DNA of 64,000 nucleotides. It comes from an uncultured Clostridia bacterium. GTDB lineage: Bacteria > Bacillota > Clostridia > TANB77 > CAG-508. Within the stretch, counting starts at the first letter, position 1. Each line of letters starts with the position of its first letter. The position numbers were made by a program, and so were the translations under genes. Of the stretch, positions 1 to 64,000 are shown piece after piece. The notes under the pieces were generated by a model that was given only the letters and a program-made list of their open reading frames with translations, had not been told where the DNA came from and did no database searches. The DNA is taken from positions 16,459 to 80,458 of the forward strand of contig CALXUC010000003.1 in NCBI GenBank assembly GCA_944391575.1. Direction: 5' to 3'.

Positions 1-103
1 TAATATTTTTTATCAAAAACATAGCTAGGGCGACACAATCTGGGTCTTTGATTGCAAAATATTAATATATAAGTACTTTTAATATTTTAATAAGCTATAA
101 GTA
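1..103 (+). mobile_element. Nested-palindrome MITE-like element, type B, cut by window edge
   Basis: Contains the family core TATCAAAAACATAGCTAGGGCGACACAATCTGGGTCTTTGATTGCAAAAT, the right stem arm ATATTAATATATAAGTAC and an outer AGCTATAAGTA end. It matches the copies at 8044-8196, 19034-19187 and 47790-47940. Confidence 0.75.
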
Positions 104-110
104 TTTTATT

Positions 111-539
111 TTATACAAATATCTTTTTCATACTCACCTTTGTTCCTAGGCCAACTATAGATTCAACTTTTAATTCGTCCATAAAGCTATCCATAATTGT
201 AAAACCCATACCTGACCTTTCTAAATCCGGTTTAGTTGTATATAAAGGCTCTTTTGCAAGTTCTATGTTTTCTATGCCTTTTCCTCTATCTGATACTTCT
301 ATTTCTAATGAATTATTAGTTAGCCTTGCTTCTATTGTTATTATTCCTTCTGCCGTATCGTAAGCATGTATTATACAATTAGTAACAGCTTCTGATACGG
401 CTGTTTTTATATCGGCTAAATCTTCTATATTTAAATCTAGTTGTGAGGCAAATGCTGCTACTGCTACTCTTGCAAAAGATTCATTAGAAGATTTACTTAA
501 AATTTTTAATTCCATTTTATTTTCATAACATTCTTGCAT
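111..539 (-). CDS. spoIIAB: anti-sigma F factor / serine kinase SpoIIAB
   Basis: 142-aa ORF with HATPase-type motifs ([24 protein letters not shown]). It lies directly downstream of a STAS-domain ORF, as in spoIIA operons. Confidence 0.9.
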
Positions 540-556
540 ATGTACTTCACCTCTCT

Positions 557-886
557 TTATTCTTCTTTACTATATATGTTTATTATTTTTAATATGCCTG
601 ACATTTTTAATATTCTTTCAACACTTGGAGAAACATTTTTAATTTCTAATGTTCCTCCAAGCATAGATAAAAGCTTATATCTGCCTATTATCATGCCTAT
701 TCCTGCACTGTCCATAAAAGAGACACTACTAAAATCAAATATAGCTTTTCTAGGAATATGTCTTTGAATTTCATAATCCGCCCTCCTTCTTATAATTTCT
801 GTTGTGTGATGATCTATTTCTTCAGTTAGTTTAAATGTTAATATTTTTTCGTTGTTGTCATAATTTACGTCCATATTTAATATCAT
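557..886 (-). CDS. spoIIAA: anti-sigma F factor antagonist SpoIIAA (STAS domain)
   Basis: 109-aa ORF with the STAS signature [21 protein letters not shown], including the phosphorylatable Ser context. It is 17 nt upstream of spoIIAB. Confidence 0.9.
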
Positions 887-953
887 TCCTTTCGCAATGT
901 ATTTATTATTAACTTGTCCTACTTATTATACTGTATTTTTAATTAAATTTACA

Positions 954-999
954 GAGCGAAACTTAGGAAGTTTTGGCGAATTTTGAGAAGTTTTCGACA
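954..999. promoter_or_regulatory. Cluster of Spo0A-box-like heptamers upstream of spoIIAA
   Basis: GAGCGAA (954-960) and TGGCGAA (974-980) on the plus strand, and TGTCGAA on the minus strand (993-999). These fit the 0A-box consensus TGNCGAA. They lie 70-110 nt upstream of the spoIIAA start, and the first two are 20 nt apart. Confidence 0.45.
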
Positions 1000-1013
1000 T
1001 TATTCTACAAATG

Positions 1014-1050
1014 AAAAATAACTTGTAAGATTTAACTTACAAGTTATTTT
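1014..1050 (-). terminator. Rho-independent terminator after valS (bidirectional hairpin)
   Basis: Near-perfect ~13-bp stem AATAACTTGTAAG / CTTACAAGTTATT, flanked by an A-run and a T-run. It lies 19 nt past the valS stop. Confidence 0.75.
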
Positions 1051-1068
1051 TAGATAGATTTTAATTAT

Positions 1069-3486
1069 TTAATTTTCTTCCATATTTAATTCCACATTAT
1101 ACATTTCAAAATTTTCATCTATTATTTTGCTATCTAAATTTTCTATAAATAATGTTGCTCTAAAGTCTTTTATTGATGCGTCTATAGCGTCTTTTAATTC
1201 TTTACTAACTCCGATAGATAAATTTTTAATAGGTGTTTTTAATGATACATTGCTATTTGTTTTTGCTCCTCTTGCTTGGCTTATAATTTCTATCATTTGT
1301 TCACCATATTTTATCTCATTTTCAAAGTTAAAGTTTAATGGCTCTATTACTGTTGTATGAATTGAATTGTTATTGTGGTATAATTCTTGGAATATTTCTT
1401 CTGTTATAAATGGGAAGAATATACTAAAGTCTTGTAATAATTTATATAGTAATGTATAAACTGTTTTTTGTCCACTATATCTTGGTATGTCTCCAAATTC
1501 TTCTGGTCTATATAATCTATGTTTTACTATTTCTATATAATTATCACAGAATTCCCAGAAGAATTTTTCCAATATATTTAATGCTAAACCTACTTCATAT
1601 TCTTCTAAATAATTTATAAATTGTTTTTCCATTTCTTGGAAACGTCCTAATATCCACTTATCTACATATTCATAATCACTAAATTCTTTATCTTCGTAAT
1701 CTTGTAAATGCATTTCTATAAATTTTGATACGTTCCAAATTTTATTTACTAATTTTTTACCACGTAAAAAAGTTTCTTCACTATATACTATATCTGAACC
1801 TAATCTTCCTGTTCCTGCCCAATATCTTACTACATCTGCTGAATATTGTTTTATTAAATCCATTGGTTCGTGTTTGCTATTGCCTTTGCTTTTACTTATT
1901 TTTTCACCTTTTCCTGCCATAGCAAATCCTGAAATCATTACATTATCCCATGGTCTTTGACCAAAGTGATAAAAGCTTTTTACTATTGTATAGAAGTCCC
2001 ATGTTCTTATAATTTCACTTGCATTTGTTCTTAAGCTCATAGGTTTTAATATATCTTCATAATTTTCTTCTTCACCATATCTCATATTTATAAGTGGTGT
2101 TACTGATGATGTTGCCCAAGTATCCATTATATCTGTTTCTGGCATAAATTCTGTTCCACCACATTTTGGACATTTATCGCATTTTGGTGAGTCTACTAGA
2201 GGATTTACTGGTAAATCTTCTTTTTTTGCAAATATAGGTTCTCCACATTTTTTACAGTACCATACTGGGAATGGTACTCCAAAATATCTTTGTCTTGATA
2301 TACACCAGTCCCAAGCTATGTTATTAACCCATTCATCGTATCTAGCTTTCATGTGTGCTGGATGCCATTTTATCTCATTTCCTATTTTCAAGAAATCTTC
2401 TTTATGGCTCATTGTATCTATGAACCATTGATTCATTACAGCATATTCGACTTCTTTACCACATCTTTCATGTGTTTGAACTTCATGCTCTAATTCTTCA
2501 ATTTTTACAACAAATCCGCCTTCTTGTAAATCTTCAATTATATTTTTTCTAGCTTCTTTTATTTTTAATCCACCATACTTTGGAACTGAATCTACTATTT
2601 TTCCGTCACTAGTAAATATATATTTTAGTGGTAAATTATACTTTTTCCACCACTCTATATCAGTTTGATCTCCAAAAGTACAGCACATTACTATTCCTGT
2701 ACCTTTATCTATAGCGACTTTTTCGTCTCCCATTATAGGAACTTCCACATCTATTACTGGGATATGCGCTGTTTTACCTATTAAGTGTTTATGCTTTTCA
2801 TCATTTGGATTAACAAATACACTTACTATTGCAGGTAACAATTCTGGTCTTGTTGTTGCTATTGTAAATTCTTCATTATCTTCTACTGTTTTAAAATTTA
2901 TATAATTAAATGTTGTTTTTATTGTTTTAGTTTCAAGTTCTGCTTGTGCTATTGATGTTAAACATTCATTACACCATAACGCAGGACTTTCTTTATGGTA
3001 ACAATGTCCTTTTTCTACTAAATCTAAAAAAGATTTTTGACTTATTTTTATTGTAGATGGTGCAACTGTTTTGTAATGTATATTCCAATCTGTGCTTACG
3101 CCCATTCTACTAAATAATTCTTGAAATTCTTCTTCATATTTATCTGTTATTTCATAACATAATTTTGAAAATTCTTCTCTACCAATTTCATGTGCTCTTT
3201 TACCTTGCTCTTTTTCTACTAATCTTTCACTAGGTAAGCCATTATCGTCAAATCCAAAAGGATAGAATATATTATATCCCCTTAATCTTTTATATCTTGC
3301 TAACATTTCTGTTTGTGTATATGAGAAAACGTGTCCTATATGGATTCTTCCACTTACTGTTGGTGGTGGTGTGTCTATTGAGAATACTTCTTTTCCGTTT
3401 CTTTTAAATTCATATATTTTATTTTCTTTCCAATAATCCATCCATTTTATTTCTTTTTCTTCTGCATTATACTTTTTGTCTAACAT
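1069..3486 (-). CDS. valS: class Ia aminoacyl-tRNA synthetase, most likely valine--tRNA ligase (short form)
   Basis: 805-aa ORF with PPPTVSGRIHIGHV (HIGH), KISKSKGN (KMSKS) and Cys knuckles CKKCG / CPKCG. The Val-versus-Ile/Leu call rests on remembered family signatures, not a search. Confidence 0.75.
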   Translation of the reverse strand: MLDKKYNAEEKEIKWMDYWKENKIYEFKRNGKEVFSIDTPPPTVSGRIHIGHVFSYTQTEMLARYKRLRGYNIFYPFGFDDNGLPSERLVEKEQGKRAHEIGREEFSKLCYEITDKYEEEFQELFSRMGVSTDWNIHYKTVAPSTIKISQKSFLDLVEKGHCYHKESPALWCNECLTSIAQAELETKTIKTTFNYINFKTVEDNEEFTIATTRPELLPAIVSVFVNPNDEKHKHLIGKTAHIPVIDVEVPIMGDEKVAIDKGTGIVMCCTFGDQTDIEWWKKYNLPLKYIFTSDGKIVDSVPKYGGLKIKEARKNIIEDLQEGGFVVKIEELEHEVQTHERCGKEVEYAVMNQWFIDTMSHKEDFLKIGNEIKWHPAHMKARYDEWVNNIAWDWCISRQRYFGVPFPVWYCKKCGEPIFAKKEDLPVNPLVDSPKCDKCPKCGGTEFMPETDIMDTWATSSVTPLINMRYGEEENYEDILKPMSLRTNASEIIRTWDFYTIVKSFYHFGQRPWDNVMISGFAMAGKGEKISKSKGNSKHEPMDLIKQYSADVVRYWAGTGRLGSDIVYSEETFLRGKKLVNKIWNVSKFIEMHLQDYEDKEFSDYEYVDKWILGRFQEMEKQFINYLEEYEVGLALNILEKFFWEFCDNYIEIVKHRLYRPEEFGDIPRYSGQKTVYTLLYKLLQDFSIFFPFITEEIFQELYHNNNSIHTTVIEPLNFNFENEIKYGEQMIEIISQARGAKTNSNVSLKTPIKNLSIGVSKELKDAIDASIKDFRATLFIENLDSKIIDENFEMYNVELNMEEN

Positions 3487-3518
3487 ATTATATACTTCCT
3501 TTCTGATTATTATTATTA

Positions 3519-5216
3519 TTATTTGTTATTTAAAGTTCTTTTATATAAAGAGCGACTCGGAAACCGTACATAAACAGAAGATTTGTCTGCGGGTCCGTGA
3601 TCGCGGTAAGCAACCGGTCTCTCTTTAGCTAAACTTCCATAATGTCCGCCACGACTAACACGATAAGAACTGTATTTTTCCATTGTTCTTTCAAATACGT
3701 TTCCTGCTAAATCATATATATTTTTTTGTCTAAACCCTTCTCTTGCACCACATACGTCAGGTTCAGTTGAATTTGCTATATCATCACTACCGCTTGTTCC
3801 ATTAAAATTTCCCATTCCAGTTGAATCTGTTGCATAAGTATCATATCCTGTTTCGCCCACATCATATGCTCCTATAAATTTTAATGCCGTATCCCACTGT
3901 ACTCCGTATATTAATGTTGATGTCACACCATAATTTTTATCATTACTTGGATACATACTTCTTGCTATTGTTACCATTCCATTGCCTGGAGTTGAATCAT
4001 TATTACTTGTTCCCCACTGTATATAATTCCACACATATGCTCCTTTTTTAGATACAGGTTTGTACGTTCCATTTCCATAAGTTGTAGTAGAATTACTCGT
4101 TAATTTTTGCTGTGGCATATCTTCTGATATTCCAGCCTCATACCTCGCAATATAAAATCCTCCATTTTTTGTTACACTTGTTGTTATTTCTGTTGGTACT
4201 GTTTCTGAGCAACTAGAAAGTGCTAATCCTTTTCCAAAGTCATGCCTTTCAAATTTTACTATTTCTCCATCTACTGGCACCCATACAAATTCATTTCCTA
4301 TACTATTTCCGTTTTCGTCTATTTCATCTGTTATTACTAATCCATTTTTATATCCATCTGAACTCTTCCAAACTGCATTATTTTCATCTACTGCATAAAA
4401 TCCTGCTGGTATTAATGGATTATTATATGTTCCTGTTGTTTTTCCATCTATTGTTAAATTAATTGGTAATTTTTGTATTGTAACCTTTAATCCGTTATTA
4501 GTAGCGTATATTTCATTACCATTTCTATCAACTATTACCATGCTCACTGTATAAGTTTCATATTGATTTAAATTATCAAATGTGTATGAATTTTGAGTTT
4601 GTGCTTCCGTCCATGGTTCATTATCTATTTTAAATTTATAGTGAGCGATGTTAGCATTATTTATATCAGCATAAACTTTTAATTGTATATTTGGTACATC
4701 ATCAGTTACTGTAGCTGTTACTTCTGTTTTTAATTCATAACTTGGTACATTAAAACTAACTCCAGTTACATCTTGACTTACATCGCTAATACCATAATAA
4801 GTCTCGCCACTTACTGTTATTCCTGGATAATAATAAATATTATGACTTTCTTCATTTACGATATAATAATTATTAGATGTGTTATTTATACCATAAGTTA
4901 AATTCATATCATCTAAAAGACTTAAATCTAATTTATAATATACTTCTCCGTCATTCTCATTTCTGCTATCTCCTAATAAAGTTACCATATCAAAAGTAAT
5001 TTCTTCACTTACTGGCAATTCTTTGTTTTTTTCATAGTATACATCTGTTTTTTCTCTTACAATTTGTAAGTCATTATAAAATGTTTTTAGAGTTTTAACA
5101 TCACCATAACTGGATACACTTATTCCTATAGTTGTTATTAATAATGCCATAACAACAACAGTTAAAACTAACACAGATAAAGTTATACCCTTTTCATTTA
5201 CAATTTTTTTATTCAT
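3519..5216 (-). CDS. pilin-like N-terminus fused to Ig/Fn3-like and FGE-sulfatase (SUMF1-like) domains
   Basis: 565 aa. The N-terminus NEKG|ITLSVLVLTVVVMALLI resembles a prepilin leader plus helix. The C-terminus carries YDLAGNVFE and RVSRGGHYG, matching the GNVWEW and RGGS motifs of the FGE-sulfatase fold. RBS is AAGGAAGG. Confidence 0.55.
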   Translation of the reverse strand: MNKKIVNEKGITLSVLVLTVVVMALLITTIGISVSSYGDVKTLKTFYNDLQIVREKTDVYYEKNKELPVSEEITFDMVTLLGDSRNENDGEVYYKLDLSLLDDMNLTYGINNTSNNYYIVNEESHNIYYYPGITVSGETYYGISDVSQDVTGVSFNVPSYELKTEVTATVTDDVPNIQLKVYADINNANIAHYKFKIDNEPWTEAQTQNSYTFDNLNQYETYTVSMVIVDRNGNEIYATNNGLKVTIQKLPINLTIDGKTTGTYNNPLIPAGFYAVDENNAVWKSSDGYKNGLVITDEIDENGNSIGNEFVWVPVDGEIVKFERHDFGKGLALSSCSETVPTEITTSVTKNGGFYIARYEAGISEDMPQQKLTSNSTTTYGNGTYKPVSKKGAYVWNYIQWGTSNNDSTPGNGMVTIARSMYPSNDKNYGVTSTLIYGVQWDTALKFIGAYDVGETGYDTYATDSTGMGNFNGTSGSDDIANSTEPDVCGAREGFRQKNIYDLAGNVFERTMEKYSSYRVSRGGHYGSLAKERPVAYRDHGPADKSSVYVRFPSRSLYKRTLNNK

Positions 5217-5332
5217 ATGTTCCTTCCTTATTATATCAATTTTTATTAAAATGTCTAATTATAAAATCTATTATATTTTACTATATAATGTGAAAAAAAG
5301 CAAGATTTTACTCCTGCTTTTGTTAAAATTAA

Positions 5333-5473
5333 GTAACAATTCAGCGTGTACTTGCTAAAGGCTTGATATATAGCTATTTTTAGTCAAAACATATCTAGGG
5401 TAACACAATCCGGGTCTTGACTTGCAAATAGCTATATATCAAGCTTTTATTTAAATATCAGCTGAGTTGTTAC
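5333..5473 (+). mobile_element. Nested-palindrome MITE-like element, type A, full copy with TSD
   Basis: TIRs GTAACAATTCAGC / GCTGAGTTGTTAC. Inner stem GCTTGATATATAGCTATTT / AAATAGCTATATATCAAGC. Core ACACAATCCGGGTCTTGA. A perfect 8-bp duplication AAAATTAA sits at 5325-5332 and 5474-5481. Confidence 0.9.
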
Positions 5474-5481
5474 AAAATTAA

Positions 5482-6435
5482 TTAATTTAATCCCACTAAT
5501 TTCATTTTTAAATTAGATAAATCTGTTACTGATATTTTACCATCGCCATTTATATCGCTTGCTGCAATTTTATTTTCCACGAAATTATAATTTTTAACAA
5601 TATATCCTTTTAATAAAGATAAGTCTAATGCAGATAAATTCCCATCTTCGCTAATATCTCCAGTTACTATTATTATATAATTCCTATTATTAACACTTAA
5701 CTCCATACTTGTTGCTAACTTTTCATCTTCTGATACTACTTCTTCACCTCTATATACTTTTATTTCACTTTCACTTTTATTTGTAATATTACTTAATAAT
5801 TCTTTTACAGTTGTATTTGCTGTAATATTTTTAATCATACTTTTTTCTATTTTATATTTTTCAGATTCTATCACATCTGGATCATTAACTACCTTATGCA
5901 CAGTATCAAGTACTAAATCACCATTGCAAGCTATCTCTCCTAAAACTGCTTGTCTTTCATCTGCTGTTGTTGCTGAAAGGAAATCTTCAGATAAGCTTAC
6001 CATTATTAAATCAAATAATGAATATTCTGAATTTAATAAAAAGTACTCAATTCCTGGATATTTCACTTCATCAGTAGTTCCTGTTACTTTTAATTTTAAT
6101 TCTACTGCAAATTCTTGTCCAGGTTCAATGTTACCAAACGTAACTGTAATATAAAAATCAGATTTTTCATAGTTTTTATTATTTATACTTTCAAATTGTG
6201 TTCCTGTAGGTAGCGCAATTATCAATCTTGAACTTGAAAATTTTATATCTGATATATTTTTTAATGTTATTTTATATGTTATAATATCCCCACTTTTAAC
6301 TGCCGTAGTTGCTGGTGGATCTGCTACCATTGTAGCTTCAATATATTTTTGGGACTCTGCAAAATCTTTCTTACTCATACATAGAATTAATAATATAAAT
6401 ATAAAAAATATTAATATAATCGTTTTTTTCTTCAT
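5482..6435 (-). CDS. secreted protein with DUF11/CARDB-like repeat and C-terminal type I dockerin-like module
   Basis: 317 aa with a Sec signal peptide (MKKKTIILIFFIFILLILC). It carries two Ca-binding dockerin-like segments, GDISEDGNLSALDLSLLKGYIV and SDINGDGKISVTDLSNLKMKLVG. Confidence 0.6.
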   Translation of the reverse strand: MKKKTIILIFFIFILLILCMSKKDFAESQKYIEATMVADPPATTAVKSGDIITYKITLKNISDIKFSSSRLIIALPTGTQFESINNKNYEKSDFYITVTFGNIEPGQEFAVELKLKVTGTTDEVKYPGIEYFLLNSEYSLFDLIMVSLSEDFLSATTADERQAVLGEIACNGDLVLDTVHKVVNDPDVIESEKYKIEKSMIKNITANTTVKELLSNITNKSESEIKVYRGEEVVSEDEKLATSMELSVNNRNYIIIVTGDISEDGNLSALDLSLLKGYIVKNYNFVENKIAASDINGDGKISVTDLSNLKMKLVGLN

Positions 6436-6487
6436 TTCTATTATCCTTTCTTCTTCTTAAATTCTATTTTATTACAAATTTTTCTAA

Positions 6488-6516
6488 ATTATATCACTTT
6501 TTTTATGTAGGTTCAA
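6488..6516 (-). promoter_or_regulatory. sigma-A-type promoter for the dockerin-protein gene
   Basis: Minus strand reads TTGAAC - 17 nt - TATAAT with an extended TGa. It lies 53 nt upstream of the start at 6435. Confidence 0.5.
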
Positions 6517-6545
6517 GAAAAAAGTATATAATTTTTAAAAAAAAG

Positions 6546-6686
6546 GTTACAATTCAGGATATACTTACTAAAAGCTTGGTATATAGCTATTTTTAGTCAA
6601 AACATAGCTTAAGGCAAACAATCCGGGTCTTGACTTGCAAATAGCTATATATCAAGCTTTTATTTAAATGCCTGCTGAATTGTAAC
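6546..6686 (+). mobile_element. Nested-palindrome MITE-like element, type A, full copy with TSD
   Basis: TIRs GTTACAATTCAG / CTGAATTGTAAC. A perfect 8-bp duplication AAAAAAAG sits at 6538-6545 and 6687-6694. Confidence 0.9.
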
Positions 6687-6726
6687 AAAAAAAGATAAAC
6701 CTAATAATAGATTTATCTTTTCATTT

Positions 6727-7953
6727 TTAAATAACTTCGTTAATTTTTATATCTCTAACGTGATTAATTTTTTCCCATTTTACACTTGGTTTTATTAAAC
6801 ATTTTATATTTATTAAAATCCATGAACCTAAGAATAATGGATATGCTAATAATCCTTTTATCATAGGTCTTATTGGTCTTTTATCTAATATTAAAATAAG
6901 AAGTGCTGTTGCTATTGGTAGTAAGAATGTTGCGAATAAATATTTTCCGTAATTTAATATTAATTCTATACCTGTCATACCTCCAGCAGCATATATTATA
7001 CTGTTTATTGTTAATAATAAGAAAGTTATAAGCATCATTGGTATTCCTAATATATATAAGAAACCGTCAAAGTTCATTAATGTTTTATTTTTTGCAATAC
7101 CTTTTATTAAATCAACTGTATAATATCTCACACATTGTAAATGTCCTACTGTCCATCTTGATCTTTGTGACCATGATTGTTTAAATCCTATTGGTTGTTC
7201 ATCATATACTTTTGCATCAACAGCCCATCCTAATTTTCTTCCTTTTGCTATACTTTTTAAAGAAAATTCTATATCTTCTGTTAATGTTTTTGTATTCCAA
7301 CCTTCTTTTCTTACTATATCCATTTTTACCATAAAACCTGTTCCATTTATAAGTGGAGATAATCCTACATTATATCTAGCTAAATGATAAAATCTATTCA
7401 TTGTCCAGTAGAATATTGCATACCCTGCTGAAATCCAACTGTCTGTTGGGTTCTTTATATCTCTATACCCTTGAACTATTTCTTCGCCTTGGCAAAGTTT
7501 TTTATTCATTTGTGTTATAAAATCTGGCATTACTATATTATCGGCATCAAATACACAAAAAGCATCATAATCTGAACCGTCTTCTACTTTCTTGTTTAAA
7601 AACCATTGTAAAGCAAAACCTTTTGTTTTTTTAGTTTCATCAAATCTTTCATATACAATAGCTCCTGCATTTCTTGCAACTTGTGCAGTATTATCTGTAC
7701 AATTATCTGCTATTACGTATATATCTAAAAGGTTCTTATCATAATCTTGATTTTTTAAACTTTCTATTAAATTTGCTACAACTCCTGCTTCATTATGTGC
7801 TGGTATTATAGCCATAAATTTATGTTTTTTATTTGTTATTAATGGTTTATCTTTTAATTTTATAAGTGCTGTTGCACTAATTAAAATTTGATACAACCAG
7901 AATATTGTAATAATCCATACTAATGCAATTTGTAATACACCTAAATAATCCAT
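6727..7953 (-). CDS. membrane-embedded processive family-2 glycosyltransferase (PgaC/IcaA/cellulose-synthase-like)
   Basis: 408 aa with an N-terminal TM segment, GT2 motifs (IPAHNE, DNCTDNT, DADN, TEDIEFS), a QRSRW motif and C-terminal TM helices. Confidence 0.75.
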   Translation of the reverse strand: MDYLGVLQIALVWIITIFWLYQILISATALIKLKDKPLITNKKHKFMAIIPAHNEAGVVANLIESLKNQDYDKNLLDIYVIADNCTDNTAQVARNAGAIVYERFDETKKTKGFALQWFLNKKVEDGSDYDAFCVFDADNIVMPDFITQMNKKLCQGEEIVQGYRDIKNPTDSWISAGYAIFYWTMNRFYHLARYNVGLSPLINGTGFMVKMDIVRKEGWNTKTLTEDIEFSLKSIAKGRKLGWAVDAKVYDEQPIGFKQSWSQRSRWTVGHLQCVRYYTVDLIKGIAKNKTLMNFDGFLYILGIPMMLITFLLLTINSIIYAAGGMTGIELILNYGKYLFATFLLPIATALLILILDKRPIRPMIKGLLAYPLFLGSWILINIKCLIKPSVKWEKINHVRDIKINEVI

Positions 7954-7985
7954 AATTTTTTCCTTTCCTTTTAATTATTTTTCTT

Positions 7986-8014
7986 ATATTACACTTTTTT
8001 ACAAAAAAAGTCAA
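7986..8014 (-). promoter_or_regulatory. candidate sigma-A promoter for the GT2 gene
   Basis: Minus strand reads TTGACT - 17 nt - TAATAT, about 30 nt upstream of the start codon. Confidence 0.35.
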
Positions 8015-8043
8015 GATTTTTAAGAAATTTTTAATAATTTATT

Positions 8044-8196
8044 GTTACAACTTGTTCCTATTCACAGCGAAATAAATATTGCGGTACTTATATATTCAAA
8101 AACATAGCTAGGGTATAACAATCCAGGTCTTTGATTGCAAAATATTAATATATAAGTACTTTAATGTGTTCTATAATAAAAGCCATGAATAGTAAC
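8044..8196 (+). mobile_element. Nested-palindrome MITE-like element, type B, degenerate left arm
   Basis: Core CAAAAACATAGCTAGGGTATAACAATCCAGGTCTTTGATTGCAAAATATTAATATATAAGTAC. Outer ends are GTTAC...CTATTCACAGC and GCCATGAATAGTAAC. It ends 2 nt before the pnp stop. No clean TSD. Confidence 0.75.
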
Positions 8197-8198
8197 TA

Positions 8199-10361
8199 TT
8201 ATTTTTCTTCCTTCATAAATCCTTCTTCAAAATTGTAATGTTCTTCTTCCCCATCTTCATCTTCTTCTAGTCCTATTCTTGTTAAATCAATTTTTCCTTG
8301 TTCATCTATTCTTAATACTTTTACTTCTACTATATCTCCTACTTTAAATAAGTCTTCTGGTCTTTTTACTCTTTTCTTAGACATTTTAGATACATGAAGT
8401 AATCCTTCTTTTCCTCCACCCAAATCTATAAATGCACCGAATGGTACTAATTTTTGAACTGTTCCTTCATATATTTGTCCTGGTTCTATTTCTCTTACTA
8501 TTTCATGTATTATTTCATAAGCTCTTGTCGCTTTTTCAGTATCGTCTGAATAGATAAATACTTTTCCATCTTCTTCTATATCTATTTTTACTCCTGTTTC
8601 TTCTATGATTTTATTTATTACTTTACCACCTGTTCCTATTACGTCTCTAATCTTATCTACGTCTATTTTAAAGTTAATAATTTTTGGAGCATATTTTGAT
8701 ACTTCGTCTCTTGGCTTATCTATTTGTTTTAACATTACTTCATTTAATATATATAATCTTGCTTTTCTAGTTCTTTCAAAGGCCTCTTCTATAATATTAT
8801 ATGTTAGTCCATCTATTTTAATGTCAACTTGTATCGCTGTTATTCCATTTTTTGTTCCGCCTACTTTAAAATCCATATCTCCAAAGAAGTCTTCTAATCC
8901 TTGTATATCTGTTAACATTACGTAATTGTCTGGGTTTTCTTCGTCTGTTACAAGTCCTGTTGATATTCCTGCTACTGGTTCTTTTATTGGAACTCCAGCG
9001 TCCATTAATGCTAATGTACTTCCACATATACTTGCTTGAGATGTTGAGCCATTTGAGCTTAATACTTCTGATACTACTCTTATTGTATAAGGGAATTCTT
9101 CTTCTGATGGTATTACTGCTTCTAATGCTCTTTCTGCTAATGCTCCGTGGCCAATTTCTCTTCTTCCTTGTGCTTTTGCTGGTCTTGCCTCTCCTACGCT
9201 ATATGGTGGAAAATAATAGTGGTGCATATATCTTTTACTTGTTTGAGTATCTATTCCGTCTAATAATTGGTCTTCATTTGCCATTCCTAAAGTTGCTACA
9301 GACATTACTTGTGTTTGACCTCTTGTAAACAAGGCACTTCCATGTGTTCTTGGTAATATACCAACTTCACAAGATAATGGTCTTATTTCATCTATCGCTC
9401 TGCCATCTACTCTTTTCTTATCATGTAATATCATTTCTCTTACACATTTTTTCTCTAATTTATATATAGCATCTGCAATTTTTGCTTTATTTTCTTCTAA
9501 AGCTTCTTCTCCATGAACTTCTTTATATTTTTCTTCTATTTTTAAAGTTAATTCTTCAATATGTTCATCTCTAAGTGTTTTATCCACAGCTTGTACACCT
9601 TTTTTCATTTCTTCTTTAAATTCTTTTTCAATTTCTGCATAAATTTCTTCATCTACTACAAAAGGTGTATATTCAAATTTTGGTTTTCCTATTTCTTTTT
9701 GAATTTTACTTATAAAAGTACATAATTTTTTAATTTCTTTATGACCTTTTTTAATTGCTTCTAACATAGTTTTATCTGGTAATTCTTTAGCTCCCGCTTC
9801 TATCATAGCTATTTTTTCTTTAGTTCCAGCTACTAATAAATTAAGAATACTTTTTTCTCTTTCTTCTTCTGTTGGGTTTATTACAACTTTATTATCTACA
9901 TACCCAACTTGTACCGCAGCTGTAGGTCCATTAAATGGAATATCTGATATTGATAATGCTATTGAAGTTCCTAACATTGCACATACTTCCGGTGAATTAT
10001 CTTGTTCTACAGATACTACTAATGCGTTAACACATACATCATTTCTAAAATCCTTTGGAAATAATGGTCTTATAGGTCTATCGATAGCTCTTGCTGTTAA
10101 AATAGCTTTATCTGCTGGTTTTCCTTCCTTTCTTTGGAAACTTCCTGGTATCTTTCCTACTGCATATAATCTTTCCTCATAATCTACTGATAATGGGAAA
10201 AAGTCTATTCCCTCTTTTGGCTCTTTTGAAGCTGTTACATTTACAAGTACTGCTGTGTCTCCATATCTTACTAAACAACTTCCATTAGCTAGTTCACACA
10301 TTTTTCCTGTTTCTACAACTAGCTTCCTTCCTGCTAATTCTGTTTCAAATTTTTTAAACAT
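8199..10361 (-). CDS. pnp: polyribonucleotide nucleotidyltransferase (PNPase)
   Basis: 720 aa with two RNase PH domains, a KH domain and an S1 domain. Characteristic strings include FFPLSVDYEER, MHHYYFPPYSVGE and GRREIGHGALAERA. It lies downstream of rpsO. Confidence 0.95.
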   Translation of the reverse strand: MFKKFETELAGRKLVVETGKMCELANGSCLVRYGDTAVLVNVTASKEPKEGIDFFPLSVDYEERLYAVGKIPGSFQRKEGKPADKAILTARAIDRPIRPLFPKDFRNDVCVNALVVSVEQDNSPEVCAMLGTSIALSISDIPFNGPTAAVQVGYVDNKVVINPTEEEREKSILNLLVAGTKEKIAMIEAGAKELPDKTMLEAIKKGHKEIKKLCTFISKIQKEIGKPKFEYTPFVVDEEIYAEIEKEFKEEMKKGVQAVDKTLRDEHIEELTLKIEEKYKEVHGEEALEENKAKIADAIYKLEKKCVREMILHDKKRVDGRAIDEIRPLSCEVGILPRTHGSALFTRGQTQVMSVATLGMANEDQLLDGIDTQTSKRYMHHYYFPPYSVGEARPAKAQGRREIGHGALAERALEAVIPSEEEFPYTIRVVSEVLSSNGSTSQASICGSTLALMDAGVPIKEPVAGISTGLVTDEENPDNYVMLTDIQGLEDFFGDMDFKVGGTKNGITAIQVDIKIDGLTYNIIEEAFERTRKARLYILNEVMLKQIDKPRDEVSKYAPKIINFKIDVDKIRDVIGTGGKVINKIIEETGVKIDIEEDGKVFIYSDDTEKATRAYEIIHEIVREIEPGQIYEGTVQKLVPFGAFIDLGGGKEGLLHVSKMSKKRVKRPEDLFKVGDIVEVKVLRIDEQGKIDLTRIGLEEDEDGEEEHYNFEEGFMKEEK

Positions 10362-10393
10362 ATTTTTAACTCCTCCTAAAAATTATTTATAAT

Positions 10394-10520
10394 AATATTT
10401 GCAGAAAGAGTAACCTCTATTAAGAAATTTAGCTTTGTTAATTACTTGTTTAATATTTATTTAAAACTTGAGCTATCACTAAATTTTTTAATACAAGCTA
10501 CTACTCATTGCAAATATATT
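10394..10520 (-). promoter_or_regulatory. long imperfect hairpin in the rpsO-pnp intergenic (pnp leader) region
   Basis: Three colinear helices: 10395-10403 with 10509-10517 (9 bp), 10408-10412 with 10502-10506 (5 bp), and 10420-10432 with 10479-10491 (13 bp). Confidence 0.35.
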
Positions 10521-10538
10521 ATGTATCATAAATACCTT

Positions 10539-10624
10539 ATCTTGATATATAGCTATTTTTAATCAAAACATATCTGGGGTTTAACAATCCGGGTCTTGAT
10601 TTACAAATAGCTATATATCAAGAT
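10539..10624 (+). repeat. Nested-palindrome element, type A, core-only copy (no outer TIR)
   Basis: ATCTTGATATATAGCTATTTTTAATCAAAACATATCTGGGGTTTAACAATCCGGGTCTTGATTTACAAATAGCTATATATCAAGAT. Confidence 0.85.
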
Positions 10625-10656
10625 ATTATAAAATTAATTTATATTACAAACTTATA

Positions 10657-10692
10657 AAATAAGAGCAAAAAGATACAATTTTTTGCCCTTAT
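10657..10692 (-). terminator. Rho-independent terminator after rpsO
   Basis: 14-bp stem AATAAGGGCAAAAA / TTTTTGCTCTTATT (minus-strand sense, one G-T pair) followed by T-rich sequence. It lies 7 nt past the rpsO stop. Confidence 0.7.
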
Positions 10693-10698
10693 TATCCT

Positions 10699-10962
10699 TT
10701 ATTTTCTTAAATTTAATTTATCAACGATTGCTCTATATCTTTCTACATCAGTTTTTGCTAAATAATTTAATAAGCTTCTTCTTTTACCGATCATTTTATA
10801 AAGCCCTCTTCTTGAATGATTATCTTTTTTGTGAACTTTTAAATGTTCTGTTAATTCAGCTATTCTTTCTGATAATAAAGCTATTTGTACCTCAGATGAT
10901 CCTGTATCGTTAGAATCTCTTTGATATGTTTTAATTATTTCTTGTTTTCTTTCTGCTGTCAT
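10699..10962 (-). CDS. rpsO: 30S ribosomal protein S15
   Basis: 87 aa with [42 protein letters not shown], typical of S15. Confidence 0.95.
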
Positions 10963-11052
10963 TTAATACACCTCCATAATTTTTTATTCCTAAAACCTAG
11001 TTTAAGTGGTGTTGTTTACCTTAAACAAAGTAATAGGTAACTAACCTTTTTA

Positions 11053-11081
11053 ATTATACTACAAAAATACTTAGTTGTCAA
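11053..11081 (-). promoter_or_regulatory. consensus sigma-A promoter for rpsO
   Basis: Minus strand reads TTGACA - 17 nt - TATAAT, giving an ~85-nt leader before rpsO. Confidence 0.6.
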
Positions 11082-11150
11082 ATTTTTATTTATATTTATG
11101 TATATTTAGAAATTTTTTACAAATACTATTAAAAAATTGGAGGTTTTATA

Positions 11151-11576
11151 ATGGAAAATATTGAAATTTTAAATGAGGTTCATAAAGGAGCAAAAATGGG
11201 TATGGAGTCTATTGGCACTATTGCCGATAAAACTGAAGATGTTAATTTTAAAAAAGTTTTAACTTCTCAATATAATGAATATAAGAAAATATATGATAAT
11301 TCTGAAGTTTTACTTACTAAAAATAATGGCATACCTGAAGATATTCCACCTATGCAAAATGTTATGACCTGGATGGGCATACAGATGAATACTTTAACTG
11401 ATACTAGTAATAATAAATTAGCAGATCTTATGATACAAGGTATAAATATGGGAATTATTAAAGGTAATGAAATTTTAAATCATGAAAAAGATATGCCGAA
11501 TGAAACTAAAAAACTTGTTACTGATTACGTTGCTCTTCAAGAAAGAAACTTAGATGAAATGAAAAAGTGGTTGTGA
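11151..11576 (+). CDS. hypothetical helical protein
   Basis: 141-aa ORF with RBS GGAGG 7 nt upstream. Predicted all-helical with no TM segment. No confident family assignment. Confidence 0.45.
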   Translation: MENIEILNEVHKGAKMGMESIGTIADKTEDVNFKKVLTSQYNEYKKIYDNSEVLLTKNNGIPEDIPPMQNVMTWMGIQMNTLTDTSNNKLADLMIQGINMGIIKGNEILNHEKDMPNETKKLVTDYVALQERNLDEMKKWL

Positions 11577-11606
11577 TTTATTATATTTTACTTTTTATAT
11601 AATTCA

Positions 11607-11650
11607 AAAAAGGAATAAATTATACATTTGTAACTTATTCCTTTTGGTTT
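11607..11650 (+). terminator. terminator-like hairpin after the 11151-11576 ORF
   Basis: 11-bp stem AAAAGGAATAA / TTATTCCTTTT with a 16-nt loop, followed by GGTTTT. Confidence 0.45.
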
Positions 11651-11691
11651 TATCATAATTTTATAAATTTTCTAATTGTTCTTGGGTTACA
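11640..11691 (-). pseudogene. 3'-end remnant of a paralog of the 12660-13091 gene
   Basis: About 46 of 52 nt are identical to 12625-12676, which covers the last codons plus the 3' flank of that gene. Confidence 0.4.
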
Positions 11692-11784
11692 ATCATTACA
11701 TCTTTTTACAACCACTCGTTCGTTTTATCATTTTTACGAGTGATTGTAAATACATTTATTAAATATTATATTATTTTTTATTAC

Positions 11785-11878
11785 TTTTCATCATTATCGT
11801 ACAAAAATCCATAAAATGTAGAATCGTGAATATATATTTCTTTATCTATAATTTTTTATTTTTGTAATCTATTTTCAT
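11785..11878 (-). pseudogene. 5' fragment (frameshifted, truncated) of a paralog of the 13923-14330 gene
   Basis: Near-identical to 14237-14330, and the shared RBS spacer CTTACCTCATATATCTAATA follows. It reads MKIDYKNKK and then hits a stop after a 1-nt deletion relative to the intact copy. Confidence 0.6.
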
Positions 11879-11901
11879 TTCTTACCTCATATATCTAATA
11901 T

Positions 11902-12423
11902 TTACTTTGAAATCATATTTATTTTCTCTATTTCTTCCTTGAGCCATTTTTCGTGAAGATATAATACTTTTTCAAACATTTCTTTTGTATAATACTCCTT
12001 AGGTGTAATATTATTATTTATTGCTTGAAAAATATGTGGCGAATTTTTGGGTTGGCCTAATGATATCCAAAATTCTGAAATTTCTAATAACGAGTTAAAA
12101 TAATCTTTTTTATTCAATGTATCAAGCATCTTTTTAGTTAGATAAACAACCCACTTTTCGCTTTCAAATTCCATTTCAGTTTTTTCATTTTTTGAAAATT
12201 TATATAAAAGCTCTCTAAATTCAATATCACTTAAGCTTTTATCAGTTAATAATACTACATCATTGAAGTTAAAACTATTATTCTCTAACAATTCTTCTTC
12301 ATAGTCATATATGTCTTTTCTTGTAATTTGTGGATTTATTAATTCGTATCCAAAAAGCCCTATATTTATCAATTTCCATGTAATTTTAAAATTCATATTT
12401 TCTAATTCTTTTAATTTATTCAT
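11902..12423 (-). CDS. hypothetical cytosolic protein (immunity-protein-like cassette member)
   Basis: 173 aa, acidic, with no signal peptide or TM segment. It sits in a cassette array sharing junction sequences with the 14.3-kb locus. Confidence 0.4.
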   Translation of the reverse strand: MNKLKELENMNFKITWKLINIGLFGYELINPQITRKDIYDYEEELLENNSFNFNDVVLLTDKSLSDIEFRELLYKFSKNEKTEMEFESEKWVVYLTKKMLDTLNKKDYFNSLLEISEFWISLGQPKNSPHIFQAINNNITPKEYYTKEMFEKVLYLHEKWLKEEIEKINMISK

Positions 12424-12522
12424 ACATATTACACTTTCCGCTTTTTTTAGCTAAATATATTTGTACCCCAAGTTCTCATATAATGCACTCTCTTCACTTA
12501 TCATAAATAATTTTTCTATAAT

Positions 12523-12601
12523 TATTTATAAATAGGATTAATCCATAAAGCCTTAAATTCATTATCTTTTAAACTCATAATAGCATTGTTCATAAATTTT
12601 A
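12523..12601 (-). pseudogene. 3' fragment of a paralog of the 14354-14824 gene
   Basis: 79 nt nearly identical to 14352-14430, covering the last ~26 codons (…NEFKALWINPIYK*). Homology stops abruptly at 12601. Confidence 0.6.
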
Positions 12602-12659
12602 CATTCAATTTATTTTCCTCCTTCCTTTTAATTTTATCATAATTCTATAAATTATCTAA

Positions 12660-13091
12660 TTATTCTTGTGTTACATCTAAAGCTTTTAGTATGTCACGCT
12701 TTAAATCTTCTCCTCTAAAATCGCCTTTTGACTTTTCTATTACTACATTTATAGAATCTATTATATTTTTTATATATAATAATCTTTGCTTTTCTGGAGT
12801 TGCATTAAAAAATTTATCTCTATTTATATTTAATCTTATATCTGCTTCTTTATTTTTACGACTTATATATCTTCTTTCTTTAAATCCTCTATCAATTCTT
12901 TCTTGTGTTACAATCATTGTTATTATAGCTATTAATTTAAATTCTGTACCGTAATTATCTATATTTTCAAGATCTTTTTCTCTGTTACATATAAAATCTA
13001 ATTTTTTTTCTAAAACATTTAAAAAATTTAAAGAGATATTTGCTTTATCTATACCTATTAAATCTATTTCTTCACTTAAGAAAATTCTCAT
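12660..13091 (-). CDS. hypothetical cytosolic protein (immunity-protein-like cassette member)
   Basis: I prefer the ATG at 13091, which has RBS GAGGTGG 7 nt upstream. The ORF track extends to a TTG at 13109. No signal peptide. Confidence 0.4.
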   Translation of the reverse strand: MRIFLSEEIDLIGIDKANISLNFLNVLEKKLDFICNREKDLENIDNYGTEFKLIAIITMIVTQERIDRGFKERRYISRKNKEADIRLNINRDKFFNATPEKQRLLYIKNIIDSINVVIEKSKGDFRGEDLKRDILKALDVTQE

Positions 13092-13469
13092 GCTATCCAC
13101 CTCTACCAATCACTTTTATTTAATTTTAATCCAAGACCATTATGTGTATCTTTTATATTCTATTATCTTATATCTAATTCACATCTTCTTTCTTTTTGCT
13201 TAACACTTTTTCTATTGATTCAATACTCTGTTTGCAAAGTCTTCGTACGTCACTCTCCTTATAGTCAAGATATTTTTGAAATATTGGTAAAAGTAGTTTC
13301 ATATAATATAGTTCCGCTCTTAATATATTGCTCTACAATATCTTTATTTTCTATTTTTTGCACATTTTATTCCTCCGAACATTTTCTAATTTTTATTAAT
13401 TATTTTAATGTTGGTAATCCTTTCTCTAAAAAACATTCATCATTAAATTTAATAATTTTACATTTTTTA

Positions 13470-13856
13470 TCATTTGATTTCAATATACTCACAAACTATA
13501 CTGATTTTATTTCTACTTTTTAAAATAATTTCTAATTCTATATAATTTTTTTCTAAATCTAATACAGATGATTTATAATTATTTTCTATTAACTTTTTTC
13601 GTATATCTTTTATTAAATTTTCGCTATCAGAAATTTTAAATTCTATTATCTCATCATCTATCATGCAAGGTTGGTACATATTACAATTTAATATTAATAC
13701 ATTAAAAAATTCTATTTTTAATGTTTCTGACAAGCCGAAATTATTTAATTTAATAGAAAGTAATTTTTCTATTTCGTCATAAATAAATCCTTGAAAAATC
13801 AAATTATTAATATTAATTTCATTTATAATATCTTTATTTGTATAATCTATTTTCAT
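13470..13856 (-). CDS. hypothetical protein, paralog of the 13923-14330 gene
   Basis: MKIDYTNKDII…VCEYIEIK aligns with MRIDYKNKKII…ICEYVEFFEI of the upstream gene. The start at 13856 was chosen by homology; the ORF track extends to a GTG at 13910. Confidence 0.5.
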   Translation of the reverse strand: MKIDYTNKDIINEININNLIFQGFIYDEIEKLLSIKLNNFGLSETLKIEFFNVLILNCNMYQPCMIDDEIIEFKISDSENLIKDIRKKLIENNYKSSVLDLEKNYIELEIILKSRNKISIVCEYIEIK

Positions 13857-13922
13857 ATTTAATGATATTCCTTTCTTCACTTTCGCTGACGCTACGTCTA
13901 TGAAAGGCACATTTTTTTTAAC

Positions 13923-14330
13923 TTACCTCTCATTTTTAATATTATCATCCCAATTAATTTCAAAAAACTCCACATACTCACAAATTATAGTGATTATGTC
14001 TCCTGTTTCTAAAACGAATTTGGTCTCTATATAATTTTTAAACTCTGAAATCTTTTCTTTTTCCTCTTCCAATATCTTATTTTTTAATTGTTCTTCACCA
14101 ACAGTTTCCCAATTCAATATACCATTAGTATATGACCAAAATTGGCACATTTCACAGTTTAAAGCTAATACATTAACAAATTTTAATTTGAATGTTTTAT
14201 GCAAACAATAATTTTTTAATTTTAACAAAAGTGTTTTTTCATCATTATCGTACAAAAATCCATAAAATGTAGAATCATGAATATATATTTCTTTATCTAT
14301 AATCTTTTTATTTTTATAATCTATTCTCAT
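13923..14330 (-). CDS. hypothetical protein, paralog of the 13470-13856 gene
   Basis: 135 aa with RBS GAGGTAAG. Its 5' end is duplicated at 11785-11878. Confidence 0.5.
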   Translation of the reverse strand: MRIDYKNKKIIDKEIYIHDSTFYGFLYDNDEKTLLLKLKNYCLHKTFKLKFVNVLALNCEMCQFWSYTNGILNWETVGEEQLKNKILEEEKEKISEFKNYIETKFVLETGDIITIICEYVEFFEINWDDNIKNER

Positions 14331-14353
14331 TTCTTACCTCATATATCTAATAC

Positions 14354-14824
14354 TTATTTATAAATAGGATTAATCCATAAAGCCTTAAATTCATTGTCCT
14401 TTAAACTCATAATAGCATTGTTCATAAATTTTATATTGCAATTATAATTGTTTATATCTTTATCCCCTATACATAACCAATTATTTTCTTTACAAAAATA
14501 AATTTTATTTTCTTTTGCTAAATAGTCTCCCATTCCTGATAGCCAATTTCTTTTAGTTTTAACAAAAATTCTACCTTTCCCAATATCCTTTGGAGGAACA
14601 AGCTTTTCTATATTCCAACTATTTTTAGAGCAAAAACCTGTTATAGTCATTATTTGCATATTATCTAAATTTATATCAAAGCCTAAATATGGACAACCTG
14701 TCATTAATGTAAAATGAGTTATATAATCAGGCTCTGTAGTAAAGCTCCTATCTTCTTCATAATATAATATATCCGCCTTAATAGGAGTAGAAGGCTCTTT
14801 ATAAAACAATATTTTTTCGCTCAA
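14354..14824 (-). CDS. hypothetical cytosolic protein (immunity-protein-like cassette member)
   Basis: 156 aa with no signal peptide. Its 3' end is duplicated at 12523-12601. Confidence 0.4.
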   Translation of the reverse strand: MSEKILFYKEPSTPIKADILYYEEDRSFTTEPDYITHFTLMTGCPYLGFDINLDNMQIMTITGFCSKNSWNIEKLVPPKDIGKGRIFVKTKRNWLSGMGDYLAKENKIYFCKENNWLCIGDKDINNYNCNIKFMNNAIMSLKDNEFKALWINPIYK

Positions 14825-14945
14825 TTATATTCCTCCTTCAGTTTATCTTATAATTCTACATATTTCTTAACATTTATTTTTGTTATATTTTACCACTTCA
14901 TCATGATTACTGTCAAGTAGAACTAGTATAGTACAAACTAGTGTA

Positions 14946-17570
14946 CTATAAAGTATTACCAAATTTCATCACAATTTCTCCTTCTAAATCTGTTCTTCTT
15001 ATAATTACCTTTTTATCTTTTAACCTAGCAAGTACTTCTTCACTAGGGTGTCCGAAAGTATTATTTTTTCCAACTGATATAACTGCAATTTTAGGATTTA
15101 CTAATTCTAAAAAGCTTTCTATTGTAGAAGTTTTTGAGCCGTGATGAGCAACTTTTAAAATGTCCGCTTCTAATTTATTTTTCTCTCTATATAAGCTAAT
15201 CAACTTTTCTTCTGCAATTTTTTCTATGTCGCCTGTATATAATATGCTTATATTTTTATCTTTATATTTAAATACTAAAGAGTTATTATTTATCGCATTT
15301 TGAGATATGTATTTTTTTACATTTTCTAATGGAAATAATACTTCTATGTAGGAATGTTTATCTATTTTTATTACATCTCCTTTTTTAGCTAATATTAAAT
15401 TTATCTTTTTTTCTTTTAGAATACTTAAAAATTTTTCATAATTTTCTGTCATTTCATATTGTTTACTAAGTATTACATTTAACACTTTTATATTTTTTAA
15501 AACAGCAAATAAGCCTTGTACATGGTCTGAGTCAAAGTGAGATATTATTACATAATCTAATTTGCTTATCCTCCTATCTAGTAAGTAAGGTAGTGTTGTA
15601 TTTTTTCCTACATCGTAGCTTTCACTACCACCACCGTCTATTAAGATTTTTTTATTTTTCTCTGTTATTATTAAACTACAATCCCCCTGTCCTACATCTA
15701 CAAAATATACTTTTGTATTATTAAAATTAAAAGTTCCTATATCTATTGCTATTATAATTATTATATAACATACTAAAATTATCTTAAATATCTTTAAAAT
15801 CTGTTTATAATATTGCTTTACCTTTCTTTTTATAACATCTTCTCTGGCTATATACATTCCTATTAAAATTAATACGAAAACAAAGTATATTAATATAGAT
15901 AATACATACGGAGTTTTTAAGTATAAATTTGCATTTGGCAATTTGGATATATAGTTTGTCATTATGTTTATGGATTCTAATAGGAAGTTTTCTATGTAAT
16001 TCAAAGAAATGGCTAATGGAGGAAAGATATAGGATATAAATATTATGATAAAGCCTAGAATTACTATTACACCTATTATAGGTGCTACTAGTACATTAGA
16101 TATTAAGAAATATATAGAAAAATTATTAAAGTTCAGTAAAATTATTGGAAATACAAATAACTGTGCTGATATACATACTATTATAGCATCTATGAAGAAT
16201 TGTTTTATTGTATTAAATTTTTCTAAAATAAATTGTTTTCTTTTATTATCTTTTTCTATTTTTTTAAATTCTACTTTACTGTAGTTTATATTTATTTTCT
16301 TTTTAATTTCTAAATCGTTCATTTCTGCGTATGTGTATGTCTTATCATTTAAACATTTACTATTTTGGGTTTCTTCTCTTCGCCTTTTATACTCTCCTAC
16401 AACTTTCATTCCTAAAACTATCCCTATAGTACCTAAGTACGATAATTGATAGCTTAAGCTTAACAGAATATATGGATTATATATTAAAGTTATTAAACTT
16501 GCTATAGATATATTTATCCAAAAATCTGATTTACGTTTTACTAAAAAAGATATTAAAAATATAATTCCCATTATGCTAGCTCTTACAACTGATGGTGCGA
16601 AGTTTGTTAAAAACATAAAGAATATTATTATACATATTGTTGCTATATGTATACTTTTTTTAGATATTTTAAATAATCGTAATATAAAGATAGTACTTAA
16701 TATAATATACGAAATATGCATTCCAGATACAGCAAGTATATGTGATAAACTCGTTATCTTAAAATTTTCCGTTTGCTCCTCTGTTATCTCCTCTACTTCT
16801 CCTATAAGTATTCCCTTTAATAAGGCTTTTTCTTCATTATTATTTCCATATAATTTATCTAATTGAGTCTCAAAACTATTTTTAACTTTATTTGATAACA
16901 TATATATACTGTTTAAAGAGTTCTCACCAATAACTTTTAATTTATTTTTTGAAACTTTAAAAGTTCCATATACATTTATTGTTTTTAAATATTCTTTGTA
17001 ACTAAATCCTTTATAATTCGTACTATCTTGTGCTTCTTCAAATTCTCCTTCAAAATAAATCAAATCTCCATATTTTATTTCAACTTTATCTTTTTTATTA
17101 AATTTTATATAGCAATACATATTGTAATATGATTTATTGCTTATACTTTGGATTTTCACTTTATGCATATCACTATATTCTTTTTCTTCTTTATCTCCAA
17201 CAACTATGGCATATACTTTTATATTCTTATTTTCTAACAAATTCATGTCATATATAAAATCTTGAAATTTTTCTGCTTTAAATGTTAATAATAGAAATCC
17301 AATTATTAAGAAAATAGAAAATATTATTAGTACTGTTTTATTTATATATTTTTTTAAATATCTTAAAGAGCAATATAGAAGTCTACCTAAAGATGTTTTT
17401 CCTATTTTCGATTTAAAAAGTATGCTCAAAAATGCTTTTTTCTTTAATAATAATAGTAAACTTATGACAAAAATCGACAAAAAAAGGATTATACTTTTAC
17501 TAAAGTATAATCCCATTATTATTCCAATTATTAATCCTATATTTGCTACTACTATTAAACGATATTTCAT
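14946..17570 (-). CDS. comEC: DNA internalization competence protein ComEC/Rec2
   Basis: 874 aa. It has a polytopic competence domain and a C-terminal metallo-beta-lactamase fold (DVGQGDC, ISHFDSDHVQG, VAHHGS). Confidence 0.85.
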   Translation of the reverse strand: MKYRLIVVANIGLIIGIIMGLYFSKSIILFLSIFVISLLLLLKKKAFLSILFKSKIGKTSLGRLLYCSLRYLKKYINKTVLIIFSIFLIIGFLLLTFKAEKFQDFIYDMNLLENKNIKVYAIVVGDKEEKEYSDMHKVKIQSISNKSYYNMYCYIKFNKKDKVEIKYGDLIYFEGEFEEAQDSTNYKGFSYKEYLKTINVYGTFKVSKNKLKVIGENSLNSIYMLSNKVKNSFETQLDKLYGNNNEEKALLKGILIGEVEEITEEQTENFKITSLSHILAVSGMHISYIILSTIFILRLFKISKKSIHIATICIIIFFMFLTNFAPSVVRASIMGIIFLISFLVKRKSDFWINISIASLITLIYNPYILLSLSYQLSYLGTIGIVLGMKVVGEYKRRREETQNSKCLNDKTYTYAEMNDLEIKKKININYSKVEFKKIEKDNKRKQFILEKFNTIKQFFIDAIIVCISAQLFVFPIILLNFNNFSIYFLISNVLVAPIIGVIVILGFIIIFISYIFPPLAISLNYIENFLLESINIMTNYISKLPNANLYLKTPYVLSILIYFVFVLILIGMYIAREDVIKRKVKQYYKQILKIFKIILVCYIIIIIAIDIGTFNFNNTKVYFVDVGQGDCSLIITEKNKKILIDGGGSESYDVGKNTTLPYLLDRRISKLDYVIISHFDSDHVQGLFAVLKNIKVLNVILSKQYEMTENYEKFLSILKEKKINLILAKKGDVIKIDKHSYIEVLFPLENVKKYISQNAINNNSLVFKYKDKNISILYTGDIEKIAEEKLISLYREKNKLEADILKVAHHGSKTSTIESFLELVNPKIAVISVGKNNTFGHPSEEVLARLKDKKVIIRRTDLEGEIVMKFGNTL

Positions 17571-17604
17571 TAAGTCTCCTTCTAGTTTTAATTAAAACTT
17601 TACA

Positions 17605-17690
17605 AGCTTGATATATAGCTATTTTTAATCAAAACATAGCTAAGGTGACACAATCCGGGTCTTGATTTGCAAATAGCTATATATCAAACT
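17605..17690 (+). repeat. Nested-palindrome element, type A, core-only copy
   Basis: AGCTTGATATATAGCTATTTTTAATCAAAACATAGCTAAGGTGACACAATCCGGGTCTTGATTTGCAAATAGCTATATATCAAACT. Confidence 0.85.
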
Positions 17691-17712
17691 TCAAATTAAA
17701 ATTATAAATATC

Positions 17713-18921
17713 TTATATCAATCTTCTACCTTCGACAAATCTTACATCGTAATAACCACTCATAATAGTATCTGTTGTTACACCACTATATGAATTTTCA
17801 GCATGAACAATTTTACCATTACCAATATAAATACCTGCGTGACCTATTGATGTATTTGAGTAATCATTAAATATAACTAAATCGCCTGGTACCAAATTTT
17901 CTTTACTTACATATGCACCATAATTAGATTGTGTTACTGCATTATGTGGTAAGTTTATTCCAAATTGTTGGAATACATACATTGTAAATCCTGAACAATC
18001 AAATGCTGTTGGTCCAGAACCTCCGTATACATAACTATATCCTACATATTGTTTTGCAAATTCTGCTACAGAATTACCAGATGCGCTCGCTATTAAAGCT
18101 GCACTTTTTTCACTTGAAACTGGTGTAGCTGTTCTATTTATAGAACTTCTGCTTGTTACTTCCGTTCTTTCATCAGATACTAAACTTGCAAATATATATG
18201 CTTCTCCATCTCCATTTTTAATTTTATACCATTCGCCTAAATCTTCTAATATTTGTACTTCATCATTTAATACTGCCATATCAACTACTTCAGAATCTGT
18301 AGAAGCTTCTGCTCTTATATTAGCACTAGTTACATTTACATACCCTGTTTTAGTTTCAGTAGTATTTGTGTCAGGTGTTTCCGTGTTATTTATTTTATCA
18401 AAATTTTCAATATACTTATTTAAAACCCAACCATTAGTACCTTCAACTTCTATATTACTCCAATTATTTAGTGTTTCTACAATTCTTATAGAAGTTGCAT
18501 TTTCTACTGTTTTTATCGAACTTGAAATTAAGGCTGGTAATATATATACTTCTGTATTTGCTTTCAACCTAATTTCGTTATCATTTGTATTTGCGTTATT
18601 ATCTGTATTACTATCTGCTGTTTGATTATTTTCATCTGTTGTGGAAGGAATATCTTGATTTATTCGTATATATTCCGCAGCAACGTAACCTTCATATCCC
18701 TCAAAAGAAATTTTATACCAATCTCCTTCTTGAGAAATTACTTCGAGTTCATCCCCTTCATCTAAGTTTCTTAAAATATTTGATTCTGTCGTTGGTTCTT
18801 TTCTAAGTCTTAAAGTCTCTGTTATTACTGTTGCTGTTTCAGCATAACTAACTGACATTATAAGCTGACTTATTGTTATTGCAGAGATTATCGTTAGTGT
18901 AAGCTTTCGAGCTTTTTCCAT
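17713..18921 (-). CDS. cell-wall hydrolase: signal peptide, three SH3b-like repeats, C-terminal NlpC/P60 peptidase
   Basis: 402 aa. Repeated LRLRKEPT / NIRAEAS SH3b-type segments. The catalytic context FDCSGFTMYVF and HAGIYIGNGKIVHA is present. Confidence 0.85.
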   Translation of the reverse strand: MEKARKLTLTIISAITISQLIMSVSYAETATVITETLRLRKEPTTESNILRNLDEGDELEVISQEGDWYKISFEGYEGYVAAEYIRINQDIPSTTDENNQTADSNTDNNANTNDNEIRLKANTEVYILPALISSSIKTVENATSIRIVETLNNWSNIEVEGTNGWVLNKYIENFDKINNTETPDTNTTETKTGYVNVTSANIRAEASTDSEVVDMAVLNDEVQILEDLGEWYKIKNGDGEAYIFASLVSDERTEVTSRSSINRTATPVSSEKSAALIASASGNSVAEFAKQYVGYSYVYGGSGPTAFDCSGFTMYVFQQFGINLPHNAVTQSNYGAYVSKENLVPGDLVIFNDYSNTSIGHAGIYIGNGKIVHAENSYSGVTTDTIMSGYYDVRFVEGRRLI

Positions 18922-18957
18922 TTTTTTATATCTTCCTTTCTTAACACGACTGTTTCT

Positions 18958-18986
18958 ATTATACTATTTTTTTTTATATTTGTCAA
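18958..18986 (-). promoter_or_regulatory. consensus sigma-A promoter for the NlpC/P60 gene
   Basis: Minus strand reads TTGACA - 17 nt - TATAAT, 37 nt upstream of the start codon. Confidence 0.6.
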
Positions 18987-18998
18987 ATTTTGGAATAG

Positions 18999-19036
18999 AA
19001 AAAATACTAGAGTAAATAAACTCTAGTATTTTTTTT
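18999..19036 (-). terminator. bidirectional rho-independent terminator downstream of rnj
   Basis: Stem AATACTAGAG / CTCTAGTATT with an 8-nt loop, an A6 run before and a T6 run after. The same stem sequence recurs at 40578-40611. Confidence 0.7.
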
Positions 19037-19187
19037 ACAATTTACAGCTATCATTGTAAAGATATTACCGTACTTATATATTAATATTTTGCAATCAAAG
19101 ACCCGGATTGTTAACCCCAGCTATGTTTTTGATAAAAAATATTAATATATAAGTACTACTAATATTTATTTAGCTATGAATTGTAGC
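19034..19187 (-). mobile_element. Nested-palindrome MITE-like element, type B, full copy
   Basis: Ends TTTACAATTTACAGCT / AGCTATGAATTGTAGC. Inner stem GTACTTATATATTAATATTTT / AAAATATTAATATATAAGTAC. Near-TSD AGTATTTT / AGTGTTTT. It is inserted in the T-run of the rnj terminator. Confidence 0.85.
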
Positions 19188-19202
19188 AGTGTTTTCTATT
19201 TA

Positions 19203-21038
19203 TTAAACATCCATAATTATCGGTAAAATCATTGGATTTCTCTTTGTTTTTCTAAATATATATTCTTTTAAATCTTCTCTTAAATTACCTTTTATTGTTG
19301 CCCAGTCTGTTGTTCCATTTTCTTCACAAGTTGTAATTATATCTTTAACTACCATTTTTACTTCGTCCATTAAGTTTTCAGATTCTCTTACGTATACAAA
19401 TCCTCTTGAAATTACATCTGGTCCTGATATTACTTCTCCTGTTTTTGAATCCATTGTTAATACAATTATTATTAAACCGTCTTGTGATAAATGTTGTCTA
19501 TCTCTTAACACTATGCTTCCTACGTCGCCTACGCCTAAACCATCAACCATAATTTTTCCAGATGGTACTACAGCTCCAAATTTAGCAGTATTTGATGTTA
19601 ATTCTAATGTTTTTCCATTTACCATCATAAATATATTTTCACTTGGTATTCCTATCTTTTTAGCCGTTTCTGCATGGCAAACTAATTGTCTATATTCACC
19701 ATGTACTGGCATAAAGAATTTTGGCTTTAATAATGTTAATATAAGTTTTTGTTCTTCTTGACATGCATGTCCTGAAACATGTATATCTGCTAATGAGCTA
19801 TATATTACTTCTGCACCTAATTGCATTAAATCATCTATAACTTTTGAAACATACTTTTCATTACCCGGTATTGGATTTGCAGATATAATTACTAAATCGT
19901 TTGATGTTATAGTAACTTTTCTATGGTCACCTGCTGCCATTCTAGTTAATGCTGACATTGTTTCACCTTGGCTACCTGTTGTTATTATTACTAATTGTTC
20001 TGGTGTATAATTTTTAATCAAATCTATATCTATAAATACATTATCTGGTACATCTATATATTTTAATTCTCTTGCTGTTTCTATCATTTTTATCATACTT
20101 CTACCACATACAGCAACTTTTCTGTTATGTGTTACTGCTGAATTTATGATTTGTTGTACTCTATGAACATTAGATGCAAATGTTGCTACTACTATTCTTT
20201 TTTTACAACCATAAAATAATCTTTCAAATACATCTCCTACACTATGCTCAGACATTGTATAGCCTTTTCTTTCTGCATTTGTACTATCTGATAATAATGC
20301 TAAAACACCTTCTGTACCGATTTCTGCTAATCTATTTAAATCCATTCTTTGATTATCTATTGGTGTATAATCTATCTTAAAATCTCCTGTATGCACCACA
20401 GTTCCTACTGGCGTTTTTATTGCAAGCATTACAGAATCTGGTATACTATGACAACTTTGTATAAATTCTATTACAAATTTTCCTAATCTTATTTTATCTC
20501 CTTGCATTACAACTTTTAATTTTGTACTATTTACTAATCTATGTTCTTCAAGTTTATTTGTAATTAAACCAGCAGCAAGTCTAGTTGCATATATAGGTAC
20601 ATTTATTTGTTTTAAAAAATATGGAATTCCTCCTATATGGTCTTCGTGGCCATGTGTTATTACTAATCCTCTTATTTTTTCTTTATTTCTTAAAAGATAT
20701 GTTACATCTGGTATTACTAAATCTATACCTAACATATCATCTTCTGGGAATGCTAGTCCACAGTCTACTATAACAATATCGTTTTCGTACTCGAATACTG
20801 TCATATTTTTCCCTATTTCTAGTAATCCTCCTAATGGTATTATTTTTAATGGTGATTCTTTAAATATACTTTCTTTATTTTCAATTTTTTTAGTTTTTCT
20901 TACTGTTTTAGAATCTTTATTAATATTTCTAGGTGTGTATGGCTTTTTTGTATTTCTGTTTTTTATAATACTTGTTTGGTCTTTTTTTTCTATCATACCT
21001 CCTTTTTTTGAAATGCTATTAAGTCTTTCTTTTTCCAA
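19203..21038 (-). CDS. rnj: ribonuclease J
   Basis: 611 aa with a beta-CASP metallo-beta-lactamase fold (IIPLGGLLEIGKNM, ITHGHEDHIGG). It has a basic ~55-aa N-terminal extension. TTG start with RBS GAGGAG. Confidence 0.9.
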   Translation of the reverse strand: MEKERLNSISKKGGMIEKKDQTSIIKNRNTKKPYTPRNINKDSKTVRKTKKIENKESIFKESPLKIIPLGGLLEIGKNMTVFEYENDIVIVDCGLAFPEDDMLGIDLVIPDVTYLLRNKEKIRGLVITHGHEDHIGGIPYFLKQINVPIYATRLAAGLITNKLEEHRLVNSTKLKVVMQGDKIRLGKFVIEFIQSCHSIPDSVMLAIKTPVGTVVHTGDFKIDYTPIDNQRMDLNRLAEIGTEGVLALLSDSTNAERKGYTMSEHSVGDVFERLFYGCKKRIVVATFASNVHRVQQIINSAVTHNRKVAVCGRSMIKMIETARELKYIDVPDNVFIDIDLIKNYTPEQLVIITTGSQGETMSALTRMAAGDHRKVTITSNDLVIISANPIPGNEKYVSKVIDDLMQLGAEVIYSSLADIHVSGHACQEEQKLILTLLKPKFFMPVHGEYRQLVCHAETAKKIGIPSENIFMMVNGKTLELTSNTAKFGAVVPSGKIMVDGLGVGDVGSIVLRDRQHLSQDGLIIIVLTMDSKTGEVISGPDVISRGFVYVRESENLMDEVKMVVKDIITTCEENGTTDWATIKGNLREDLKEYIFRKTKRNPMILPIIMDV

Positions 21039-21117
21039 ATTATATTCTCCTCTCTTTTCTTATAAATCTTATTATTTAATTTTGGCATAACTTAAATTAA
21101 GTATAAAGCTATTTTAT

Positions 21118-21266
21118 GTTACAGTTTAGTATGAGAACATACAACTTTTGCGAAAACTTGATATATAGCTATTTGTAAGTCAAGACCCGGATTGTGTCAC
21201 TCTAGCTATGTTTTGACTAAAAATAGCTATATATCAAGTTTTATAAAATTTTTACTGAATTGTAAC
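21118..21266 (-). mobile_element. Nested-palindrome MITE-like element, type A, full copy with TSD
   Basis: TIRs GTTACAGTTTAG / CTGAATTGTAAC. A perfect 8-bp duplication TATTTTAT sits at 21110-21117 and 21267-21274. Confidence 0.9.
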
Positions 21267-21534
21267 TATTTTATACTCATTTTATAAAAATATTTTATCT
21301 CTTACTACATATATATTAGTCTGTTTTTTATATAATTATACATTACATTCCTAATTATATATTAATATTTGTCTATATTAACTATAAATTATAATAATCA
21401 TATTAACATAACTAATAAAAGCTAACTTATTCGCCAGCTTTAAAAATATTTTAATTCTCCGAACATCCTATTTTTTAAACAATAAATTTATATCTCTTTT
21501 TTCCCAAATGCAACTTTGGTACTTGCTAGGTTGT

Positions 21535-21563
21535 ATTATACTACATTTTATATAATTTGTCAA
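21535..21563 (-). promoter_or_regulatory. consensus sigma-A promoter pointing toward rnj
   Basis: Minus strand reads TTGACA - 17 nt - TATAAT. This would give a ~490-nt leader that contains the MITE at 21118-21266. Confidence 0.5.
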
Positions 21564-21592
21564 ATAGAATTTTGTAAGCTTACTTAATAACG

Positions 21593-21733
21593 GAAACAAC
21601 TCAGCAGATATTCAAATAAAAGCTTGATATATAGCTATTTGTAAGTCAAGACCCGGATTGTTACACCTGAGCTTGTTTTTTGACTGAAAATAGCTATATA
21701 TCAAGCTTTAGAAAGTATATTCTAAGTTGTTAC
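21593..21733 (-). mobile_element. Nested-palindrome MITE-like element, type A, full copy with TSD
   Basis: TIRs GAAACAACTCAGC / (A)CTAAGTTGTTAC. A perfect 8-bp duplication TAATAACG sits at 21585-21592 and 21734-21741. Confidence 0.9.
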
Positions 21734-21754
21734 TAATAACGTTATAGTTTAATA

Positions 21755-21801
21755 CAAAAAATTTGAAATATGATATTTTAATAAATAGCATATTTCAAAT
21801 T
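21755..21801 (-). terminator. Rho-independent terminator after pilC
   Basis: 13-bp stem AATTTGAAATATG / CATATTTCAAATT followed by a T5 run on the minus strand. Confidence 0.65.
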
Positions 21802-21813
21802 TATAACTTATTT

Positions 21814-23160
21814 TTAGAAGCCTCCTGCTGAAAATAAGAAGTCTCCCATGTATACTTGTATAATTGGAACTAATACTACTACAACGAAGAAAATTAAGAA
21901 TATACCAACTATAAGATATACTACTTCAGGTAAAACTTTCATAATCTTAGACATTAGTGCGTCTATATCTATCTTCATGTATTCTAACAATTTTTCCAAC
22001 ATAAGTGTTAAGTCAGTTTGCATACCTATTCTTAACATTTCAGTTATCATCGATGATGATAATCCTGATTTTTCAAAAGGTTCAATCCAAGATTTTCCCA
22101 TTAATATATTGTTAGCAGAAGTTTCTATTATTGATAGTAAAACTAAATTATGAACTACGTTCTTGCTAACTTCTAATGCATCTTGTATTCTTATACCACT
22201 TTTTACATTTAATAATACAGCTTGCATAAATCTTGAAAAATCTATTGCATATATTAATTTACCAAATATTGGCATTTTATACTTAAAATAATTAAATTGA
22301 TATTTTCCATGCTCTGTATTAATATAGAATATAATTACACCTACAATTACAGCTATTAGGATAACTGGTACATACCAGAAATGAATTATTGTTTCTAATA
22401 CTCCTTGGAACCATAATGATATTGCTGGTAATTGTTTAGTTGAACCTACACTTTCATAAACACCTTGAATCATTGGAATTGCAAATAAGGTTCCTAGAAC
22501 TAATAATACAAGAATTCCAACAAATTGTACTATATTAGGTATTAATATTCCTCTTAATTTTTTATTTAAAGCTGCTGTATCTTCAAGGTACTCAATAGCT
22601 TGATATAAAGTTTCTGTTAGTGAACCTGATAATTCACCACTTTTTATCATACTTATATATATAGAAGGGAATATTCCTTCGTAATATTCTAATGTTGCAT
22701 ATATACTTTCACCTGCTTCTACACCTGCCAGTACATCTTCGAGTATTTCTTTTAATGTTAAGTTTTCAGTATTTTCTATTACAGTAGAAAGTGCATGAAT
22801 ATTATTAAAGTTAGCTTTTTTCAAAAGATAAAAATTTTGCGTAAAAATTATTATATCTCTTATTGTTACTTTTTCAGTAAGCGCTAACTTACCATATACT
22901 CTCTCTTTTAATGTAAGTTTTGCTGTTCCATTTCCTAATCTTGCATTTATGTTTGCATTCTTTACAATTTCCGTCATACCAGATGTATTTTTTTTAGGTC
23001 TTCTGGCTGTATTTTTTCTTTTAGCTGTTTGCATTACAGATATAGGTATTAAGCCATTTCTTTTTAATTTTTTTAACAAGCTAATTCTACTCATATCTTC
23101 AACTTTATTCTTTACGACTTTACCATTTTTAGTAACAGCTTTATAAAAATATAGTGGCAT
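21814..23160 (-). CDS. pilC: type IV pilus platform protein PilC (GspF family)
   Basis: 448 aa with two T2SSF repeats and three TM segments. It lies downstream of pilB and pilT. Confidence 0.85.
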   Translation of the reverse strand: MPLYFYKAVTKNGKVVKNKVEDMSRISLLKKLKRNGLIPISVMQTAKRKNTARRPKKNTSGMTEIVKNANINARLGNGTAKLTLKERVYGKLALTEKVTIRDIIIFTQNFYLLKKANFNNIHALSTVIENTENLTLKEILEDVLAGVEAGESIYATLEYYEGIFPSIYISMIKSGELSGSLTETLYQAIEYLEDTAALNKKLRGILIPNIVQFVGILVLLVLGTLFAIPMIQGVYESVGSTKQLPAISLWFQGVLETIIHFWYVPVILIAVIVGVIIFYINTEHGKYQFNYFKYKMPIFGKLIYAIDFSRFMQAVLLNVKSGIRIQDALEVSKNVVHNLVLLSIIETSANNILMGKSWIEPFEKSGLSSSMITEMLRIGMQTDLTLMLEKLLEYMKIDIDALMSKIMKVLPEVVYLIVGIFLIFFVVVVLVPIIQVYMGDFLFSAGGF

Positions 23161-23184
23161 TACTTAACCTCCTTTTGCACTTTT

Positions 23185-24276
23185 CTATTGAATTCTTAAT
23201 TGCATTATTGTTCTATTTAAAATTTCTTGGTTCTTATCTTCTATTTGTGCTTTTGCTTGTTCTAAAGAAATTTTACCAGCCACAAATAAATTCGCAATAG
23301 AATTTATTAAACTTATATTTCCCTTATCTATATTAGATTGAATAGCATCCTCAATTTCAGATGTACTGAATTTTTCTTTTCTTATATATCCAGCCATTAC
23401 ATTATCAACTACCATAACTTCTGGTACTAATATTAAATTTCCATCTTGCGCTCTTAATAATCTTTGTGATATAACTAATTTTAATATAGAAGATAATAAA
23501 TATTTTACAGTTATTTGATCTTGTATGTCATAGAAGTTAATAACTCTATCTATAGTTTCTGCACATGATTTTGTATGAACAGTTCCAATAACTAAATGTC
23601 CTGATTCTGCCATTTCTATTGCAGCATCCATAGTTTCTCTATCTCTAACCTCACCAATAACTAGTATATCACAGTCCTCTCTTAAAGAGTTTTTAACACC
23701 ATCGCTAAAAGACAAAGAGTCTCTACCTAATCCTACTTCTTTTTGAACTATAATTGATTTTTTTGATACGTGTTTAAACTCAACTGGGTTCTCTAATGTT
23801 AATATTTTTTTATTTTCTCTTTCATTTATATCATTTATCAATGCATTTAATGTTGTTGTTTTACCTGAATTTGTTTTACCAGTTACTAATAACAAGCCTT
23901 GTTTTTCTCTAGTCATTCTTCTAACTATTTCAGGAACACCTAAATCTTCAAATTTAGGTAAAGTATTTTTTATTATTCTCAATGTAAAAATTGGTACATC
24001 GCTAGACATAGAAATATTTACCCTTATACGAATATCTTTATACTCAGCTGATGCATCTAGCTTCCTAGTTTCTCTAAAAACTTTATCTTTTTCTAAATTA
24101 CCTCTTACAAAGTAATCATATAAATCAAACATATCTTCAGTACTTAATACTGGGAAATCATCAGCTGACACTAATTCTCTTTTTATTCTTAATGTTGGTT
24201 TCAATTTAGATATTAAGTGTATATCTGATGCATCTTCCATGATAGCTTTATCTAATAATTTATCTATCTCTATCAT
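23185..24276 (-). CDS. pilT: type IV pilus retraction ATPase PilT
   Basis: 363 aa with Walker A GKTNSGKTTT, the LVIGEVRD Asp box and the HLVIGTVHT His box. Confidence 0.85.
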   Translation of the reverse strand: MIEIDKLLDKAIMEDASDIHLISKLKPTLRIKRELVSADDFPVLSTEDMFDLYDYFVRGNLEKDKVFRETRKLDASAEYKDIRIRVNISMSSDVPIFTLRIIKNTLPKFEDLGVPEIVRRMTREKQGLLLVTGKTNSGKTTTLNALINDINERENKKILTLENPVEFKHVSKKSIIVQKEVGLGRDSLSFSDGVKNSLREDCDILVIGEVRDRETMDAAIEMAESGHLVIGTVHTKSCAETIDRVINFYDIQDQITVKYLLSSILKLVISQRLLRAQDGNLILVPEVMVVDNVMAGYIRKEKFSTSEIEDAIQSNIDKGNISLINSIANLFVAGKISLEQAKAQIEDKNQEILNRTIMQLRIQ

Positions 24277-24290
24277 AATATTCCTCCTAA

Positions 24291-25919
24291 TTAATATAGC
24301 ATTAACTTTTTATTTAGTTCCTCTAATGTAATTACTCCATTTACAACTTTGTTTAAGCCGTCAATAAATAAAGGTTTGTAATTATGCTCTTTTGCAATTC
24401 GTTTTATCTCTAAACTTGATTTATTATTTGCAATAGCCTCTCTTATTTCTGGTGTCATTATTAACACCTCAAAAATTGCAATACGGTCATAATATCCTGT
24501 ATTATTACAATACTCGCAGCCTTTAACATCGTAAGTCTTTTTATTATTAAAATCAAATTGGATATTGTAATTTTTAACTAATTCATTTATTAAATATTTT
24601 TCTTCTTCTGTAAATTCTCTTTCTACTGCACATTTAGGACAAATTCTTCTAATTAATCTTTGTGAAATAGATGTTGCTACTGTACTTGCAATATCGTAAT
24701 TAGAAATGCCTAATTTTCTAAGTCTTGTTATAGCTTCTACAGAATCTATAGTATGAATTGTAGACAATACGTAGTGACCTGTTTGTCCTGCTTGCATTGC
24801 TATTTCAGCAGTTTCTTCATCTCTTATTTCACCTACTAAAATTATATCTGGGTCTTGTCTTAATACAGTCCTTAAAGAATCTGAAAAACTTACTTTTGCA
24901 TCAACTTCTATTTGGTTTAAACCTGGAATTCTTATTTCTACTGGATCCTCTATTGTTGTAACATTTATTTGAGGTTTATTTAAATAATCTATTATACTAT
25001 ATAATGTTGTTGTTTTACCTTCTCCGGTTGGAGCTGCTACAACTGTAATACTATTTCTTTTTTCAAAAGCATTTTTTACTAACTTTTCATCCTTCATAAA
25101 GCCTAAATCGAATATATTTTTAATGTTTGTATTTTTCTTTAATAATCTTAATACTATCTTCTCACCATATACATTTTTTTGTGATGAGGCACGAATATTA
25201 TAATCTGGATATAAAGTAATTCTTCCTTCTTGAGAATCTTGTTTTTCTTGGTGCATATTAGATATAGCCTTTAAACGTCCTATTAATTGTGCTTTTTTCT
25301 CATTTGGAATAGTAGTTATTACTAATAACTCTCCATCTATTCTGTATCTTATTCTTACTCCATCTTCAACTGGCTCAAAGTGGATATCACTTGCTCTTTT
25401 CTCCATCGCCATTTTTATAATACTATTAACTAAAGTAATAATATCTTTATTTACATTTATCACATCAACAGTATTTTCTGAAAAAGATTTTAAAATTTGC
25501 TCTATTATACTTTCAAAAGTCAAATATTTTTCCATTATTAAACCTTTATTTAATAATATTAAACGTACTGTTTCTACAGTTCTAGGATTTGAACTGTCAG
25601 CAAAACAAACTTTTATTCTGCTTCCTACTATTTCAAAAGGTATAGCTTTATATTTTTCTGCTATATCTAAAGATATATACTCTAAAAAGTCTATTTTAAT
25701 ATCGCTTGATTTTAATAATATTGATTTTTCGCCTAAAATTTCTCCTATAGAATCTATCAATTTTTGTGGGTCACAAATATTTAGAATATATAATATATCT
25801 CCCATTTTTTTATCTGGATTTTCTTTTTGATAATTTAAAGCTACTTGTATATCATCTTCTGTTATTAAACCTTTTTTAACTAATTCTATTCCTATTGGAA
25901 TATTTTTTCTCATTTCCAT
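24291..25919 (-). CDS. pilB: type IV pilus assembly ATPase PilB (GspE family)
   Basis: 542 aa with Walker A APTGEGKTTT, ILVGEIRD, the tetracysteine CPKC…CEYC and an N-terminal GSPII-like domain. Confidence 0.9.
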   Translation of the reverse strand: MEMRKNIPIGIELVKKGLITEDDIQVALNYQKENPDKKMGDILYILNICDPQKLIDSIGEILGEKSILLKSSDIKIDFLEYISLDIAEKYKAIPFEIVGSRIKVCFADSSNPRTVETVRLILLNKGLIMEKYLTFESIIEQILKSFSENTVDVINVNKDIITLVNSIIKMAMEKRASDIHFEPVEDGVRIRYRIDGELLVITTIPNEKKAQLIGRLKAISNMHQEKQDSQEGRITLYPDYNIRASSQKNVYGEKIVLRLLKKNTNIKNIFDLGFMKDEKLVKNAFEKRNSITVVAAPTGEGKTTTLYSIIDYLNKPQINVTTIEDPVEIRIPGLNQIEVDAKVSFSDSLRTVLRQDPDIILVGEIRDEETAEIAMQAGQTGHYVLSTIHTIDSVEAITRLRKLGISNYDIASTVATSISQRLIRRICPKCAVEREFTEEEKYLINELVKNYNIQFDFNNKKTYDVKGCEYCNNTGYYDRIAIFEVLIMTPEIREAIANNKSSLEIKRIAKEHNYKPLFIDGLNKVVNGVITLEELNKKLMLY

Positions 25920-25936
25920 TTCTTACACCTCAACTT

Positions 25937-26365
25937 TTAAATATTATTATTTAATTTTAAAGTATTAATCTTTATGTTTTTTGTTAAATCTCCATCCTGA
26001 TATTCTATATTAAGCTCTAGTATTTTTATTAAATTTTCTTTAGATTCGTTACCTTCTAATTTGTTATAATCTTTTATACTTAATTTTGCAGTATAATTAT
26101 CTGATAACTCAACTCCTAATAAGTTTTTTCCTTCATATTCACCTTGTTCTAATTTAGAATCATAATAATTAAGTAATTTTGCGTTTTCTAATATTTCTAC
26201 TGCATAATTTGTTGCCATAGATGTCCTATGCATTGATAAATTTGTATTGTATATATTTATTACTAAAAGTATAACTAAACCTGAAAGAATTATAAAAATA
26301 CCTATACCTAAAATTGCATCTGCAGCTACATAGCCTTTGTTAGATTTTATTTTTCTACAATGCAT
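25937..26365 (-). CDS. minor pilin-like protein
   Basis: 142 aa. The N-terminus KSNKG|YVAADAILGIGIFIILSGLVILLV has Gly at -1, an aromatic residue at +1 and Asp at +5, followed by a hydrophobic helix. It sits between pilD and pilB. Confidence 0.45.
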   Translation of the reverse strand: MHCRKIKSNKGYVAADAILGIGIFIILSGLVILLVINIYNTNLSMHRTSMATNYAVEILENAKLLNYYDSKLEQGEYEGKNLLGVELSDNYTAKLSIKDYNKLEGNESKENLIKILELNIEYQDGDLTKNIKINTLKLNNNI

Positions 26366-26404
26366 AGTTTCATTCCTTTCTTATATATTTTAATTTTTTA
26401 ATCT

Positions 26405-27154
26405 TTATATAATAAAATTACTTCCTATAAATATGCTTATAAAATATATTACATAATAAAAAGCTAGTGGAATTTCTGTTTTAGTAATTCTGCTATGGAT
26501 AGCTCCTGTTAATACAGCTAAAATAGTAGCAAATAATATAATGTATGAATTTGCAAATATTGCTGTAAGCATTACTAATATTATAAAATATATTATATAC
26601 TTATTTTCATCACTTTTTATTAAAAATTTATTTATTGCAAAAAAAACGATTGAAGCTATTAAAATTATTATATTATATAACACATCTAGTTTTAATAAAT
26701 ACATATATATTACATATATTGCAGTAAATATTATTCCAAAAAATATAATTGATTTTTCTATTTTCCTATTTTCTTTATCTATTCCTGCCAATATAATTAA
26801 CGATATAAAAAATATAGCAATAAACGAAATTACTACTAAATCGTTTATATTAACATTATAAAAATCTATATTGAAAGAAAGGAAAAATAGCAGAAAAATT
26901 ATACCCGATAATAATTCTAATATTAAATATCTTGCTCTAATCTTTTCACCACAATGACTACATCTGCCTCTTAAAAATATATAACTAAAAATTGGTATTA
27001 AGTCTTTTAACACTAATCTTTCTTTACAATTTGGGCAATATGAATGTTTTATAAGTATATCTTCCTTTATAGGAATGCGATATACTGCTAAACTTGCGAA
27101 ACTCCCTATAAAAGCTCCCATTATAAATATTATTACATATATAATTACTTCCAT
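26405..27154 (-). CDS. pilD: prepilin peptidase (A24 family) PilD
   Basis: 249 aa, polytopic, with the Cys motif CPNC…CSHCG in the first cytoplasmic loop and a GIDKEN-type Asp region. Confidence 0.85.
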   Translation of the reverse strand: MEVIIYVIIFIMGAFIGSFASLAVYRIPIKEDILIKHSYCPNCKERLVLKDLIPIFSYIFLRGRCSHCGEKIRARYLILELLSGIIFLLFFLSFNIDFYNVNINDLVVISFIAIFFISLIILAGIDKENRKIEKSIIFFGIIFTAIYVIYMYLLKLDVLYNIIILIASIVFFAINKFLIKSDENKYIIYFIILVMLTAIFANSYIILFATILAVLTGAIHSRITKTEIPLAFYYVIYFISIFIGSNFII

Positions 27155-27292
27155 TCTTACTCCTTAAGTATATAGATCTAATATATATTTTCTCATAAAA
27201 AACATATATTAAACCTATATTTTATTTAAAATAAAGGCATATAGAATTTTATATGCCCTTACTTATAAAATTACCTAAAACTAATTAATCAA

Positions 27293-27520
27293 CTATGGAT
27301 TATTTTGTATATATATTTGTTGATCAACATAGTTCATTAAGTTTTGTAATAATTGATTTTCATTTTCGCTTTCATGTTCATATATGTCTGCTGCATTTCT
27401 TGTTCTGCTGAATAAGCCATCACCATCTACAACTGCTGCTATAGCAACACCTGCTAAAATTAACATTACAACAACTGTAATTACTAATGCAACTAATGTT
27501 ATACCTTTTTGTCCTTTCAT
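27293..27520 (-). CDS. very short type IV pilin-like protein (helix-only)
   Basis: 75 aa: MKGQKG|ITLVALVITVVVMLILAGVAIAAV plus a ~40-aa acidic tail. Strong RBS AAGGAGGG. It occupies the major-pilin position in the cluster, and Ala replaces the usual Glu5. Confidence 0.6.
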   Translation of the reverse strand: MKGQKGITLVALVITVVVMLILAGVAIAAVVDGDGLFSRTRNAADIYEHESENENQLLQNLMNYVDQQIYIQNNP

Positions 27521-27584
27521 TAAAAATACCCTCCTTTAATTAAATTAAATTTGTATATATTTATAAAATAAATATTACCTAAAG

Positions 27585-28004
27585 TTATTTACCAGGTGTG
27601 GTTTCTGTAAGTTGTCCGCCACCTGAACTATTTGTGTTTTGATTATCTCCAGCTCCATCAGAACCTGAAGAATTATTATTTCCTTCTGTATTTCCATTTG
27701 TATTTCCAGTACCTTCAGAATAATCTGAGAATGGGTCTATTTTACCTGGATTATACTTATCAGTTTCTTGATATCTATCTAAATCATCTTCTTCTATAGT
27801 GTAAGTTACTAATACTTCTTGTTCTGCTTCATCTTCTAAAGTTTGTTCTAATTCCTCTTCTAATTTCTCTGGTACTGTATATTCAACCTTACCAGGAACT
27901 ACTTTATTAGAAGGTAATTGTTCATAAAAGATTATTCCAAATACTAGTGCTATTAACGCTACTAACAATATATAGATAAAAATTTCTCTTATAACTTTTA
28001 ACAT
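27585..28004 (-). CDS. pilus-cluster membrane-anchored protein, acidic/low-complexity ectodomain
   Basis: 139 aa with one N-terminal TM segment, an E/D-rich segment and a G/N/T/S-rich tail. No family recognised. Confidence 0.35.
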   Translation of the reverse strand: MLKVIREIFIYILLVALIALVFGIIFYEQLPSNKVVPGKVEYTVPEKLEEELEQTLEDEAEQEVLVTYTIEEDDLDRYQETDKYNPGKIDPFSDYSEGTGNTNGNTEGNNNSSGSDGAGDNQNTNSSGGGQLTETTPGK

Positions 28005-28024
28005 AATACATTACCCTCCTTCTT

Positions 28025-28720
28025 TTATTCTTCTACAACATTCGTTGTATTTCCTGTAGTATTTCCAACTGTGTTTTCAACTGTATTTTCAGTAGTTTCT
28101 TCTGTTACATCATTTATTGCTGATGCGGCAACATTTGATATGTTAACATTAATATCTTTAACAGTAAATGTAGATTTTAGATTTGATTTTTCTACATCTG
28201 GTACCATATTAAAATTTTCTATTTTAAATTCTAATTCTGGATCATCTTCTAAATCATATATAAAATCTGTTATTCCTACATAACTACCATTTACAGTAAA
28301 TCTTAAATCTTTTACCTCTGCTATACCGCTAGAACTATTTGTAATTTGCAAATTAACTTTCACATTGTGTTCATCAGCGTAATTTCCTATTGAAATCCAC
28401 AACTTTTCTACTTCATATTTTTCTTTAGTTAATGCTTCTCGTATATCTTCTGTACTGCTTTGTGCTAAAACTCTTTCATATTTTTCTCTTTGAGTTGCAA
28501 CTTCTTCTAAAGCTGTATTTAATTTATCATTTTCTGTATTAAATTCTACTTGAGTTAAGTCAGTTGCTTCCTCTATCTTCATATCTACTTGATCATTTAA
28601 AGTCTGTATTTCTGATACGCCTAAAACTTTAAATTCGCCTATATCAAAGCCATCTCGTATAAAGAAAAATGCTAACACTAAAATTAATATAGCAAGTACT
28701 GCAAATAAAAACTTTCTCAT
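28025..28720 (-). CDS. PilO-like pilus assembly protein
   Basis: 231 aa with an N-terminal TM segment followed by coiled coil. It overlaps the pilM/N stop by 4 nt. Confidence 0.45.
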   Translation of the reverse strand: MRKFLFAVLAILILVLAFFFIRDGFDIGEFKVLGVSEIQTLNDQVDMKIEEATDLTQVEFNTENDKLNTALEEVATQREKYERVLAQSSTEDIREALTKEKYEVEKLWISIGNYADEHNVKVNLQITNSSSGIAEVKDLRFTVNGSYVGITDFIYDLEDDPELEFKIENFNMVPDVEKSNLKSTFTVKDINVNISNVAASAINDVTEETTENTVENTVGNTTGNTTNVVEE

Positions 28721-30369
28721 GGCAATTCTCCTTCTATAGTTACTTTTACAATATTATCCAATTTTACACTACTGTCACTTGATACATTTTTTAATATATT
28801 ATTAGTTTTTAATATAGCTTTAAAATACCCTAAATCATCATAATTTTGTGATTCTGCATTAATTACTATTTTTCCATCAACATTATTCTCTATAGAAGTT
28901 AATTTAACTTCTTTTGGAATAACTGACATTATTCTATTTAATAAAATTGGTATTGCTTTTTTATACTTATTATCTTCAACAACTTGATTTGTAAGACTTT
29001 CTAATTTTGCAATACGTTGTGAATATTCTAAAGATTTGGCTTTAACTGTTTCTGTATTTTCTTGTATAGTTTTAATTTCCTTATTAGTCTCATCTATTAC
29101 TTCATCAGCTTCTGCAATTTTTTTAGTCATTTCACTATTTAAATACACACTTCCAGCTGCAAAAACAGACATACACAATATACCAGTTACACCAACTCTA
29201 ATAGCACTCATTTCAAAAGGCTTTATTGGACCTTTTAATGATAAAGCTGGTTTTAAATCTACTCCACCACCATTTTTAAATCTATTTGCTAATTCTTTAA
29301 AGCTTGGTAATTTAACATCAGAATTTAATTTCATTTGCAATGTTTTAGTAGACATTGTTGTTTTTAAATATGTGTTTTTGAACATTGCTTCTTTATATCT
29401 TTTTTGTAATCCTTGCATTGCAACTGCTACTGCTGAATTCACTTCTATATAATCTTTTATATTTATATTATTAGCAAATTTATCTATAAAAAATGGTGAT
29501 AATATTTCGCATTTATATGTCGGCATATATTCTTGAAAATATAAGTCTATATTATTAATTAAAGCCGCAGAACCAGTAATATAAATTTTTCTAACTGTTA
29601 ATAATTGATTTTCAAATTTATTTTTTACTTCTGATACAATTTTATATAATACTGGCATTATCTCTTTCAAGTATACATTTTCTACTAATTGCATATCACT
29701 AGTTTCCATAGTGTAGATTGTTGTATTTTTACATATCTCGTAAGCTTTTTGTATTGAATTTTCTTTTTCATTTATTTGTTCTATTATGTCTTTCATACCT
29801 AAATTAATAACTTCAATATCATTAATTTCATTATTAACCATAGTAGTTATTTTGGTATCTTCTTCTATATTTACTATTGCGTAATTTTCTTTTTCTTTTT
29901 TTGGCAAATTAGACAATGCTACTGGTAATGGAACTAAATGCCCTACCCTAAAAGCTTGCAATTTTTGCATTTTTGAAGTTATATCAGCTCTTTCAACAGA
30001 TATATATATAGCTTTTGATTTTTCCTTATTCATATAATCTTCCGCCAATATATATCTAGAATCTAATGTTTTGTAACTATACCCTTTTTCATCACACAAT
30101 AATTCAAATTCAGAATTTAACGCTTCTTCTATATCTTTTTTCTTAAGCAAGCTAAATACAGAAAAATAATTATACATTTCCCCTGTTAAATTCATACAAA
30201 TTGGAATATTATGACTATCTGTTTCTTCTAAAATTTCTTTTAAAGCTTTTTCTAGGTCATCATTAAATTTAATTCCAAATGCTTCGATTTTAATATCTTC
30301 TTTTTCAATTCTAACTTTAGCATATTTAATTAAGTTATTTTCCGTTGAAATACCTAAACAAGTCGCCAT
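28717..30369 (-). CDS. pilM: PilM (actin-like ATPase fold) fused to a TM + PilN-like C-terminal region
   Basis: 550 aa. The N-terminal ~330 aa are PilM/FtsA-like, with a TM segment (VTGILCMSVFAAGSVYL) and then coiled coil. It is the first gene of the cluster. Confidence 0.6.
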   Translation of the reverse strand: MATCLGISTENNLIKYAKVRIEKEDIKIEAFGIKFNDDLEKALKEILEETDSHNIPICMNLTGEMYNYFSVFSLLKKKDIEEALNSEFELLCDEKGYSYKTLDSRYILAEDYMNKEKSKAIYISVERADITSKMQKLQAFRVGHLVPLPVALSNLPKKEKENYAIVNIEEDTKITTMVNNEINDIEVINLGMKDIIEQINEKENSIQKAYEICKNTTIYTMETSDMQLVENVYLKEIMPVLYKIVSEVKNKFENQLLTVRKIYITGSAALINNIDLYFQEYMPTYKCEILSPFFIDKFANNINIKDYIEVNSAVAVAMQGLQKRYKEAMFKNTYLKTTMSTKTLQMKLNSDVKLPSFKELANRFKNGGGVDLKPALSLKGPIKPFEMSAIRVGVTGILCMSVFAAGSVYLNSEMTKKIAEADEVIDETNKEIKTIQENTETVKAKSLEYSQRIAKLESLTNQVVEDNKYKKAIPILLNRIMSVIPKEVKLTSIENNVDGKIVINAESQNYDDLGYFKAILKTNNILKNVSSDSSVKLDNIVKVTIEGELP

Positions 30370-30513
30370 ATTATTCTCCTTTGTTCTTATTTTTTACAAT
30401 TAGTACAAAAAAATACTTGTATATTTTTACAATTTTATATATTTTTTTTCGTTAACTCTTTCTTTATTATATTTTATCTTTTTTTTTGAAAAAGTCAATA
30501 CTTTTTATTAAAA

Positions 30514-30557
30514 TGTAATATTATTGTAATATTTTTGTAATATTTTTGTAATATTTG
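30514..30557. repeat. four tandem 11-bp repeats TGTAATATT(T/A)T
   Basis: TGTAATATTAT TGTAATATTTT TGTAATATTTT TGTAATATTTG, in the divergent pilM / dodecin-spoVA intergenic region. The period of 11 bp is about one helical turn. Confidence 0.8.
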
Positions 30558-30650
30558 TTAAATATACTTTTTTTCTTTAATTTTTATAGTATATTTTTGA
30601 TTTTTTTGTAAAAAATATTACTATAATTTAAAATTTTAGGAGGTAAATTT

Positions 30651-30890
30651 ATGGCAGTAAAAAAACATATTAGAATTACAGGGTGTTCAAATATATCTTG
30701 GAAGGATGCTATTGTTAAAGCTATTGAAGATGTTTCAAAGACTATTCATAATTTAGAAAAGGTAAGTGTTCTTGAGCAAACAGCTTGCATACAAGATAAT
30801 AAAATTACTGAATACTTTGTATTATTAGAAATACGTTTTACTATTGATGACAATATTAGAAACGAAAAATGTAATAATGAAGAAGATTAG
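30651..30890 (+). CDS. dodecin-family protein
   Basis: 79 aa: KHIRITGCSNISWKDAIVKAIEDVSKTIHNLEKVSVLEQTACIQDNKITEYFVLLEIRF, matching the dodecin pattern. RBS is AGGAGG. Confidence 0.55.
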   Translation: MAVKKHIRITGCSNISWKDAIVKAIEDVSKTIHNLEKVSVLEQTACIQDNKITEYFVLLEIRFTIDDNIRNEKCNNEED

Positions 30891-30898
30891 AAAGGTGT

Positions 30899-31348
30899 AT
30901 GAATTTTATGGAAAATAAAATTACTCCTCAAGAGTATGAGGAATATGTAGAAAAGAAATCACCTAATTCGCCTATTTTAAAAAATTGTTTTAATGCTTTT
31001 TGGGTAGGTGGTTTAATTTGTACTATAGGGCAATTTATTTTAGAATATTGCAAATATATCAACTTAGATACACAAATTTCATATACTGTTGTTTCTGTAG
31101 TATTAATATTTTTGAGTGCTTTTTTAACTGCATTAAATATTTTTAATAAAATAGGTAAATTCGCAGGAGCAGGTTCGCTCGTTCCTATTACTGGTTTTGC
31201 TAATTCTATTGTCTCTCCTGCTATGGAGTACAAATCTGAAGGATATGTTTTAGGAGTAGGTGCTAAGATGTTTACTGTAGCGGGTCCGGTTTTGGTGTAT
31301 GGCATTTCTACATCAGTAATTGTTGGAATTATCTATTCATTTTTTTAG
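30899..31348 (+). CDS. spoVAC: stage V sporulation protein AC
   Basis: LKNCFNAFWVGGLICTIGQ and TGFANSIVSPAMEYKSEGY are typical SpoVAC strings. An alternative ATG lies at 30908. Confidence 0.9.
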   Translation: MNFMENKITPQEYEEYVEKKSPNSPILKNCFNAFWVGGLICTIGQFILEYCKYINLDTQISYTVVSVVLIFLSAFLTALNIFNKIGKFAGAGSLVPITGFANSIVSPAMEYKSEGYVLGVGAKMFTVAGPVLVYGISTSVIVGIIYSFF

Positions 31349-31417
31349 ATTTTTTAATTATATATTGTTTGTAAATATAATTAATAATAAATAAAAATAT
31401 TTAAGAAAGGATTTCAT

Positions 31418-32428
31418 ATGAAAAAAATTGGTTCTCAAACTATTCAATTAGAAAATAAAGTATATATTTTAAGTTCTGCATCTATTGTTGGTCCTAAAGA
31501 AAGTGAAGGGCCTCTAGCAAAACACTTTGACTTATGTTTAGATGATGAGTTTTGGGGTGAAAAAACTTGGGAAAAAGCTGAAAGCAAAATTATAAAGGAA
31601 TGTGTAAATATGGTTGTTGCTAAATCTGGTTTAGCTAGCCAAGATATAGATTTATGTTTTGCTGGTGATTTGTTAAACCAATGCATATCTTCTTGCTTTG
31701 GATTACGTTCTTTAAACATCCCATTTATAGGCGTTTTTGGAGCTTGTTCAACTTTTATTGAAGCCATTTCTTTAGGTTCTGTTTTTATTGCTGGTAATGC
31801 TGCTAAAAATGTTGTTTGTGCTACTTCAAGTCACTTTTGTAGTGCTGAAAAACAATTTAGATACCCTTTAGAGTTAGGAAATCAAAGGCCACCTACAGCT
31901 CAATGGACTGTTACTGGTAGTGGCAGTGTTGTTTTATCTACTTCTTGTGATAATAGCCCTTATGTTACTTATGTTACTCCCGGTAAGATTGTAGACATGG
32001 GTATTAAAGATGCTAACAACATGGGAGCTGCAATGGCAATGTCAGCTGTAGATACTATAATAACTCACTTCAAAGATACTGGCAGAACTCCGGATTTTTA
32101 TGATTTAATATTAACTGGAGATTTAGGTTATATAGGTAAAGAAATTGTTATAGAAAATTGTAAAAAAGAAGGATACGACTTATCAAATAATTATAACGAC
32201 TGCGGTGTTTTAATCTTTGATAAGGATAAACAAGATACACATTCTGGCGGTTCCGGTTGTGCATGCATTGCAACAGTTTTTTCTGGATATATCTATAAAT
32301 TATTAAAAGAGAAAGAAATTAAAAAAGTTTTGCTTGTTGCAACAGGTGCATTAACTAATGCAACAACATCTGCTCAAGGTGAAAGTATTCCGGGAATTGC
32401 ACACGCTATTAGTGTAGAGTTTGAATAA
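31418..32428 (+). CDS. spoVAD: stage V sporulation protein AD (thiolase-like fold)
   Basis: 336 aa with SSASIVGPKESEGPL and GACSTFIEA. It sits between spoVAC and spoVAE. Confidence 0.9.
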   Translation: MKKIGSQTIQLENKVYILSSASIVGPKESEGPLAKHFDLCLDDEFWGEKTWEKAESKIIKECVNMVVAKSGLASQDIDLCFAGDLLNQCISSCFGLRSLNIPFIGVFGACSTFIEAISLGSVFIAGNAAKNVVCATSSHFCSAEKQFRYPLELGNQRPPTAQWTVTGSGSVVLSTSCDNSPYVTYVTPGKIVDMGIKDANNMGAAMAMSAVDTIITHFKDTGRTPDFYDLILTGDLGYIGKEIVIENCKKEGYDLSNNYNDCGVLIFDKDKQDTHSGGSGCACIATVFSGYIYKLLKEKEIKKVLLVATGALTNATTSAQGESIPGIAHAISVEFE

Positions 32429-32476
32429 AATATTCTAGTCAAAGTTTGCAATTTAAAGAAAGGATTGATATTAAGA

Positions 32477-32863
32477 ATGGATTTTATAAATAGTATAGAT
32501 TGGTCTTTAGTTTTAAAATGTTTTATTACTGGAGGATTAATGTGTATAATAGGACAAATTTTAATAGATAAAACTAAATTAACTCCCGCTAGAGTTCTTG
32601 TTATATTTGTAACTACAGGAGGTATTTTAGGCGCTCTTGGAATATATCAACATCTAATAGATTTTGCAGGTGCTGGCGCTACCGTTCCTTTAACAGGTTT
32701 TGGTAACTTGCTTGCAAAAGGTGCTATTCAAGAAGTTCAAACTAATGGACTAATAGGTGCATTTATAGGTGGTACTAAAGCAGCAGCTGGTGGTATTGCA
32801 GCAGCAATTTTCTTTGGTTATATTGCTTCACTTATTTCTAAGCCTAAGATTAAAAAGCAATAA
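32477..32863 (+). CDS. spoVAE: stage V sporulation protein AE (AEB type)
   Basis: ITGGLMCIIGQILID, KLTPARVL and PLTGFGN are present. I prefer the ATG at 32477; the ORF track starts at a TTG at 32465. Confidence 0.85.
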   Translation: MDFINSIDWSLVLKCFITGGLMCIIGQILIDKTKLTPARVLVIFVTTGGILGALGIYQHLIDFAGAGATVPLTGFGNLLAKGAIQEVQTNGLIGAFIGGTKAAAGGIAAAIFFGYIASLISKPKIKKQ

Positions 32864-32936
32864 GGTAAAAAATACTAATTTTTTAATAAATATCAATAAA
32901 GTCTTATTATTATATGTTTTTTCATTTAGAAAGAAT

Positions 32937-33290
32937 TTAAAACTGTCCACGATTGATTTTTTTTATTGTATAATTAGTTGTTGAAAAAGTGTTACACAAA
33001 TATTCTACAACCTTTTCAATATTAATACTTATGTCACATAAAAAAATATCAATAGCAGCATACTGATGTTCTGGCCATGTATGAATTGTAAAATGTGATT
33101 CTTTTAATACCAACACTCCACTAACTCCATATGGCTTGAATTGATGAAAGCAGCTCTTTACTACATTAAAATTACCAATCTTTCCTGCTTTCGTCATTAC
33201 ATCTTTTATTTTAGAAATTGAAATAAGATATTCATCGTTACAGTCGTAAAAATCCAATATGTAATGTACACCCAATATATCATTCATCAT
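32937..33290 (-). CDS. speD: pyruvoyl-dependent S-adenosylmethionine decarboxylase proenzyme (SpeD/SpeH type)
   Basis: 117 aa with GVSGVLVLKESHFTIHTWPEHQYAAIDIFLCD, which carries the E-S self-cleavage site and HTWPE. This closely parallels Bacillus SpeD. Confidence 0.85.
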   Translation of the reverse strand: MMNDILGVHYILDFYDCNDEYLISISKIKDVMTKAGKIGNFNVVKSCFHQFKPYGVSGVLVLKESHFTIHTWPEHQYAAIDIFLCDISINIEKVVEYLCNTFSTTNYTIKKINRGQF

Positions 33291-34368
33291 AATTCTCCTC
33301 CATAATCATTTGAAAATAGTCTACTGAATAATCTCTAAAAAATTTTTTTGGTTCTTCAATCCAGCTTCTTACCTCTTCCCATAATTTATTCATCCCTTGA
33401 ACACCATAATAATTTATAAAGTTATCATAGCTTATAAATGCTTTATTAATATCTTTATATGCATCGTTTTTTAAGTATAAACTTTTTGAAAACTTAGCAC
33501 CTGACCAATCTAATATAACAGGAGCAAAAAGTCTTATAGGGAATTCGTTAAAACCTAATTTTACAAGCCCTTCCGTATGTATTCTTTGTGCCCAAATACC
33601 AGACCAATCACTACCATCCAACATTATTGTTAAAGTATTATTCTTCTTATCTTCTTCTAACATGGCCGCACCTTTAGTTAAATCTCTGAATTGAGTATTT
33701 AAATCCACGTATTCTTTATTACTTTCTGTAACATTTATTTCATATGAACCATGAATTGGGCAATCTCCCTTAAGAAATATCTCATTTTTATTATGTTTTT
33801 CTTTTAATTTTTTTATATTTTTTTTACCAAGTCCACATATTGGGCAGATTGTTCTAACATGCAAATCAGACGAAGATGGAAATAACAGTTTTTTAAAATA
33901 CTCCTTTTCATTTATAATATTTATAAGAGTTCTTCTTACAAATTTATTGCTTTGAAATTCATTATAACTTCTTATATAATATGGAAGATTTGCATAAGTT
34001 GATAAGATTTCTAAAATCTCTTTAAATCGTCTCATATTAGCTAGTTCTTTAGTTTCATGATTATAATAACTATGACGTTGATCTTTATAAAAAATCTCAC
34101 CATTATATTCAACTATTTCTGCTGGACTATTCTCTAATTCATCGAATTGAACTTCAGTTTGCACTTTCAAATCATCTCTAATCTTATTTGCCAGTGCAAA
34201 AGCGGACATAAGTGTTGTTATAGTTCCTAAATGCGGACTGCTATTTGGTTGTGCTGATGTATTTATAATTATCTTTTTTTGATTTCTATACTTATATAAT
34301 ATTAAATCGCTAAGTTTGTTAGTTATATGTGCCATTCCAACTGGTGGATAGAATACTTCTCTTATCAC
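33280..34368 (-). CDS. truncated class-I aminoacyl-tRNA-synthetase-like ligase (catalytic domain only)
   Basis: 362 aa with a HIGH-like NSSPHLGT, a KMSKS-like GAKFSKS and a Zn knuckle CPICG…CPIHG. There is no room for an anticodon-binding domain. GTG start with RBS GGAGGT, overlapping the upstream stop by 1 nt. Confidence 0.5.
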   Translation of the reverse strand: MIREVFYPPVGMAHITNKLSDLILYKYRNQKKIIINTSAQPNSSPHLGTITTLMSAFALANKIRDDLKVQTEVQFDELENSPAEIVEYNGEIFYKDQRHSYYNHETKELANMRRFKEILEILSTYANLPYYIRSYNEFQSNKFVRRTLINIINEKEYFKKLLFPSSSDLHVRTICPICGLGKKNIKKLKEKHNKNEIFLKGDCPIHGSYEINVTESNKEYVDLNTQFRDLTKGAAMLEEDKKNNTLTIMLDGSDWSGIWAQRIHTEGLVKLGFNEFPIRLFAPVILDWSGAKFSKSLYLKNDAYKDINKAFISYDNFINYYGVQGMNKLWEEVRSWIEEPKKFFRDYSVDYFQMIMEENYDE

Positions 34369-35420
34369 TATTTACCTCCATGATATACTACCATAATTTC
34401 TTTTTTAAATACTTCTTTTCCAATTTTAACAAATTTCTTTTCTAATTTATTTTTTTCCCCTTTTGTAAAAGGAATAATCTCATTTATTTCAAAAATTATT
34501 TTATTCCTTCTCAATTTATAATGCCATGTTCCCTTTAATCCATTAGATACTAATATTACACCTTCAACTTGTCCAGCCGCTTTCCAAATTAGTGATTTAT
34601 TATTTCCATTTAATACCCATTCCTTATCTTCATAGCTAATTAAAAGTGGATCAAACTTGCCAAGAATAATTGGATAATTTATTTTTATTTCATTAAAATC
34701 CGGCAATGATTCATAATAATATTTTTTATTATTAATATATATATACTTTGCAGATTTAATATACTCATCTAAGTCCTCTTTGATTTCTTTATATTTTAAT
34801 CCAGACCAATGCAAGAAATCTTGCCTTGTTGCCGGTCCATAATATTTAAAATACCTATAAATCAAATCGGAAATTGGCTTTTTATTGTCTATAATATCAT
34901 TTTGCTTATACAATTTTTTATCTTCTTTGTTAAGAATACCATACAGCACCTTATAATACGTAGCTAAAATTAATAAACCACTCCATTCCATTATCTCTTT
35001 TGATTTGTATTTGGGTATAATATTTTGAATTTCTTTTTTTTCTATCATATTATTTTTATTCTTATCTAAAAATCTGACGATCGAATTTAAATATTCACTA
35101 TAATCTAATTCTAAATGTTTAGCATATTTATATACCCAATTATCACTTTCGCGATATAAATCTGAAATTAGATTATAATCATTTTTATGATATATATGTA
35201 ATGTTGTCCTTTGTCCCCAACTTTTAATTAAATTTGTATCAGTAAAAATATTATTTTTATGCTTTATCCTATTATATATAGATATTAATGCATAAGTTTG
35301 ATATTGGCATTGTATACCAATTAATGATTGAACACATATGTCAGCATTTTCAAACCTATTTAATAGTCCATTATTATACAACCTTAACTTTTGCAAGTCT
35401 AAATTTGAATAATCACTCAT
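34368..35420 (-). CDS. HTH_42 winged-helix protein, AlkZ/YcaQ-family DNA glycosylase-like
   Basis: 350 aa with IGIQCQYQTYALISIYNR (Q37-C38-Q39), WGQRTTLH and YFKYYGPATRQDFLHWSGL. This pattern matches the 'winged helix DNA-binding domain' / YcaQ family. Confidence 0.55.
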   Translation of the reverse strand: MSDYSNLDLQKLRLYNNGLLNRFENADICVQSLIGIQCQYQTYALISIYNRIKHKNNIFTDTNLIKSWGQRTTLHIYHKNDYNLISDLYRESDNWVYKYAKHLELDYSEYLNSIVRFLDKNKNNMIEKKEIQNIIPKYKSKEIMEWSGLLILATYYKVLYGILNKEDKKLYKQNDIIDNKKPISDLIYRYFKYYGPATRQDFLHWSGLKYKEIKEDLDEYIKSAKYIYINNKKYYYESLPDFNEIKINYPIILGKFDPLLISYEDKEWVLNGNNKSLIWKAAGQVEGVILVSNGLKGTWHYKLRRNKIIFEINEIIPFTKGEKNKLEKKFVKIGKEVFKKEIMVVYHGGK

Positions 35421-36108
35421 GTTTTATCGCATATATAAGTACAGAATCATAGTTTTCGTCATTAGCTATTGAGACCTTCTTTACATTTAAAATCTTACAA
35501 TTACGTTTTCTAGCAAAATTTTGCACAATTTTTTCAGATAGATAATTATTATTAAATCCCATTTTTTTACTATATGATGTAGAAAAACACCAATTAGCCC
35601 CTAACAATATTCCATCCTTTTTTAACAAATCATAAAGTTTTTCTAAATTACTTATATATTCCCTTTCATTTTTACATAATCCTAATAATCCAAATTGTGA
35701 GACATTGTTATATTTAATGGTACTATTCATAGATGAGCATAAAACGTCACATATTAAATAATTGATATTTGTCTTAAGAACATCATTAAAATCTTTATTA
35801 TACTTCTTTAACGGATATTCATAGCTTTTGGGGTATATTTCTTTTTTTCTAATCTGTTCATTAATAAAAAAAGCTTCTTTAGAAATATCTACACACAATA
35901 CTTTTTCAATATTTTTAAATGCAATTAACCAAAAATATATATTGCTCCCGCTACCAAAGTCAATTAACGTTCCATTAGAAGAATAATTATTTATTAATTC
36001 TAAAATATCTTCTGTCCCTTGGTCTTCTCTAAATGGTGCACCATAATAATCGTAAAAATATCTTAACTGCTTACTATATTCTTCTTTGTTTATCCTATCA
36101 AAATCCAT
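35413..36108 (-). CDS. class I SAM-dependent methyltransferase-fold protein
   Basis: 231 aa with motif I LIDFGSGSNIYF, then acidic CVDIS. Confidence 0.55.
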   Translation of the reverse strand: MDFDRINKEEYSKQLRYFYDYYGAPFREDQGTEDILELINNYSSNGTLIDFGSGSNIYFWLIAFKNIEKVLCVDISKEAFFINEQIRKKEIYPKSYEYPLKKYNKDFNDVLKTNINYLICDVLCSSMNSTIKYNNVSQFGLLGLCKNEREYISNLEKLYDLLKKDGILLGANWCFSTSYSKKMGFNNNYLSEKIVQNFARKRNCKILNVKKVSIANDENYDSVLIYAIKHE

Positions 36109-36144
36109 AATCAGTCACACGTTCAATCTCATAGTTTTATTAAT

Positions 36145-36906
36145 CTATTCGATATGCTCCTTTCTATTTTTATCAAAAATTCGTTTTAACACAATAATAT
36201 ATGTTCCATTATCATATTCAACTTTTTCTTGTATTAAAAATTTATTACTTTTTTCTATTATTTTTTCGACTAAATTATATTCATAGTTGTATAATCTAAA
36301 ATTTGTTTCAAAAAGAAAATTATCTTTATCAAAGTATCGATACCCAAAATCAATATAATTTTTATGATGTATATGCTTATTGTACCTTTTAATATTTAAC
36401 CCTTTAAATGTAAATCGTTTTGAAAAATAAAATTTATTATCTTCAATTTTTGAATCATAGTATGGCAAAAACTTTCCATAATTAAAATTAAATAAATCTA
36501 AAACAATATATTCTGATACAAGATAACTATTATTTAAAAAAGTTTTAAATTCGGAATAGTTTAAATATTGCATCCCTTGCTCTAAAACAAAAATACAATC
36601 ACATTTAATTTTTAACTTATTAATATCTTTCATATCTTGAACATATGTTTTTACATTTTTTATCTTTCTTCTTTTTTTTTGCTCATTTATAAAATCTATC
36701 ATGTTTTTTTCAATATCTATAAAATATGATTCTTTAAATAACTTTGAATAATCCTCTAAATATAATCCGCTAGCACAAGGACAAAGAACCGCATAATTAA
36801 TATAGTATTTGCTTTTAATTGCTTTTAGTAATTTAATATTCTTCATGTCTTTTTTTACTTCTCTACTATAAAAAGCAGCTCTTTCTTTATATGTTATTTT
36901 CTTCAT
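36145..36906 (-). CDS. divergent class I methyltransferase-fold protein
   Basis: 253 aa with a variant motif I AVLCPCASGLYL, then FIDIE. The assignment is tentative. Confidence 0.35.
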   Translation of the reverse strand: MKKITYKERAAFYSREVKKDMKNIKLLKAIKSKYYINYAVLCPCASGLYLEDYSKLFKESYFIDIEKNMIDFINEQKKRRKIKNVKTYVQDMKDINKLKIKCDCIFVLEQGMQYLNYSEFKTFLNNSYLVSEYIVLDLFNFNYGKFLPYYDSKIEDNKFYFSKRFTFKGLNIKRYNKHIHHKNYIDFGYRYFDKDNFLFETNFRLYNYEYNLVEKIIEKSNKFLIQEKVEYDNGTYIIVLKRIFDKNRKEHIE

Positions 36907-37990
36907 AATAATCCCAATGTTCTTTTATAACTTGATGACAAATTTTACCTTTATCAAATATCCTTCCCCTTATAACTTCATGGCTATTCTTCCCTAATAG
37001 TTCATAATCTAGTATTTTTATTATCCATTCTTTTGCATTTGATGAATATGCTTCAGTCGTTGACTTTGGATAAGCAGACGGAAGGTTATCAATTTTACAG
37101 CATACGATTCCATTATCTGATATATATATCGGATTATCTAAAGTGGTATTTTTATAGATACTTGGTATGTAACCGCTCCCATACCCACAGGTCACATCAA
37201 TTACTACTGTTCCTGGTTTTAGCAAATTAAATATTTCTTTTGTTATAATTGGCTCAGTATCAAATGTTGAAATAAGAATTGCACCAATTATAGCGTCCAT
37301 TTTAGGTAAAATCTCTTTCAAATTTTTTTCAGTTGATTCTATACAATGAATACCTTCATCCATGTAAACACTATTCTTTTTTAACTTATTAATATTACTA
37401 CCAAAAACATAAACGTCATTACCCAGTTTTGAAGCAAGTTTAATTGCTGCTCCACCTACATTCCCATAGCCAATTACTGCAATTTTTGATTTTACACAAC
37501 CACGAATCCCAAACAAGGATTTACCTGCTCCACCATATTGTTTTTGTTGATAAAAATTAGCATACATTACAGCCATTTTCCCAGCAATTTCTCCGCCCGG
37601 ATAAGCCATTGGGAAATATCCGTCATCAGTTTCTATAAATTCATATGTATATGCTGTTACTTTCTTTTTTTGTAATTCTTTTAATAATTCATAGTTTCCT
37701 TCAGCATGAAATATTGCAGCAATTTTGGTATTTTCATTTAAATATTTATACTCGTCTTTTGTTGGGTATTTATATTTTAAAATAAAATCACTATTTTTCC
37801 AACAATATTCTTTATCTTTAATTATTGCTCCATGTTTTTTATATTCATCATCTAAAAAGCCAAGTTCTTTACCTGCACCTTCTTCTACATACACTTCATA
37901 TTTTTTTGTTAATTCGTCAATATCATTTGGTAATAGAATAACTCTATTTTCTCCATTAATTGTTTCCTTTAATATGGCGACTTTTTTCAT
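36887..37990 (-). CDS. alanine dehydrogenase / PNT-family NAD(P) dehydrogenase (AlaDH-, opine- or CEOS-like)
   Basis: ENRVILLP, the Rossmann motif IAVIGYGNVGGAAIKLA, VVIDVTCGYGSG and IDNLPSAYPKSTT are present. The ATG at 37990 has RBS AGGGGTGA and a 4-nt overlap with the upstream stop. Confidence 0.6.
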   Translation of the reverse strand: MKKVAILKETINGENRVILLPNDIDELTKKYEVYVEEGAGKELGFLDDEYKKHGAIIKDKEYCWKNSDFILKYKYPTKDEYKYLNENTKIAAIFHAEGNYELLKELQKKKVTAYTYEFIETDDGYFPMAYPGGEIAGKMAVMYANFYQQKQYGGAGKSLFGIRGCVKSKIAVIGYGNVGGAAIKLASKLGNDVYVFGSNINKLKKNSVYMDEGIHCIESTEKNLKEILPKMDAIIGAILISTFDTEPIITKEIFNLLKPGTVVIDVTCGYGSGYIPSIYKNTTLDNPIYISDNGIVCCKIDNLPSAYPKSTTEAYSSNAKEWIIKILDYELLGKNSHEVIRGRIFDKGKICHQVIKEHWDYYEENNI

Positions 37991-38793
37991 ACTTTCACCC
38001 CTACTATACAAATATATTTTCCTCGATTACACAACTTTTCATCTTGTATATATTGCTTTTCTATATTAAAAATATAATCATAATCATCTGTTAATATTTT
38101 ACTTATTGAATATTTATTTGAAGTCAATGTCTCTTCTACACCAATTAATGAAATAACTGGATAGCCACATTTAAAAATAGATTCAATACCATACTGCTTA
38201 TGAATTCTTTCCAGCTCATCTATCTTATTAAAATGCAATTTAGGAACATATTGTGATAGTGAACCAGTATTATTATTTATTACCAATTTTACTTCACAAG
38301 TGTTTCCTTTTAATATATTTAAAGCCAAGCCATTATAAAAATTTTCACCTACAGAAATTGATATACCACCGCTCTTCAAATATGATGATACAATTTTAAT
38401 TAATTGATCAGCATTACAAAAAAATGGTAATACATATATATTTAAAACAATATCAAACTGCTCATCTAACTTTAAATCATTAATATCAGAGTTAACTATT
38501 TTAACACGTTTTTTGAATTTGCTGAGTTTTTGTTTTGCTTGATTAAGCATATTATCAGAGAAATCAACCAATACGCATCTTGTGTTGTCAAACTCTCGCA
38601 AAATTTTATAAGCCCATTCTCCGGTTCCAGCCCCCAACTCTAAAAATACTATTGGTTTTTCTTTAGGAATATGTTTTTTTATAATTTCCCACAATAAATC
38701 ATCAGCTAATTTCCAATATACTTTTTTGTTATTTTCATCATATTTTGTTGATATATTATCAAAATGCTTTAACACTATTTCTTTCTCACCCAT
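37987..38793 (-). CDS. class I SAM-dependent methyltransferase
   Basis: 268 aa with the clear motif I FLELGAGTGEWA, motif II VLVDFS and FDIVLNIYVL. Confidence 0.75.
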   Translation of the reverse strand: MGEKEIVLKHFDNISTKYDENNKKVYWKLADDLLWEIIKKHIPKEKPIVFLELGAGTGEWAYKILREFDNTRCVLVDFSDNMLNQAKQKLSKFKKRVKIVNSDINDLKLDEQFDIVLNIYVLPFFCNADQLIKIVSSYLKSGGISISVGENFYNGLALNILKGNTCEVKLVINNNTGSLSQYVPKLHFNKIDELERIHKQYGIESIFKCGYPVISLIGVEETLTSNKYSISKILTDDYDYIFNIEKQYIQDEKLCNRGKYICIVGVKV

Positions 38794-38795
38794 AA

Positions 38796-39242
38796 TTAAA
38801 TTCTCTCTCTAGATTCTAAAAAAGATAACAACTCTTTTTTTTTATCTAAACTATAATATGATTGTGGGACAATAAAGTTATGAAACTTTTGCTGTAACTC
38901 GCTTAATTTGACTTCCTTTATTGGAATTATTTTTTCTATAGGAATTGCATATCCTATATTATTATGTAAATATTCCATCATACTATTGTAGCTTTCTGGT
39001 TCTTCTTGTTCTGATATAGTAGCTATAGTCTGTGCGTCACCTATTATTGGTTGTCCAAATCTAATTTTAGCAACTATACTTTTTTTGGTTTTTGAAATAT
39101 AAATATATGCGTCACTCGGTTCTTTTAAATATCTTGTTCTGTATTCGTAATGCTTTTTTCCCTGTATCATTGCATTATAATATTCTTCTCTTAAACTCAT
39201 TAAAACACATTTAGGTTCACAGAATGATAATTGTCTCTCCAT
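38796..39242 (-). CDS. ASCH (PUA-like) domain protein
   Basis: 148 aa. MSLREEYYNAMIQGKKHYEYRTR matches the ASCH N-terminal pattern (xIKxEYxxxIlxGxKxxExR). Confidence 0.5.
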   Translation of the reverse strand: MERQLSFCEPKCVLMSLREEYYNAMIQGKKHYEYRTRYLKEPSDAYIYISKTKKSIVAKIRFGQPIIGDAQTIATISEQEEPESYNSMMEYLHNNIGYAIPIEKIIPIKEVKLSELQQKFHNFIVPQSYYSLDKKKELLSFLESRERI

Positions 39243-39244
39243 TT

Positions 39245-39847
39245 TTACTCCCTCTCTTCTATTACTTTCTTTTGATTTATTAATTTAATATTTTTTATTA
39301 CAATATCAGCTACTTCTTCTGGTAATAAGGCTTCTGTATCAATTACGATATATTTAAACCCAATATTTTGCAAAAATTTTTCCATCTTCTCATAACCATC
39401 CTTATACATTGCACAATTAGATAAATCTCTATCTTGTTTATCTCTTTCATAAATTCTTTTCATTCTAGTAGAGACACTTGCCTTTAGTAAAACAGTTAAA
39501 TCCGGTACACCACATAATTTTATCAACTCATAATGTAATGGAATTGTTTCTTTATTTCCATGCCAATAATAATTTGAAACAAAATGCCTATCATAAACTA
39601 TGTTCTTTTCTTGATTACATCTTGTTCCATATAATAAGCCCATTCCATAAAATAAAGTCATAAGAGCCTCATCATTTGTCTTGTACAAATTCCATTCTAA
39701 ATCCTTTAATCTAGATTCACTTAAATTTAATCCTTCAAATAAAAACTTAAATGGCTTATCAAGATATTTATATCCTAACTTTTGCGCTAAAATTTTTGAA
39801 ACCGTCGTCTTTCCTGAACCATCCATTCCTTCAATTGCAATTCTCAT
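39245..39847 (-). CDS. thymidylate-kinase-fold P-loop (d)NMP kinase-like protein
   Basis: 200 aa with IAIEGMDGSGKTT (the Tmk-type P-loop), a DRH motif (YDRHFVSNYYW) and a lid-like RMKRIYERDK. Confidence 0.55.
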   Translation of the reverse strand: MRIAIEGMDGSGKTTVSKILAQKLGYKYLDKPFKFLFEGLNLSESRLKDLEWNLYKTNDEALMTLFYGMGLLYGTRCNQEKNIVYDRHFVSNYYWHGNKETIPLHYELIKLCGVPDLTVLLKASVSTRMKRIYERDKQDRDLSNCAMYKDGYEKMEKFLQNIGFKYIVIDTEALLPEEVADIVIKNIKLINQKKVIEERE

Positions 39848-39872
39848 AAATATTCCTCCAATTCTAACGGCT

Positions 39873-40340
39873 TTAATACAATTTTAAATTCCATCTTAAA
39901 TTTTCATCTGTATTTTCGTTATCTTCATATACCATTTCATTAATGTTTGCATCATTAAAGACCTCTAATAATTTATCAAAGTCAGTAGCCAATTTTTTAT
40001 CTTTCAATTCTTCTTCATCAATCCAATATAACTTTCCCTCTGATGTTTCTGAAATTATTTCTCCGCTATAATCATCTGATATAAATAAAATAACTAGTTG
40101 CCTTTCTTTTTCTTTTTTACTATACCAATCTTTTACTCCACATATTCTCACATTATTTAGTTTTAGACCTGTTTCCTCATACACTTCTCTTTTTACAGAG
40201 GGAACAATGCTTTCTCCGCTCTCAATTTTACCTCCAGGAAATGCAATTCCTTGCCAACTTTTTATTCTTTCTTGAACTAGTACTTGTTTTGTTTTAGGAT
40301 TAACTATTTTACACATATTCATTAATTTAATATTTTCCAT
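39873..40340 (-). CDS. NUDIX hydrolase (MutT-like)
   Basis: Nudix box GGKIESGESIVPSVKREVYEETGL. I prefer the ATG at 40340, which has RBS GGAGTGAGG. The ORF track extends to 40361. Confidence 0.8.
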   Translation of the reverse strand: MENIKLMNMCKIVNPKTKQVLVQERIKSWQGIAFPGGKIESGESIVPSVKREVYEETGLKLNNVRICGVKDWYSKKEKERQLVILFISDDYSGEIISETSEGKLYWIDEEELKDKKLATDFDKLLEVFNDANINEMVYEDNENTDENLRWNLKLY

Positions 40341-40441
40341 TACCTCACTCCTCACATACATTTATATCAAAAAGAAATCACAATAAAGGACCTAACTTTT
40401 TAAAATAAATCAAAAAATAACAAATATGATAATTACAATAT

Positions 40442-40470
40442 ATCTTAACATGCTTAACAAATAATGTCAA
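40442..40470 (-). promoter_or_regulatory. candidate sigma-A promoter of the 10-gene operon
   Basis: Minus strand reads TTGACA - 17 nt - TAAGAT, about 100 nt upstream of the Nudix start. Confidence 0.4.
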
Positions 40471-40506
40471 TACCGCAAGACTTATTTCGTAAATGAATGT
40501 AAAAAT

Positions 40507-40535
40507 TTGACAAGTTTAAAAAAAGTGTATATAAT
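40507..40535 (+). promoter_or_regulatory. consensus sigma-A promoter with no downstream ORF
   Basis: Plus strand reads TTGACA - 17 nt - TATAAT. It is back-to-back with the operon promoter and faces the terminator at 40578-40611. Confidence 0.5.
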
Positions 40536-40541
40536 AAAAAT

Positions 40542-40612
40542 AAGTTTGATGATATTTTCACTAATTTTTTAGGGAATAAAAAATACTAGAGTGTGCGAAC
40601 TCTAGTATTTTA
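40542..40612 (+). ncRNA. candidate ~70-nt small RNA (promoter-to-terminator unit)
   Basis: Bounded by the consensus promoter and the hairpin AATACTAGAG/CTCTAGTATT plus TTTT. The only ORF inside is a 7-codon one without an RBS. Confidence 0.25.
40578..40611 (-). terminator. bidirectional terminator after the replication-relaxation gene
   Basis: Stem AATACTAGAG / CTCTAGTATT with an 8-nt loop, an A6 run before and T4 after. It lies 6 nt past the stop at 40617. Confidence 0.65.
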
Positions 40613-40616
40613 CTTA

Positions 40617-41555
40617 TTAATTTAAAATCGCTATATCTGGATTTTCTATTTTATATTTTTTAGTTTCTTTATCTAAAACGAATTTAACAAGAGTTTTTCC
40701 TAACTTTTCTGAAATTTGTTTTAAATCTGTTGTAAAGTATAATGGCATATCTTTTATTTCTACTTTATTTACTACGACAGTTTTAAATGTTTCTGCCATA
40801 TGCTTATCATCTTCGCATACAAATATTATAAGTGGTTTTTGTGGGAATCCACCATCCATTGGTACGAAGTTATCATAAAAATCTTGATATAATCTCATTT
40901 TATCTACTAATTTGTTTTGCCAATCTTCTTCTCTTCTTACAACTTCAAATAAAAAGTCTAATTCTTTTTTGTCTCTTTCTAATTTTACACAACCGCCTGT
41001 TACTTTAAATTTTTTCCCCATCATTTTCGCATTTAATGTTGGTTTTGGAGCATAATCTTTGGCTAATCCTACTTTTTCTAAATATGCTATTATAACTTGA
41101 TTTCCAGCTAATCTTTTCTTAAACATTTCTATTGGTTTTGTATTATCAGTTGGTTGCCACTTACATTCTACTTCTTTAGAATTTAATAAGTATTTTCCCA
41201 TTTTTTCCATACAGTAAATTCTAAAAATGCCTTGTCCTTCTTCTGATTCAAAAAAATATCTTGTTAACATTTTTAATTTTACCATTTGTTCTAATTTTGT
41301 ATTTACTCTATCTTGTGTATCTATATCAACATTTTCTATTTTTAGCATTTGAAAAATTTGGCGTGATGTCATAAATTCAAATTTATTAATTAATTCCAAA
41401 ATTTTAAAATGTACATCTGTAATTTGACCATTATTTATTCTAGAAATAATTTGATTTATTGATACAAATCCATCCTTTCCAGCAAATTTTTTTATTTCTC
41501 CTTCTCTCATTGCAAAAGGTGATACTTTTGCTTTAATTTCAGCATCTGTTACCAT
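40617..41555 (-). CDS. replication-relaxation (Replic_Relax) family protein, plasmid/ICE-associated
   Basis: 312 aa. HFKILELINKFEFMTSRQIFQML…KLEQMVKLKMLTRYFF…FRIYCMEKMGKYLL fits the wHTH pattern of that family. Confidence 0.5.
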   Translation of the reverse strand: MVTDAEIKAKVSPFAMREGEIKKFAGKDGFVSINQIISRINNGQITDVHFKILELINKFEFMTSRQIFQMLKIENVDIDTQDRVNTKLEQMVKLKMLTRYFFESEEGQGIFRIYCMEKMGKYLLNSKEVECKWQPTDNTKPIEMFKKRLAGNQVIIAYLEKVGLAKDYAPKPTLNAKMMGKKFKVTGGCVKLERDKKELDFLFEVVRREEDWQNKLVDKMRLYQDFYDNFVPMDGGFPQKPLIIFVCEDDKHMAETFKTVVVNKVEIKDMPLYFTTDLKQISEKLGKTLVKFVLDKETKKYKIENPDIAILN

Positions 41556-41672
41556 AAATAAATCCCTTTCCTTTCTCGAAATCTGAAATATACTTCAAAT
41601 TTCTTTAAACATTAAAATTATTTAACATTTACTTAATACAATTTATATTATAATATTAATTATTAGAAATGT

Positions 41673-42401
41673 CTAGTGTTTTTTTATTAATTCTTTCACT
41701 TCTTTTTCAGTTAAAAATCTATATTTCCCTATTTCCAGTGGTTTTACTGCTATATTTCCTATTTTAGTTCTATGCAAAGCTAATACTTTTTTTCCTATTG
41801 CCTCACACATTTTTCGTACTTCCCTATTTTTGCCTTCATGAATTATTATTTCTAATCTAGTTTCATCTTTTTCTAAATCATATTTTATTATTTTTACTTT
41901 TGCTTTTCCTGAAATATAATCTTCTATTTTTACTCCATTTTTTAATTTTTCCACTTCTTCTTGTAATACTTTTCCTCTTAAAGTTACAATATATGTTTTT
42001 TCTATTTCATATTTTGGATGAGTAATTTTATAAATAAAATCACCATCGTTTGTTAATATAATTGCACCTGATGTATACATATCTAATCTTCCTACTGGAA
42101 CTATTCTCTCTTTTATATTTTTCACTAATTCCATTACAGTTGGCCTACCAAATTGTTCTTTTACTGTTGTAACATATCCAATTGGCTTATTTAATAATAC
42201 ATATATTTTCTTACTGCTTACATTTTGTAGCTTTTTACCATTATATTCTACTACATCTTTACTTGGATCTATCTTTATCCCCAATTTATTAACAATTTTG
42301 CCATTTACTTTTACTAAATTATTTAAAATATACTCTTCACATTTTCTTCTTGAATCAATTCCACAGTCTGCCATATATTTTTGTAATCTAACTTCGTTCA
42401 T
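41673..42401 (-). CDS. rluB: rRNA pseudouridine synthase, RsuA/RluB family (S4 domain)
   Basis: RLQKYMADCGIDSRRKCEEYI (S4 domain) and VGRLDMYTSG (catalytic Asp). The ATG at 42401 has RBS GAGG. Confidence 0.85.
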   Translation of the reverse strand: MNEVRLQKYMADCGIDSRRKCEEYILNNLVKVNGKIVNKLGIKIDPSKDVVEYNGKKLQNVSSKKIYVLLNKPIGYVTTVKEQFGRPTVMELVKNIKERIVPVGRLDMYTSGAIILTNDGDFIYKITHPKYEIEKTYIVTLRGKVLQEEVEKLKNGVKIEDYISGKAKVKIIKYDLEKDETRLEIIIHEGKNREVRKMCEAIGKKVLALHRTKIGNIAVKPLEIGKYRFLTEKEVKELIKKH

Positions 42402-42425
42402 ACGATACCTCAATTTATATTTTTA

Positions 42426-42486
42426 TTTTTGATAAAAAATATTAATATATAAGTACTACTAATATTTATTTAGCTATGAATTGTAA
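42426..42486 (-). repeat. half copy of type B nested-palindrome element
   Basis: TTTTTGATAAAAAATATTAATATATAAGTACTACTAATATTTATTTAGCTATGAATTGTAAC is near-identical to 19126-19187. The core and the other arm are missing. Confidence 0.8.
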
Positions 42487-42499
42487 CATAATTTTATAT

Positions 42500-43405
42500 T
42501 TAAAATCTATCAATTAACTCTAATACATCTTTAAAATATTTTGGTAGTTCCGCTTCTAATTCCATTTTTTTATTTGTAATTGGATGATTAAATTCTAGTT
42601 TCCAAGCATGCAACATTTGCCCCTCTATATTAAATGGATTTTTACCATTCGAATATACCATATCTCCTACTACAGGATATCCAATTTCTGCCATATGTAC
42701 TCTTATTTGATGTGTTCTTCCTGTTTCTATTTTTATTTCTAATAAAGTATACCCATCATATCGTTTTAATACTTTAAAATGTGTTATTGCATTTTTACCA
42801 TTCTTCTTAACAGCCATTTTAGTTCTAACATTATCGCTTCTGCCTATTGGCATATCTATTGTTGCTTCGTTTTCTTTTACAACGCCTCTTACTAATGCTA
42901 AATATGTCTTTTTTATATTATGATTTTTTAAATCTTCGCTTAATTTTATATGTGCTTTATCATTTTTTGCAACGATAATTAATCCAGATGTATCCTTATC
43001 AAGCCTATGTACTATTCCTGGTCGTATCTCACCACCTATACCTGATAAAGAACCTTTGCACCTCTCTAAAACGGCATTTACTAAAGTTCCTTCCAAATTA
43101 CCATTCCCAGGGTGAACTACCATTCCTTTTTCCTTATTTATAACTATTATGTCGTTATCTTCATATACTACATTTAATGGTAATTTTTCAGGTTTTAGCG
43201 TAGTTTCTTTTGGTTCTTCTACTACAACTCTTATAACATCTCCTACATTCACTTTATACGAAGCTTTAACTATTTTTTCATTTACTGTTACATTGCCACT
43301 ATCTATTAATCTCTGTATCATAACTCTTGATAAATCTTTATTCTGTTCACTTAAATATTTATCTAATCTTATTCCTGAATCTTTAGAAATATATTTATAT
43401 TCCAT
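42500..43405 (-). CDS. rluD: RluA-family pseudouridine synthase (RluD-like)
   Basis: 301 aa with an S4 domain, HRLDKDTSGL and GRTHQIRVH. Confidence 0.9.
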   Translation of the reverse strand: MEYKYISKDSGIRLDKYLSEQNKDLSRVMIQRLIDSGNVTVNEKIVKASYKVNVGDVIRVVVEEPKETTLKPEKLPLNVVYEDNDIIVINKEKGMVVHPGNGNLEGTLVNAVLERCKGSLSGIGGEIRPGIVHRLDKDTSGLIIVAKNDKAHIKLSEDLKNHNIKKTYLALVRGVVKENEATIDMPIGRSDNVRTKMAVKKNGKNAITHFKVLKRYDGYTLLEIKIETGRTHQIRVHMAEIGYPVVGDMVYSNGKNPFNIEGQMLHAWKLEFNHPITNKKMELEAELPKYFKDVLELIDRF

Positions 43406-43434
43406 ATACTACACGCCTTTTATTATAATTTAGC

Positions 43435-43520
43435 TCTTAAGATATAGCTATTTTTAATCAAAAAACAAGCTCAAGCGACACAATCCGGGTCTTGATTTGC
43501 AAATAGCTATATCTCAAGAA
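43435..43520 (+). repeat. Nested-palindrome element, type A, core-only copy
   Basis: TCTTAAGATATAGCTATTTTTAATCAAAAAACAAGCTCAAGCGACACAATCCGGGTCTTGATTTGCAAATAGCTATATCTCAAGAA. Confidence 0.85.
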
Positions 43521-43542
43521 TTATTATTTCAAAATAATACAA

Positions 43543-44166
43543 TTATTCTTTAGTTAATTCTATAACTTTATGTAGAACTTGTCCGTATTTCCCAATACCT
43601 GTTTCACCTTTGTTTATTAAAAAATCGTTAAAATCTATTTTTTCTTGTTTTGTTACAATTTCATTATTTTCCTTTGTTATAATTTCTGCATCTATCATAC
43701 CTTTTTCGTTTTCCATTAATTTTAAAGCATCTGTTGCTTTTACTTTTACTAAACCTGAAACTTCGCTTTCATCAAAATTTAAATGACTAAAGTCATCATC
43801 AAACTCGTACACAAATACATTAGCAAATGCTCTATCATTAAAAACACTTCCATCAGATTTTATTTTATTCATACTAAATTTTACCACATCTACTAAATTT
43901 GCATTATCATAAAATAAATCTAATCCTATTTCCTCCTTTATTTCTCTTCCAAAAGCTTCTTTTACATCTTCGCCAGCAATTACATGGCCTGAAGCCGTTG
44001 TGTAAAGCTTATTCTCGTCTTTCCTTATTTGAAAATATACATTTCCAGCTTCATCATACAACCAACAATGAACAGTTTTATGCCACAATGCATTTTCATG
44101 AATATTTTTCCTAGTCTCCCTTCCTAAATAATTTAATTTTTCATCATAATAATCTAAATACTCCAT
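43543..44166 (-). CDS. NUDIX hydrolase
   Basis: 207 aa with Nudix box SGHVIAGEDVKEAFGREIKEEIGL. Confidence 0.75.
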   Translation of the reverse strand: MEYLDYYDEKLNYLGRETRKNIHENALWHKTVHCWLYDEAGNVYFQIRKDENKLYTTASGHVIAGEDVKEAFGREIKEEIGLDLFYDNANLVDVVKFSMNKIKSDGSVFNDRAFANVFVYEFDDDFSHLNFDESEVSGLVKVKATDALKLMENEKGMIDAEIITKENNEIVTKQEKIDFNDFLINKGETGIGKYGQVLHKVIELTKE

Positions 44167-44170
44167 TTCA

Positions 44171-44614
44171 CTATTCCTTTCTTATATCTTTTAATACTCC
44201 AATTATTAATAAAATCCAGCCAGCTACTAATACTATATCTGCCAAATTAAAAACTGGGAAATTAACAATTTGTGTAAAATCTATATAATCTATTACATAG
44301 CCTCTAAAAATTCTATCAATTAAATTACTTATTCCACCTGCTATTAAGAAAAGCAAGCCTATATATACTAAGTTATTCATATATTTTCTTCTGATTATTA
44401 TAAATCTAATCATTAGTGCTATTAATATTAAGTTTAATATTGTTATCATAATTATATTTGTATTAAAAATTCCAAATGCTCCACCAGTATTTTGAACATT
44501 TGAAAATTTTAATACTCCTTCTATCAACATTAAATCTTTTGCACATAAAACTTTTAGTATTTGATCTATTATTATAAATAATATTATACCAATTATTGGG
44601 ATGTACTTTTTCAT
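44171..44614 (-). CDS. lspA: lipoprotein signal peptidase II
   Basis: 147 aa with NTGGAFG, VIDYIDF and FNLAD. Confidence 0.9.
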   Translation of the reverse strand: MKKYIPIIGIILFIIIDQILKVLCAKDLMLIEGVLKFSNVQNTGGAFGIFNTNIIMITILNLILIALMIRFIIIRRKYMNNLVYIGLLFLIAGGISNLIDRIFRGYVIDYIDFTQIVNFPVFNLADIVLVAGWILLIIGVLKDIRKE

Positions 44615-44626
44615 ATCTCTCCTTAA

Positions 44627-46282
44627 TTACTCATCTACTTCACTATATCCTGAATTTAACCTTTCATATATTTTAAAATGCTCATCTGTATAAATGCAAT
44701 TATAATTATCGTCTTGATTTAATAATAAGTTTAATTTTCCATTTTTAACGATTATAACATGTGTTACTCCATATTCTTCAAATACTGATTCATATCCTAC
44801 GCTCATTCCATATACATTTATACAATCATTAAATATGTTTACACCTTCATTAAATTCTGGTGTGTATAAATCGCATCTTGAGTCTATAAATACTGGTATT
44901 CCTCTATATATTAAGTAACTACCATAATTATATTCATTAAATAATTTCATTCTATCTACATCTAAATTTTCTAATATATAATCTGCAGCTTCTATAGGAT
45001 ATTCTGATGTAGATATATATTCTTGATTATATTTAGGTTTTAATAATGAAACTGCCATTGTTGTAATTAGTACTAATGTTATTATTATTCCAAATGGCTT
45101 GGTCATTAATTGCATTACTTCTTTTGTACCGTCTTTATCGTACTTATCAAAAAGTTGTACTAATATATTTGAAATTGGTATTAATGCTATTAAATATACC
45201 ATAGAAGCTTGTCTCCTACTAATTAATGCCAATATCATTAAACCAAATATCATAAACCAATCTTTTAATCTTAATTTTACTTTTGCAAATATAGCCAACA
45301 TAATTGTTAATCCAAATAAAATTGAAAAACTTATATTATTAGCTAATGTCATTGGTAAATGTTCATTTATAGATTTTGTTGTCGTTCCATCCATTATTCT
45401 AAATAAATATGTGTAAGGCATATCTCCTATAGGTGTTAAGAAACCAGTAAATCCACATATTAAAGCTATTAAAATTAACCATTTACAATTAGAATTTTTT
45501 TCAAATTGAATCTTATCTGTAATATAATCTTCTTTACCTTTATAATCTAATAATTTAGACATTTTTGCATATACTTTTATTAATTTAGAATTTAATTCTT
45601 TAATTAATTCTACATCATTATTAGCTTTTTGAATTTTCTTATTTAATCTTTTTATTTTAAATTTATAATAATATATATCTAAATTAATTAAAAACGCATT
45701 ACAAATATAATCACCAATATATGGTAAGAATAACACAAAATAAAATGGCCATACTGCTGAGTGAACATTTGCTATTATTATTGGTAATATGATTAAGCCT
45801 ATTGCATACCTTTTCTTCTTAGTAGCTAAAAACTTCTCTATAAAAAATACTTCTAGTAAAAATAATATAAATGTAACTAATTGAGCGCGTGCCGCAATAA
45901 ACGATTGTAGTAAGTAAATAGATAATAGCGCCATTACAAATGCTAATAAGTGATTTTTATTAAGTTTAGAATGTACTGTATATATCAAAAGTCCTAATAT
46001 TGCTGTAAGAATACAGGTAGATAAATATATTCCCGTCATTCCACCAATATTATACACTAAATATACAAATACATCATATGCCCAATGTGGGAATGCATAT
46101 TCAAGATTTTCATGCCACGAAAATGGATCTTGCCCTACAGATATACCATTTTCTACAATATATTCTCCAATTTTTATAGTATAAAAAGTATCATTTTGTA
46201 ATGCCACAGGAGCTATAGCGAAACAAAATATAATTATTGATATAATTGCTAAAATTTCAAATTTTAATTTATATTTTTCCAT
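44627..46282 (-). CDS. polytopic membrane protein (GT-C/ArnT-like fold possible)
   Basis: 551 aa with more than 10 TM helices and a C-terminal soluble domain. No confident family. Confidence 0.35.
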   Translation of the reverse strand: MEKYKLKFEILAIISIIIFCFAIAPVALQNDTFYTIKIGEYIVENGISVGQDPFSWHENLEYAFPHWAYDVFVYLVYNIGGMTGIYLSTCILTAILGLLIYTVHSKLNKNHLLAFVMALLSIYLLQSFIAARAQLVTFILFLLEVFFIEKFLATKKKRYAIGLIILPIIIANVHSAVWPFYFVLFLPYIGDYICNAFLINLDIYYYKFKIKRLNKKIQKANNDVELIKELNSKLIKVYAKMSKLLDYKGKEDYITDKIQFEKNSNCKWLILIALICGFTGFLTPIGDMPYTYLFRIMDGTTTKSINEHLPMTLANNISFSILFGLTIMLAIFAKVKLRLKDWFMIFGLMILALISRRQASMVYLIALIPISNILVQLFDKYDKDGTKEVMQLMTKPFGIIITLVLITTMAVSLLKPKYNQEYISTSEYPIEAADYILENLDVDRMKLFNEYNYGSYLIYRGIPVFIDSRCDLYTPEFNEGVNIFNDCINVYGMSVGYESVFEEYGVTHVIIVKNGKLNLLLNQDDNYNCIYTDEHFKIYERLNSGYSEVDE

Positions 46283-46402
46283 TTCTACTTTCCTTCCTTA
46301 TTTTATCGCTATTATAATATCACATTAATTTAAAAGTTACAAGCTTTTTTGCAAATAAAGCATAATTAAAAGAAAAAAACATATTTATTTAATGGTGATA
46401 TT

Positions 46403-47788
46403 TTGAGGAAAACAAAAATCTTTTTTATTAATGGAACAATTCTAACTGTTACTGCTTTTACTATGAGAAGCATTGGAACGGTATTTAATTTATACATTTC
46501 TAGAAAAATTGGTTCAGAAGCAGTCGGTGTATTCAGCCTAGTTATGTCGGTATATATGTTTTTTGTTACATTAGCCACTTCTGGATTAAGTCTTGCTTGT
46601 ACGTATATTGTTTCAGAACAATTTTCTAAAGGTAACTTTTATGATGGTCTTAAAGCTGTTAGAAGTTGCCTTTTGTTTTCTTTATTATTAGGAATATTAA
46701 GCAGTATTATTGTTTTAATGTTTTCTAATGTAATATCACAAAATTGGTTGAACTCCACGATTTCTTGTACACCTCTATATTTAATTTCGATAGGATTACC
46801 TTTTATTAGCGTTTCAAGTGTAATTAACGGATATTTTTCAGCCGTAAGAAAAGCTTATAAAACTGCAGTTTCACAAGTATTTGAATTGCTGATTAAAATA
46901 TTTGCAACTGTTTTTTTATTAAATTTATATCCTACAAATAATATAGAAGCTATTTGTAGCTACTTAATTTTAGCAGATATAATTTCCGAAATTTGTTCTT
47001 GTAGTTTATTAATTTACTTATACAAAAAAGATAAAAGTAAATATAGTAAAGAACCTATTAAGACTATTACCTTTAAGAAAAAAATTTTTAATATAGCATT
47101 CCCTGTTTCTATTACTTCTTACATACGTTCTGGCCTATCAACTGTAAAACAATTTATTATTCCTGCTAGATTAGAGCTATTTGGCTTATCGTATAGCGTA
47201 GCACTTTCAGAATATGGCAAAATTAACGGAATGGCAATGTCTATCCTCACATTCCCTACTGTATTTTTTATGTCATTTGGCAATTTAATTGTACCAGAAT
47301 TTGCTGCTTTATCTGCTAAAAATTATAAAAAGAGAATATTAGATGTCTGTAAAAAAGTTTTTTTAACTACTTCTATATTTTCTATTGCTATTTCTTTAAT
47401 TTTCTTCTTCTTTGCTGAAGAAATTAGTTTTCTAGCATTTAATAATTATGAATGTGCAGAATACATTAGAATACTTTCTCCATTAATTTTATTTATGTAT
47501 CCTGATAAAATATTAGATAATATGCTAAAAGGTTTAAATAAACAATTTGGTGTTATGGTTTGCAATATAATAGATTTAATATTAACAATCACAATTTTAT
47601 ATTTTTTGCTACCAGTTTTAGGTATAACAGGTTATCTTTTGGCCATTATGATTAGTGAAATATTTAATTTTTCTATTAGTTACATTCAGCTTTATAAGGC
47701 AACTGGTTTTAAGATGTTTCCTTATATTATTTGTTGCTATATATTTTTTATGTTTTTAGGGCTTTATGAGATAGGTGAGATTTTATAA
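46403..47788 (+). CDS. MOP-superfamily flippase, SpoVB-like
   Basis: 461 aa with ~14 TM segments. The N-terminus FINGTILTVTAFTMRSIGTVFNLYISRKIGSEAVG is typical of SpoVB/MurJ-like proteins. TTG start. Confidence 0.55.
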   Translation: MRKTKIFFINGTILTVTAFTMRSIGTVFNLYISRKIGSEAVGVFSLVMSVYMFFVTLATSGLSLACTYIVSEQFSKGNFYDGLKAVRSCLLFSLLLGILSSIIVLMFSNVISQNWLNSTISCTPLYLISIGLPFISVSSVINGYFSAVRKAYKTAVSQVFELLIKIFATVFLLNLYPTNNIEAICSYLILADIISEICSCSLLIYLYKKDKSKYSKEPIKTITFKKKIFNIAFPVSITSYIRSGLSTVKQFIIPARLELFGLSYSVALSEYGKINGMAMSILTFPTVFFMSFGNLIVPEFAALSAKNYKKRILDVCKKVFLTTSIFSIAISLIFFFFAEEISFLAFNNYECAEYIRILSPLILFMYPDKILDNMLKGLNKQFGVMVCNIIDLILTITILYFLLPVLGITGYLLAIMISEIFNFSISYIQLYKATGFKMFPYIICCYIFFMFLGLYEIGEIL

Positions 47789-47789
47789 T

Positions 47790-47940
47790 CTATTCATAGC
47801 TTCCAACACAAATATCTTGAAGTACTTATATATTAATATTTTGCAATCAAAGACCCGGATTGTTACACCCTAGCTATGTTTTTGATAAAAAATATTAATA
47901 TATAAGTACTACTAATATTTATTCAGCTATGAATTGTTAC
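47790..47940 (-). mobile_element. Nested-palindrome MITE-like element, type B, full copy
   Basis: Ends CTATTCATAGCT / AGCTATGAATTGTTAC. Perfect inner stem GTACTTATATATTAATATTTT / AAAATATTAATATATAAGTAC. It starts 2 nt after the stop at 47788. Confidence 0.85.
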
Positions 47941-48009
47941 AAATATATACGGAATTTATTCATACTATTAAAATCACCAGCATATACTAAAGTAAGGAGT
48001 TGGTATTAA

Positions 48010-48246
48010 ATGGCAAATCAAAAAGGACTTGATTTTAAACATAAAGAAGTTATCAACATTACTGACGGAAGAAGATTAGGCTATGTACAAGATGTTACAG
48101 CAGATTTAGAATCAGGCACAATCACTTCTATAATTGTACCTGGTTCTAGCAAGCCATTTAATATTTTTCAATCTAGCCAAGACATTGTTATACCATGGAA
48201 TAAAATCCATTGTATCGGAGAAGATATTATTTTAGTAGAGATTTAA
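48010..48246 (+). CDS. ylmC: YlmC/YmxH-family sporulation protein (PRC barrel)
   Basis: 78 aa with EVINITDGRRLGYVQDV…IIVPG…VIPWNKIHCIGEDIILV. Confidence 0.85.
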   Translation: MANQKGLDFKHKEVINITDGRRLGYVQDVTADLESGTITSIIVPGSSKPFNIFQSSQDIVIPWNKIHCIGEDIILVEI

Positions 48247-49016
48247 TAATATCTTCTTATTGTTTTTATTGCACTTTTTTCTAATCTCGAAACTTGTGCT
48301 TGTGATATCCCCAATTCTTCTGCCACTTCTATTTGAGTTCTGCCATCAAAGAAACGTTTTTCTACTATTTTCCTTTCACGGTCTTTTAATTTTTTTAATG
48401 AATCTTTTATTGTTATGTTACTTGCCCATACATCTTCATTATTCTTTTTATCTTTAATTTGGTCTTCTATATACACATTATCTCCGCTATCACTATATAT
48501 AGGCTCTTGTAATGAAACTGGCATTTGTATTGCCTCTAAACTTACTACCACTTCTTCTTTTTCCACACCTAATTCTTTTGCAAGTTCTTCTACTGTTGGT
48601 TCTTTTAAATTTTCTTTCGCGCATTTTTCTTTAATCATCATTATTCTATATGATAAATCTCTAATAGAACGACTTACTCTTATTGAAGTATTATCTCTTA
48701 AATATCTTCGTATTTCTCCTATAATCATTGGAACTGCATACGTAGAAAATTGTACGTTTAAAGATGTATCAAAATTATCTAATGCTTTTATTAAACCAAC
48801 ACAACCTATCTGAAATATGTCATCTAAATTTTCTCCTCTTGGATTAATTCTTTGTATAATACTTAATACTAATCTTAAATTTGCATTTATAAATTCTTCC
48901 CTAGCTTCTAAATCTCCTTTTTTTATTTTTTCTAATAATTCGTTTTTTTCTGTATTTGTTAGCACAGGTAATTTTGAGGTATTTACTCCAGTTATTTCAA
49001 CCTTGTTAACAAACAT
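48243..49016 (-). CDS. sigG: RNA polymerase sporulation sigma factor SigG
   Basis: 257 aa. NKVEITGVNTSKLPVL, NLRLVLSIIQR and FSTYAVPMIIGEIRRYLRDN closely parallel B. subtilis SigG. Confidence 0.85.
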   Translation of the reverse strand: MFVNKVEITGVNTSKLPVLTNTEKNELLEKIKKGDLEAREEFINANLRLVLSIIQRINPRGENLDDIFQIGCVGLIKALDNFDTSLNVQFSTYAVPMIIGEIRRYLRDNTSIRVSRSIRDLSYRIMMIKEKCAKENLKEPTVEELAKELGVEKEEVVVSLEAIQMPVSLQEPIYSDSGDNVYIEDQIKDKKNNEDVWASNITIKDSLKKLKDRERKIVEKRFFDGRTQIEVAEELGISQAQVSRLEKSAIKTIRRYY

Positions 49017-49045
49017 AAAAACCTCCTTAAATAAATATAATTTAT

Positions 49046-49135
49046 AAAGCTTAATATATAGCTATTTTTAATCAAAACATAGCTGGGGCTTAACAATCCG
49101 GGTCTTGATTTGCAAATAGCTATATATTAAGCTTT
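49046..49135 (+). repeat. Nested-palindrome element, type A, core-only copy
   Basis: AAAGCTTAATATATAGCTATTTTTAATCAAAACATAGCTGGGGCTTAACAATCCGGGTCTTGATTTGCAAATAGCTATATATTAAGCTTT. Confidence 0.85.
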
Positions 49136-49139
49136 TTTA

Positions 49140-49287
49140 ATTACAGTTCACTAAAAATTTTATAAAACTTGATATATAGCTATTTTTAGTCAAAACATAG
49201 CTAGGGTTTAACAATCCGGGTCTTGACTCGCAAATAGCTATATATCAAGTTTTGACAAAGTTATTTATTCTCTTACTGAATTGTAAC
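49140..49287 (+). mobile_element. Nested-palindrome MITE-like element, type A, full copy adjacent to the previous one
   Basis: Ends ATTACAGTTCAC / CTGAATTGTAAC. Near-TSD CTTTTTTA / CTTTTTAT. It is inserted at the right edge of the 49046-49135 copy. Confidence 0.85.
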
Positions 49288-49315
49288 CTTTTTATTAACT
49301 TTAGCTATTTAAAAT

Positions 49316-49344
49316 TATTATTTCCAAATACGGAAGTTTTATAC
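49316..49344 (-). promoter_or_regulatory. forespore (sigma-F/G)-type promoter-like sequence upstream of sigG
   Basis: Minus strand reads GTATA - 14 nt - GGAAATAATA, compared with the consensus GTATA-N15-GGnnAnAnT. It lies ~290 nt upstream of sigG, with two MITE copies in between. Confidence 0.3.
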
Positions 49345-49395
49345 TTTATTTTTTAAACTTTAACATTAATTATATTTGTCTATCATAAACTTATA

Positions 49396-50479
49396 TTGGT
49401 GGTGTTATTGTTAAAAAATAATTTTTTAGTTTTTAATATAAAACGATTTATTTTACCGCTCATTTTTTGTGGATTTACATTGGCTTTAATTATTTTTTCT
49501 AGAGAAAATTTAAATGCTGCTAAAACTCGGACTTGCATTATGGGCAGATTCCGTATTACCTGCTTTGTTACCTTTTTTTATTGCTACAGAGCTTTTAAGT
49601 TATACTAATGTAATTCCTTTTTTAGGTAGAATGTTAAATAAATTTATGAGACCCGTTTTTAATGTACCGGGTGAAGGAGCTTTTCCTTTTATAATGGGAA
49701 TTATTAGTGGTTATCCAGTTGGTGCTAAAATTGTTACTAAACTTAGAGAAAATAATACTTGTACTAAAGAAGAATGTGAGCGTTTATTAGCATTTACAAA
49801 TAATTCTGGTCCACTTTTTATAGTAGGTACTGTTGGTATTAGCTTAATAGGTGATACTGCTATCGGTATAACACTTCTTATAATACATATTCTCGCTTCT
49901 ATAACAGTTGGTGTATTATTTAGATTTTGGAAATCTAATAAAGCTTTAAATAGAAATTATAAGTTCTCATACAATTACTTATCTTATTCTAGAAATGAAA
50001 GTAGTACTAATGTTTCTTTTTCTAATTTAGGTGAAATTTTAGGAAAGAGTATTATGAATAGTATAAATACTGTTGTAATGATTGGAGGATTTGTAGTACT
50101 CTTTTCTGTTATTATTTCCATTTTAGAAAATAGTAATGCATTGTATGTGTTAAGTGTTTTAATTTATCCTATTTTAGACTTACTACGTATTCCACATGAA
50201 TATGCAATAGGATTACTTTCAGGTATTATAGAATTAACTAATGGTTTAAATACTATATCTACAATTCCTATAAAAGAATATTCGTATACTATAATATTAT
50301 CTAGCTTCTTGCTTGGGTTTGGTGGTATATCTGTACTATTACAAGTGTTTAGCATTATATCTAAAACAGATATTTCTATAAAGCCATATATTATTGGTAA
50401 AATTTTACACGCTGTTATATCTGCAATTTATTTTTTTATTTTTTTTAATTTTTTTGTTGTATTTTCTCTAAATTTGTAA
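49396..50479 (+). pseudogene. ylbJ: sporulation integral membrane protein YlbJ, interrupted by a +1-nt frameshift near 49522-49528
   Basis: Frame A (49396 onward) encodes the first TM segment plus …SRENLNAAKT. Frame B (49514 onward) continues KLGLALWADSVLPALLPFFIATELL… Removing one nt from GCTGCTAAAACTCGG restores a continuous YlbJ-like N-terminus. Confidence 0.7.
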
Positions 50480-50553
50480 TATAAATAAAACAATTTGCTT
50501 TTATATTATTTTTCTGGTAAAATAGTATAAAAGTTTAAGAAAGGATTAAACAA

Positions 50554-51084
50554 ATGAAATCTATGGAAGAATTTAATGTAAACAATAAAGAAGATTTCTC
50601 TAAAATTATTGAGAAAATCCAAGATGAATTATACACATTTTCTAAGAGTAAGATTAAAAACGAATGTGATATTAATGATGTTATACAAGAAACTATAATA
50701 AAAATTTATAAATATCGTCACTGTTTAAAAGATAAGTCTCGCTTTAGATCTTGGTATATGGCGATTCTTAGGAATGAATGTAATAGGTATTATAACAACC
50801 AACGTAAAAACACTTTACTTTTAGAAAAGATTTTCAGTGCTACTGAAATAGTTACAGTAGATAATTCTGTTGGTGACTTTGAAGATGACTCGTGTTTTCA
50901 AGAACTTTTAAAAGTATTAGAGGATGTTGATAGAGAAATAATTGTTTTACATTACCAATGTAATTATTCATTAAAAGATATTTCGCATATACTAGGTATA
51001 AATCAAAATACTATAAAAAGTAAGCTTAAAAGAAGTAAAGATAAACTAAAAGAATATAAGGAAGGTGGTTTAAATGAAAAATAA
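50554..51084 (+). CDS. ECF-type RNA polymerase sigma factor
   Basis: 176 aa with region 2 (VIQETIIKIYKY, FRSWYMAILRNECNRYY) and region 4 (SLKDISHILGINQNTIKSKLKRSKDKL). Confidence 0.8.
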   Translation: MKSMEEFNVNNKEDFSKIIEKIQDELYTFSKSKIKNECDINDVIQETIIKIYKYRHCLKDKSRFRSWYMAILRNECNRYYNNQRKNTLLLEKIFSATEIVTVDNSVGDFEDDSCFQELLKVLEDVDREIIVLHYQCNYSLKDISHILGINQNTIKSKLKRSKDKLKEYKEGGLNEK

Positions 51085-52207
51085 AAAGAAGAACAAAAAC
51101 CAGTTAGACGACATGGACGTATTTTTATATGAAATTGCCAAAAAAGATTTAAAACCTATTCCTAAAGAAATACAAGATAATATTCAAAAAACTATAGATA
51201 GTTTGGATTTTGAGCCAAAAGTTCCTGCAAGAACAAAAGTTAAAGTACCTTTGCGTTACCGTTTTAAAGAAAAGCTGGGTACTATAATTACGAAACCGGC
51301 TCATGCTGTAATTGCTAGTTTTTTAATAGTTATGCTTGTTGCTACTGGTGCAGTAGGTGCAAGACAAATGTCTGAAAAATTTTTTGGTAAAGATACAGTT
51401 AGATTAACTAACATTGGTATAGCAAATGAATTTACTTTTACTGAAGAAATGGAAAATGCTTTAAAACAAAATGTACCTTTAAATTTAGTAGAATTAAATG
51501 AGGATTATTATGTAAGCATACATTCTATTTTACTTGATGAAATAAATTTCTTTACAGTTTTTGAGTTGCATAGTAAGAATATGAAGATAACAGATGATTT
51601 GAGTTTTGCTTTTAACGACTTAAAGATAACTGATGAAAATGGAACAACTTTATATGATTCTTATCTAGAAACAAATATAAATACAATTAAAGGATATAAA
51701 CCTATTTATAATACAGAAAATAGTATAAGAATACTTTTTTTTATGTTTGGTAATGATAATTCTCAAATAAAAGAATTAAATTTTACTTTTTCGAATTTAG
51801 AAATACATAAAATTAAACCTGATTTAAATCTAAATTCAGACTTTCAAGATATTAATATATCTTGTGATAATAAAAGTGTTACTGTTCCTATAACTAAAGA
51901 TAATTATAGTACTATACAAAAATATGCATGGGATAAAGAAAATTCTGAAAGTAAATATAATATTGAAGATGCCATTTTGACTAAAACTGGATTATATATA
52001 ACATTAAAAACACCTATTTCTTCAATTGAGCCATTAATAGAAACAAATAATAAGTTTTATACTATGTTATATAACATACCATTAAAAAGAGTTGGAAGTG
52101 ATGGATTTTTAATTTTGATAGCATATAATATTACTGAATATCAAGATAATATAAAATTATATAATAATTTAGATAAAAATATATATAATTTAATTCCAAA
52201 AAATTAA
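51074..52207 (+). CDS. putative anti-sigma factor (single TM, large extracytoplasmic domain)
   Basis: 377 aa. It overlaps the sigma-factor gene by 11 nt. TM segment is AVIASFLIVMLVATGAVGA. Confidence 0.5.
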   Translation: MKNKKKNKNQLDDMDVFLYEIAKKDLKPIPKEIQDNIQKTIDSLDFEPKVPARTKVKVPLRYRFKEKLGTIITKPAHAVIASFLIVMLVATGAVGARQMSEKFFGKDTVRLTNIGIANEFTFTEEMENALKQNVPLNLVELNEDYYVSIHSILLDEINFFTVFELHSKNMKITDDLSFAFNDLKITDENGTTLYDSYLETNINTIKGYKPIYNTENSIRILFFMFGNDNSQIKELNFTFSNLEIHKIKPDLNLNSDFQDINISCDNKSVTVPITKDNYSTIQKYAWDKENSESKYNIEDAILTKTGLYITLKTPISSIEPLIETNNKFYTMLYNIPLKRVGSDGFLILIAYNITEYQDNIKLYNNLDKNIYNLIPKN

Positions 52208-52233
52208 GAAGTATTTCCTATACTTCTTAATTT

Positions 52234-52728
52234 TTAATACCAGCTATATGATTTTACATCTACTGTATTTGTTGCACTTGCGTAAGCACTATCTACATAA
52301 TAATAACAATCTGCCGCACTGCCACCTCTAGATCCCAAGCTTATCCAATCAAATTTATTATTACTTCCATTTGCCCATATTGTACAATCATGATGTGTTA
52401 CTGTATTGTAAACGTATAAATCTATATGTATTGGTATTACACCTGCAGTTGAAGTAGCACTAGCTTCTAGAGCCATCCACCCTCCATCATAATATCTAGT
52501 TTCTCCATTCATTTCATTAACAAATGTAAATGGACCTGGATCAAAATATCCTCTCGTTACTGGATTTTCTCCATCTCCGTAATATATACTTAATATTTTA
52601 TGGCCATCTATATATAAATCTTCATTGTTTGTTGCATAAATATTGCTTGGAACCATTGTGAATAGCAGAATCCCTAAAATAAAAATCAAAAAGACTTTAA
52701 ACATAACATTATTTCTAATTTTTTCCAT
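52234..52728 (-). CDS. secreted hypothetical protein
   Basis: 164 aa with a signal peptide (FKVFLIFILGILLFTMVPSNIYA). The mature part is rich in Gly, Tyr and aromatic residues. No family recognised. Confidence 0.4.
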   Translation of the reverse strand: MEKIRNNVMFKVFLIFILGILLFTMVPSNIYATNNEDLYIDGHKILSIYYGDGENPVTRGYFDPGPFTFVNEMNGETRYYDGGWMALEASATSTAGVIPIHIDLYVYNTVTHHDCTIWANGSNNKFDWISLGSRGGSAADCYYYVDSAYASATNTVDVKSYSWY

Positions 52729-52976
52729 AAAACCCTCTCAATTCTACACGAAAGCAACACTATATTTACCTCACATTTTTAATATATATTTTTCTAACAT
52801 TTTCAGACGGCAAAAAATAAAATAAAATAAATTATTTTTTACCTTTTTTATAAATTTTGAATTTTTTTGAAATTTTTTAAAAAATTTTAAAAAAAATGCA
52901 ACCTTTTTTGTATAAACTTGTATCTTATATTATATAGAGATTAATTCTCAAAAAATAAATATTCAAGGAGGAAGCT

Positions 52977-53699
52977 ATGTTAAATATACTTATAGCGAAT
53001 AAAAATTTAGAAAATTTGCAAAATTTGCAAAATTACATTTCGCAATATATCCCAGACATAAGAGTTGGATATCTTGCATCAGATGGAAAAGATGTTTTGG
53101 AAGCATTAAAAATTCAGCATTACGACATTGTAGTAATGGACACTAATCTACCAAAAATGGATGGATTTGATGTTCTACAAAAACTTTCATCTATAAAACA
53201 AGTAGAGTTAAAACATTCTTTTATCGTTTTAACTAAAAATGAGAACATGATTAAAAACTTAAATAAACATGATTTAGTTTATAAAGCTTTTAAATCTGGT
53301 GAATCTTTAAGTATGATAATACATACTATACAACAAATAGTAGATAGTCGCAAAGAAAAAGATGAAACTACATGTATTAGGAATAAAATAATTAATGAGT
53401 TACAAACTATAGGTTTTAATTTATCACATAAAGGAACTCATTACTTAGCAGAAAGTGTAGTATTAATGGCTACAACAGAAAAAAATAATGAAAACTTAAG
53501 CAAACATATTTATCCTATAGTTTCAAAAATATTTAATAAAGATTTAAACAATATAAAATGTAACATAACAAGTGCTACAGAGGCTGCTTGTAAAAATATA
53601 ACAGATGATATTTTATTAAATTATTTTAAATTATCTACACATGTAAAACCTACTACAAAAATGATAATATATTCAATTCTAAAAAAATTAAATAAGTAA
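52977..53699 (+). CDS. Spo0A-like regulator: degenerate receiver + Spo0A_C-type DNA-binding domain
   Basis: 240 aa. The C-terminus LQTIGFNLSHKGTHYLAESVVLM…IYPIVSKIFNKDLNNIKCNITSATEAAC…KPTTKMIIYSILKKL aligns with the Spo0A C-terminal domain. The receiver has IANKN where IADDN is expected. Confidence 0.6.
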   Translation: MLNILIANKNLENLQNLQNYISQYIPDIRVGYLASDGKDVLEALKIQHYDIVVMDTNLPKMDGFDVLQKLSSIKQVELKHSFIVLTKNENMIKNLNKHDLVYKAFKSGESLSMIIHTIQQIVDSRKEKDETTCIRNKIINELQTIGFNLSHKGTHYLAESVVLMATTEKNNENLSKHIYPIVSKIFNKDLNNIKCNITSATEAACKNITDDILLNYFKLSTHVKPTTKMIIYSILKKLNK

Positions 53700-53736
53700 A
53701 TTTTCTAATAAATTAAAAAAAATTTCTTTCACAATT

Positions 53737-53770
53737 AGAGGGTTCCTGTAATTAGGAGCCCTCTTTCTCT
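53737..53770 (+). terminator. terminator-like hairpin after the Spo0A-like gene
   Basis: 10-bp stem AGAGGGTTCC / GGAGCCCTCT (one G-T pair) followed by TTCTCT. Confidence 0.45.
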
Positions 53771-53780
53771 GAAATCAATA

Positions 53781-53820
53781 AAAAATTTGGATAATCTCTT
53801 TTATCCAAATTTTTTATTTT
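53781..53820. terminator. bidirectional terminator between the Spo0A-like gene and sortase
   Basis: Stem AAATTTGGATAA / TTATCCAAATTT, flanked by A5 and T5 runs. Confidence 0.65.
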
Positions 53821-53828
53821 ATATATTA

Positions 53829-54554
53829 CTATGCCTCTCTTGCGCAAATTATAATTCTGTTTTGGCTATCGTCTGTACAAGTAGTAAGAACTACTTCCCT
53901 CTTACCTCCTGTATCAACTGTTGAAAATGATGCATCTTCTGGAGTTGTTTGATACTTTTTATAAATAGTATATGTAACTCTATTTCCACTTTCATCAGTT
54001 ATATATATTTTATCTCCTACTGATAATTTATTATTGTTTGAAAAGAATAATCCGTTTCTATAATTATGTCCAGATATAACTGTTACTCCAACTTGATTTA
54101 ATCCAGGTCCTGTTAAAATACATACAGATGTTTCCATAGCATTCATTGTTGCTTCTTTTAAAACTGGTAGTTCTAAATCTGTTTTAGGTATTTCAATATA
54201 TCCTACCATTGGGAAACCTTTATATAAAGTTTCTCCTGTTGAATTTCCTGAGGTTGTATTTCCTCCATTATTATTTGTTATTGTGTTTTGGTCTGGTACA
54301 ACTAAATTACCATATGGATCAACTAATCCACCTGAAGTTGAATTGTTTAATGTATTATCTCCTGTTGTTGGTAAATTTAAAGATGTATTACCATTCACTT
54401 GGTTTTTAAATGCTTCTATTCCTGTTTCTGCATCGCTATTAACTCTATATTTTGTTAATGTATCTACACCCCAAAAAATAAGTAAGCCAACTATTATTAC
54501 TATTACTATTATTAATATAATTGTTAGAAATTTACTATATCTACTATTATACAT
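53829..54554 (-). CDS. sortase family transpeptidase
   Basis: N-terminal TM segment, VISGHNYRNG and VVLTTCTD (the TLxTC catalytic Cys). The ATG at 54554 has RBS AAGGAG 8 nt upstream. The ORF track extends to 54596. Confidence 0.8.
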   Translation of the reverse strand: MYNSRYSKFLTIILIIVIVIIVGLLIFWGVDTLTKYRVNSDAETGIEAFKNQVNGNTSLNLPTTGDNTLNNSTSGGLVDPYGNLVVPDQNTITNNNGGNTTSGNSTGETLYKGFPMVGYIEIPKTDLELPVLKEATMNAMETSVCILTGPGLNQVGVTVISGHNYRNGLFFSNNNKLSVGDKIYITDESGNRVTYTIYKKYQTTPEDASFSTVDTGGKREVVLTTCTDDSQNRIIICAREA

Positions 54555-54723
54555 AATATAATCTCCTTTCACACTCATAATAATATTATACCACATTTTT
54601 AAGGGTTTGAACAGTGTTTTTTGTCATTTTTTATATAATTTCCCAAAAAAATATAGTTTTCATAACTTTATATGTGTATATTTTATGTAGATTTAGATAT
54701 ATATTAATTATTTTTAACGTACT

Positions 54724-54755
54724 TGAAAAAAGAAGAGCCTCTCTTTGCTCTTCTT
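54724..54755 (-). terminator. Rho-independent terminator inside the sortase upstream region
   Basis: Minus strand reads AAGAAGAGC-aaagagag-GCTCTTCTT followed by TTTTTTC. Confidence 0.6.
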
Positions 54756-54969
54756 AAAAAATATAATAAGGGTAATTTTATACAAATTCTATGGGGTTAA
54801 TTATAAAAACAATCTATAGGCAAGCACATCCTTTCTTTTTATTATTAATTTTAAGGGTTCCCTCTTAACTTGTCCTTATTTTATAATACGTTTATGACCT
54901 TTTAGTGAAAATAATTTGTAATTTGAGTAAATTAAAACAAGAATAAATATTACATTTAAATTTTAAAAA

Positions 54970-55001
54970 TACAAAAATAACAGGGAAGCATATAGCTTCC
55001 C
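54970..55001 (-). terminator. terminator after the 70-aa membrane-protein ORF
   Basis: Minus strand reads GGGAAGC-tatat-GCTTCCC followed by TGTTATTTTTGT. Confidence 0.55.
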
Positions 55002-55025
55002 CTCTCCTTCCTTTTCTTTAATTTA

Positions 55026-55238
55026 TTAAGAAAAGATTATCGACCAAAGGACATACCCAAAATATACAATAGTAAAGCCACTTAGCATAACAATAATTGC
55101 TAGATTAACTTTTGTTTTTGCATTAAGCTGATTCCGCTCAATGCAATAATTAAGTCTAAAAATAACTAACGCAACTCCGATAAGTAAAAATACTATTAAC
55201 GCTATAACAAAAAAAGTTGAAAGTATAACACTGAACAT
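55026..55238 (-). CDS. small two-TM membrane protein, hypothetical
   Basis: 70 aa with two hydrophobic helices and RBS GGGAGG. Confidence 0.45.
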   Translation of the reverse strand: MFSVILSTFFVIALIVFLLIGVALVIFRLNYCIERNQLNAKTKVNLAIIVMLSGFTIVYFGYVLWSIIFS

Positions 55239-55308
55239 GGATACCTCCCGGCTTTAAATTATAAAAGGATAATTATATTATACAATTTTCTAAGTAAATT
55301 TGCAAGTT

Positions 55309-55686
<378 letters not shown>

Positions 55687-55708
55687 TTACTGTTCAATAA
55701 GAGAATAT

Positions 55709-55735
55709 CTAACTTTTGCAAAAACTTGATATATA
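55709..55735 (-). repeat. 27-bp remnant of type A element edge
   Basis: ACTTTTGCAAAAACTTGATATATAG matches 21144-21168, the flank plus stem start of that copy. Confidence 0.5.
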
Positions 55736-55748
55736 GTATAATAATATA

Positions 55749-57494
55749 CTATTTTATAAGCACAGCTTTTATTCTTCTAACTCCAGCAGAACTTGCCTCT
55801 TCTTTTTTAATTTTAAATTTTCCCATATTTCCAGTTCTTGCAACGTGTGGGCCACCACAAATTTCTTTCGAGAAATCTCCTATTGTATATACTTTTACTT
55901 TATCTCCATACTTATTAGTAAATAAGCCGATTGCTCCGCTTTTTTTAGCTTCTTCTAATGTCATTTCTTCACAAGTTACTGGTAAATCTCTTTTAATTTG
56001 CTCATTTACTATTCTTTCTACTTCTTCTAATTGTTCTTTAGTAAGTTTTTCTGGATGTTTAAAGTCAAATCTTAATCTTTCTTCTGTAATATTTGAGCCA
56101 CTTTGTGTTGCATGTTCCCCTAGAACTATTTGCAAAGCTTTATGTAAAAGATGAGTCGCTGTATGGTATGCTATTGTTTTTTCATTTTGGTCTGCCATAC
56201 CGCCTTTAAATTTTTGTGTTGAACCTGCTCTAGATAATTCTTGGTGTTTTGCAAATAATTCTTTAAATTCATTCATATTAATAGTTTTTCCATGCTCTTT
56301 TGCCAATTCTTCTGTCATTTCTGGAGGAAATCCATATGTATCATATAATCTAAATACTAATTCTCCAGGTATTTCTTTATCTTTTACTTCATCAATATGT
56401 TTTAAAAATTCCTTTTCGCCTTTTTCTAATGTTGTAACAAACTTATCTTTTTCTTTTAATAATTCTTTTATTACAATCTCTCTATTCTCTTCTAATTCAG
56501 GATACATATTATTTATACTATTTACCATAGTATTTGCAATAAGTTCTAAATTACTAAACTCTATTTCTAATTTTCTTAAATGACGTACTAACCTACGTAT
56601 TAATCTTCTTAAAATATAACCTTGGTCTACATTGCTTGGTCTTACACCATCCACCATAAGCATTAAACTAGCTCTCACATGGTCTGATATTATTCTTGCA
56701 CTTGATACATTATAATTTTTAGATAATTCTTTTATTTTATCCATTGTTGGCTTAAATATTTCTGTATCAAATGGTGTTTCTTTTCCTTGTAATAACATCG
56801 TAGCTCTCTCTAAACCTAAACCAGTATCTACATTTTTTTGTTCTAAAGGTCTAATTCCGTTTTTATCTTTATAATATTGCATAAATACATTATTCCAAAT
56901 CTCTACATATTTACCACAGCCACAAGATGGATTACATTCTTCAGAGCATTTTTCTTTTCCAGTATCATAAAAAATCTCTGTATCTGGTCCACAAGGTCCT
57001 TCTTCTCCAGCTATCCACCAGTTATCATCTTTTCCAAAGAAATATATTCTTTCTCTTGGTATACCACATTTTTCCCAAATTGCAGCAGCTTCTTCATCTC
57101 TTGATGCATCCTCATCACCTTTAAAGCAAGTTACTGATAATTTTTCAACAGGTATCTCTAAATCTTTTGTTAAAAACTCATAACTCATGCTTATAGATTC
57201 TTCTTTAAAATAATCTCCTATAGACCAATTTCCTAACATTTCAAAAAATGTTAAATGTCTATTATCTCCTACATCTTCAATATCGCCTGTTCTTAAACAT
57301 TTTTGGTAATCTGTAATTCTTTTTCCCATAGGATGTTTTTCTCCTAAAAGATATGGTACTAATTGTTGCATTCCAGCTGATGTAAATAATACTGATGAAT
57401 CATTTTCAGGTACAAGTGGTGCACTTGGTATTACTGCATGTCCATGTCTTTTAAAAAAATCTAAATATTTGTTTCTCAATTCTATTGCTTTCAT
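55749..57494 (-). CDS. alaS: alanine--tRNA ligase, short form (catalytic + editing domains, no C-Ala domain)
   Basis: 581 aa with FTSAGMQQLVPY, FFEMLGNWSIGDYFK, the editing motifs HTATHLLH and CGGPHV. It ends at RRIKAVLIK. Confidence 0.75.
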   Translation of the reverse strand: MKAIELRNKYLDFFKRHGHAVIPSAPLVPENDSSVLFTSAGMQQLVPYLLGEKHPMGKRITDYQKCLRTGDIEDVGDNRHLTFFEMLGNWSIGDYFKEESISMSYEFLTKDLEIPVEKLSVTCFKGDEDASRDEEAAAIWEKCGIPRERIYFFGKDDNWWIAGEEGPCGPDTEIFYDTGKEKCSEECNPSCGCGKYVEIWNNVFMQYYKDKNGIRPLEQKNVDTGLGLERATMLLQGKETPFDTEIFKPTMDKIKELSKNYNVSSARIISDHVRASLMLMVDGVRPSNVDQGYILRRLIRRLVRHLRKLEIEFSNLELIANTMVNSINNMYPELEENREIVIKELLKEKDKFVTTLEKGEKEFLKHIDEVKDKEIPGELVFRLYDTYGFPPEMTEELAKEHGKTINMNEFKELFAKHQELSRAGSTQKFKGGMADQNEKTIAYHTATHLLHKALQIVLGEHATQSGSNITEERLRFDFKHPEKLTKEQLEEVERIVNEQIKRDLPVTCEEMTLEEAKKSGAIGLFTNKYGDKVKVYTIGDFSKEICGGPHVARTGNMGKFKIKKEEASSAGVRRIKAVLIK

Positions 57495-57529
57495 TATTAT
57501 CTCTCCTTTTTTAGTCTTACTAGATATTT

Positions 57530-57558
57530 ATAATACCATAATTTCTTTAAAATTTCAA
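57530..57558 (-). promoter_or_regulatory. sigma-A promoter for the alaS-like gene
   Basis: Minus strand reads TTGAAA - 17 nt - TATTAT with an extended TGg. The leader is only ~30 nt. Confidence 0.45.
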
Positions 57559-57597
57559 CTAATTAAGGAAAATCAGTAAAAAAATTGTAACGTACCA

Positions 57598-58470
57598 TTA
57601 CCTCGTACTTATATGTACATTTTCAATTTCTGCATTTAATTCTCTAGTTACTATATTTTGAATTTGAGCAATCTCCTCTTTTGATAATTCATCTGCTTTT
57701 ACAATTACGCTTATACTATCTATATTTATAAATATAACAACATCTTCTAAACCTTTAGTTTTTATTAAGTTTTCTGCTATCATTATTGAATTTTTTTGAT
57801 TATTTATTTTAGCAATTTCTTCTGTTGCTATTGCTTTTTGTTCTGCACTTACATTTATATTGTCTAATATTTTTTGATAGCTTTCTAACATTTGTGAATA
57901 CATTTTATCTCTATCTAATCTTGAATTTATAAAATAATCATCCACTTCTTTTACTTCGGCATTAGTATTTATTGTTGTATTTTCTATAATCTTATTTGTT
58001 TCTGTGATATTATTTTCTACGATATTTTCATTTTCCGTATTATTATCTACATTTCCACTCACATTTTGAACAGTATTTTCTTCTACATCTAACTTATTAT
58101 TTTCTTTAGCCTCTTCTATTTCTTCCACTATTTGTTGAGTACTTACAAATGTTGCATCCCCTATATCTGCTAATGCACTATTATCTAGAGTAGTACTTAC
58201 AAAATTAGTTTCTGCCATTGGGTTATACGCCAAATAACCAACACCTACTAAACAAAGTGCTGATATAAACATTATTATTTGATTTTTCTTTATCACTTTT
58301 ACAAAGAACCTCCTACTTTTTTTATTTTTTGTATTTACATTTCTCTTTACCATTAAACTTGTGTTCTCTTTAGATTCATCTGTTATAAATATTGTAGGTA
58401 TAGTTTTTTTCATCCTCTTTCCTTCTTGTTGCTTCTTTTTTAAACTACTTATTAATTCCCTTCTATTCAT
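57598..58470 (-). CDS. spoIIIAH: stage III sporulation protein AH
   Basis: One TM segment and a C-terminal YscJ/FliF-like domain (KTKGLEDVVIFINIDSISVIVKADELSKEEIAQIQNIV). Start is uncertain (58479 or 58470). Confidence 0.8.
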   Translation of the reverse strand: MNRRELISSLKKKQQEGKRMKKTIPTIFITDESKENTSLMVKRNVNTKNKKSRRFFVKVIKKNQIIMFISALCLVGVGYLAYNPMAETNFVSTTLDNSALADIGDATFVSTQQIVEEIEEAKENNKLDVEENTVQNVSGNVDNNTENENIVENNITETNKIIENTTINTNAEVKEVDDYFINSRLDRDKMYSQMLESYQKILDNINVSAEQKAIATEEIAKINNQKNSIMIAENLIKTKGLEDVVIFINIDSISVIVKADELSKEEIAQIQNIVTRELNAEIENVHISTR

Positions 58471-58494
58471 AAAACTCATCCTTTCAAAATATTT

Positions 58495-59130
58495 TTAACT
58501 TTTTAATTGAAAAACTTGTATTTTATGAGTACTTAATCCTGTAACCGCTTCTACTGCTAATATAATATTATTCTTTATATTTGCATCATTTGCACCTTCT
58601 GCTAAAACTATTGCCCCCTCAACTTTTGGCATAGTAACCTTTTCCGTTATAGGTACTTTTTCGCCATTGTTTTCTGTATAAACTACTTCCTTACTACTAT
58701 CAGTTTCTGCTATTGTTCTCACACCTCCTGAAGAATCTGTTTCTTCCGTAGTACTTTCTGTTATATTTTCATTATACATAGGTTGAACGGTGCTACTTTC
58801 TGTATATGTAATCATAACTTGAACTTTACCAGCTCCATCTATATTAGATAATATGTTTTCTAACTCATTCTTTAATATATATTCCTGATTTTCAATATTT
58901 GTTCCAGTTTGTTCAGTTGCTAAAACAGTTGTATTTTCATTTTGAGTAACAAATTGTTTTTCACTATTTATTATATTACTATTTTTACTATCATCAGGTT
59001 GCCAGATTAAATTTATTGCTATTACTACTACTATTAATAATATTAGAAAAAATACCAAATTTTCTATCTTTTTCTTTTGATTAGCATCTTTATTAAAACC
59101 TTCTTTTAATTTTTTAAAAAACTCTCCCAT
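58495..59130 (-). CDS. spoIIIAG: stage III sporulation protein AG
   Basis: 211 aa with GAGKVQVMITY and VEGAIVLAEGANDANIKNNIILAVEAVTGL. Confidence 0.85.
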   Translation of the reverse strand: MGEFFKKLKEGFNKDANQKKKIENLVFFLILLIVVVIAINLIWQPDDSKNSNIINSEKQFVTQNENTTVLATEQTGTNIENQEYILKNELENILSNIDGAGKVQVMITYTESSTVQPMYNENITESTTEETDSSGGVRTIAETDSSKEVVYTENNGEKVPITEKVTMPKVEGAIVLAEGANDANIKNNIILAVEAVTGLSTHKIQVFQLKS

Positions 59131-59165
59131 AACAATTTCATTCCTTTCATATTTTTATATACAAT

Positions 59166-59750
59166 TTAACTTATATAAATATCTTTTGCAGATATTCTGT
59201 AATTTTTATTTAAAAATTCCTTTATTATTGATTTATCATTTTCAGTTAATTTACTTTCGTTTTTTATTTCCGTATTACTTGTATTAGAAACATCTATTTC
59301 GACATTCTCTATATTTATTTCAGGAACTAATTCTACATTTTCAACTTGCAAATATATTTTTTTAATATCTCCATAATTTTTACTTTCGTCTATTTCAAGT
59401 TCTATAGAATTTACAACGTAATTCAAGTTTTCAATTCCTGTTTTTATATTTCTAGTTAAATTTTCTCTATAAACTTTTATAATATTTTGGTCTGTTACTA
59501 TACTTGCAGTTTCTTGTACTTCTACTACATTTTCTGGCATAAGCATATTAGTATATTTATCTATATCTAATTCTATATTTCCATTAAATTTAAGAACTAT
59601 AGGGGAAATAATTGTAAATAGTATAAAAACTCCTGATACCATTTTTATGTATTTTTTATTTTTATTTTCAGGTAATATAAGTTCTAAAATAGTCGCTATT
59701 ATAACTGCAACTATTACGCCACTTGCCCAACTATTTATAAATTGCTGCAC
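59166..59750 (-). CDS. spoIIIAF: stage III sporulation protein AF
   Basis: 194 aa with an N-terminal TM pair (WASGVIVAVIIATILELILPE). Operon position supports the call. Confidence 0.8.
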   Translation of the reverse strand: MQQFINSWASGVIVAVIIATILELILPENKNKKYIKMVSGVFILFTIISPIVLKFNGNIELDIDKYTNMLMPENVVEVQETASIVTDQNIIKVYRENLTRNIKTGIENLNYVVNSIELEIDESKNYGDIKKIYLQVENVELVPEINIENVEIDVSNTSNTEIKNESKLTENDKSIIKEFLNKNYRISAKDIYIS

Positions 59751-59764
59751 ATTATTTACCTCCT

Positions 59765-60986
59765 TTACCTATACATCATTCCGCTATTCGAAATTTTAAT
59801 TACTATTGCAACACCTATTAAAAACATTGCTGTTATAACAAAGAGGATTCCTAGCAAAACCTTAAATGTATCACCTACTTGCTCTAATAATTTTACAATT
59901 TTTTTATCTGCAATAGGCTCTGCTAAAGCTGTTGCAATACTATATGTAATTGTTATTAAGCTCAGTTTTATAAGTGGTACTATAGCTATACTTATAATTA
60001 CCAAAATACCTACTATTCCTACTGCATTTTTTAAAACAACTGCACTACCTAAAACAGTGTCTATAGAATCACCTAATGCTTTACCGCACTACAGGTACTA
60101 AACTCGAAACTGCTGCTTTGGCAGTTTTAGCTGTTATACCATCTATGCTACTGCTTAAAGTTCCTTCTAATGATAAAACACCTACAAAAACAGTTAGAAC
60201 TATTCCTAAAATCCAAACTACTGTTGATTTAAAAAATTTAGATAATTTCCCTATTTCTATTTTTTCTGAAATATTTGATACTATTGATAATACTGTACCT
60301 ACTAAAATTAATGGTATTATAACTATAGAAATTAAATTTCCTATAAATGCTATAAAAAACAATATTAACGGTTGTACAAGTCCAGCAGATACAATACTTC
60401 CAGTACTTATCATTAAAGTAATAAGAAGTGGAACTAAGGTATATAAAAATCCTATCAAACTATCTATTGTTGTAGTTATTAATGATAAAATTTCTGAAAA
60501 ATTCGATAAAATAATTGTTACTATTAAAATATATTGTACAAAGTATGCGACTTTTGCTGCACTATTATTCTCTAAATTTTCTGCTATAGTTTTTACTATA
60601 CTTACAATAACAATTACAGCTAAAATCATTGCTAATAATCTTATAGTTAATATTATTTCTTCACCAACTAAATTTAAGATTTTATTAAAAATACCTTCAT
60701 TATCTACTTTCCCAGTAATAGCAGATGCCAATATTTCTGATGTATCTATATCTGGGAACGTATTTTTAGTATATTCATCCGCTTCTTTTATAAAAGTAGA
60801 AATATTTAGTGTAGATTTCTGTTCATTTATTATTTCATCTAAAACTTCTTCTCTTATCTCTTCTGTTGACTCTTCTGAATTTATTTCTGTTGCATATGTA
60901 ATTATAGGGGTAAATATATGTAGAGCTAGAAAAACTATAATATATATAAGTAAAAATTTCTTTAACAGTTTTTTCATATAACTCAT
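59765..60986 (-). pseudogene. spoIIIAE: stage III sporulation protein AE, interrupted by a 1-nt frameshift at ~60084-60091
   Basis: The upstream frame ends …AVSSLVPVVR* at 60081. The next frame reads GKALGDSIDTVLGSAVVLKNAVGIVGILVIISIAIVPLIK… into the 59765-60004 ORF. Deleting one nt from GTAGTGCGGTAAA rejoins a normal ~406-aa SpoIIIAE. Confidence 0.75.
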
Positions 60987-61001
60987 TCCTTTGTTCTTAT
61001 A

Positions 61002-61388
61002 TTAAGTCATTATTTTTAATATCATTTCTAATAAACTTGCTATAATCGGTATTGAAATTGCAACCATGATTATTTTAGCACCAAAATCAATTTTAGAAGC
61101 AATAGCCGCTTCACCTGCATCTTTACATACACTTATTGCAAATTCACTTAATATAGCAATTCCTGTTATTTTTAGTAATATAATTATAAAATCTTTATTA
61201 ATATTTGCTTTATTAGAAAGATTCATTAATAAATCTATTATTCCAGATAGTTTGTCCATTACTAATAAAAATATAATAAGACCTGCAGCTATAGATATGT
61301 ACAATGCAAATTCTGGTTTATATTGCTTTATTACTATTATTAATATTAAAGCAATAAGACCAATACCAATAATCTTTATAATTTCCAT
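61002..61388 (-). CDS. spoIIIAD: stage III sporulation protein AD
   Basis: 128 aa with four TM segments. MEIIKIIGIGLIALILIIVIKQYKPEF is typical of SpoIIIAD. Confidence 0.85.
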   Translation of the reverse strand: MEIIKIIGIGLIALILIIVIKQYKPEFALYISIAAGLIIFLLVMDKLSGIIDLLMNLSNKANINKDFIIILLKITGIAILSEFAISVCKDAGEAAIASKIDFGAKIIMVAISIPIIASLLEMILKIMT

Positions 61389-61422
61389 ATGTACTCCTTT
61401 TTAATAATAAAAGAAAGCATAC

Positions 61423-61617
61423 TTATAAATTAAATATTGTCCTTACTGTTGTAAATAATGTACTTATTTCTTTTATTACTATTGTTAAAACTATAATAAG
61501 ACCTGCTAATGTTGTCATCATTGCTTGGTCTTCTCTACCTGCTCGTACTAAAACTTGATGCAAAACTGCTACTAATATTCCTATAGCCGCTATTTTAAAT
61601 AATAAATTTATATCCAT
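61423..61617 (-). CDS. spoIIIAC: stage III sporulation protein AC
   Basis: 64 aa with FKIAAIGILVAVLHQVLVRAGREDQAMMTTLAGLIIVL. Confidence 0.9.
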   Translation of the reverse strand: MDINLLFKIAAIGILVAVLHQVLVRAGREDQAMMTTLAGLIIVLTIVIKEISTLFTTVRTIFNL

Positions 61618-61665
61618 AATCTTTTTACAACCTTTCTAATTTTTTATAATTAATATTCTCTATAA

Positions 61666-61753
61666 AATCTTGATATATAACTATTTGCAAATCAAGACCC
61701 GGATTGTTAAGCCATAGCTATGTTTTGATTAAAAATAGCTATATATCAAGATT
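61666..61753 (-). repeat. Nested-palindrome element, type A, core-only copy inside the spoIIIA operon
   Basis: AATCTTGATATATAACTATTTGCAAATCAAGACCCGGATTGTTAAGCCATAGCTATGTTTTGATTAAAAATAGCTATATATCAAGATT, located between spoIIIAB and spoIIIAC. Confidence 0.85.
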
Positions 61754-61774
61754 AAAAATAAGTTTTATAGTAAT

Positions 61775-62284
61775 TTATATTAAAATAATTACTAAAGTAC
61801 AGCCTACAACGCCACCTAATGTTTTATATAATTTTTCATTTTTTATTCTTTCCTTTTCAGCCTTTTCTATTTGCATGTCCAAAAATTGTTCAGTAAGTTC
61901 TATCTCACTTATTTGACCATCTTTATTAGTTTTACCTAATAATTTTCCTAAACCTTTTAAAATTTTTTTATCCTCTTTAGAAATACTTAAAAAACTATAT
62001 TCATCTATAGCACTTTCCCATGCTTTACCTGCAGCGTATCTTTTCATTCTTTCTCTCGACATTTTAAAAACGCCACCTACTGTACTTTCAAATTTATTTG
62101 ATATTTCTAAAAAAATTTCTGGTATAGGTTCATATGTATATCTTATTTTTGCTTTTAATAAATTTAATGCACTTTTAAAATCTTTTAATTCTACTACTCT
62201 ATCTTTATATTTCATAGAAATCGCATTTCCTATTAATAATGAAATTATAAATATTAAAAACATAAATATGTATTTTATAACCAT
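61775..62284 (-). CDS. spoIIIAB: stage III sporulation protein AB
   Basis: 169 aa with an N-terminal TM segment and a C-terminal TM segment. Operon position supports the call. Confidence 0.8.
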   Translation of the reverse strand: MVIKYIFMFLIFIISLLIGNAISMKYKDRVVELKDFKSALNLLKAKIRYTYEPIPEIFLEISNKFESTVGGVFKMSRERMKRYAAGKAWESAIDEYSFLSISKEDKKILKGLGKLLGKTNKDGQISEIELTEQFLDMQIEKAEKERIKNEKLYKTLGGVVGCTLVIILI

Positions 62285-62351
62285 AACAACTTCTCCTATT
62301 GTTTATTCTTCAACGTTATTCTTCATAACTTTCATTTTTTGGCTTTTACAG

Positions 62352-63263
62352 TTAATCGCAAAATCTTTCATACTTTAAAGTTCTTGTGTTTAAGTAACAT
62401 GCATTTCTAATTCTTTTATTTTCTAAAAAAATTATTCTTTGGATAATATTTAATTTTATTAAATTATTTAGTGTTGGATTTAATAATAAATCATTATAAC
62501 TATTTCCGTGTGCTGTGAAAATCCCACTCACTCCTGAACATATTGCATAATTTATAGTCTCTGTCTCATCTGCCCCACCAATTTCATCTGCTACTATAAC
62601 TTGTGGTGCCATAGACCTTATTAATAATCTCATACCTAAAACTTTAGGAACATTATCTATTACATCTGTTCTAATCCCTATATCGTTCTGCGCAACTCCT
62701 TTATACATTGCAGCTATTTCTCCTCTTTCATCTACTAAACCTACATTTAAACCTCTAAAGCCATTAACACCATTACTTATATTTCTAACTAAATCTCTTA
62801 AAATAGTTGTTTTACCTCCACCTGGTGGAGATACTATTAAAGTATTTCTTACTGTATTATTTTCGTAATCAATAACGTAATTTAAAAGTGGTCTACTGCA
62901 ATCTATAACTTGTCTTGCTATTCTAAAGTTTAAACTAGATATATAATTTATATTAATAATTCTGCCTTCTTCCATAACAGCATTTCCAGTTATACCTACT
63001 CTATGTCCACCAGTTACAGTAATAAATCCGCCACAAATTTGATTTTGATATGTATATACAGAATTTTCGCATATTCTTTCTAAAGATGTTAAAATATCTT
63101 CTGTTGTTACTATGTAATCTAAAGTAATTTCTTCTAATGATGTTCGTATTATTAGTGGCTTTTCTGCTCTTATTCTTATTTCTTCTATATTGTCGAAAGA
63201 AATAAGAGAAGAATCTATAGCTTCTACTATTAAATTAGATAAAAAAATATTTATACTTTCCAT
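62352..63263 (-). CDS. spoIIIAA: stage III sporulation protein AA (AAA+/secretion ATPase-like)
   Basis: 303 aa with Walker A SPPGGGKTTILRDL and Walker B VIVADEIG. Confidence 0.85.
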   Translation of the reverse strand: MESINIFLSNLIVEAIDSSLISFDNIEEIRIRAEKPLIIRTSLEEITLDYIVTTEDILTSLERICENSVYTYQNQICGGFITVTGGHRVGITGNAVMEEGRIININYISSLNFRIARQVIDCSRPLLNYVIDYENNTVRNTLIVSPPGGGKTTILRDLVRNISNGVNGFRGLNVGLVDERGEIAAMYKGVAQNDIGIRTDVIDNVPKVLGMRLLIRSMAPQVIVADEIGGADETETINYAICSGVSGIFTAHGNSYNDLLLNPTLNNLIKLNIIQRIIFLENKRIRNACYLNTRTLKYERFCD

Positions 63264-63288
63264 ATTAATATATATATTCAGGAAAAAT

Positions 63289-63330
63289 AAAAATAGAACT
63301 AAAATTTTAAAAATTTTAGTTCTATTTTTT
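63289..63330. terminator. bidirectional terminator between prmC and spoIIIAA
   Basis: Near-perfect palindrome ATAGAACTAAAATTTT / AAAATTTTAGTTCTAT, flanked by an A-run and a T6 run. Confidence 0.6.
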
Positions 63331-63387
63331 GATAAAAAATATTAATATGTAAGTACCACTAATATTTATCTAGCTGTGAATAGTAAC
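63326..63387 (-). repeat. half copy of type B nested-palindrome element
   Basis: TTTTTGATAAAAAATATTAATATGTAAGTACCACTAATATTTATCTAGCTGTGAATAGTAAC, comparable to 42426-42486 and 19126-19187. Confidence 0.75.
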
Positions 63388-63427
63388 TGATATATAGCTA
63401 TTTTTAGTTAAAAACCAAGCTTAAGCA
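63388..63427 (+). repeat. left-half fragment of type A element, ending at the prmC stop codon
   Basis: TGATATATAGCTATTTTTAGTTAAAAACCAAGCTTAAGCAC. The ACAATCCGGGTCTTGA core and the right arm are absent. Confidence 0.65.
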
Positions 63428-64000
63428 CTACAAGTTATAATTCACCACAATTACTCTATCTAGACCGCTTAAATCTTTAATACATTTTATATTTTTAAAC
63501 TTTTCCTCAAATATTTTACTTACACTTTCCCTTTGATTATACCCTATCTCTAAAAAAATTTGACCAGCTTTCTCTAGAAATTTATCTGTATTATTAAATA
63601 TATTTCTATAAAAATCTAAGCCATCTTTTCCTCCATCTAATGCCATTTTAGGCTCATTCTGAACATCTTTTGTTAATGTATTTATAACATCACTTTCTAT
63701 ATATGGCGGATTTGAAACTATTATATTATATCTATCCTTTAAATTCTCAAACATATCCGAATTTATAAACTCTATTTTTTCATATACTCCATGTTTTTTT
63801 GCATTTTTTATAGCCACATTTAAAGCACCGTTACTCTTATCTACTGCAGTTATATCCACGTTTTTGCAATATTTTGCTAAAATTATAGCTATTATTCCAC
63901 TTCCTGTACACATATCAAGGATTTTAATATCACTTTTCGTGTCTTTAATACTTTTAATAACTTCTTCAACTAAAATTTCTGTATCTGCCCTTGGGATTAA
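63428..64000 (-). CDS. prmC: release-factor glutamine N5-methyltransferase PrmC/HemK (5' end outside the window)
   Basis: The frame is open to the window edge. It reads …LIPRADTEILVEEV…ILDMCTGSGIIAI (motif I) and IVSNPPYI (NPPY). Confidence 0.85.
   Translation of the reverse strand, partial: LIPRADTEILVEEVIKSIKDTKSDIKILDMCTGSGIIAIILAKYCKNVDITAVDKSNGALNVAIKNAKKHGVYEKIEFINSDMFENLKDRYNIIVSNPPYIESDVINTLTKDVQNEPKMALDGGKDGLDFYRNIFNNTDKFLEKAGQIFLEIGYNQRESVSKIFEEKFKNIKCIKDLSGLDRVIVVNYNL

Follow-up and report, generated by a model that had tools for sequence, protein, structure and literature searches.

What reaction could be served by a class-I aminoacyl-tRNA synthetase (aaRS) catalytic domain that has no anticodon-binding domain and lies in an operon with decarboxylase, methyltransferase and glycosylase-like genes? 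The question is raised by one gene in the 64,000-nucleotide stretch of DNA analyzed here (the window). The gene, whose product we call T, occupies 33280..34368 on the minus strand, as supported by its ORF, its homologues, an AF2 model and Foldseek searches. An earlier reading based on the letters of the DNA (the sequence-only reading) had described a 362-aa ORF that overlaps both neighbors, and its boundaries proved exact. T starts with GTG, the G of which is shared with the TAG stop of the AlkZ-like gene at 34368 (a 1-nt overlap), and GGAGG lies 6 nt upstream of this start. The TGA stop falls within the first codons of the gene for an AdoMetDC-family decarboxylase (an 11-nt overlap), and the start of this gene, too, has GGAGGAG before it. 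Translation placed the HIGH-like element QPNSSPHLG (residues 40–48) at 34225..34251, the zinc knuckle CPICG-x24-CPIH (C175, C178, C203 and H206) at 33751..33846 and the KMSKS-like loop DWSGAKFSKS (residues 287–296) at 33481..33510, all on the minus strand and in the layout that the sequence-only reading had described. T ends about 66 residues past the KMSKS-like loop, and this tail forms only short helices in the AF2 model; T therefore has no anticodon-binding domain, as had been claimed.

We next consider which synthetase class T is closest to. Direct sequence searches with T itself gave no match in Pfam, NCBIfam or the PDB, and the relationship was revealed by profiles and structure only. 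The AF2 model of T (pLDDT 92.6, pTM 0.92) shows the features of the class-I aaRS superfamily, namely a Rossmann-type fold, the HIGH variant P-H46-L-G48-T and the KMSKS variant K292-F-S294-K295-S296. In a Foldseek search of the PDB with this model, class-I LysRS (1irx) ranked first (E=7e-10); the best 50 hits were all class-I aaRSs or the paralogues BshC and GluQRS, with no other nucleotidyltransferase family among these 50, and the viral structures matched were likewise aaRSs. A profile of the T family searched against the PDB again gave 1irx as the best match, aligning the HIGH-like element of T with the PSGYVHVGN segment of LysRS-I. In addition, PF01921 (class-I LysRS) was weakly matched, just below threshold, by 20 of 49 T relatives, the best of which scored 26.6–26.9 bits against a gathering cut-off of 27; these matches were co-linear from the HIGH element to the zinc knuckle (profile positions 14–208). 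T is a remote homologue of LysRS-I and not a formal member of PF01921. Neither T nor any of the 49 members matched the GluRS family PF00749 in Pfam, nor did T match a CysRS-derived family there, and the CysRS and BshC structures ranked below LysRS-I and GluRS in Foldseek. TmcAL was also missing from the Pfam matches of T and the 49 members and from the Foldseek best 50. Thus, the class-I aaRS catalytic-domain paralogue proposed from the sequence was borne out by the profile and structure searches that had been suggested as a check. Of the likeness to LysRS or GluRS, the former part held, LysRS-I being nearest, and the latter did not. T did not fall into a non-aaRS nucleotidyltransferase family, and its motif resemblance is not spurious, the motifs being invariant.

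This invariance was seen across the T family. We found 167 homologues, most with a query coverage of 96–100%, and scored conservation on an alignment of 49 diverse sequences with identities down to 32%. Q40, P41, N42, P45, H46 and G48 of the HIGH-like element, C175, C178 and C203 of the zinc knuckle, and D287, G290, K292, S294, K295 and S296 of the KMSKS-like loop were invariant in all 49 sequences, and H206 was present in at least 90%. Weak zinc-ribbon matches were returned by Pfam for 16 of the 49 members, and the member carried by a phage retained PHIGT and GAKLSKS. The conservation of the gene and its motifs is far beyond chance.

The family comprises about 550 representative clusters (50% identity) from bacteria, archaea, phages and basidiomycete fungi, every one of them annotated as hypothetical. 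It is very rare and patchy, with 120 relatives in a search of genomes from 185,579 species, and this rare, patchy and mobile distribution argues against a housekeeping role. Our literature searches on ASCH proteins with synthetases, class-I LysRS paralogues, anti-phage ASCH proteins, AlkZ with AdoMetDC, and the combination of genes found here retrieved no description of the T family, and the surveys of aaRS paralogues did not mention it. Since a 2022 review of aaRS duplications gives LysRS paralogues for class-II only, a family derived from LysRS-I would be a new branch.

The most informative feature of T, absent from the sequence-only reading, is its near-constant partnership with ASCH proteins. 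Outside the window's own lineage, an ASCH-like ORF was fused to T or lay no more than three genes away in 48 of 63 independent loci, and a canonical ASCH protein was present in 30 of the 63. A recognizable ASCH-like partner was missing from about 15 of 77 T loci, several of which were truncated contigs or had a canonical ASCH instead. Natural fusions joined T to the ASCH-like domain in two cases (L064 and P0300) and to canonical ASCH in a third (P0347; Pfam ASCH, E=1.5e-8). The minimal and most widespread unit consisted of T with one or two ASCH proteins and contained no tailoring enzymes or exporter; it was found in DPANN archaea, CPR bacteria, Mollicutes-like gut Bacilli and one phage. We sought conserved flanks around these minimal cassettes, and the flanks were heterogeneous. 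One partner type of 118 aa was related to Pyrococcus PH0355 (E=2.5e-14); its size had suggested a divergent AdoMetDC, an assignment that was rejected as Pfam shows ASCH. We also rejected gp27 of phage Picard as an ASCH-like partner (hhalign probability 3%). The homologues from basidiomycetes stand by themselves: no ASCH gene, and nothing informative, was seen among the neighbors of the fungal genes.

In the window, the ASCH-like partner is encoded at 38796..39242 on the minus strand and was identified from its AF2 model (pLDDT 92.3), Foldseek and profile searches. It resembled ZmASCH of Zymomonas mobilis (5guq), a protein of equal length and 25–26% identity, with a TM score of 0.74 (E=6e-10) in Foldseek and a profile E-value of 2.8e-7. 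The partner conserves G-K30-x-x-E33-x-R35 (the GxKxxExR octapeptide), and the Tyr, Lys, Gln and Ser residues of the ZmASCH cleft are retained as Y48, K54, Q127 and S128. As judged from the model, the product thus has the PUA-like β-barrel, octapeptide and putative nucleic-acid cleft by which the ASCH superfamily is recognized. According to the available part of the ZmASCH report (PMC5615036), these cleft residues bind ssRNA and ssDNA, as determined by mutagenesis, and ZmASCH is a stand-alone ssRNA-binding ribonuclease, for which that part of the report mentions no synthetase-like associate. Many ASCH proteins hydrolyze N4-acylcytidines or erase ac4C from tRNA. ZmASCH, in contrast, neither hydrolyzed ac4C nor reduced cellular ac4C; the partner of T may therefore bind only and not catalyze.

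The operon that contains T has ten genes, translationally coupled and all on the minus strand, of which T is the ninth. The operon opens with a NUDIX hydrolase (39873..40361; PF00293, E=1e-17), followed by a dTMP-kinase-like P-loop nucleotide kinase (39245..39847; PF02223, E=2e-16) that matches the PADLOC models PDC-M51B, VakA and pVip-kinase. After the ASCH-like gene come MT-a, a UbiE/CmoM-like SAM methyltransferase according to Pfam and NCBIfam (37987..38793; in 16 T loci), and a divergent alanine-dehydrogenase-family NAD(P) oxidoreductase (36887..38011; AlaDh_PNT_N and AlaDh_PNT_C; with T in 30 loci), which scored 200 bits against TIGR00518, under the equivalog cut-off of 392, and matched AlaDH structures with E=6e-48. 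Two methyltransferase-fold proteins recognized by Pfam follow: MT-b, of the class-I SAM type (36145..36906; Methyltransf_25; with T in 30 loci), and MT-c, with weak NNMT/PNMT/TEMT-like matches (35413..36108; with T in 28 loci). The gene immediately preceding T encodes an AlkZ-like (HTH_42) protein (34368..35420; PF06224, E=5e-22; weak match to AlkZ 5uuj) with the motif Q37-C-Q39. The catalytic motif of AZL glycosylases is (Q/H)-Φ-Q (PMC9040887), and by its domain and motif this neighbor fits the AZL class and is a predicted glycosylase. Q-x-Q was kept in most copies of the protein in the cluster, and two copies had H-A-A. The last gene, translationally coupled to T, encodes a pyruvoyl-dependent decarboxylase of the AdoMetDC/SpeD family (32937..33290; PF02675, E=7e-37; TIGR03330, 124 bits against a cut-off of 75.65), for which SAM, ornithine and arginine are candidate substrates. 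These family assignments agree with the identities that the sequence-only reading had given to both neighbors of T. The decarboxylase is present in 25 T loci and in one case (P0253) is naturally fused to T; a paper on AdoMetDC neofunctionalization does not cover the T-type context.

Elsewhere, T was found as cargo of a Tn7-like transposon, on plasmids, beside the integrase of the temperate phage Picard, and in loci with Mu and IS elements, serine recombinases or recombinase-flanked islands. Carriage of the entire set by mobile elements suggests that it takes part in conflicts between genomes. In PADLOC-DB v2, the ASCH-like partner matched the candidate PDC-M11B, and neither T nor its 49 relatives gave a significant match, so that T cannot be filed as a known defense system. 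Nucleotide-related genes at other T loci included NDT-like, MazG-like, PK-barrel and P-loop kinase genes, as well as LOG-like TIGR00730, HAM1-type pyrophosphatase and dCTP-deaminase-family genes. Exporters adjoined T in several places (ABC in L029, L041–43, L048, L049 and L055; DMT in Pantoea; MFS in Macrococcoides), and some loci carried small-molecule tailoring genes encoding radical-SAM enzymes, DegT aminotransferases and ATP-grasp ligases.

These observations led us to favor, tentatively, a reading that may prove right: T would use ATP to ligate an amino acid, in a non-canonical reaction, to an acceptor that the ASCH partner presents and that is probably a nucleotide or nucleic acid. The adenylation chemistry, substrate and acceptor are what we infer from homology, and the biological role of T is likewise a proposal. 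T would act as a stand-alone, catalytically competent class-I catalytic domain that descends from class-I LysRS and that, through its HIGH-like and KMSKS-like loops, binds ATP and converts a carboxylate substrate into an acyl-adenylate. The most likely substrate would be an α-amino acid, perhaps one that is long or basic or that the neighboring enzymes have derivatized. T might then acylate an acceptor that is not a tRNA selected through its anticodon, with acceptor recognition provided by the ASCH/PUA-fold protein beside or fused to it, here the product of 38796..39242. Because the ZmASCH cleft for single-stranded nucleic acids is retained in this partner, the acyl group would most likely be accepted at a nucleobase or a ribose position, whether in a nucleotide, in RNA or in DNA. 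The enzymes of the operon may make an aminoacyl- or polyamine-like adduct on the nucleotide or nucleic acid, modify it further (by decarboxylation, methylation, and reduction or amination) and keep it under control. A precedent for the chemistry is TmcAL, which uses ATP and acetate to form N4-acetylcytidine on tRNA. Counting against the proposal are the lone basidiomycete homologues, the T loci lacking a recognizable ASCH-like partner, the exporter and tailoring genes described above, the inactivity of ZmASCH on ac4C, the absence of T from PADLOC, and the lack of tRNA genes or known RNA families near the operon.

Unexpected chemistry has come from each of several truncated aaRS paralogues, among them GluQRS, MshC, BshC, TmcAL and the cyclodipeptide synthases. 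LysRS-I (PF01921; P. horikoshii 1irx) is the best structural and profile match of T, with which it shares the Rossmann-type core, a HIGH-type loop in the same place, a KMSKS-type loop and a co-linear alignment through the insertion that bears the zinc knuckle. However, LysRS-I has 523 aa and an anticodon-binding domain, whereas T has 362 aa and none, and the identity is about 15%. T also differs in being rare, mobile and located in non-translational operons, and its motif variant QPNSxPHLGT is its own. The sequence-only reading had named GluQRS and MshC as precedents; they stand as architectural analogies but are not relatives of T. GluQRS (YadB; 4a91, Foldseek rank 44) is a truncated GluRS paralogue that moves activated glutamate to queuosine in tRNA-Asp and, like T, combines a class-I catalytic domain and a zinc site with the lack of an anticodon-binding domain. 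This is an analogy of design, as the parent of GluQRS is GluRS and not LysRS-I, and it works alone, without an ASCH partner. MshC and BshC (4wbd, rank 24) are also derived from class-I aaRSs and join an amino acid to a non-RNA acceptor, as proposed for T. Unlike T, they are CysRS-derived, use sugar-amine acceptors in the housekeeping mycothiol and bacillithiol pathways, and have no ASCH partner. B. subtilis TmcAL parallels our proposal as a class-I aaRS-like adenylate-former that acylates a nucleobase amine, a modification of the kind that ASCH proteins reverse, but it has no detectable sequence or best-50 structural relationship to T, and its substrate is acetate and not an amino acid.

Which other activities could account for T? 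The main competitor, which we judge unlikely yet deserving of weight, is an MshC-like amide or ester ligase of a small-molecule pathway. T would then couple an amino acid with a metabolite in free form (for example, an aminonucleoside, decarboxylated SAM or a polyamine that the adjacent decarboxylase makes) to yield an exported nucleoside-type antibiotic or DNA-reactive genotoxin, and the ASCH, AlkZ-like, NUDIX, MazG and HAM1 proteins would serve for self-protection, not substrate recognition. AZL-type AlkZ homologues are typical of DNA-alkylating natural-product clusters, where they act in self-resistance (PMC9040887), and the motif is kept here. The ABC, DMT and MFS exporters beside T in several locus types point the same way, as do the radical-SAM, DegT-type, PHP phosphatase, APH-like kinase, ATP-grasp and BpsA-type aminopropyltransferase genes at other T loci; such exporters and tailoring enzymes are no less compatible with a diffusible natural product than with the modification of a nucleic acid. 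The recurring NTP-pool sanitizing enzymes are also in keeping with this pathway, and the T–decarboxylase fusion fits an amine that is made and then acylated. Against it, the operon in the window has no transporter gene, the commonest unit has neither exporter nor tailoring enzymes, and the T–ASCH fusions would be unexpected if ASCH were a resistance protein.

Improbable, in our estimate, is a functional analogue of TmcAL, with acetate or another simple non-amino carboxylate as the substrate to be adenylated, the cytidines of tRNA or rRNA as the targets of N-acylation, and ASCH as reader and eraser. Its appeal is that TmcAL is itself a class-I aaRS-like enzyme making N4-acylcytidine from ATP and a carboxylate, and that many ASCH proteins, including Pyrococcus ones akin to the 118-aa partner, strip ac4C from nucleosides or tRNA. 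Yet the Pfam and Foldseek best-50 results for T did not include TmcAL, the nearest relative of T activates lysine, and the pyruvoyl amino-acid decarboxylase and amino-acid dehydrogenase encoded alongside T point to amino-acid chemistry. It seems very improbable that T works as a canonical lysyl-tRNA synthetase in split form, with the ASCH protein supplying tRNA binding in trans: the closeness of the LysRS-I fold, the single-stranded RNA binding expected of ASCH by homology and the frequency of the family in reduced genomes accord with it, but the family is very rare and patchy, is carried by phage, plasmids and transposons, scores under the LysRS-I model threshold, and sits in operons whose decarboxylase, methyltransferase and glycosylase genes are unrelated to translation. 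We give still less credence to T being a catalytically dead scaffold or its motifs a coincidence. The empty Pfam, NCBIfam and PDB sequence searches would agree with this, whereas in bacteria and archaea alike the HIGH-like His and Gly and the two KMSKS lysines do not vary and the zinc ligands hardly do, the phage member keeps its HIGH-like and KMSKS-like motifs, and the class-I aaRS fold match is unambiguous.

A bolder form of the amino-acid ligase proposal, which we regard as rather doubtful, makes T and ASCH a writer and a reader or eraser for a previously unknown modification by which an aminoacyl group (N- or O-acyl) is attached to a nucleobase or nucleotide of RNA, of DNA or of the nucleotide pool, for example N4-aminoacyl-cytidine. 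The ten-gene version would decarboxylate, reduce and methylate the residue to give a cationic hypermodification, and the system might serve as a mobile weapon or shield in phage–host or inter-bacterial conflict. If so, T would be the first LysRS-I–derived aaRS paralogue with a non-translational function. The coupling or fusion of T to ASCH domains, whose biology (RNA binding and N4-acylcytidine erasure) is only now emerging, provides a built-in hypothesis. Encoded by systems of 2–10 genes on Tn7-like transposons, phages and plasmids and in abundant human-gut Bacilli, T may make a new nucleic-acid modification; alternatively, its product may be a bioactive nucleotide or a genotoxin that matters for phage defense or gut ecology.

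Finally, we inspected the surroundings of the operon in the window. No tRNA genes or known RNA families were found near it. A promoter-like TTGACA-17-TAAGAT sequence with a TG lies upstream (40442..40470, minus strand); it comes from a consensus scan only, and in this AT-rich region such sites were no more frequent than in shuffled sequences. The operon is adjoined by a Replication-relaxation family gene (40617..41555, minus strand; PF13814, E=2.3e-7), a hallmark of mobile elements.

The open reading frame at 33280–34368 on the minus strand was present as the sequence-only reading had described it, encoding a 362-aa protein (T) from a GTG start, and the HIGH-like (QPNSSPHLG, 34225–34251), KMSKS-like (DWSGAKFSKS, 33481–33510), and zinc-knuckle (CPICG-x24-CPIH, 33751–33846) elements claimed for it all translated at the expected positions on the same strand. 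The overlap claimed with both neighbors, an AlkZ-like gene upstream and an AdoMetDC-family gene downstream, was found as well: the first base of the GTG start, which GGAGG precedes, is common to the TAG stop of the AlkZ-like gene, and the TGA stop of T lies inside the first codons of the AdoMetDC-family gene, whose start is preceded by GGAGGAG. These junctions show that T is translationally coupled to its neighbors on both sides. Among 5.8 billion proteins searched, 167 homologs were found, most spanning 96–100% of the query. In an alignment of 49 homologs with identity down to 32%, Q40-P-N42, P45-H46, G48, C175, C178, C203, D287, G290, and K292-x-S-K-S296 were invariant, and H206 was kept in at least 90% of the homologs. 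Judging from this conservation, the T gene is evidently real and under selection.

T itself was not recognized by Pfam, NCBIfam, or PDB sequence searches. The best PDB match of the T-family profile was 1irx, the class-I LysRS (LysRS-I) of P. horikoshii, with the QPNSsPHlGt segment aligned onto the HIGH segment of the latter, PSGYVHVGN. Pfam PF01921 (class-I LysRS) was matched by 20 of the 49 family members; in the best matches, residues ~28–199 were co-linear with profile positions 14–195 of 360, and the best scores (26.6–26.9 bits) were slightly below the 27-bit gathering cut-off. An AlphaFold2 model built on the homolog alignment was very confident (pLDDT 92.6, pTM 0.92), and Foldseek ranked 1irx first in PDB (E=7e-10), followed by GluRS, ArgRS, GlnRS, MetRS, CysRS, and the class-I paralogs BshC and GluQRS. 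No non-aaRS nucleotidyltransferase family was among the top 50 PDB matches, and the viral structures matched were aaRSs too. Since the polypeptide stops 66 residues past the KMSKS-like loop and its modeled tail has short helices only, the anticodon-binding domain of the 523-residue LysRS-I does not fit and is absent. The 1irx matches and tail length bear out the proposal of a class-I aaRS catalytic-domain paralog without an anticodon-binding domain, and the check set for it, a search by profile and structure for a placement outside the aaRSs, came out in its favor. Of its likeness to LysRS and GluRS, the former part stood, LysRS-I being the nearest lineage, whereas GluRS came lower in the Foldseek ranking. 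T falls short of two defining features of LysRS-I, since family scores stay under the model cut-off and an anticodon domain is missing; from profiles and model, T is best described as a remote homolog of LysRS-I, not a formal member.

In E. coli GluRS and GluQRS, zinc is bound by a Cys/His cluster in an insertion contacting the tRNA acceptor end. We assume that the invariant CxxC-x24-CxxH of T sits in the equivalent insertion; by analogy, the knuckle would be consistent with a retained predicted site for the acceptor nucleotide. T would resemble GluQRS, MshC, BshC, and TmcAL as a shortened class-I adenylating domain whose acceptor is non-canonical. Membership in any of these four families was rejected because T had no Pfam matches to them and low structural ranks. 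A 2022 review of aaRS duplications gives class-II LysRS paralogs only, and a 2016 survey found essentially no class-I ones. Our literature search for the T family or its association with ASCH proteins found no description. Since T belongs to none of these four families and our search found no description of it, we rate the T family as a new LysRS-I–derived paralog family with a new partner type.

HMMER, run exhaustively against 1.84 billion representatives, gave 550 T-family clusters at E≤1e-3, and a scan of 185,579 species (one genome per species) detected only 120 relatives. The closest, about 80% identical, are in gut Bacilli, including Firmicutes bacterium CAG:822; others are in Thermoactinomycetaceae, Christensenella and other Clostridia, Streptococcus, CPR bacteria, DPANN archaea, and a few Proteobacteria, and longer members occur in basidiomycete fungi. 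Named members from the cluster search are annotated as hypothetical throughout. T inheritance is mobile and patchy. In Pseudoalteromonas sp. S4498 (L084, PNCO02000001.1), a six-gene core (AlaDH-like, two methyltransferases, T, ASCH-like, and AlkZ-like) makes up all of the cargo of a Tn7-like transposon; TnsA, TnsB, and TniB border the core on one side, and a pair of TniQ/TnsD genes borders it on the opposite side. Other copies adjoin a Mu-type transposase with IstB, an IS200-type transposase, or large serine recombinases, or are plasmid-borne (Pantoea, Macrococcoides, Streptomyces, and others). The temperate Streptomyces phages Picard and Mojorita carry a T homolog (hhalign probability 100%, E=1.9e-41) with the annotation "tRNA synthetase"; in Picard it is followed by a canonical ASCH, labeled "RNA binding protein", directly beside the integrase.

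In the window, T is gene 9 of 10 in a tightly packed minus-strand operon (40361 to 32937), upstream of which lies a promoter-like site (40470–40442; consensus match only). The other genes encode, in order, a NUDIX protein, a dTMP-kinase–like kinase (39245–39847), an ASCH-like protein (38796–39242), a UbiE-like methyltransferase, a divergent AlaDH-family dehydrogenase, two further methyltransferase-fold proteins, the AlkZ-like protein, and, as gene 10, an AdoMetDC-family pyruvoyl decarboxylase. The kinase matches PADLOC viperin-associated kinase models (VakA, pVip-kinase) and candidate PDC-M51B. The AlaDH-like protein and the two further methyltransferases were each found with T in 28–30 loci, and the AlkZ-like protein and decarboxylase in 25–26; loci of this type occur in Bacilli, Clostridia, a Patescibacterium, an alphaproteobacterium, Burkholderiaceae, and Pseudoalteromonas. 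The decarboxylase scored above the NCBIfam AdoMetDC equivalog threshold. Since neofunctionalized SpeD homologs decarboxylating ornithine or arginine exist (PMC10407285) and no spermidine synthase accompanies the operon decarboxylase, its substrate may be something other than SAM. In the AlkZ-like protein, the catalytic motif of AZL type, (Q/H)-Phi-Q, is preserved as Q37-C-Q39, and Q-x-Q is retained in most AlkZ-like cluster copies.

ORFs were called and clustered in all 79 T loci. The sole partner recurring in every context type was the ASCH-like protein (140–175 aa), in many cases accompanied by a further ASCH protein of 118 aa, which is canonical (Pfam ASCH E=2e-9). Among 63 loci outside the window's own lineage, an ASCH-like ORF lay within three genes of T or was fused to it in 48, and a canonical ASCH in 30. 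Natural fusions join T to the ASCH-like protein (L064, 501 aa; P0300) and to the canonical type (P0347, C-terminus Pfam ASCH E=1.5e-8); a T–AdoMet_dc fusion (P0253) links T with the decarboxylase in a way that does not depend on the gene overlap in the window. By fusions and loci, T is physically and genetically coupled to ASCH nucleic-acid–binding proteins and the pyruvoyl decarboxylase. The AlphaFold2 model of the window ASCH-like protein (pLDDT 92.3) resembled Zymomonas mobilis ZmASCH (TM 0.74, 25–26% identity; profile match E=2.8e-7), and the protein matches PADLOC candidate PDC-M11B. The ZmASCH report (PMC5615036) describes a basic cleft binding single-stranded RNA and DNA, with Tyr47, Lys53, and Ser128 confirmed via mutagenesis and Gln127 put there by simulation. 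Y48, K54, and Q127 are invariant and S128 nearly so in the partner family. The 118-aa type was nearest to Pyrococcus PH0355 (E=2.5e-14); according to a 2026 preprint, diverse ASCH proteins, Pyrococcus ones included, hydrolyze N4-acetylcytidine and erase it from tRNA, and ZmASCH is inactive on the nucleoside.

T has the catalytic fold of a class-I aaRS, a zinc knuckle, and intact loops of the HIGH and KMSKS types, and it lacks an anticodon domain; that it is a split canonical LysRS is very improbable, and that it is a dead enzyme hardly credible. We propose that T would use ATP to convert an amino acid, perhaps a long or basic one, into an acyl-adenylate. The links to a decarboxylase and a dehydrogenase of amino acids, together with the LysRS descent, favor such a substrate, and a TmcAL-like ligase of a non-amino-acid substrate is improbable. 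The ASCH partner would present the acceptor to which T then passes this acyl group; amines of nucleobases and hydroxyls of ribose, in a nucleotide, RNA, or DNA, are the most likely acceptors. The remaining enzymes of the ten-gene system would make or modify the transferred group and guard the nucleotide pool and DNA. A chemical precedent is the TmcAL/ASCH pair, in which N4-acylation of cytidine is adenylate-dependent and ASCH proteins act as amidohydrolases. We hold this reading of T, an amino-acid ligase with an ASCH-presented nucleotide, RNA, or DNA acceptor, tentatively, at somewhat under an even chance.

In the main rival, which we consider less likely, T would act like MshC in the synthesis of a diffusible nucleoside-type antibiotic or genotoxin, and ASCH, AlkZ, NUDIX, and related proteins would serve as self-protection. 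Exporters at some T+ASCH loci favor this rival, as does the logic of AZL proteins, which are typically glycosylases that confer self-resistance from within biosynthetic clusters of DNA-alkylating natural products (PMC9040887), but minimal T+ASCH cassettes and the T–ASCH fusions argue against it. There is a realistic prospect that the T family will lead to a new modification of nucleic acids or nucleotides.

Nucleotide enzymes at other T+ASCH loci include nucleoside 2-deoxyribosyltransferase-like, MazG-like, pyruvate-kinase barrel, P-loop kinase, LOG-like TIGR00730, HAM1, and dCTP-deaminase-family proteins; tailoring enzymes include ATP-grasp ligases, a BpsA-type aminopropyltransferase, and radical-SAM and DegT-type proteins. 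At L089, the locus of fusion P0300 (genes at 6501–7667 and 8001–9470), a large dCTP-deaminase-family gene (DCD_N/DCD/DCD_C) adjoins P0300, and a radical-SAM/PqqD pair is close by. Enzymes of the dCTP-deaminase type occur in nucleotide-depletion phage defense. L041–L043 (Streptococcus infantis, S. pneumoniae, and a MAG) form a distinct type in which T and the ASCH-like protein accompany two each of ABC exporters and ATP-grasp ligases, an unknown protein of 179 aa, and a BpsA-type aminopropyltransferase; by gene content this looks like a putative polyamine-conjugate pathway. In L026–L028 (Christensenella and relatives), an AAA-ATPase and RloB-like pair, typical of defense islands, was seen by eye directly upstream of the ASCH–T cluster. 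P0100 (485 aa) has an N-terminal GDSL/SGNH-type esterase domain fused to the C-terminal two-thirds of T, which hints at a possible acyl-transfer or hydrolysis partner activity. The fungal proteins P0288, P0332, and P0325 (Jaapia, Lentinus, Fistulina) are full-length members with low-complexity inserts and an additional conserved N-terminal motif, HDGxVHHPLGxGSY, and have no ASCH neighbor or obvious surrounding gene cluster.

Immediately upstream of the window operon lies a Replication-relaxation family gene (PF13814, 40617–41555, minus strand). This family is typical of plasmids and integrative elements, which suggests that the operon may sit in a mobile-element remnant; its flanks vary between closely related genomes. 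A perfect 13-bp inverted repeat (AAAATACTAGAGT...ACTCTAGTATTTT, 40580–40611) between this gene and the promoter region may act as a bidirectional terminator or mark the boundary of an element. Two S4-domain pseudouridine-synthase–like genes (41673–42413 and 42500–43405) and a signal-peptidase-II–like gene (44171–44614), all assigned by eye, and a second NUDIX gene (43543–44166; Pfam), all on the minus strand, look like an ordinary housekeeping flank. At the other end, a 550-aa ORF without a Pfam match (28717–30369, minus strand) is upstream of two small low-complexity, Asn/Thr/Gly-rich ORFs (27585–28720), and the three may form a pilus or competence assembly module. A spoVAC/spoVAD/spoVAEB sporulation operon (30899–32863, plus strand; Pfam), which marks the host as a spore-forming member of Bacillota, is convergent with the T operon, from whose end only 73 nt separate it (32863 to 32937).

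Follow-up and report, generated by a model that had tools for sequence, protein, structure and literature searches.

A predicted AlkZ-type DNA glycosylase in a horizontally mobile gene cassette common in human-gut bacteria

What is the task of an AlkZ-like protein encoded in the middle of an operon of methyltransferases, a ligase and nucleotide-handling enzymes? The question is raised by a gene in the window, by which is meant the whole stretch of DNA analysed here (64,000 nucleotides from an uncultured Clostridia bacterium). The first-pass annotation had suggested that its product might confer self-resistance to a DNA-alkylating natural product. All characterised HTH_42 enzymes are DNA glycosylases for N7-alkylguanine adducts or crosslinks, and the AlkZ-like enzymes (AZLs) found within gene clusters are antitoxins to the product of the cluster (PMC9040887, PMC13303869, PMC8934636). 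The gene, with an ATG start, is located on the minus strand; a plus-strand reading of the same interval was ruled out, its translation being riddled with stops. It belongs to a set of ten genes that run from 40361 to 32937 on one strand, separated by no more than 36 nt, or overlapping:

40442..40470, minus strand: promoter-like site (TTGACA-17-TAAGAT with an upstream TG) ahead of the operon, inside the conserved block (consensus scan)
39873..40361, minus strand: NUDIX hydrolase, first operon gene (Pfam NUDIX, E=1.3e-17)
39245..39847, minus strand: dTMP/dNMP-kinase-like P-loop kinase, 200 aa (Pfam Thymidylate_kin, E=2e-16; PADLOC PDC-M51B and VakA)
38796..39242, minus strand: ASCH (PUA-like) domain protein, 148 aa (weak Pfam ASCH match; PDB 5guq, E=5e-5; PADLOC PDC-M11B, E=1.8e-14)
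37987..38793, minus strand: MT1, UbiE/BioC/CmoM-like class I SAM methyltransferase, 268 aa
36887..38011, minus strand: divergent alanine-dehydrogenase-family (AlaDH-like) NAD(P) oxidoreductase, 374 aa (AlaDh_PNT_N and AlaDh_PNT_C domains)
36145..36906, minus strand: MT2, class I SAM methyltransferase conserved in the cassette, 253 aa (Pfam Methyltransf_25, E=7.8e-7)
35413..36108, minus strand: MT3, NNMT/PNMT/TEMT-like class I SAM methyltransferase, 231 aa (Pfam PF01234, 25.9 bits against a cutoff of 25)
34368..35420, minus strand: predicted AlkZ-like (AZL-type, Q37-C38-Q39) HTH_42 glycosylase, 350 aa, pI 9.3 (Pfam, profile, AF2/Foldseek)
33280..34368, minus strand: truncated class-I aminoacyl-tRNA-synthetase-like (aaRS-like) ligase, 362 aa (AF2 pLDDT 90.5; Foldseek)
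32937..33290, minus strand: S-adenosylmethionine (SAM) decarboxylase (Bacillus type), last operon gene, 117 aa (Pfam AdoMet_dc, E=7e-37)
32946..40472, minus strand: cassette unit, one colinear 7.5-kb block with 81.7% DNA identity to lineage L005, where the genomic context is different

The AlkZ-like gene is tightly coupled to both neighbours, as had been pointed out before: the stop region of MT3 overlaps its start by 8 nt (ATGAGTGA), and its own end overlaps the aaRS-like gene by 1 nt (TAGTG, closely preceded by GGAGG). The true start of the NUDIX gene is probably a few codons downstream of the one given, since its orthologues have 155 amino acids. The promoter-like site was singled out for its position inside the conserved block, the consensus scan for promoters and terminators being uninformative in DNA of 26% GC (82 sites against 75 expected). 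No riboswitch or leader hinting at a ligand was found in the whole window with Rfam at gathering thresholds.

The identity of the partners is of uneven clarity. The SAM decarboxylase is an NCBIfam equivalog (TIGR03330, 124 bits against a cutoff of 75.65), and no NCBIfam model matches the AlkZ-like, MT3, MT2, ASCH or aaRS-like proteins. The MT3 profile matches NNMT structures weakly, and a homologue search with MT3 recovered solely members of the cassette, all of them at least 41% identical. The AlaDH-like protein keeps the counterparts of Arg15, Lys74 and His95, but has TCGYGSG in place of AIDQGG, the segment with Asp270, and its score, 200 bits, is far under the 392-bit cutoff of the alanine dehydrogenase equivalog; a canonical alanine dehydrogenase was hence rejected. 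The aaRS-like ligase, with at least 200 homologues, matched no Pfam family. It displays a HIGH-like PHLG, a KMSKS-like KFSKS and a Cys/His knuckle, lacks an anticodon-binding domain, and in Foldseek gave class I LysRS as best match (1irx, E=1.9e-10), followed by GluRS, MetRS and BshC.

The assignment of the 350-residue product to the HTH_42/AlkZ-like superfamily, proposed earlier from the letters of the sequence, was borne out. Pfam PF06224 was matched at E=5e-22 (79.4 bits against a cutoff of 25.9) over profile positions 1-322 of 329, which makes the protein a full-length family member, and a clade profile built from 24 relatives retrieved AlkZ (5uuj) from the PDB sequences nearly over its full length at E=2.8e-33. 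In agreement, the AF2 model (pLDDT 94, pTM 0.92), built like the other structure models from database homologues, gave AlkZ 5uuj as the best Foldseek match (E=3.4e-18, TM 0.77) and the AlkX/YcaQ-DNA structure 9zd6 as the second (E=2.4e-9, TM 0.74). The third match is already at E=0.2, so that AlkZ and AlkX/YcaQ are the sole meaningful structural matches, AlkZ being the nearer. The model and these matches have three winged helices and a C-terminal beta-subdomain. Cassette-linked AlkZ-like proteins are consistently basic (pI 8.3-9.5). Judged from sequence and predicted fold, the ORF encodes an AlkZ-type DNA glycosylase.

The two peptides quoted as hallmarks of the family are present in the protein. 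SLIGIQCQYQ occupies residues 32-41 and includes Q37-C38-Q39; YFKYYGPATRQDFLHWSGL spans residues 190-208 and is thus located mid-protein, and not at the C-terminus as had been stated. Q37-C38-Q39 aligns exactly on the catalytic Q37 and Q39 of AlkZ, where the motif is Q-A-Q, and both glutamines are invariant across 24-26 relatives, while the middle residue is Cys in the window protein and Ser or Ala in the relatives. Other family-wide motifs (GQRxTLH, YGPAT..F..W, GxFDxxL and AG...G.W) are also retained. In the published AZL motif, (Q/H)-Phi-Q, the middle residue is aliphatic (PMC9040887); the window protein agrees with it at both glutamine positions and departs from it at the middle Cys. It fits neither the YcaQ-like (YQL) group, which has Q-Phi-D in place of Q-C-Q, nor AZL2, whose (H/Q)-Phi-(S/T)-(D/E) contrasts with Q-C-Q-Y. 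The earlier choice of the AlkZ-like Q-x-Q over the YcaQ-like Q-x-D therefore stood up to alignment. Canonical catalysis is not universally kept in the cassette, since two divergent proteobacterial-type lineages have H-A-S (L081, H-A-S-R) or H-A-A (L144, H-A-A-R) instead of Q-x-Q; these approach the AZL2 motif but fit it inexactly.

The closest characterised protein, AlkZ of Streptomyces sahachiroi (azinomycin B self-resistance, 5UUJ), shares with the window protein the Pfam family, the fold of three winged helices plus beta-subdomain and the aligned Q-x-Q, and in both cases, as with the AZLs TxnU2/4, LldU1/5 and HedH4, the gene is located among biosynthetic-type genes (PMC9040887, PMC8934636). 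However, identity to AlkZ is only ~18%, the middle residue of the motif is Cys, Ser or Ala in the window clade, and the host is a low-GC gut Firmicute and not an actinomycete. The window neighbours do not form a PKS/NRPS genotoxin cluster, the gene is obligately paired and sometimes fused with an NNMT-like methyltransferase, and the cassette is mobile across phyla. YcaQ/AlkX of Escherichia coli, Acinetobacter baumannii and Thermobifida fusca (9ZD6) has the same superfamily and fold and presumably the same N7-alkylguanine chemistry, but its motif is Q-x-D. Moreover, YQL genes show high conservation and stand alone, outside gene clusters (PMC9040887, PMC13303869), whereas the window gene is associated with a cluster. 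The stand-alone genes of Listeria and Streptococcus annotated as 'crosslink repair DNA glycosylase YcaQ family protein' fall into the G-I-Q-x-Q-Y clade of the window gene; their products are 25-32% identical to its own and of comparable length. None of the cassette partners lies within ~10 kb to the left or right of these genes, while the window gene never occurs without its partners. The Listeria gene adjoins rplQ and looks, like that of Streptococcus, like a housekeeping gene.

The recurrence of the locus provides the context in which the role of the gene has to be discussed. Comparison of the window with L005 by blastn gave a single HSP without any similarity beyond the limits of the block, and the same ten genes are found in L001-L023 and L085-L102. 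Hence, a unit made of the promoter-like site and ten genes is present at differing genomic sites. Acinetobacter and further Firmicutes have rearranged cassettes, Pseudoalteromonas carries such a version as Tn7-like cargo, and the carriers between genomes comprise Tn7-like cargo, a conjugative element and a recombinase-borne insertion. Single cassette proteins were found on hundreds of contigs, and the cassette is frequent in human-gut metagenomes. A search of a full-text literature library returned nothing on HTH_42 proteins in Firmicute cassettes, on methyltransferase fusions of them, or on modules of aaRS-like and ASCH proteins. The cassette is horizontally mobile, common in human-gut bacteria and, as far as that library goes, previously undescribed.

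Within this family of cassettes the AlkZ-like gene follows MT3. It is present in 10 of the 34 lineages of the aaRS-like gene, and MT3 is present in all ten (Fisher p=7.6e-6); in none of the 34 does it occur without MT3. Four MT3-bearing lineages lack a detected AlkZ-like gene (L104, L106, L109 and L153), but they are invalid as counter-examples because their contigs stop 11 to ~2000 nt from the cassette. In one lineage the two proteins are fused, as in a 582-residue protein, with MT3 N-terminal and essentially no linker (563-584 aa, at least 11 cluster representatives). The gene also keeps the same partners through rearrangement of the gene order and across phyla. The functional linkage to the neighbours that had been surmised from their overlaps is thus reinforced by conservation and by fusion.

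The gene being fixed in the cassette, its product most likely protects DNA from, or processes, an alkylated base made by the cassette. We tentatively favour, with confidence a little short of even, a repair or self-protection glycosylase dedicated to the cassette and directed to N-alkylpurine damage from its SAM/dcSAM chemistry. An AZL-type HTH_42 N-glycosylase, catalytically competent by its motif, would have been recruited as a dedicated part of the mobile cassette, and recruitment of an ordinary repair enzyme fits with the 'GIQxQY' Firmicute clade that the cassette proteins share with stand-alone genes. The chemistry would be SAM-centred, with three methyltransferases and a SAM decarboxylase making dcSAM, together with the aaRS-like ligase, the ASCH protein, the divergent AlaDH-family oxidoreductase and the nucleotide-handling NUDIX and dNMP kinase. 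The cassette product, or MT3 itself, would create cationic N-alkylpurine lesions of the N7-alkylguanine type in the DNA of the host; the glycosylase would excise them, base-excision repair would complete their removal, and the NUDIX hydrolase may sanitise the nucleotide pool in parallel. The NUDIX gene, or the non-canonical purine NTPase of a variant found in Pantoea, would agree with a defence against an analogue of a base or nucleotide. From this evidence we infer that DNA is the substrate, an N-alkylpurine the lesion and protection the role. The AlkZ-like fold, the retained motifs, the basic pI and the inheritance of the gene with the cassette speak for this reading; the loss of Q-x-Q in L081 and L144 and the middle Cys of the window protein speak against it. 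Of the original self-resistance proposal, the family, the motif and the linkage to neighbours persist, and the genotoxin natural-product cluster is conjectural: no PKS/NRPS or known genotoxin core was found in the operon, and the commonest ten-gene form has neither an exporter nor a recognised genotoxin-forming enzyme. The enrichment of AZLs in biosynthetic gene clusters, adduced in its support, has been shown for Streptomyces only (PMC9040887). Some cassette versions do contain tailoring genes (PhyH and Rieske oxygenases, NTP_transf_5, an adenylating enzyme with a carrier protein) or ABC, DMT or MFS exporters, which gives the family a character of small-molecule biosynthesis. The enzyme set fits a nucleotide- or amino-acid-derived chemistry and the biosynthesis of a DNA-alkylating product equally well.

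A linker-free fusion of a resistance protein to a biosynthetic enzyme would be unusual, and therefore the MT3 fusion suggests consecutive or joint action of the two and counts against self-protection. Caffeine biosynthesis proceeds through 7-methylxanthosine synthase and then an N-methylnucleosidase, and LOG enzymes take part in cytokinin activation. By analogy, MT3 may use SAM or dcSAM to alkylate a purine at a ring nitrogen, either in a nucleotide or within nucleic acid. From the cationic nucleotide so formed the AlkZ-like domain would release a free N-alkylpurine, which the other methyltransferases, the AlaDH-like enzyme and the aaRS-like ligase would elaborate further. This main rival is rather unlikely, and so is, to the same degree, the corollary that the HTH_42 fold was co-opted, with MT3, for a non-repair role, making and releasing an N-alkylated purine in a mobile pathway. 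Just as doubtful is that such a pathway is built around the aaRS-like ligase and ASCH and yields, in abundant bacteria of the human gut, a nucleobase-, amino-acid- and SAM-derived product, possibly genotoxic. In favour of the biosynthetic role, besides the 8-nt overlap, the fusion and the absence of the AlkZ-like gene from cassettes without MT3, MT1-3 resemble small-molecule and not DNA methyltransferases, and a cationic nucleotide belongs to the substrate class that HTH_42 enzymes cleave. Furthermore, in a sister variant (Pantoea, L134, L154, L155) a TIGR00730/LOG nucleotide phosphoribohydrolase directly follows the aaRS-like gene, accompanied by the non-canonical purine NTPase and a transporter, so that cleavage of a glycosidic bond may be intrinsic to the pathway; and nucleotide-handling genes recur in mutually exclusive forms, a pyruvate-kinase-like protein being the alternative to the pair of dNMP kinase and NUDIX. 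However, the fold of the AlkZ-like protein is unrelated to that of the caffeine and LOG enzymes, no HTH_42 member is known to act beyond duplex DNA, and the fold consists of three DNA-binding winged helices with a basic surface, the family motifs and a high pI being kept in this protein. The LOG variant may not be an equivalent pathway, since it lacks MT3, AlaDH and ASCH, and a change of 1 nt suffices to fuse adjacent overlapping genes. Given the fusion and the LOG gene, the protein may nevertheless act in the pathway and not in resistance.

The surroundings of the aaRS-like gene bring forward a further explanation, considered improbable here, in which the cassette belongs to a system of conflict or modification directed at nucleic acids, either against phages or between elements. 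Its core, as writer/reader or toxin/antidote, would be the aaRS-like and ASCH proteins, and MT3 with the AlkZ-like protein would serve as effector or eraser, marking bases in self or foreign DNA and excising them. ASCH is a nearly universal partner of the aaRS-like gene, and the pair is found in typical positions of mobile-element cargo: temperate Streptomyces phages, adjoining the integrase, small Macrococcus plasmids, actinomycete plasmids (where the two are apparently fused in some cases), the Tn7-like transposon of Pseudoalteromonas and a conjugative element. In gut loci the module adjoins a 2231-aa helicase, CYTH and NTP_transf_5. DNA glycosylases are established anti-phage effectors, and the ASCH, kinase and NUDIX proteins match the PADLOC candidates PDC-M11B, PDC-M51B/VakA and PDC-S07. 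These are candidate systems, however, matched at the level of shared domains only; PADLOC-DB v2 gave no match for the AlkZ-like protein and none meaningful for MT3, the aaRS-like and AlaDH-like proteins or the SAM decarboxylase. In addition, a SAM decarboxylase and an AlaDH paralogue are metabolic enzymes atypical of defence, and the methyltransferases are outside the DNA-methyltransferase families. That an ordinary housekeeping alkylation-repair gene came to lie in the operon by chance would agree with the stand-alone chromosomal relatives of ~30% identity in Listeria and Streptococcus, but it is highly improbable: the gene moves inside the 7.5-kb block to different genomic sites, keeps its partners across phyla after rearrangement and is fused to MT3 in one lineage. 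Coincidence was rejected on the obligate co-occurrence with MT3 and the transfer as a block.

AZL glycosylases have served as beacons for DNA-damaging natural products, until now in Streptomyces only; here, an enzyme of this type marks a compact mobile cassette frequent in the human gut. Should the glycosylase be a self-protection factor, the cassette would be a candidate source of a new gut genotoxin or base analogue; should it instead work in the pathway, the HTH_42 family would gain its first member with a function outside repair. The methyltransferase-glycosylase fusion offers a directly testable two-enzyme hypothesis. The aaRS-like and ASCH pair constitutes, in its turn, a widespread uncharacterised module. 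Its ligase resembles GluQRS/YadB, MshC and BshC, the last of which is among its structural matches, in having a class-I Rossmann catalytic domain that bears motifs of the HIGH/KMSKS type and in lacking an anticodon-binding domain. It differs from them in that the closest structure is class I LysRS and in its almost constant association with an ASCH domain.

The coordinates that the first-pass annotation had given for the AlkZ-like gene (window 34368-35420) stand, with the qualification that the gene is encoded by the opposite (minus) strand, since the interval read on the plus strand is full of stop codons; from an ATG start it encodes a protein of 350 aa. Its peptide SLIGIQCQYQ occupies residues 32-41 and includes Q37-C38-Q39, as quoted; the second quoted peptide, YFKYYGPATRQDFLHWSGL, is present at residues 190-208, that is, mid-protein and not C-terminal. 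The proposed membership of HTH_42 was borne out by the single Pfam match, PF06224 (AlkZ-like), near full length and with E=5e-22. In a phmmer search of PDB sequences AlkZ (5uuj) was the only match, the query I-Q-C-Q falling on AlkZ V-Q-A-Q, and a profile of 24 relatives aligned with 5uuj over residues 2-304 (E=2.8e-33). Because the PDB chain index of 5uuj is offset by 4 from native numbering, the aligned AlkZ residues correspond to Q37 and Q39, published as catalytic, and query Q37 and Q39 thus occupy the positions predicted for them. Both glutamines are invariant in alignments of 24-26 homologues with identity down to 20%, as are R13, R51, R71, T73, H75, P196, D201, F202, L253, D257 and W299. 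The suggested structural kinship with AlkZ and YcaQ also held: in a Foldseek search of the PDB, an AlphaFold2 model (26 sequences as input, pLDDT 94) matched AlkZ (E=3.4e-18, TM 0.77) and DNA-bound AlkX/YcaQ (E=2.4e-9, TM 0.74), the third-best match reaching only E=0.2.

The published subfamily motifs are Q-Phi-D for YQL, (Q/H)-Phi-Q for AZL and (H/Q)-Phi-(S/T)(D/E) for AZL2 (PMC9040887). By these definitions, and as judged from its sequence, the window protein is a true AZL-type member of HTH_42 whose catalytic motif is intact, with the caveat that the middle residue is Cys, and Ser/Ala in relatives. In a neighbour-joining tree the cassette-linked AlkZ-like proteins, which are basic (pI 8.3-9.5), fall in a G-I-Q-x-Q-Y clade together with stand-alone genes of Listeria (adjoining rplQ), Streptococcus and Gemella, apart from an M-Q-A-Q-D clade of Bacteroidota, Myxococcota and Actinobacteria. 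Q-x-Q is kept in 8 cassette lineages; two others, the database loci L081 and L144, have H-A-S or H-A-A in its place and diverged flanking motifs. These divergent proteins (L081 10083-11219, in an Acinetobacter baumannii chromosome; L144 8818-9972) show altered GQRxTLH and GKFDPLL, their cassettes include PhyH dioxygenases and a pyruvate-kinase-like gene, and the L081 version adjoins a C39-peptidase ABC exporter, an HlyD-like gene and a 68-aa ORF.

The AlkZ-like gene is the eighth of 10 genes on one strand (40361 to 32937), neighbours overlapping or lying no more than 36 nt apart.

Genes of the operon, from its 5' end
Gene 1: NUDIX hydrolase
Gene 2: dTMP-kinase-like P-loop kinase
Gene 3: ASCH-like protein
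Gene 4: MT1, UbiE/BioC-like methyltransferase
Gene 5: 36887-38011, minus strand, AlaDH/PNT-family oxidoreductase
Gene 6: methyltransferase MT2
Gene 7: MT3, NNMT/PNMT/TEMT-like methyltransferase
Gene 8: 34368-35420, minus strand, AlkZ-like protein
Gene 9: 362-aa protein without Pfam family (aaRS-like)
Gene 10: SAM decarboxylase, Bacillus-type, above the NCBIfam equivalog cutoff

Both overlaps on which the first-pass annotation had based translational coupling were found, one of 8 nt between the upstream stop and the AlkZ-like start (ATGAGTGA) and one of 1 nt between the AlkZ-like stop and the downstream GTG start (TAGTG), preceded by GGAGG. The gene 9 protein contains a HIGH-like PHLG, a KMSKS-like KFSKS and a Cys/His knuckle, and its AlphaFold2 model (pLDDT 90.5) has as top structural match the class I lysyl-tRNA synthetase 1irx (E=1.9e-10), followed by GluRS, MetRS and BshC; the anticodon-binding domain is absent from the 362 residues, and it is therefore a truncated class-I-aaRS-like ligase. 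The gene 5 product retains counterparts of Arg15, Lys74 and His95. A canonical alanine dehydrogenase is ruled out for this gene, and its protein is probably not an alanine dehydrogenase, because the segment AIDQGG, with its Asp270, is substituted by TCGYGSG and the score is 200 bits against an equivalog cutoff of 392 bits. By their sequence matches the cassette methyltransferases look like enzymes that act on small molecules and unlike DNA methyltransferases.

The closest AlkZ-like homologues (73-82% identity), from uncultured human-gut 'Bacilli' MAGs and Firmicutes bacterium CAG:822, all lie in the same 10-gene array. With one of these loci, L005, the window shares a single colinear 7.5-kb DNA block (window 32946-40472, 81.7% identical) whose limits are exactly a promoter-like site plus the ten genes, and outside which there is no similarity. 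On three gut contigs (L005-L007) the block sits within a 12-kb insertion (L005 3893-15934) carrying two serine recombinases (one a resolvase, the other a large serine recombinase), which splits a penicillin-binding-protein gene (PBP_dimer/Transpeptidase/PASTA) at about residue 350; it resembles the recombinase-borne intervening elements of spore-formers. A homologous 636-aa protein is intact at L001 (13491-15401), directly adjoining the cassette. The neighbours of the block in the window are spoVA genes on one side and a Replic_Relax gene on the other. One gut MAG, CAKOHQ01, has two copies on different contigs (L009 and L023, whose proteins are 82% and 79% identical to that of the window), reflecting either a true duplication or a mixture of strains.

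Distant versions keep the membership and shuffle the order, as in L024 (MT1, AlkZ-like, aaRS-like, AlaDH-like, MT2, MT3). L070 (Pseudoalteromonas sp. S4498, 5138-17297) has six genes, AlaDH-like, MT2, MT3, aaRS-like, ASCH and AlkZ-like, and is Tn7-like transposon cargo because TnsA/TnsB/TniB and TnsD/TniQ genes flank it. An extra pyruvate-kinase-like gene, CYTH and NTP_transf_5 occur in L069, L072 and L083, and in L066 a variant is followed by NTP_transf_5, an adenylating enzyme, a carrier protein and two ABC exporters; NTP_transf_5, CYTH and ABC exporters recur beside these four versions and L105 and L107. Across lineages the pyruvate-kinase-like gene and the dNMP-kinase plus NUDIX pair are mutually exclusive, as if they were alternative solutions to one step, perhaps nucleotide phosphorylation.

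A 60% identity threshold grouped 118 aaRS-like anchors into 34 lineages. Of these, 10 have the AlkZ-like gene, every time with MT3 and the AlaDH-like gene, and none has it without MT3 (Fisher p=7.6e-6, although independence among the lineages is incomplete). Four further lineages have MT3 and lack the AlkZ-like gene, and in each of them the contig breaks off near the cassette. Fused MT3-AlkZ-like proteins of 563-584 aa, with the methyltransferase N-terminal and essentially without linker, account for at least 11 cluster representatives in the database. The AlkZ-like gene is thus a core, co-inherited part of a mobile cassette, coupled to an NNMT-like methyltransferase, and a coincidental housekeeping gene is essentially excluded. 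In a full-text literature search, which found work on AlkZ, YcaQ/AlkX, TxnU/LldU and Lhr, there was no report on HTH_42 proteins in Firmicute cassettes or methyltransferase fusions, nor a description or function of the aaRS-like plus ASCH module. The protein is of a known family; what is new is the obligate methyltransferase partnership and the cassette.

The pairing of aaRS-like with ASCH has a much wider distribution than AlkZ-like/MT3 and often stands alone: it occurs next to the serine integrase of temperate Streptomyces phages, on plasmids of actinomycetes and of Macrococcus, and at many metagenomic loci (L074, Streptomyces phage Mojorita 6959-8430; L075, L077-L079, L084, L113-L164). ORF calls in two actinomycete plasmids (L077, L079) give a single aaRS-like-ASCH frame of 478-496 aa. 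A sister variant has a TIGR00730/LOG nucleotide phosphoribohydrolase directly 3' of aaRS-like (L134, L154, L155 and L076, Pantoea sp. JZ29 plasmid pJZ29-01, 8264-12044); L076 comprises a methyltransferase, aaRS-like, LOG, a DMT transporter and a non-canonical purine NTP pyrophosphatase. This variant points to a purine base or a nucleotide as the product.

Removal of cationic N7-alkylguanine adducts from duplex DNA is the activity of every known HTH_42 enzyme, and AZLs encoded within clusters serve as antitoxins against what the cluster makes (PMC9040887, PMC13303869). For these reasons the leading candidate role, tentatively advanced by analogy with those enzymes, would be that of a dedicated repair or self-protection enzyme for N-alkylpurine damage. 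Such damage would arise from the SAM/dcSAM-based chemistry of the cassette, and the NUDIX protein might sanitise the nucleotide pool in parallel. The MT3 fusions, the strict dependence on MT3 and the LOG-bearing sister cassette would also suit a pathway enzyme that frees an N-alkylated purine made by MT3, a role we consider less likely. Less probable still is a component of a conflict or defence system, to which the aaRS-like/ASCH module in mobile-element cargo positions and the matches of neighbouring proteins to PADLOC candidate models would point.

The window is chromosome of 26% GC from a spore-forming Firmicute, with genes including SpoVAC/AD/AEB, SpoIIIAE, ComEC, RNase J, LeuRS and pseudouridine synthases. 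T-box leaders are usual upstream of LeuRS and AlaRS genes in Firmicutes. Over the full 64 kb (window 1-64000) no Rfam family reached gathering score, including upstream of the LeuRS (1069-3486) and AlaRS-like (55749-57494) genes; the AlaRS-like ORF has merely 581 aa. Two 301-aa ORFs overlap on opposite strands: 60081-60986 (minus) is SpoIIIAE (E=4e-49), and 60076-60981 (plus), which has no family match, is probably a shadow ORF. The Replic_Relax (replication-relaxation) gene (40617-41555, minus) directly precedes the cassette, and a strong hairpin (40580-40611) comes after it; the gene is not within the block common to other loci and hints at another mobile-element remnant.
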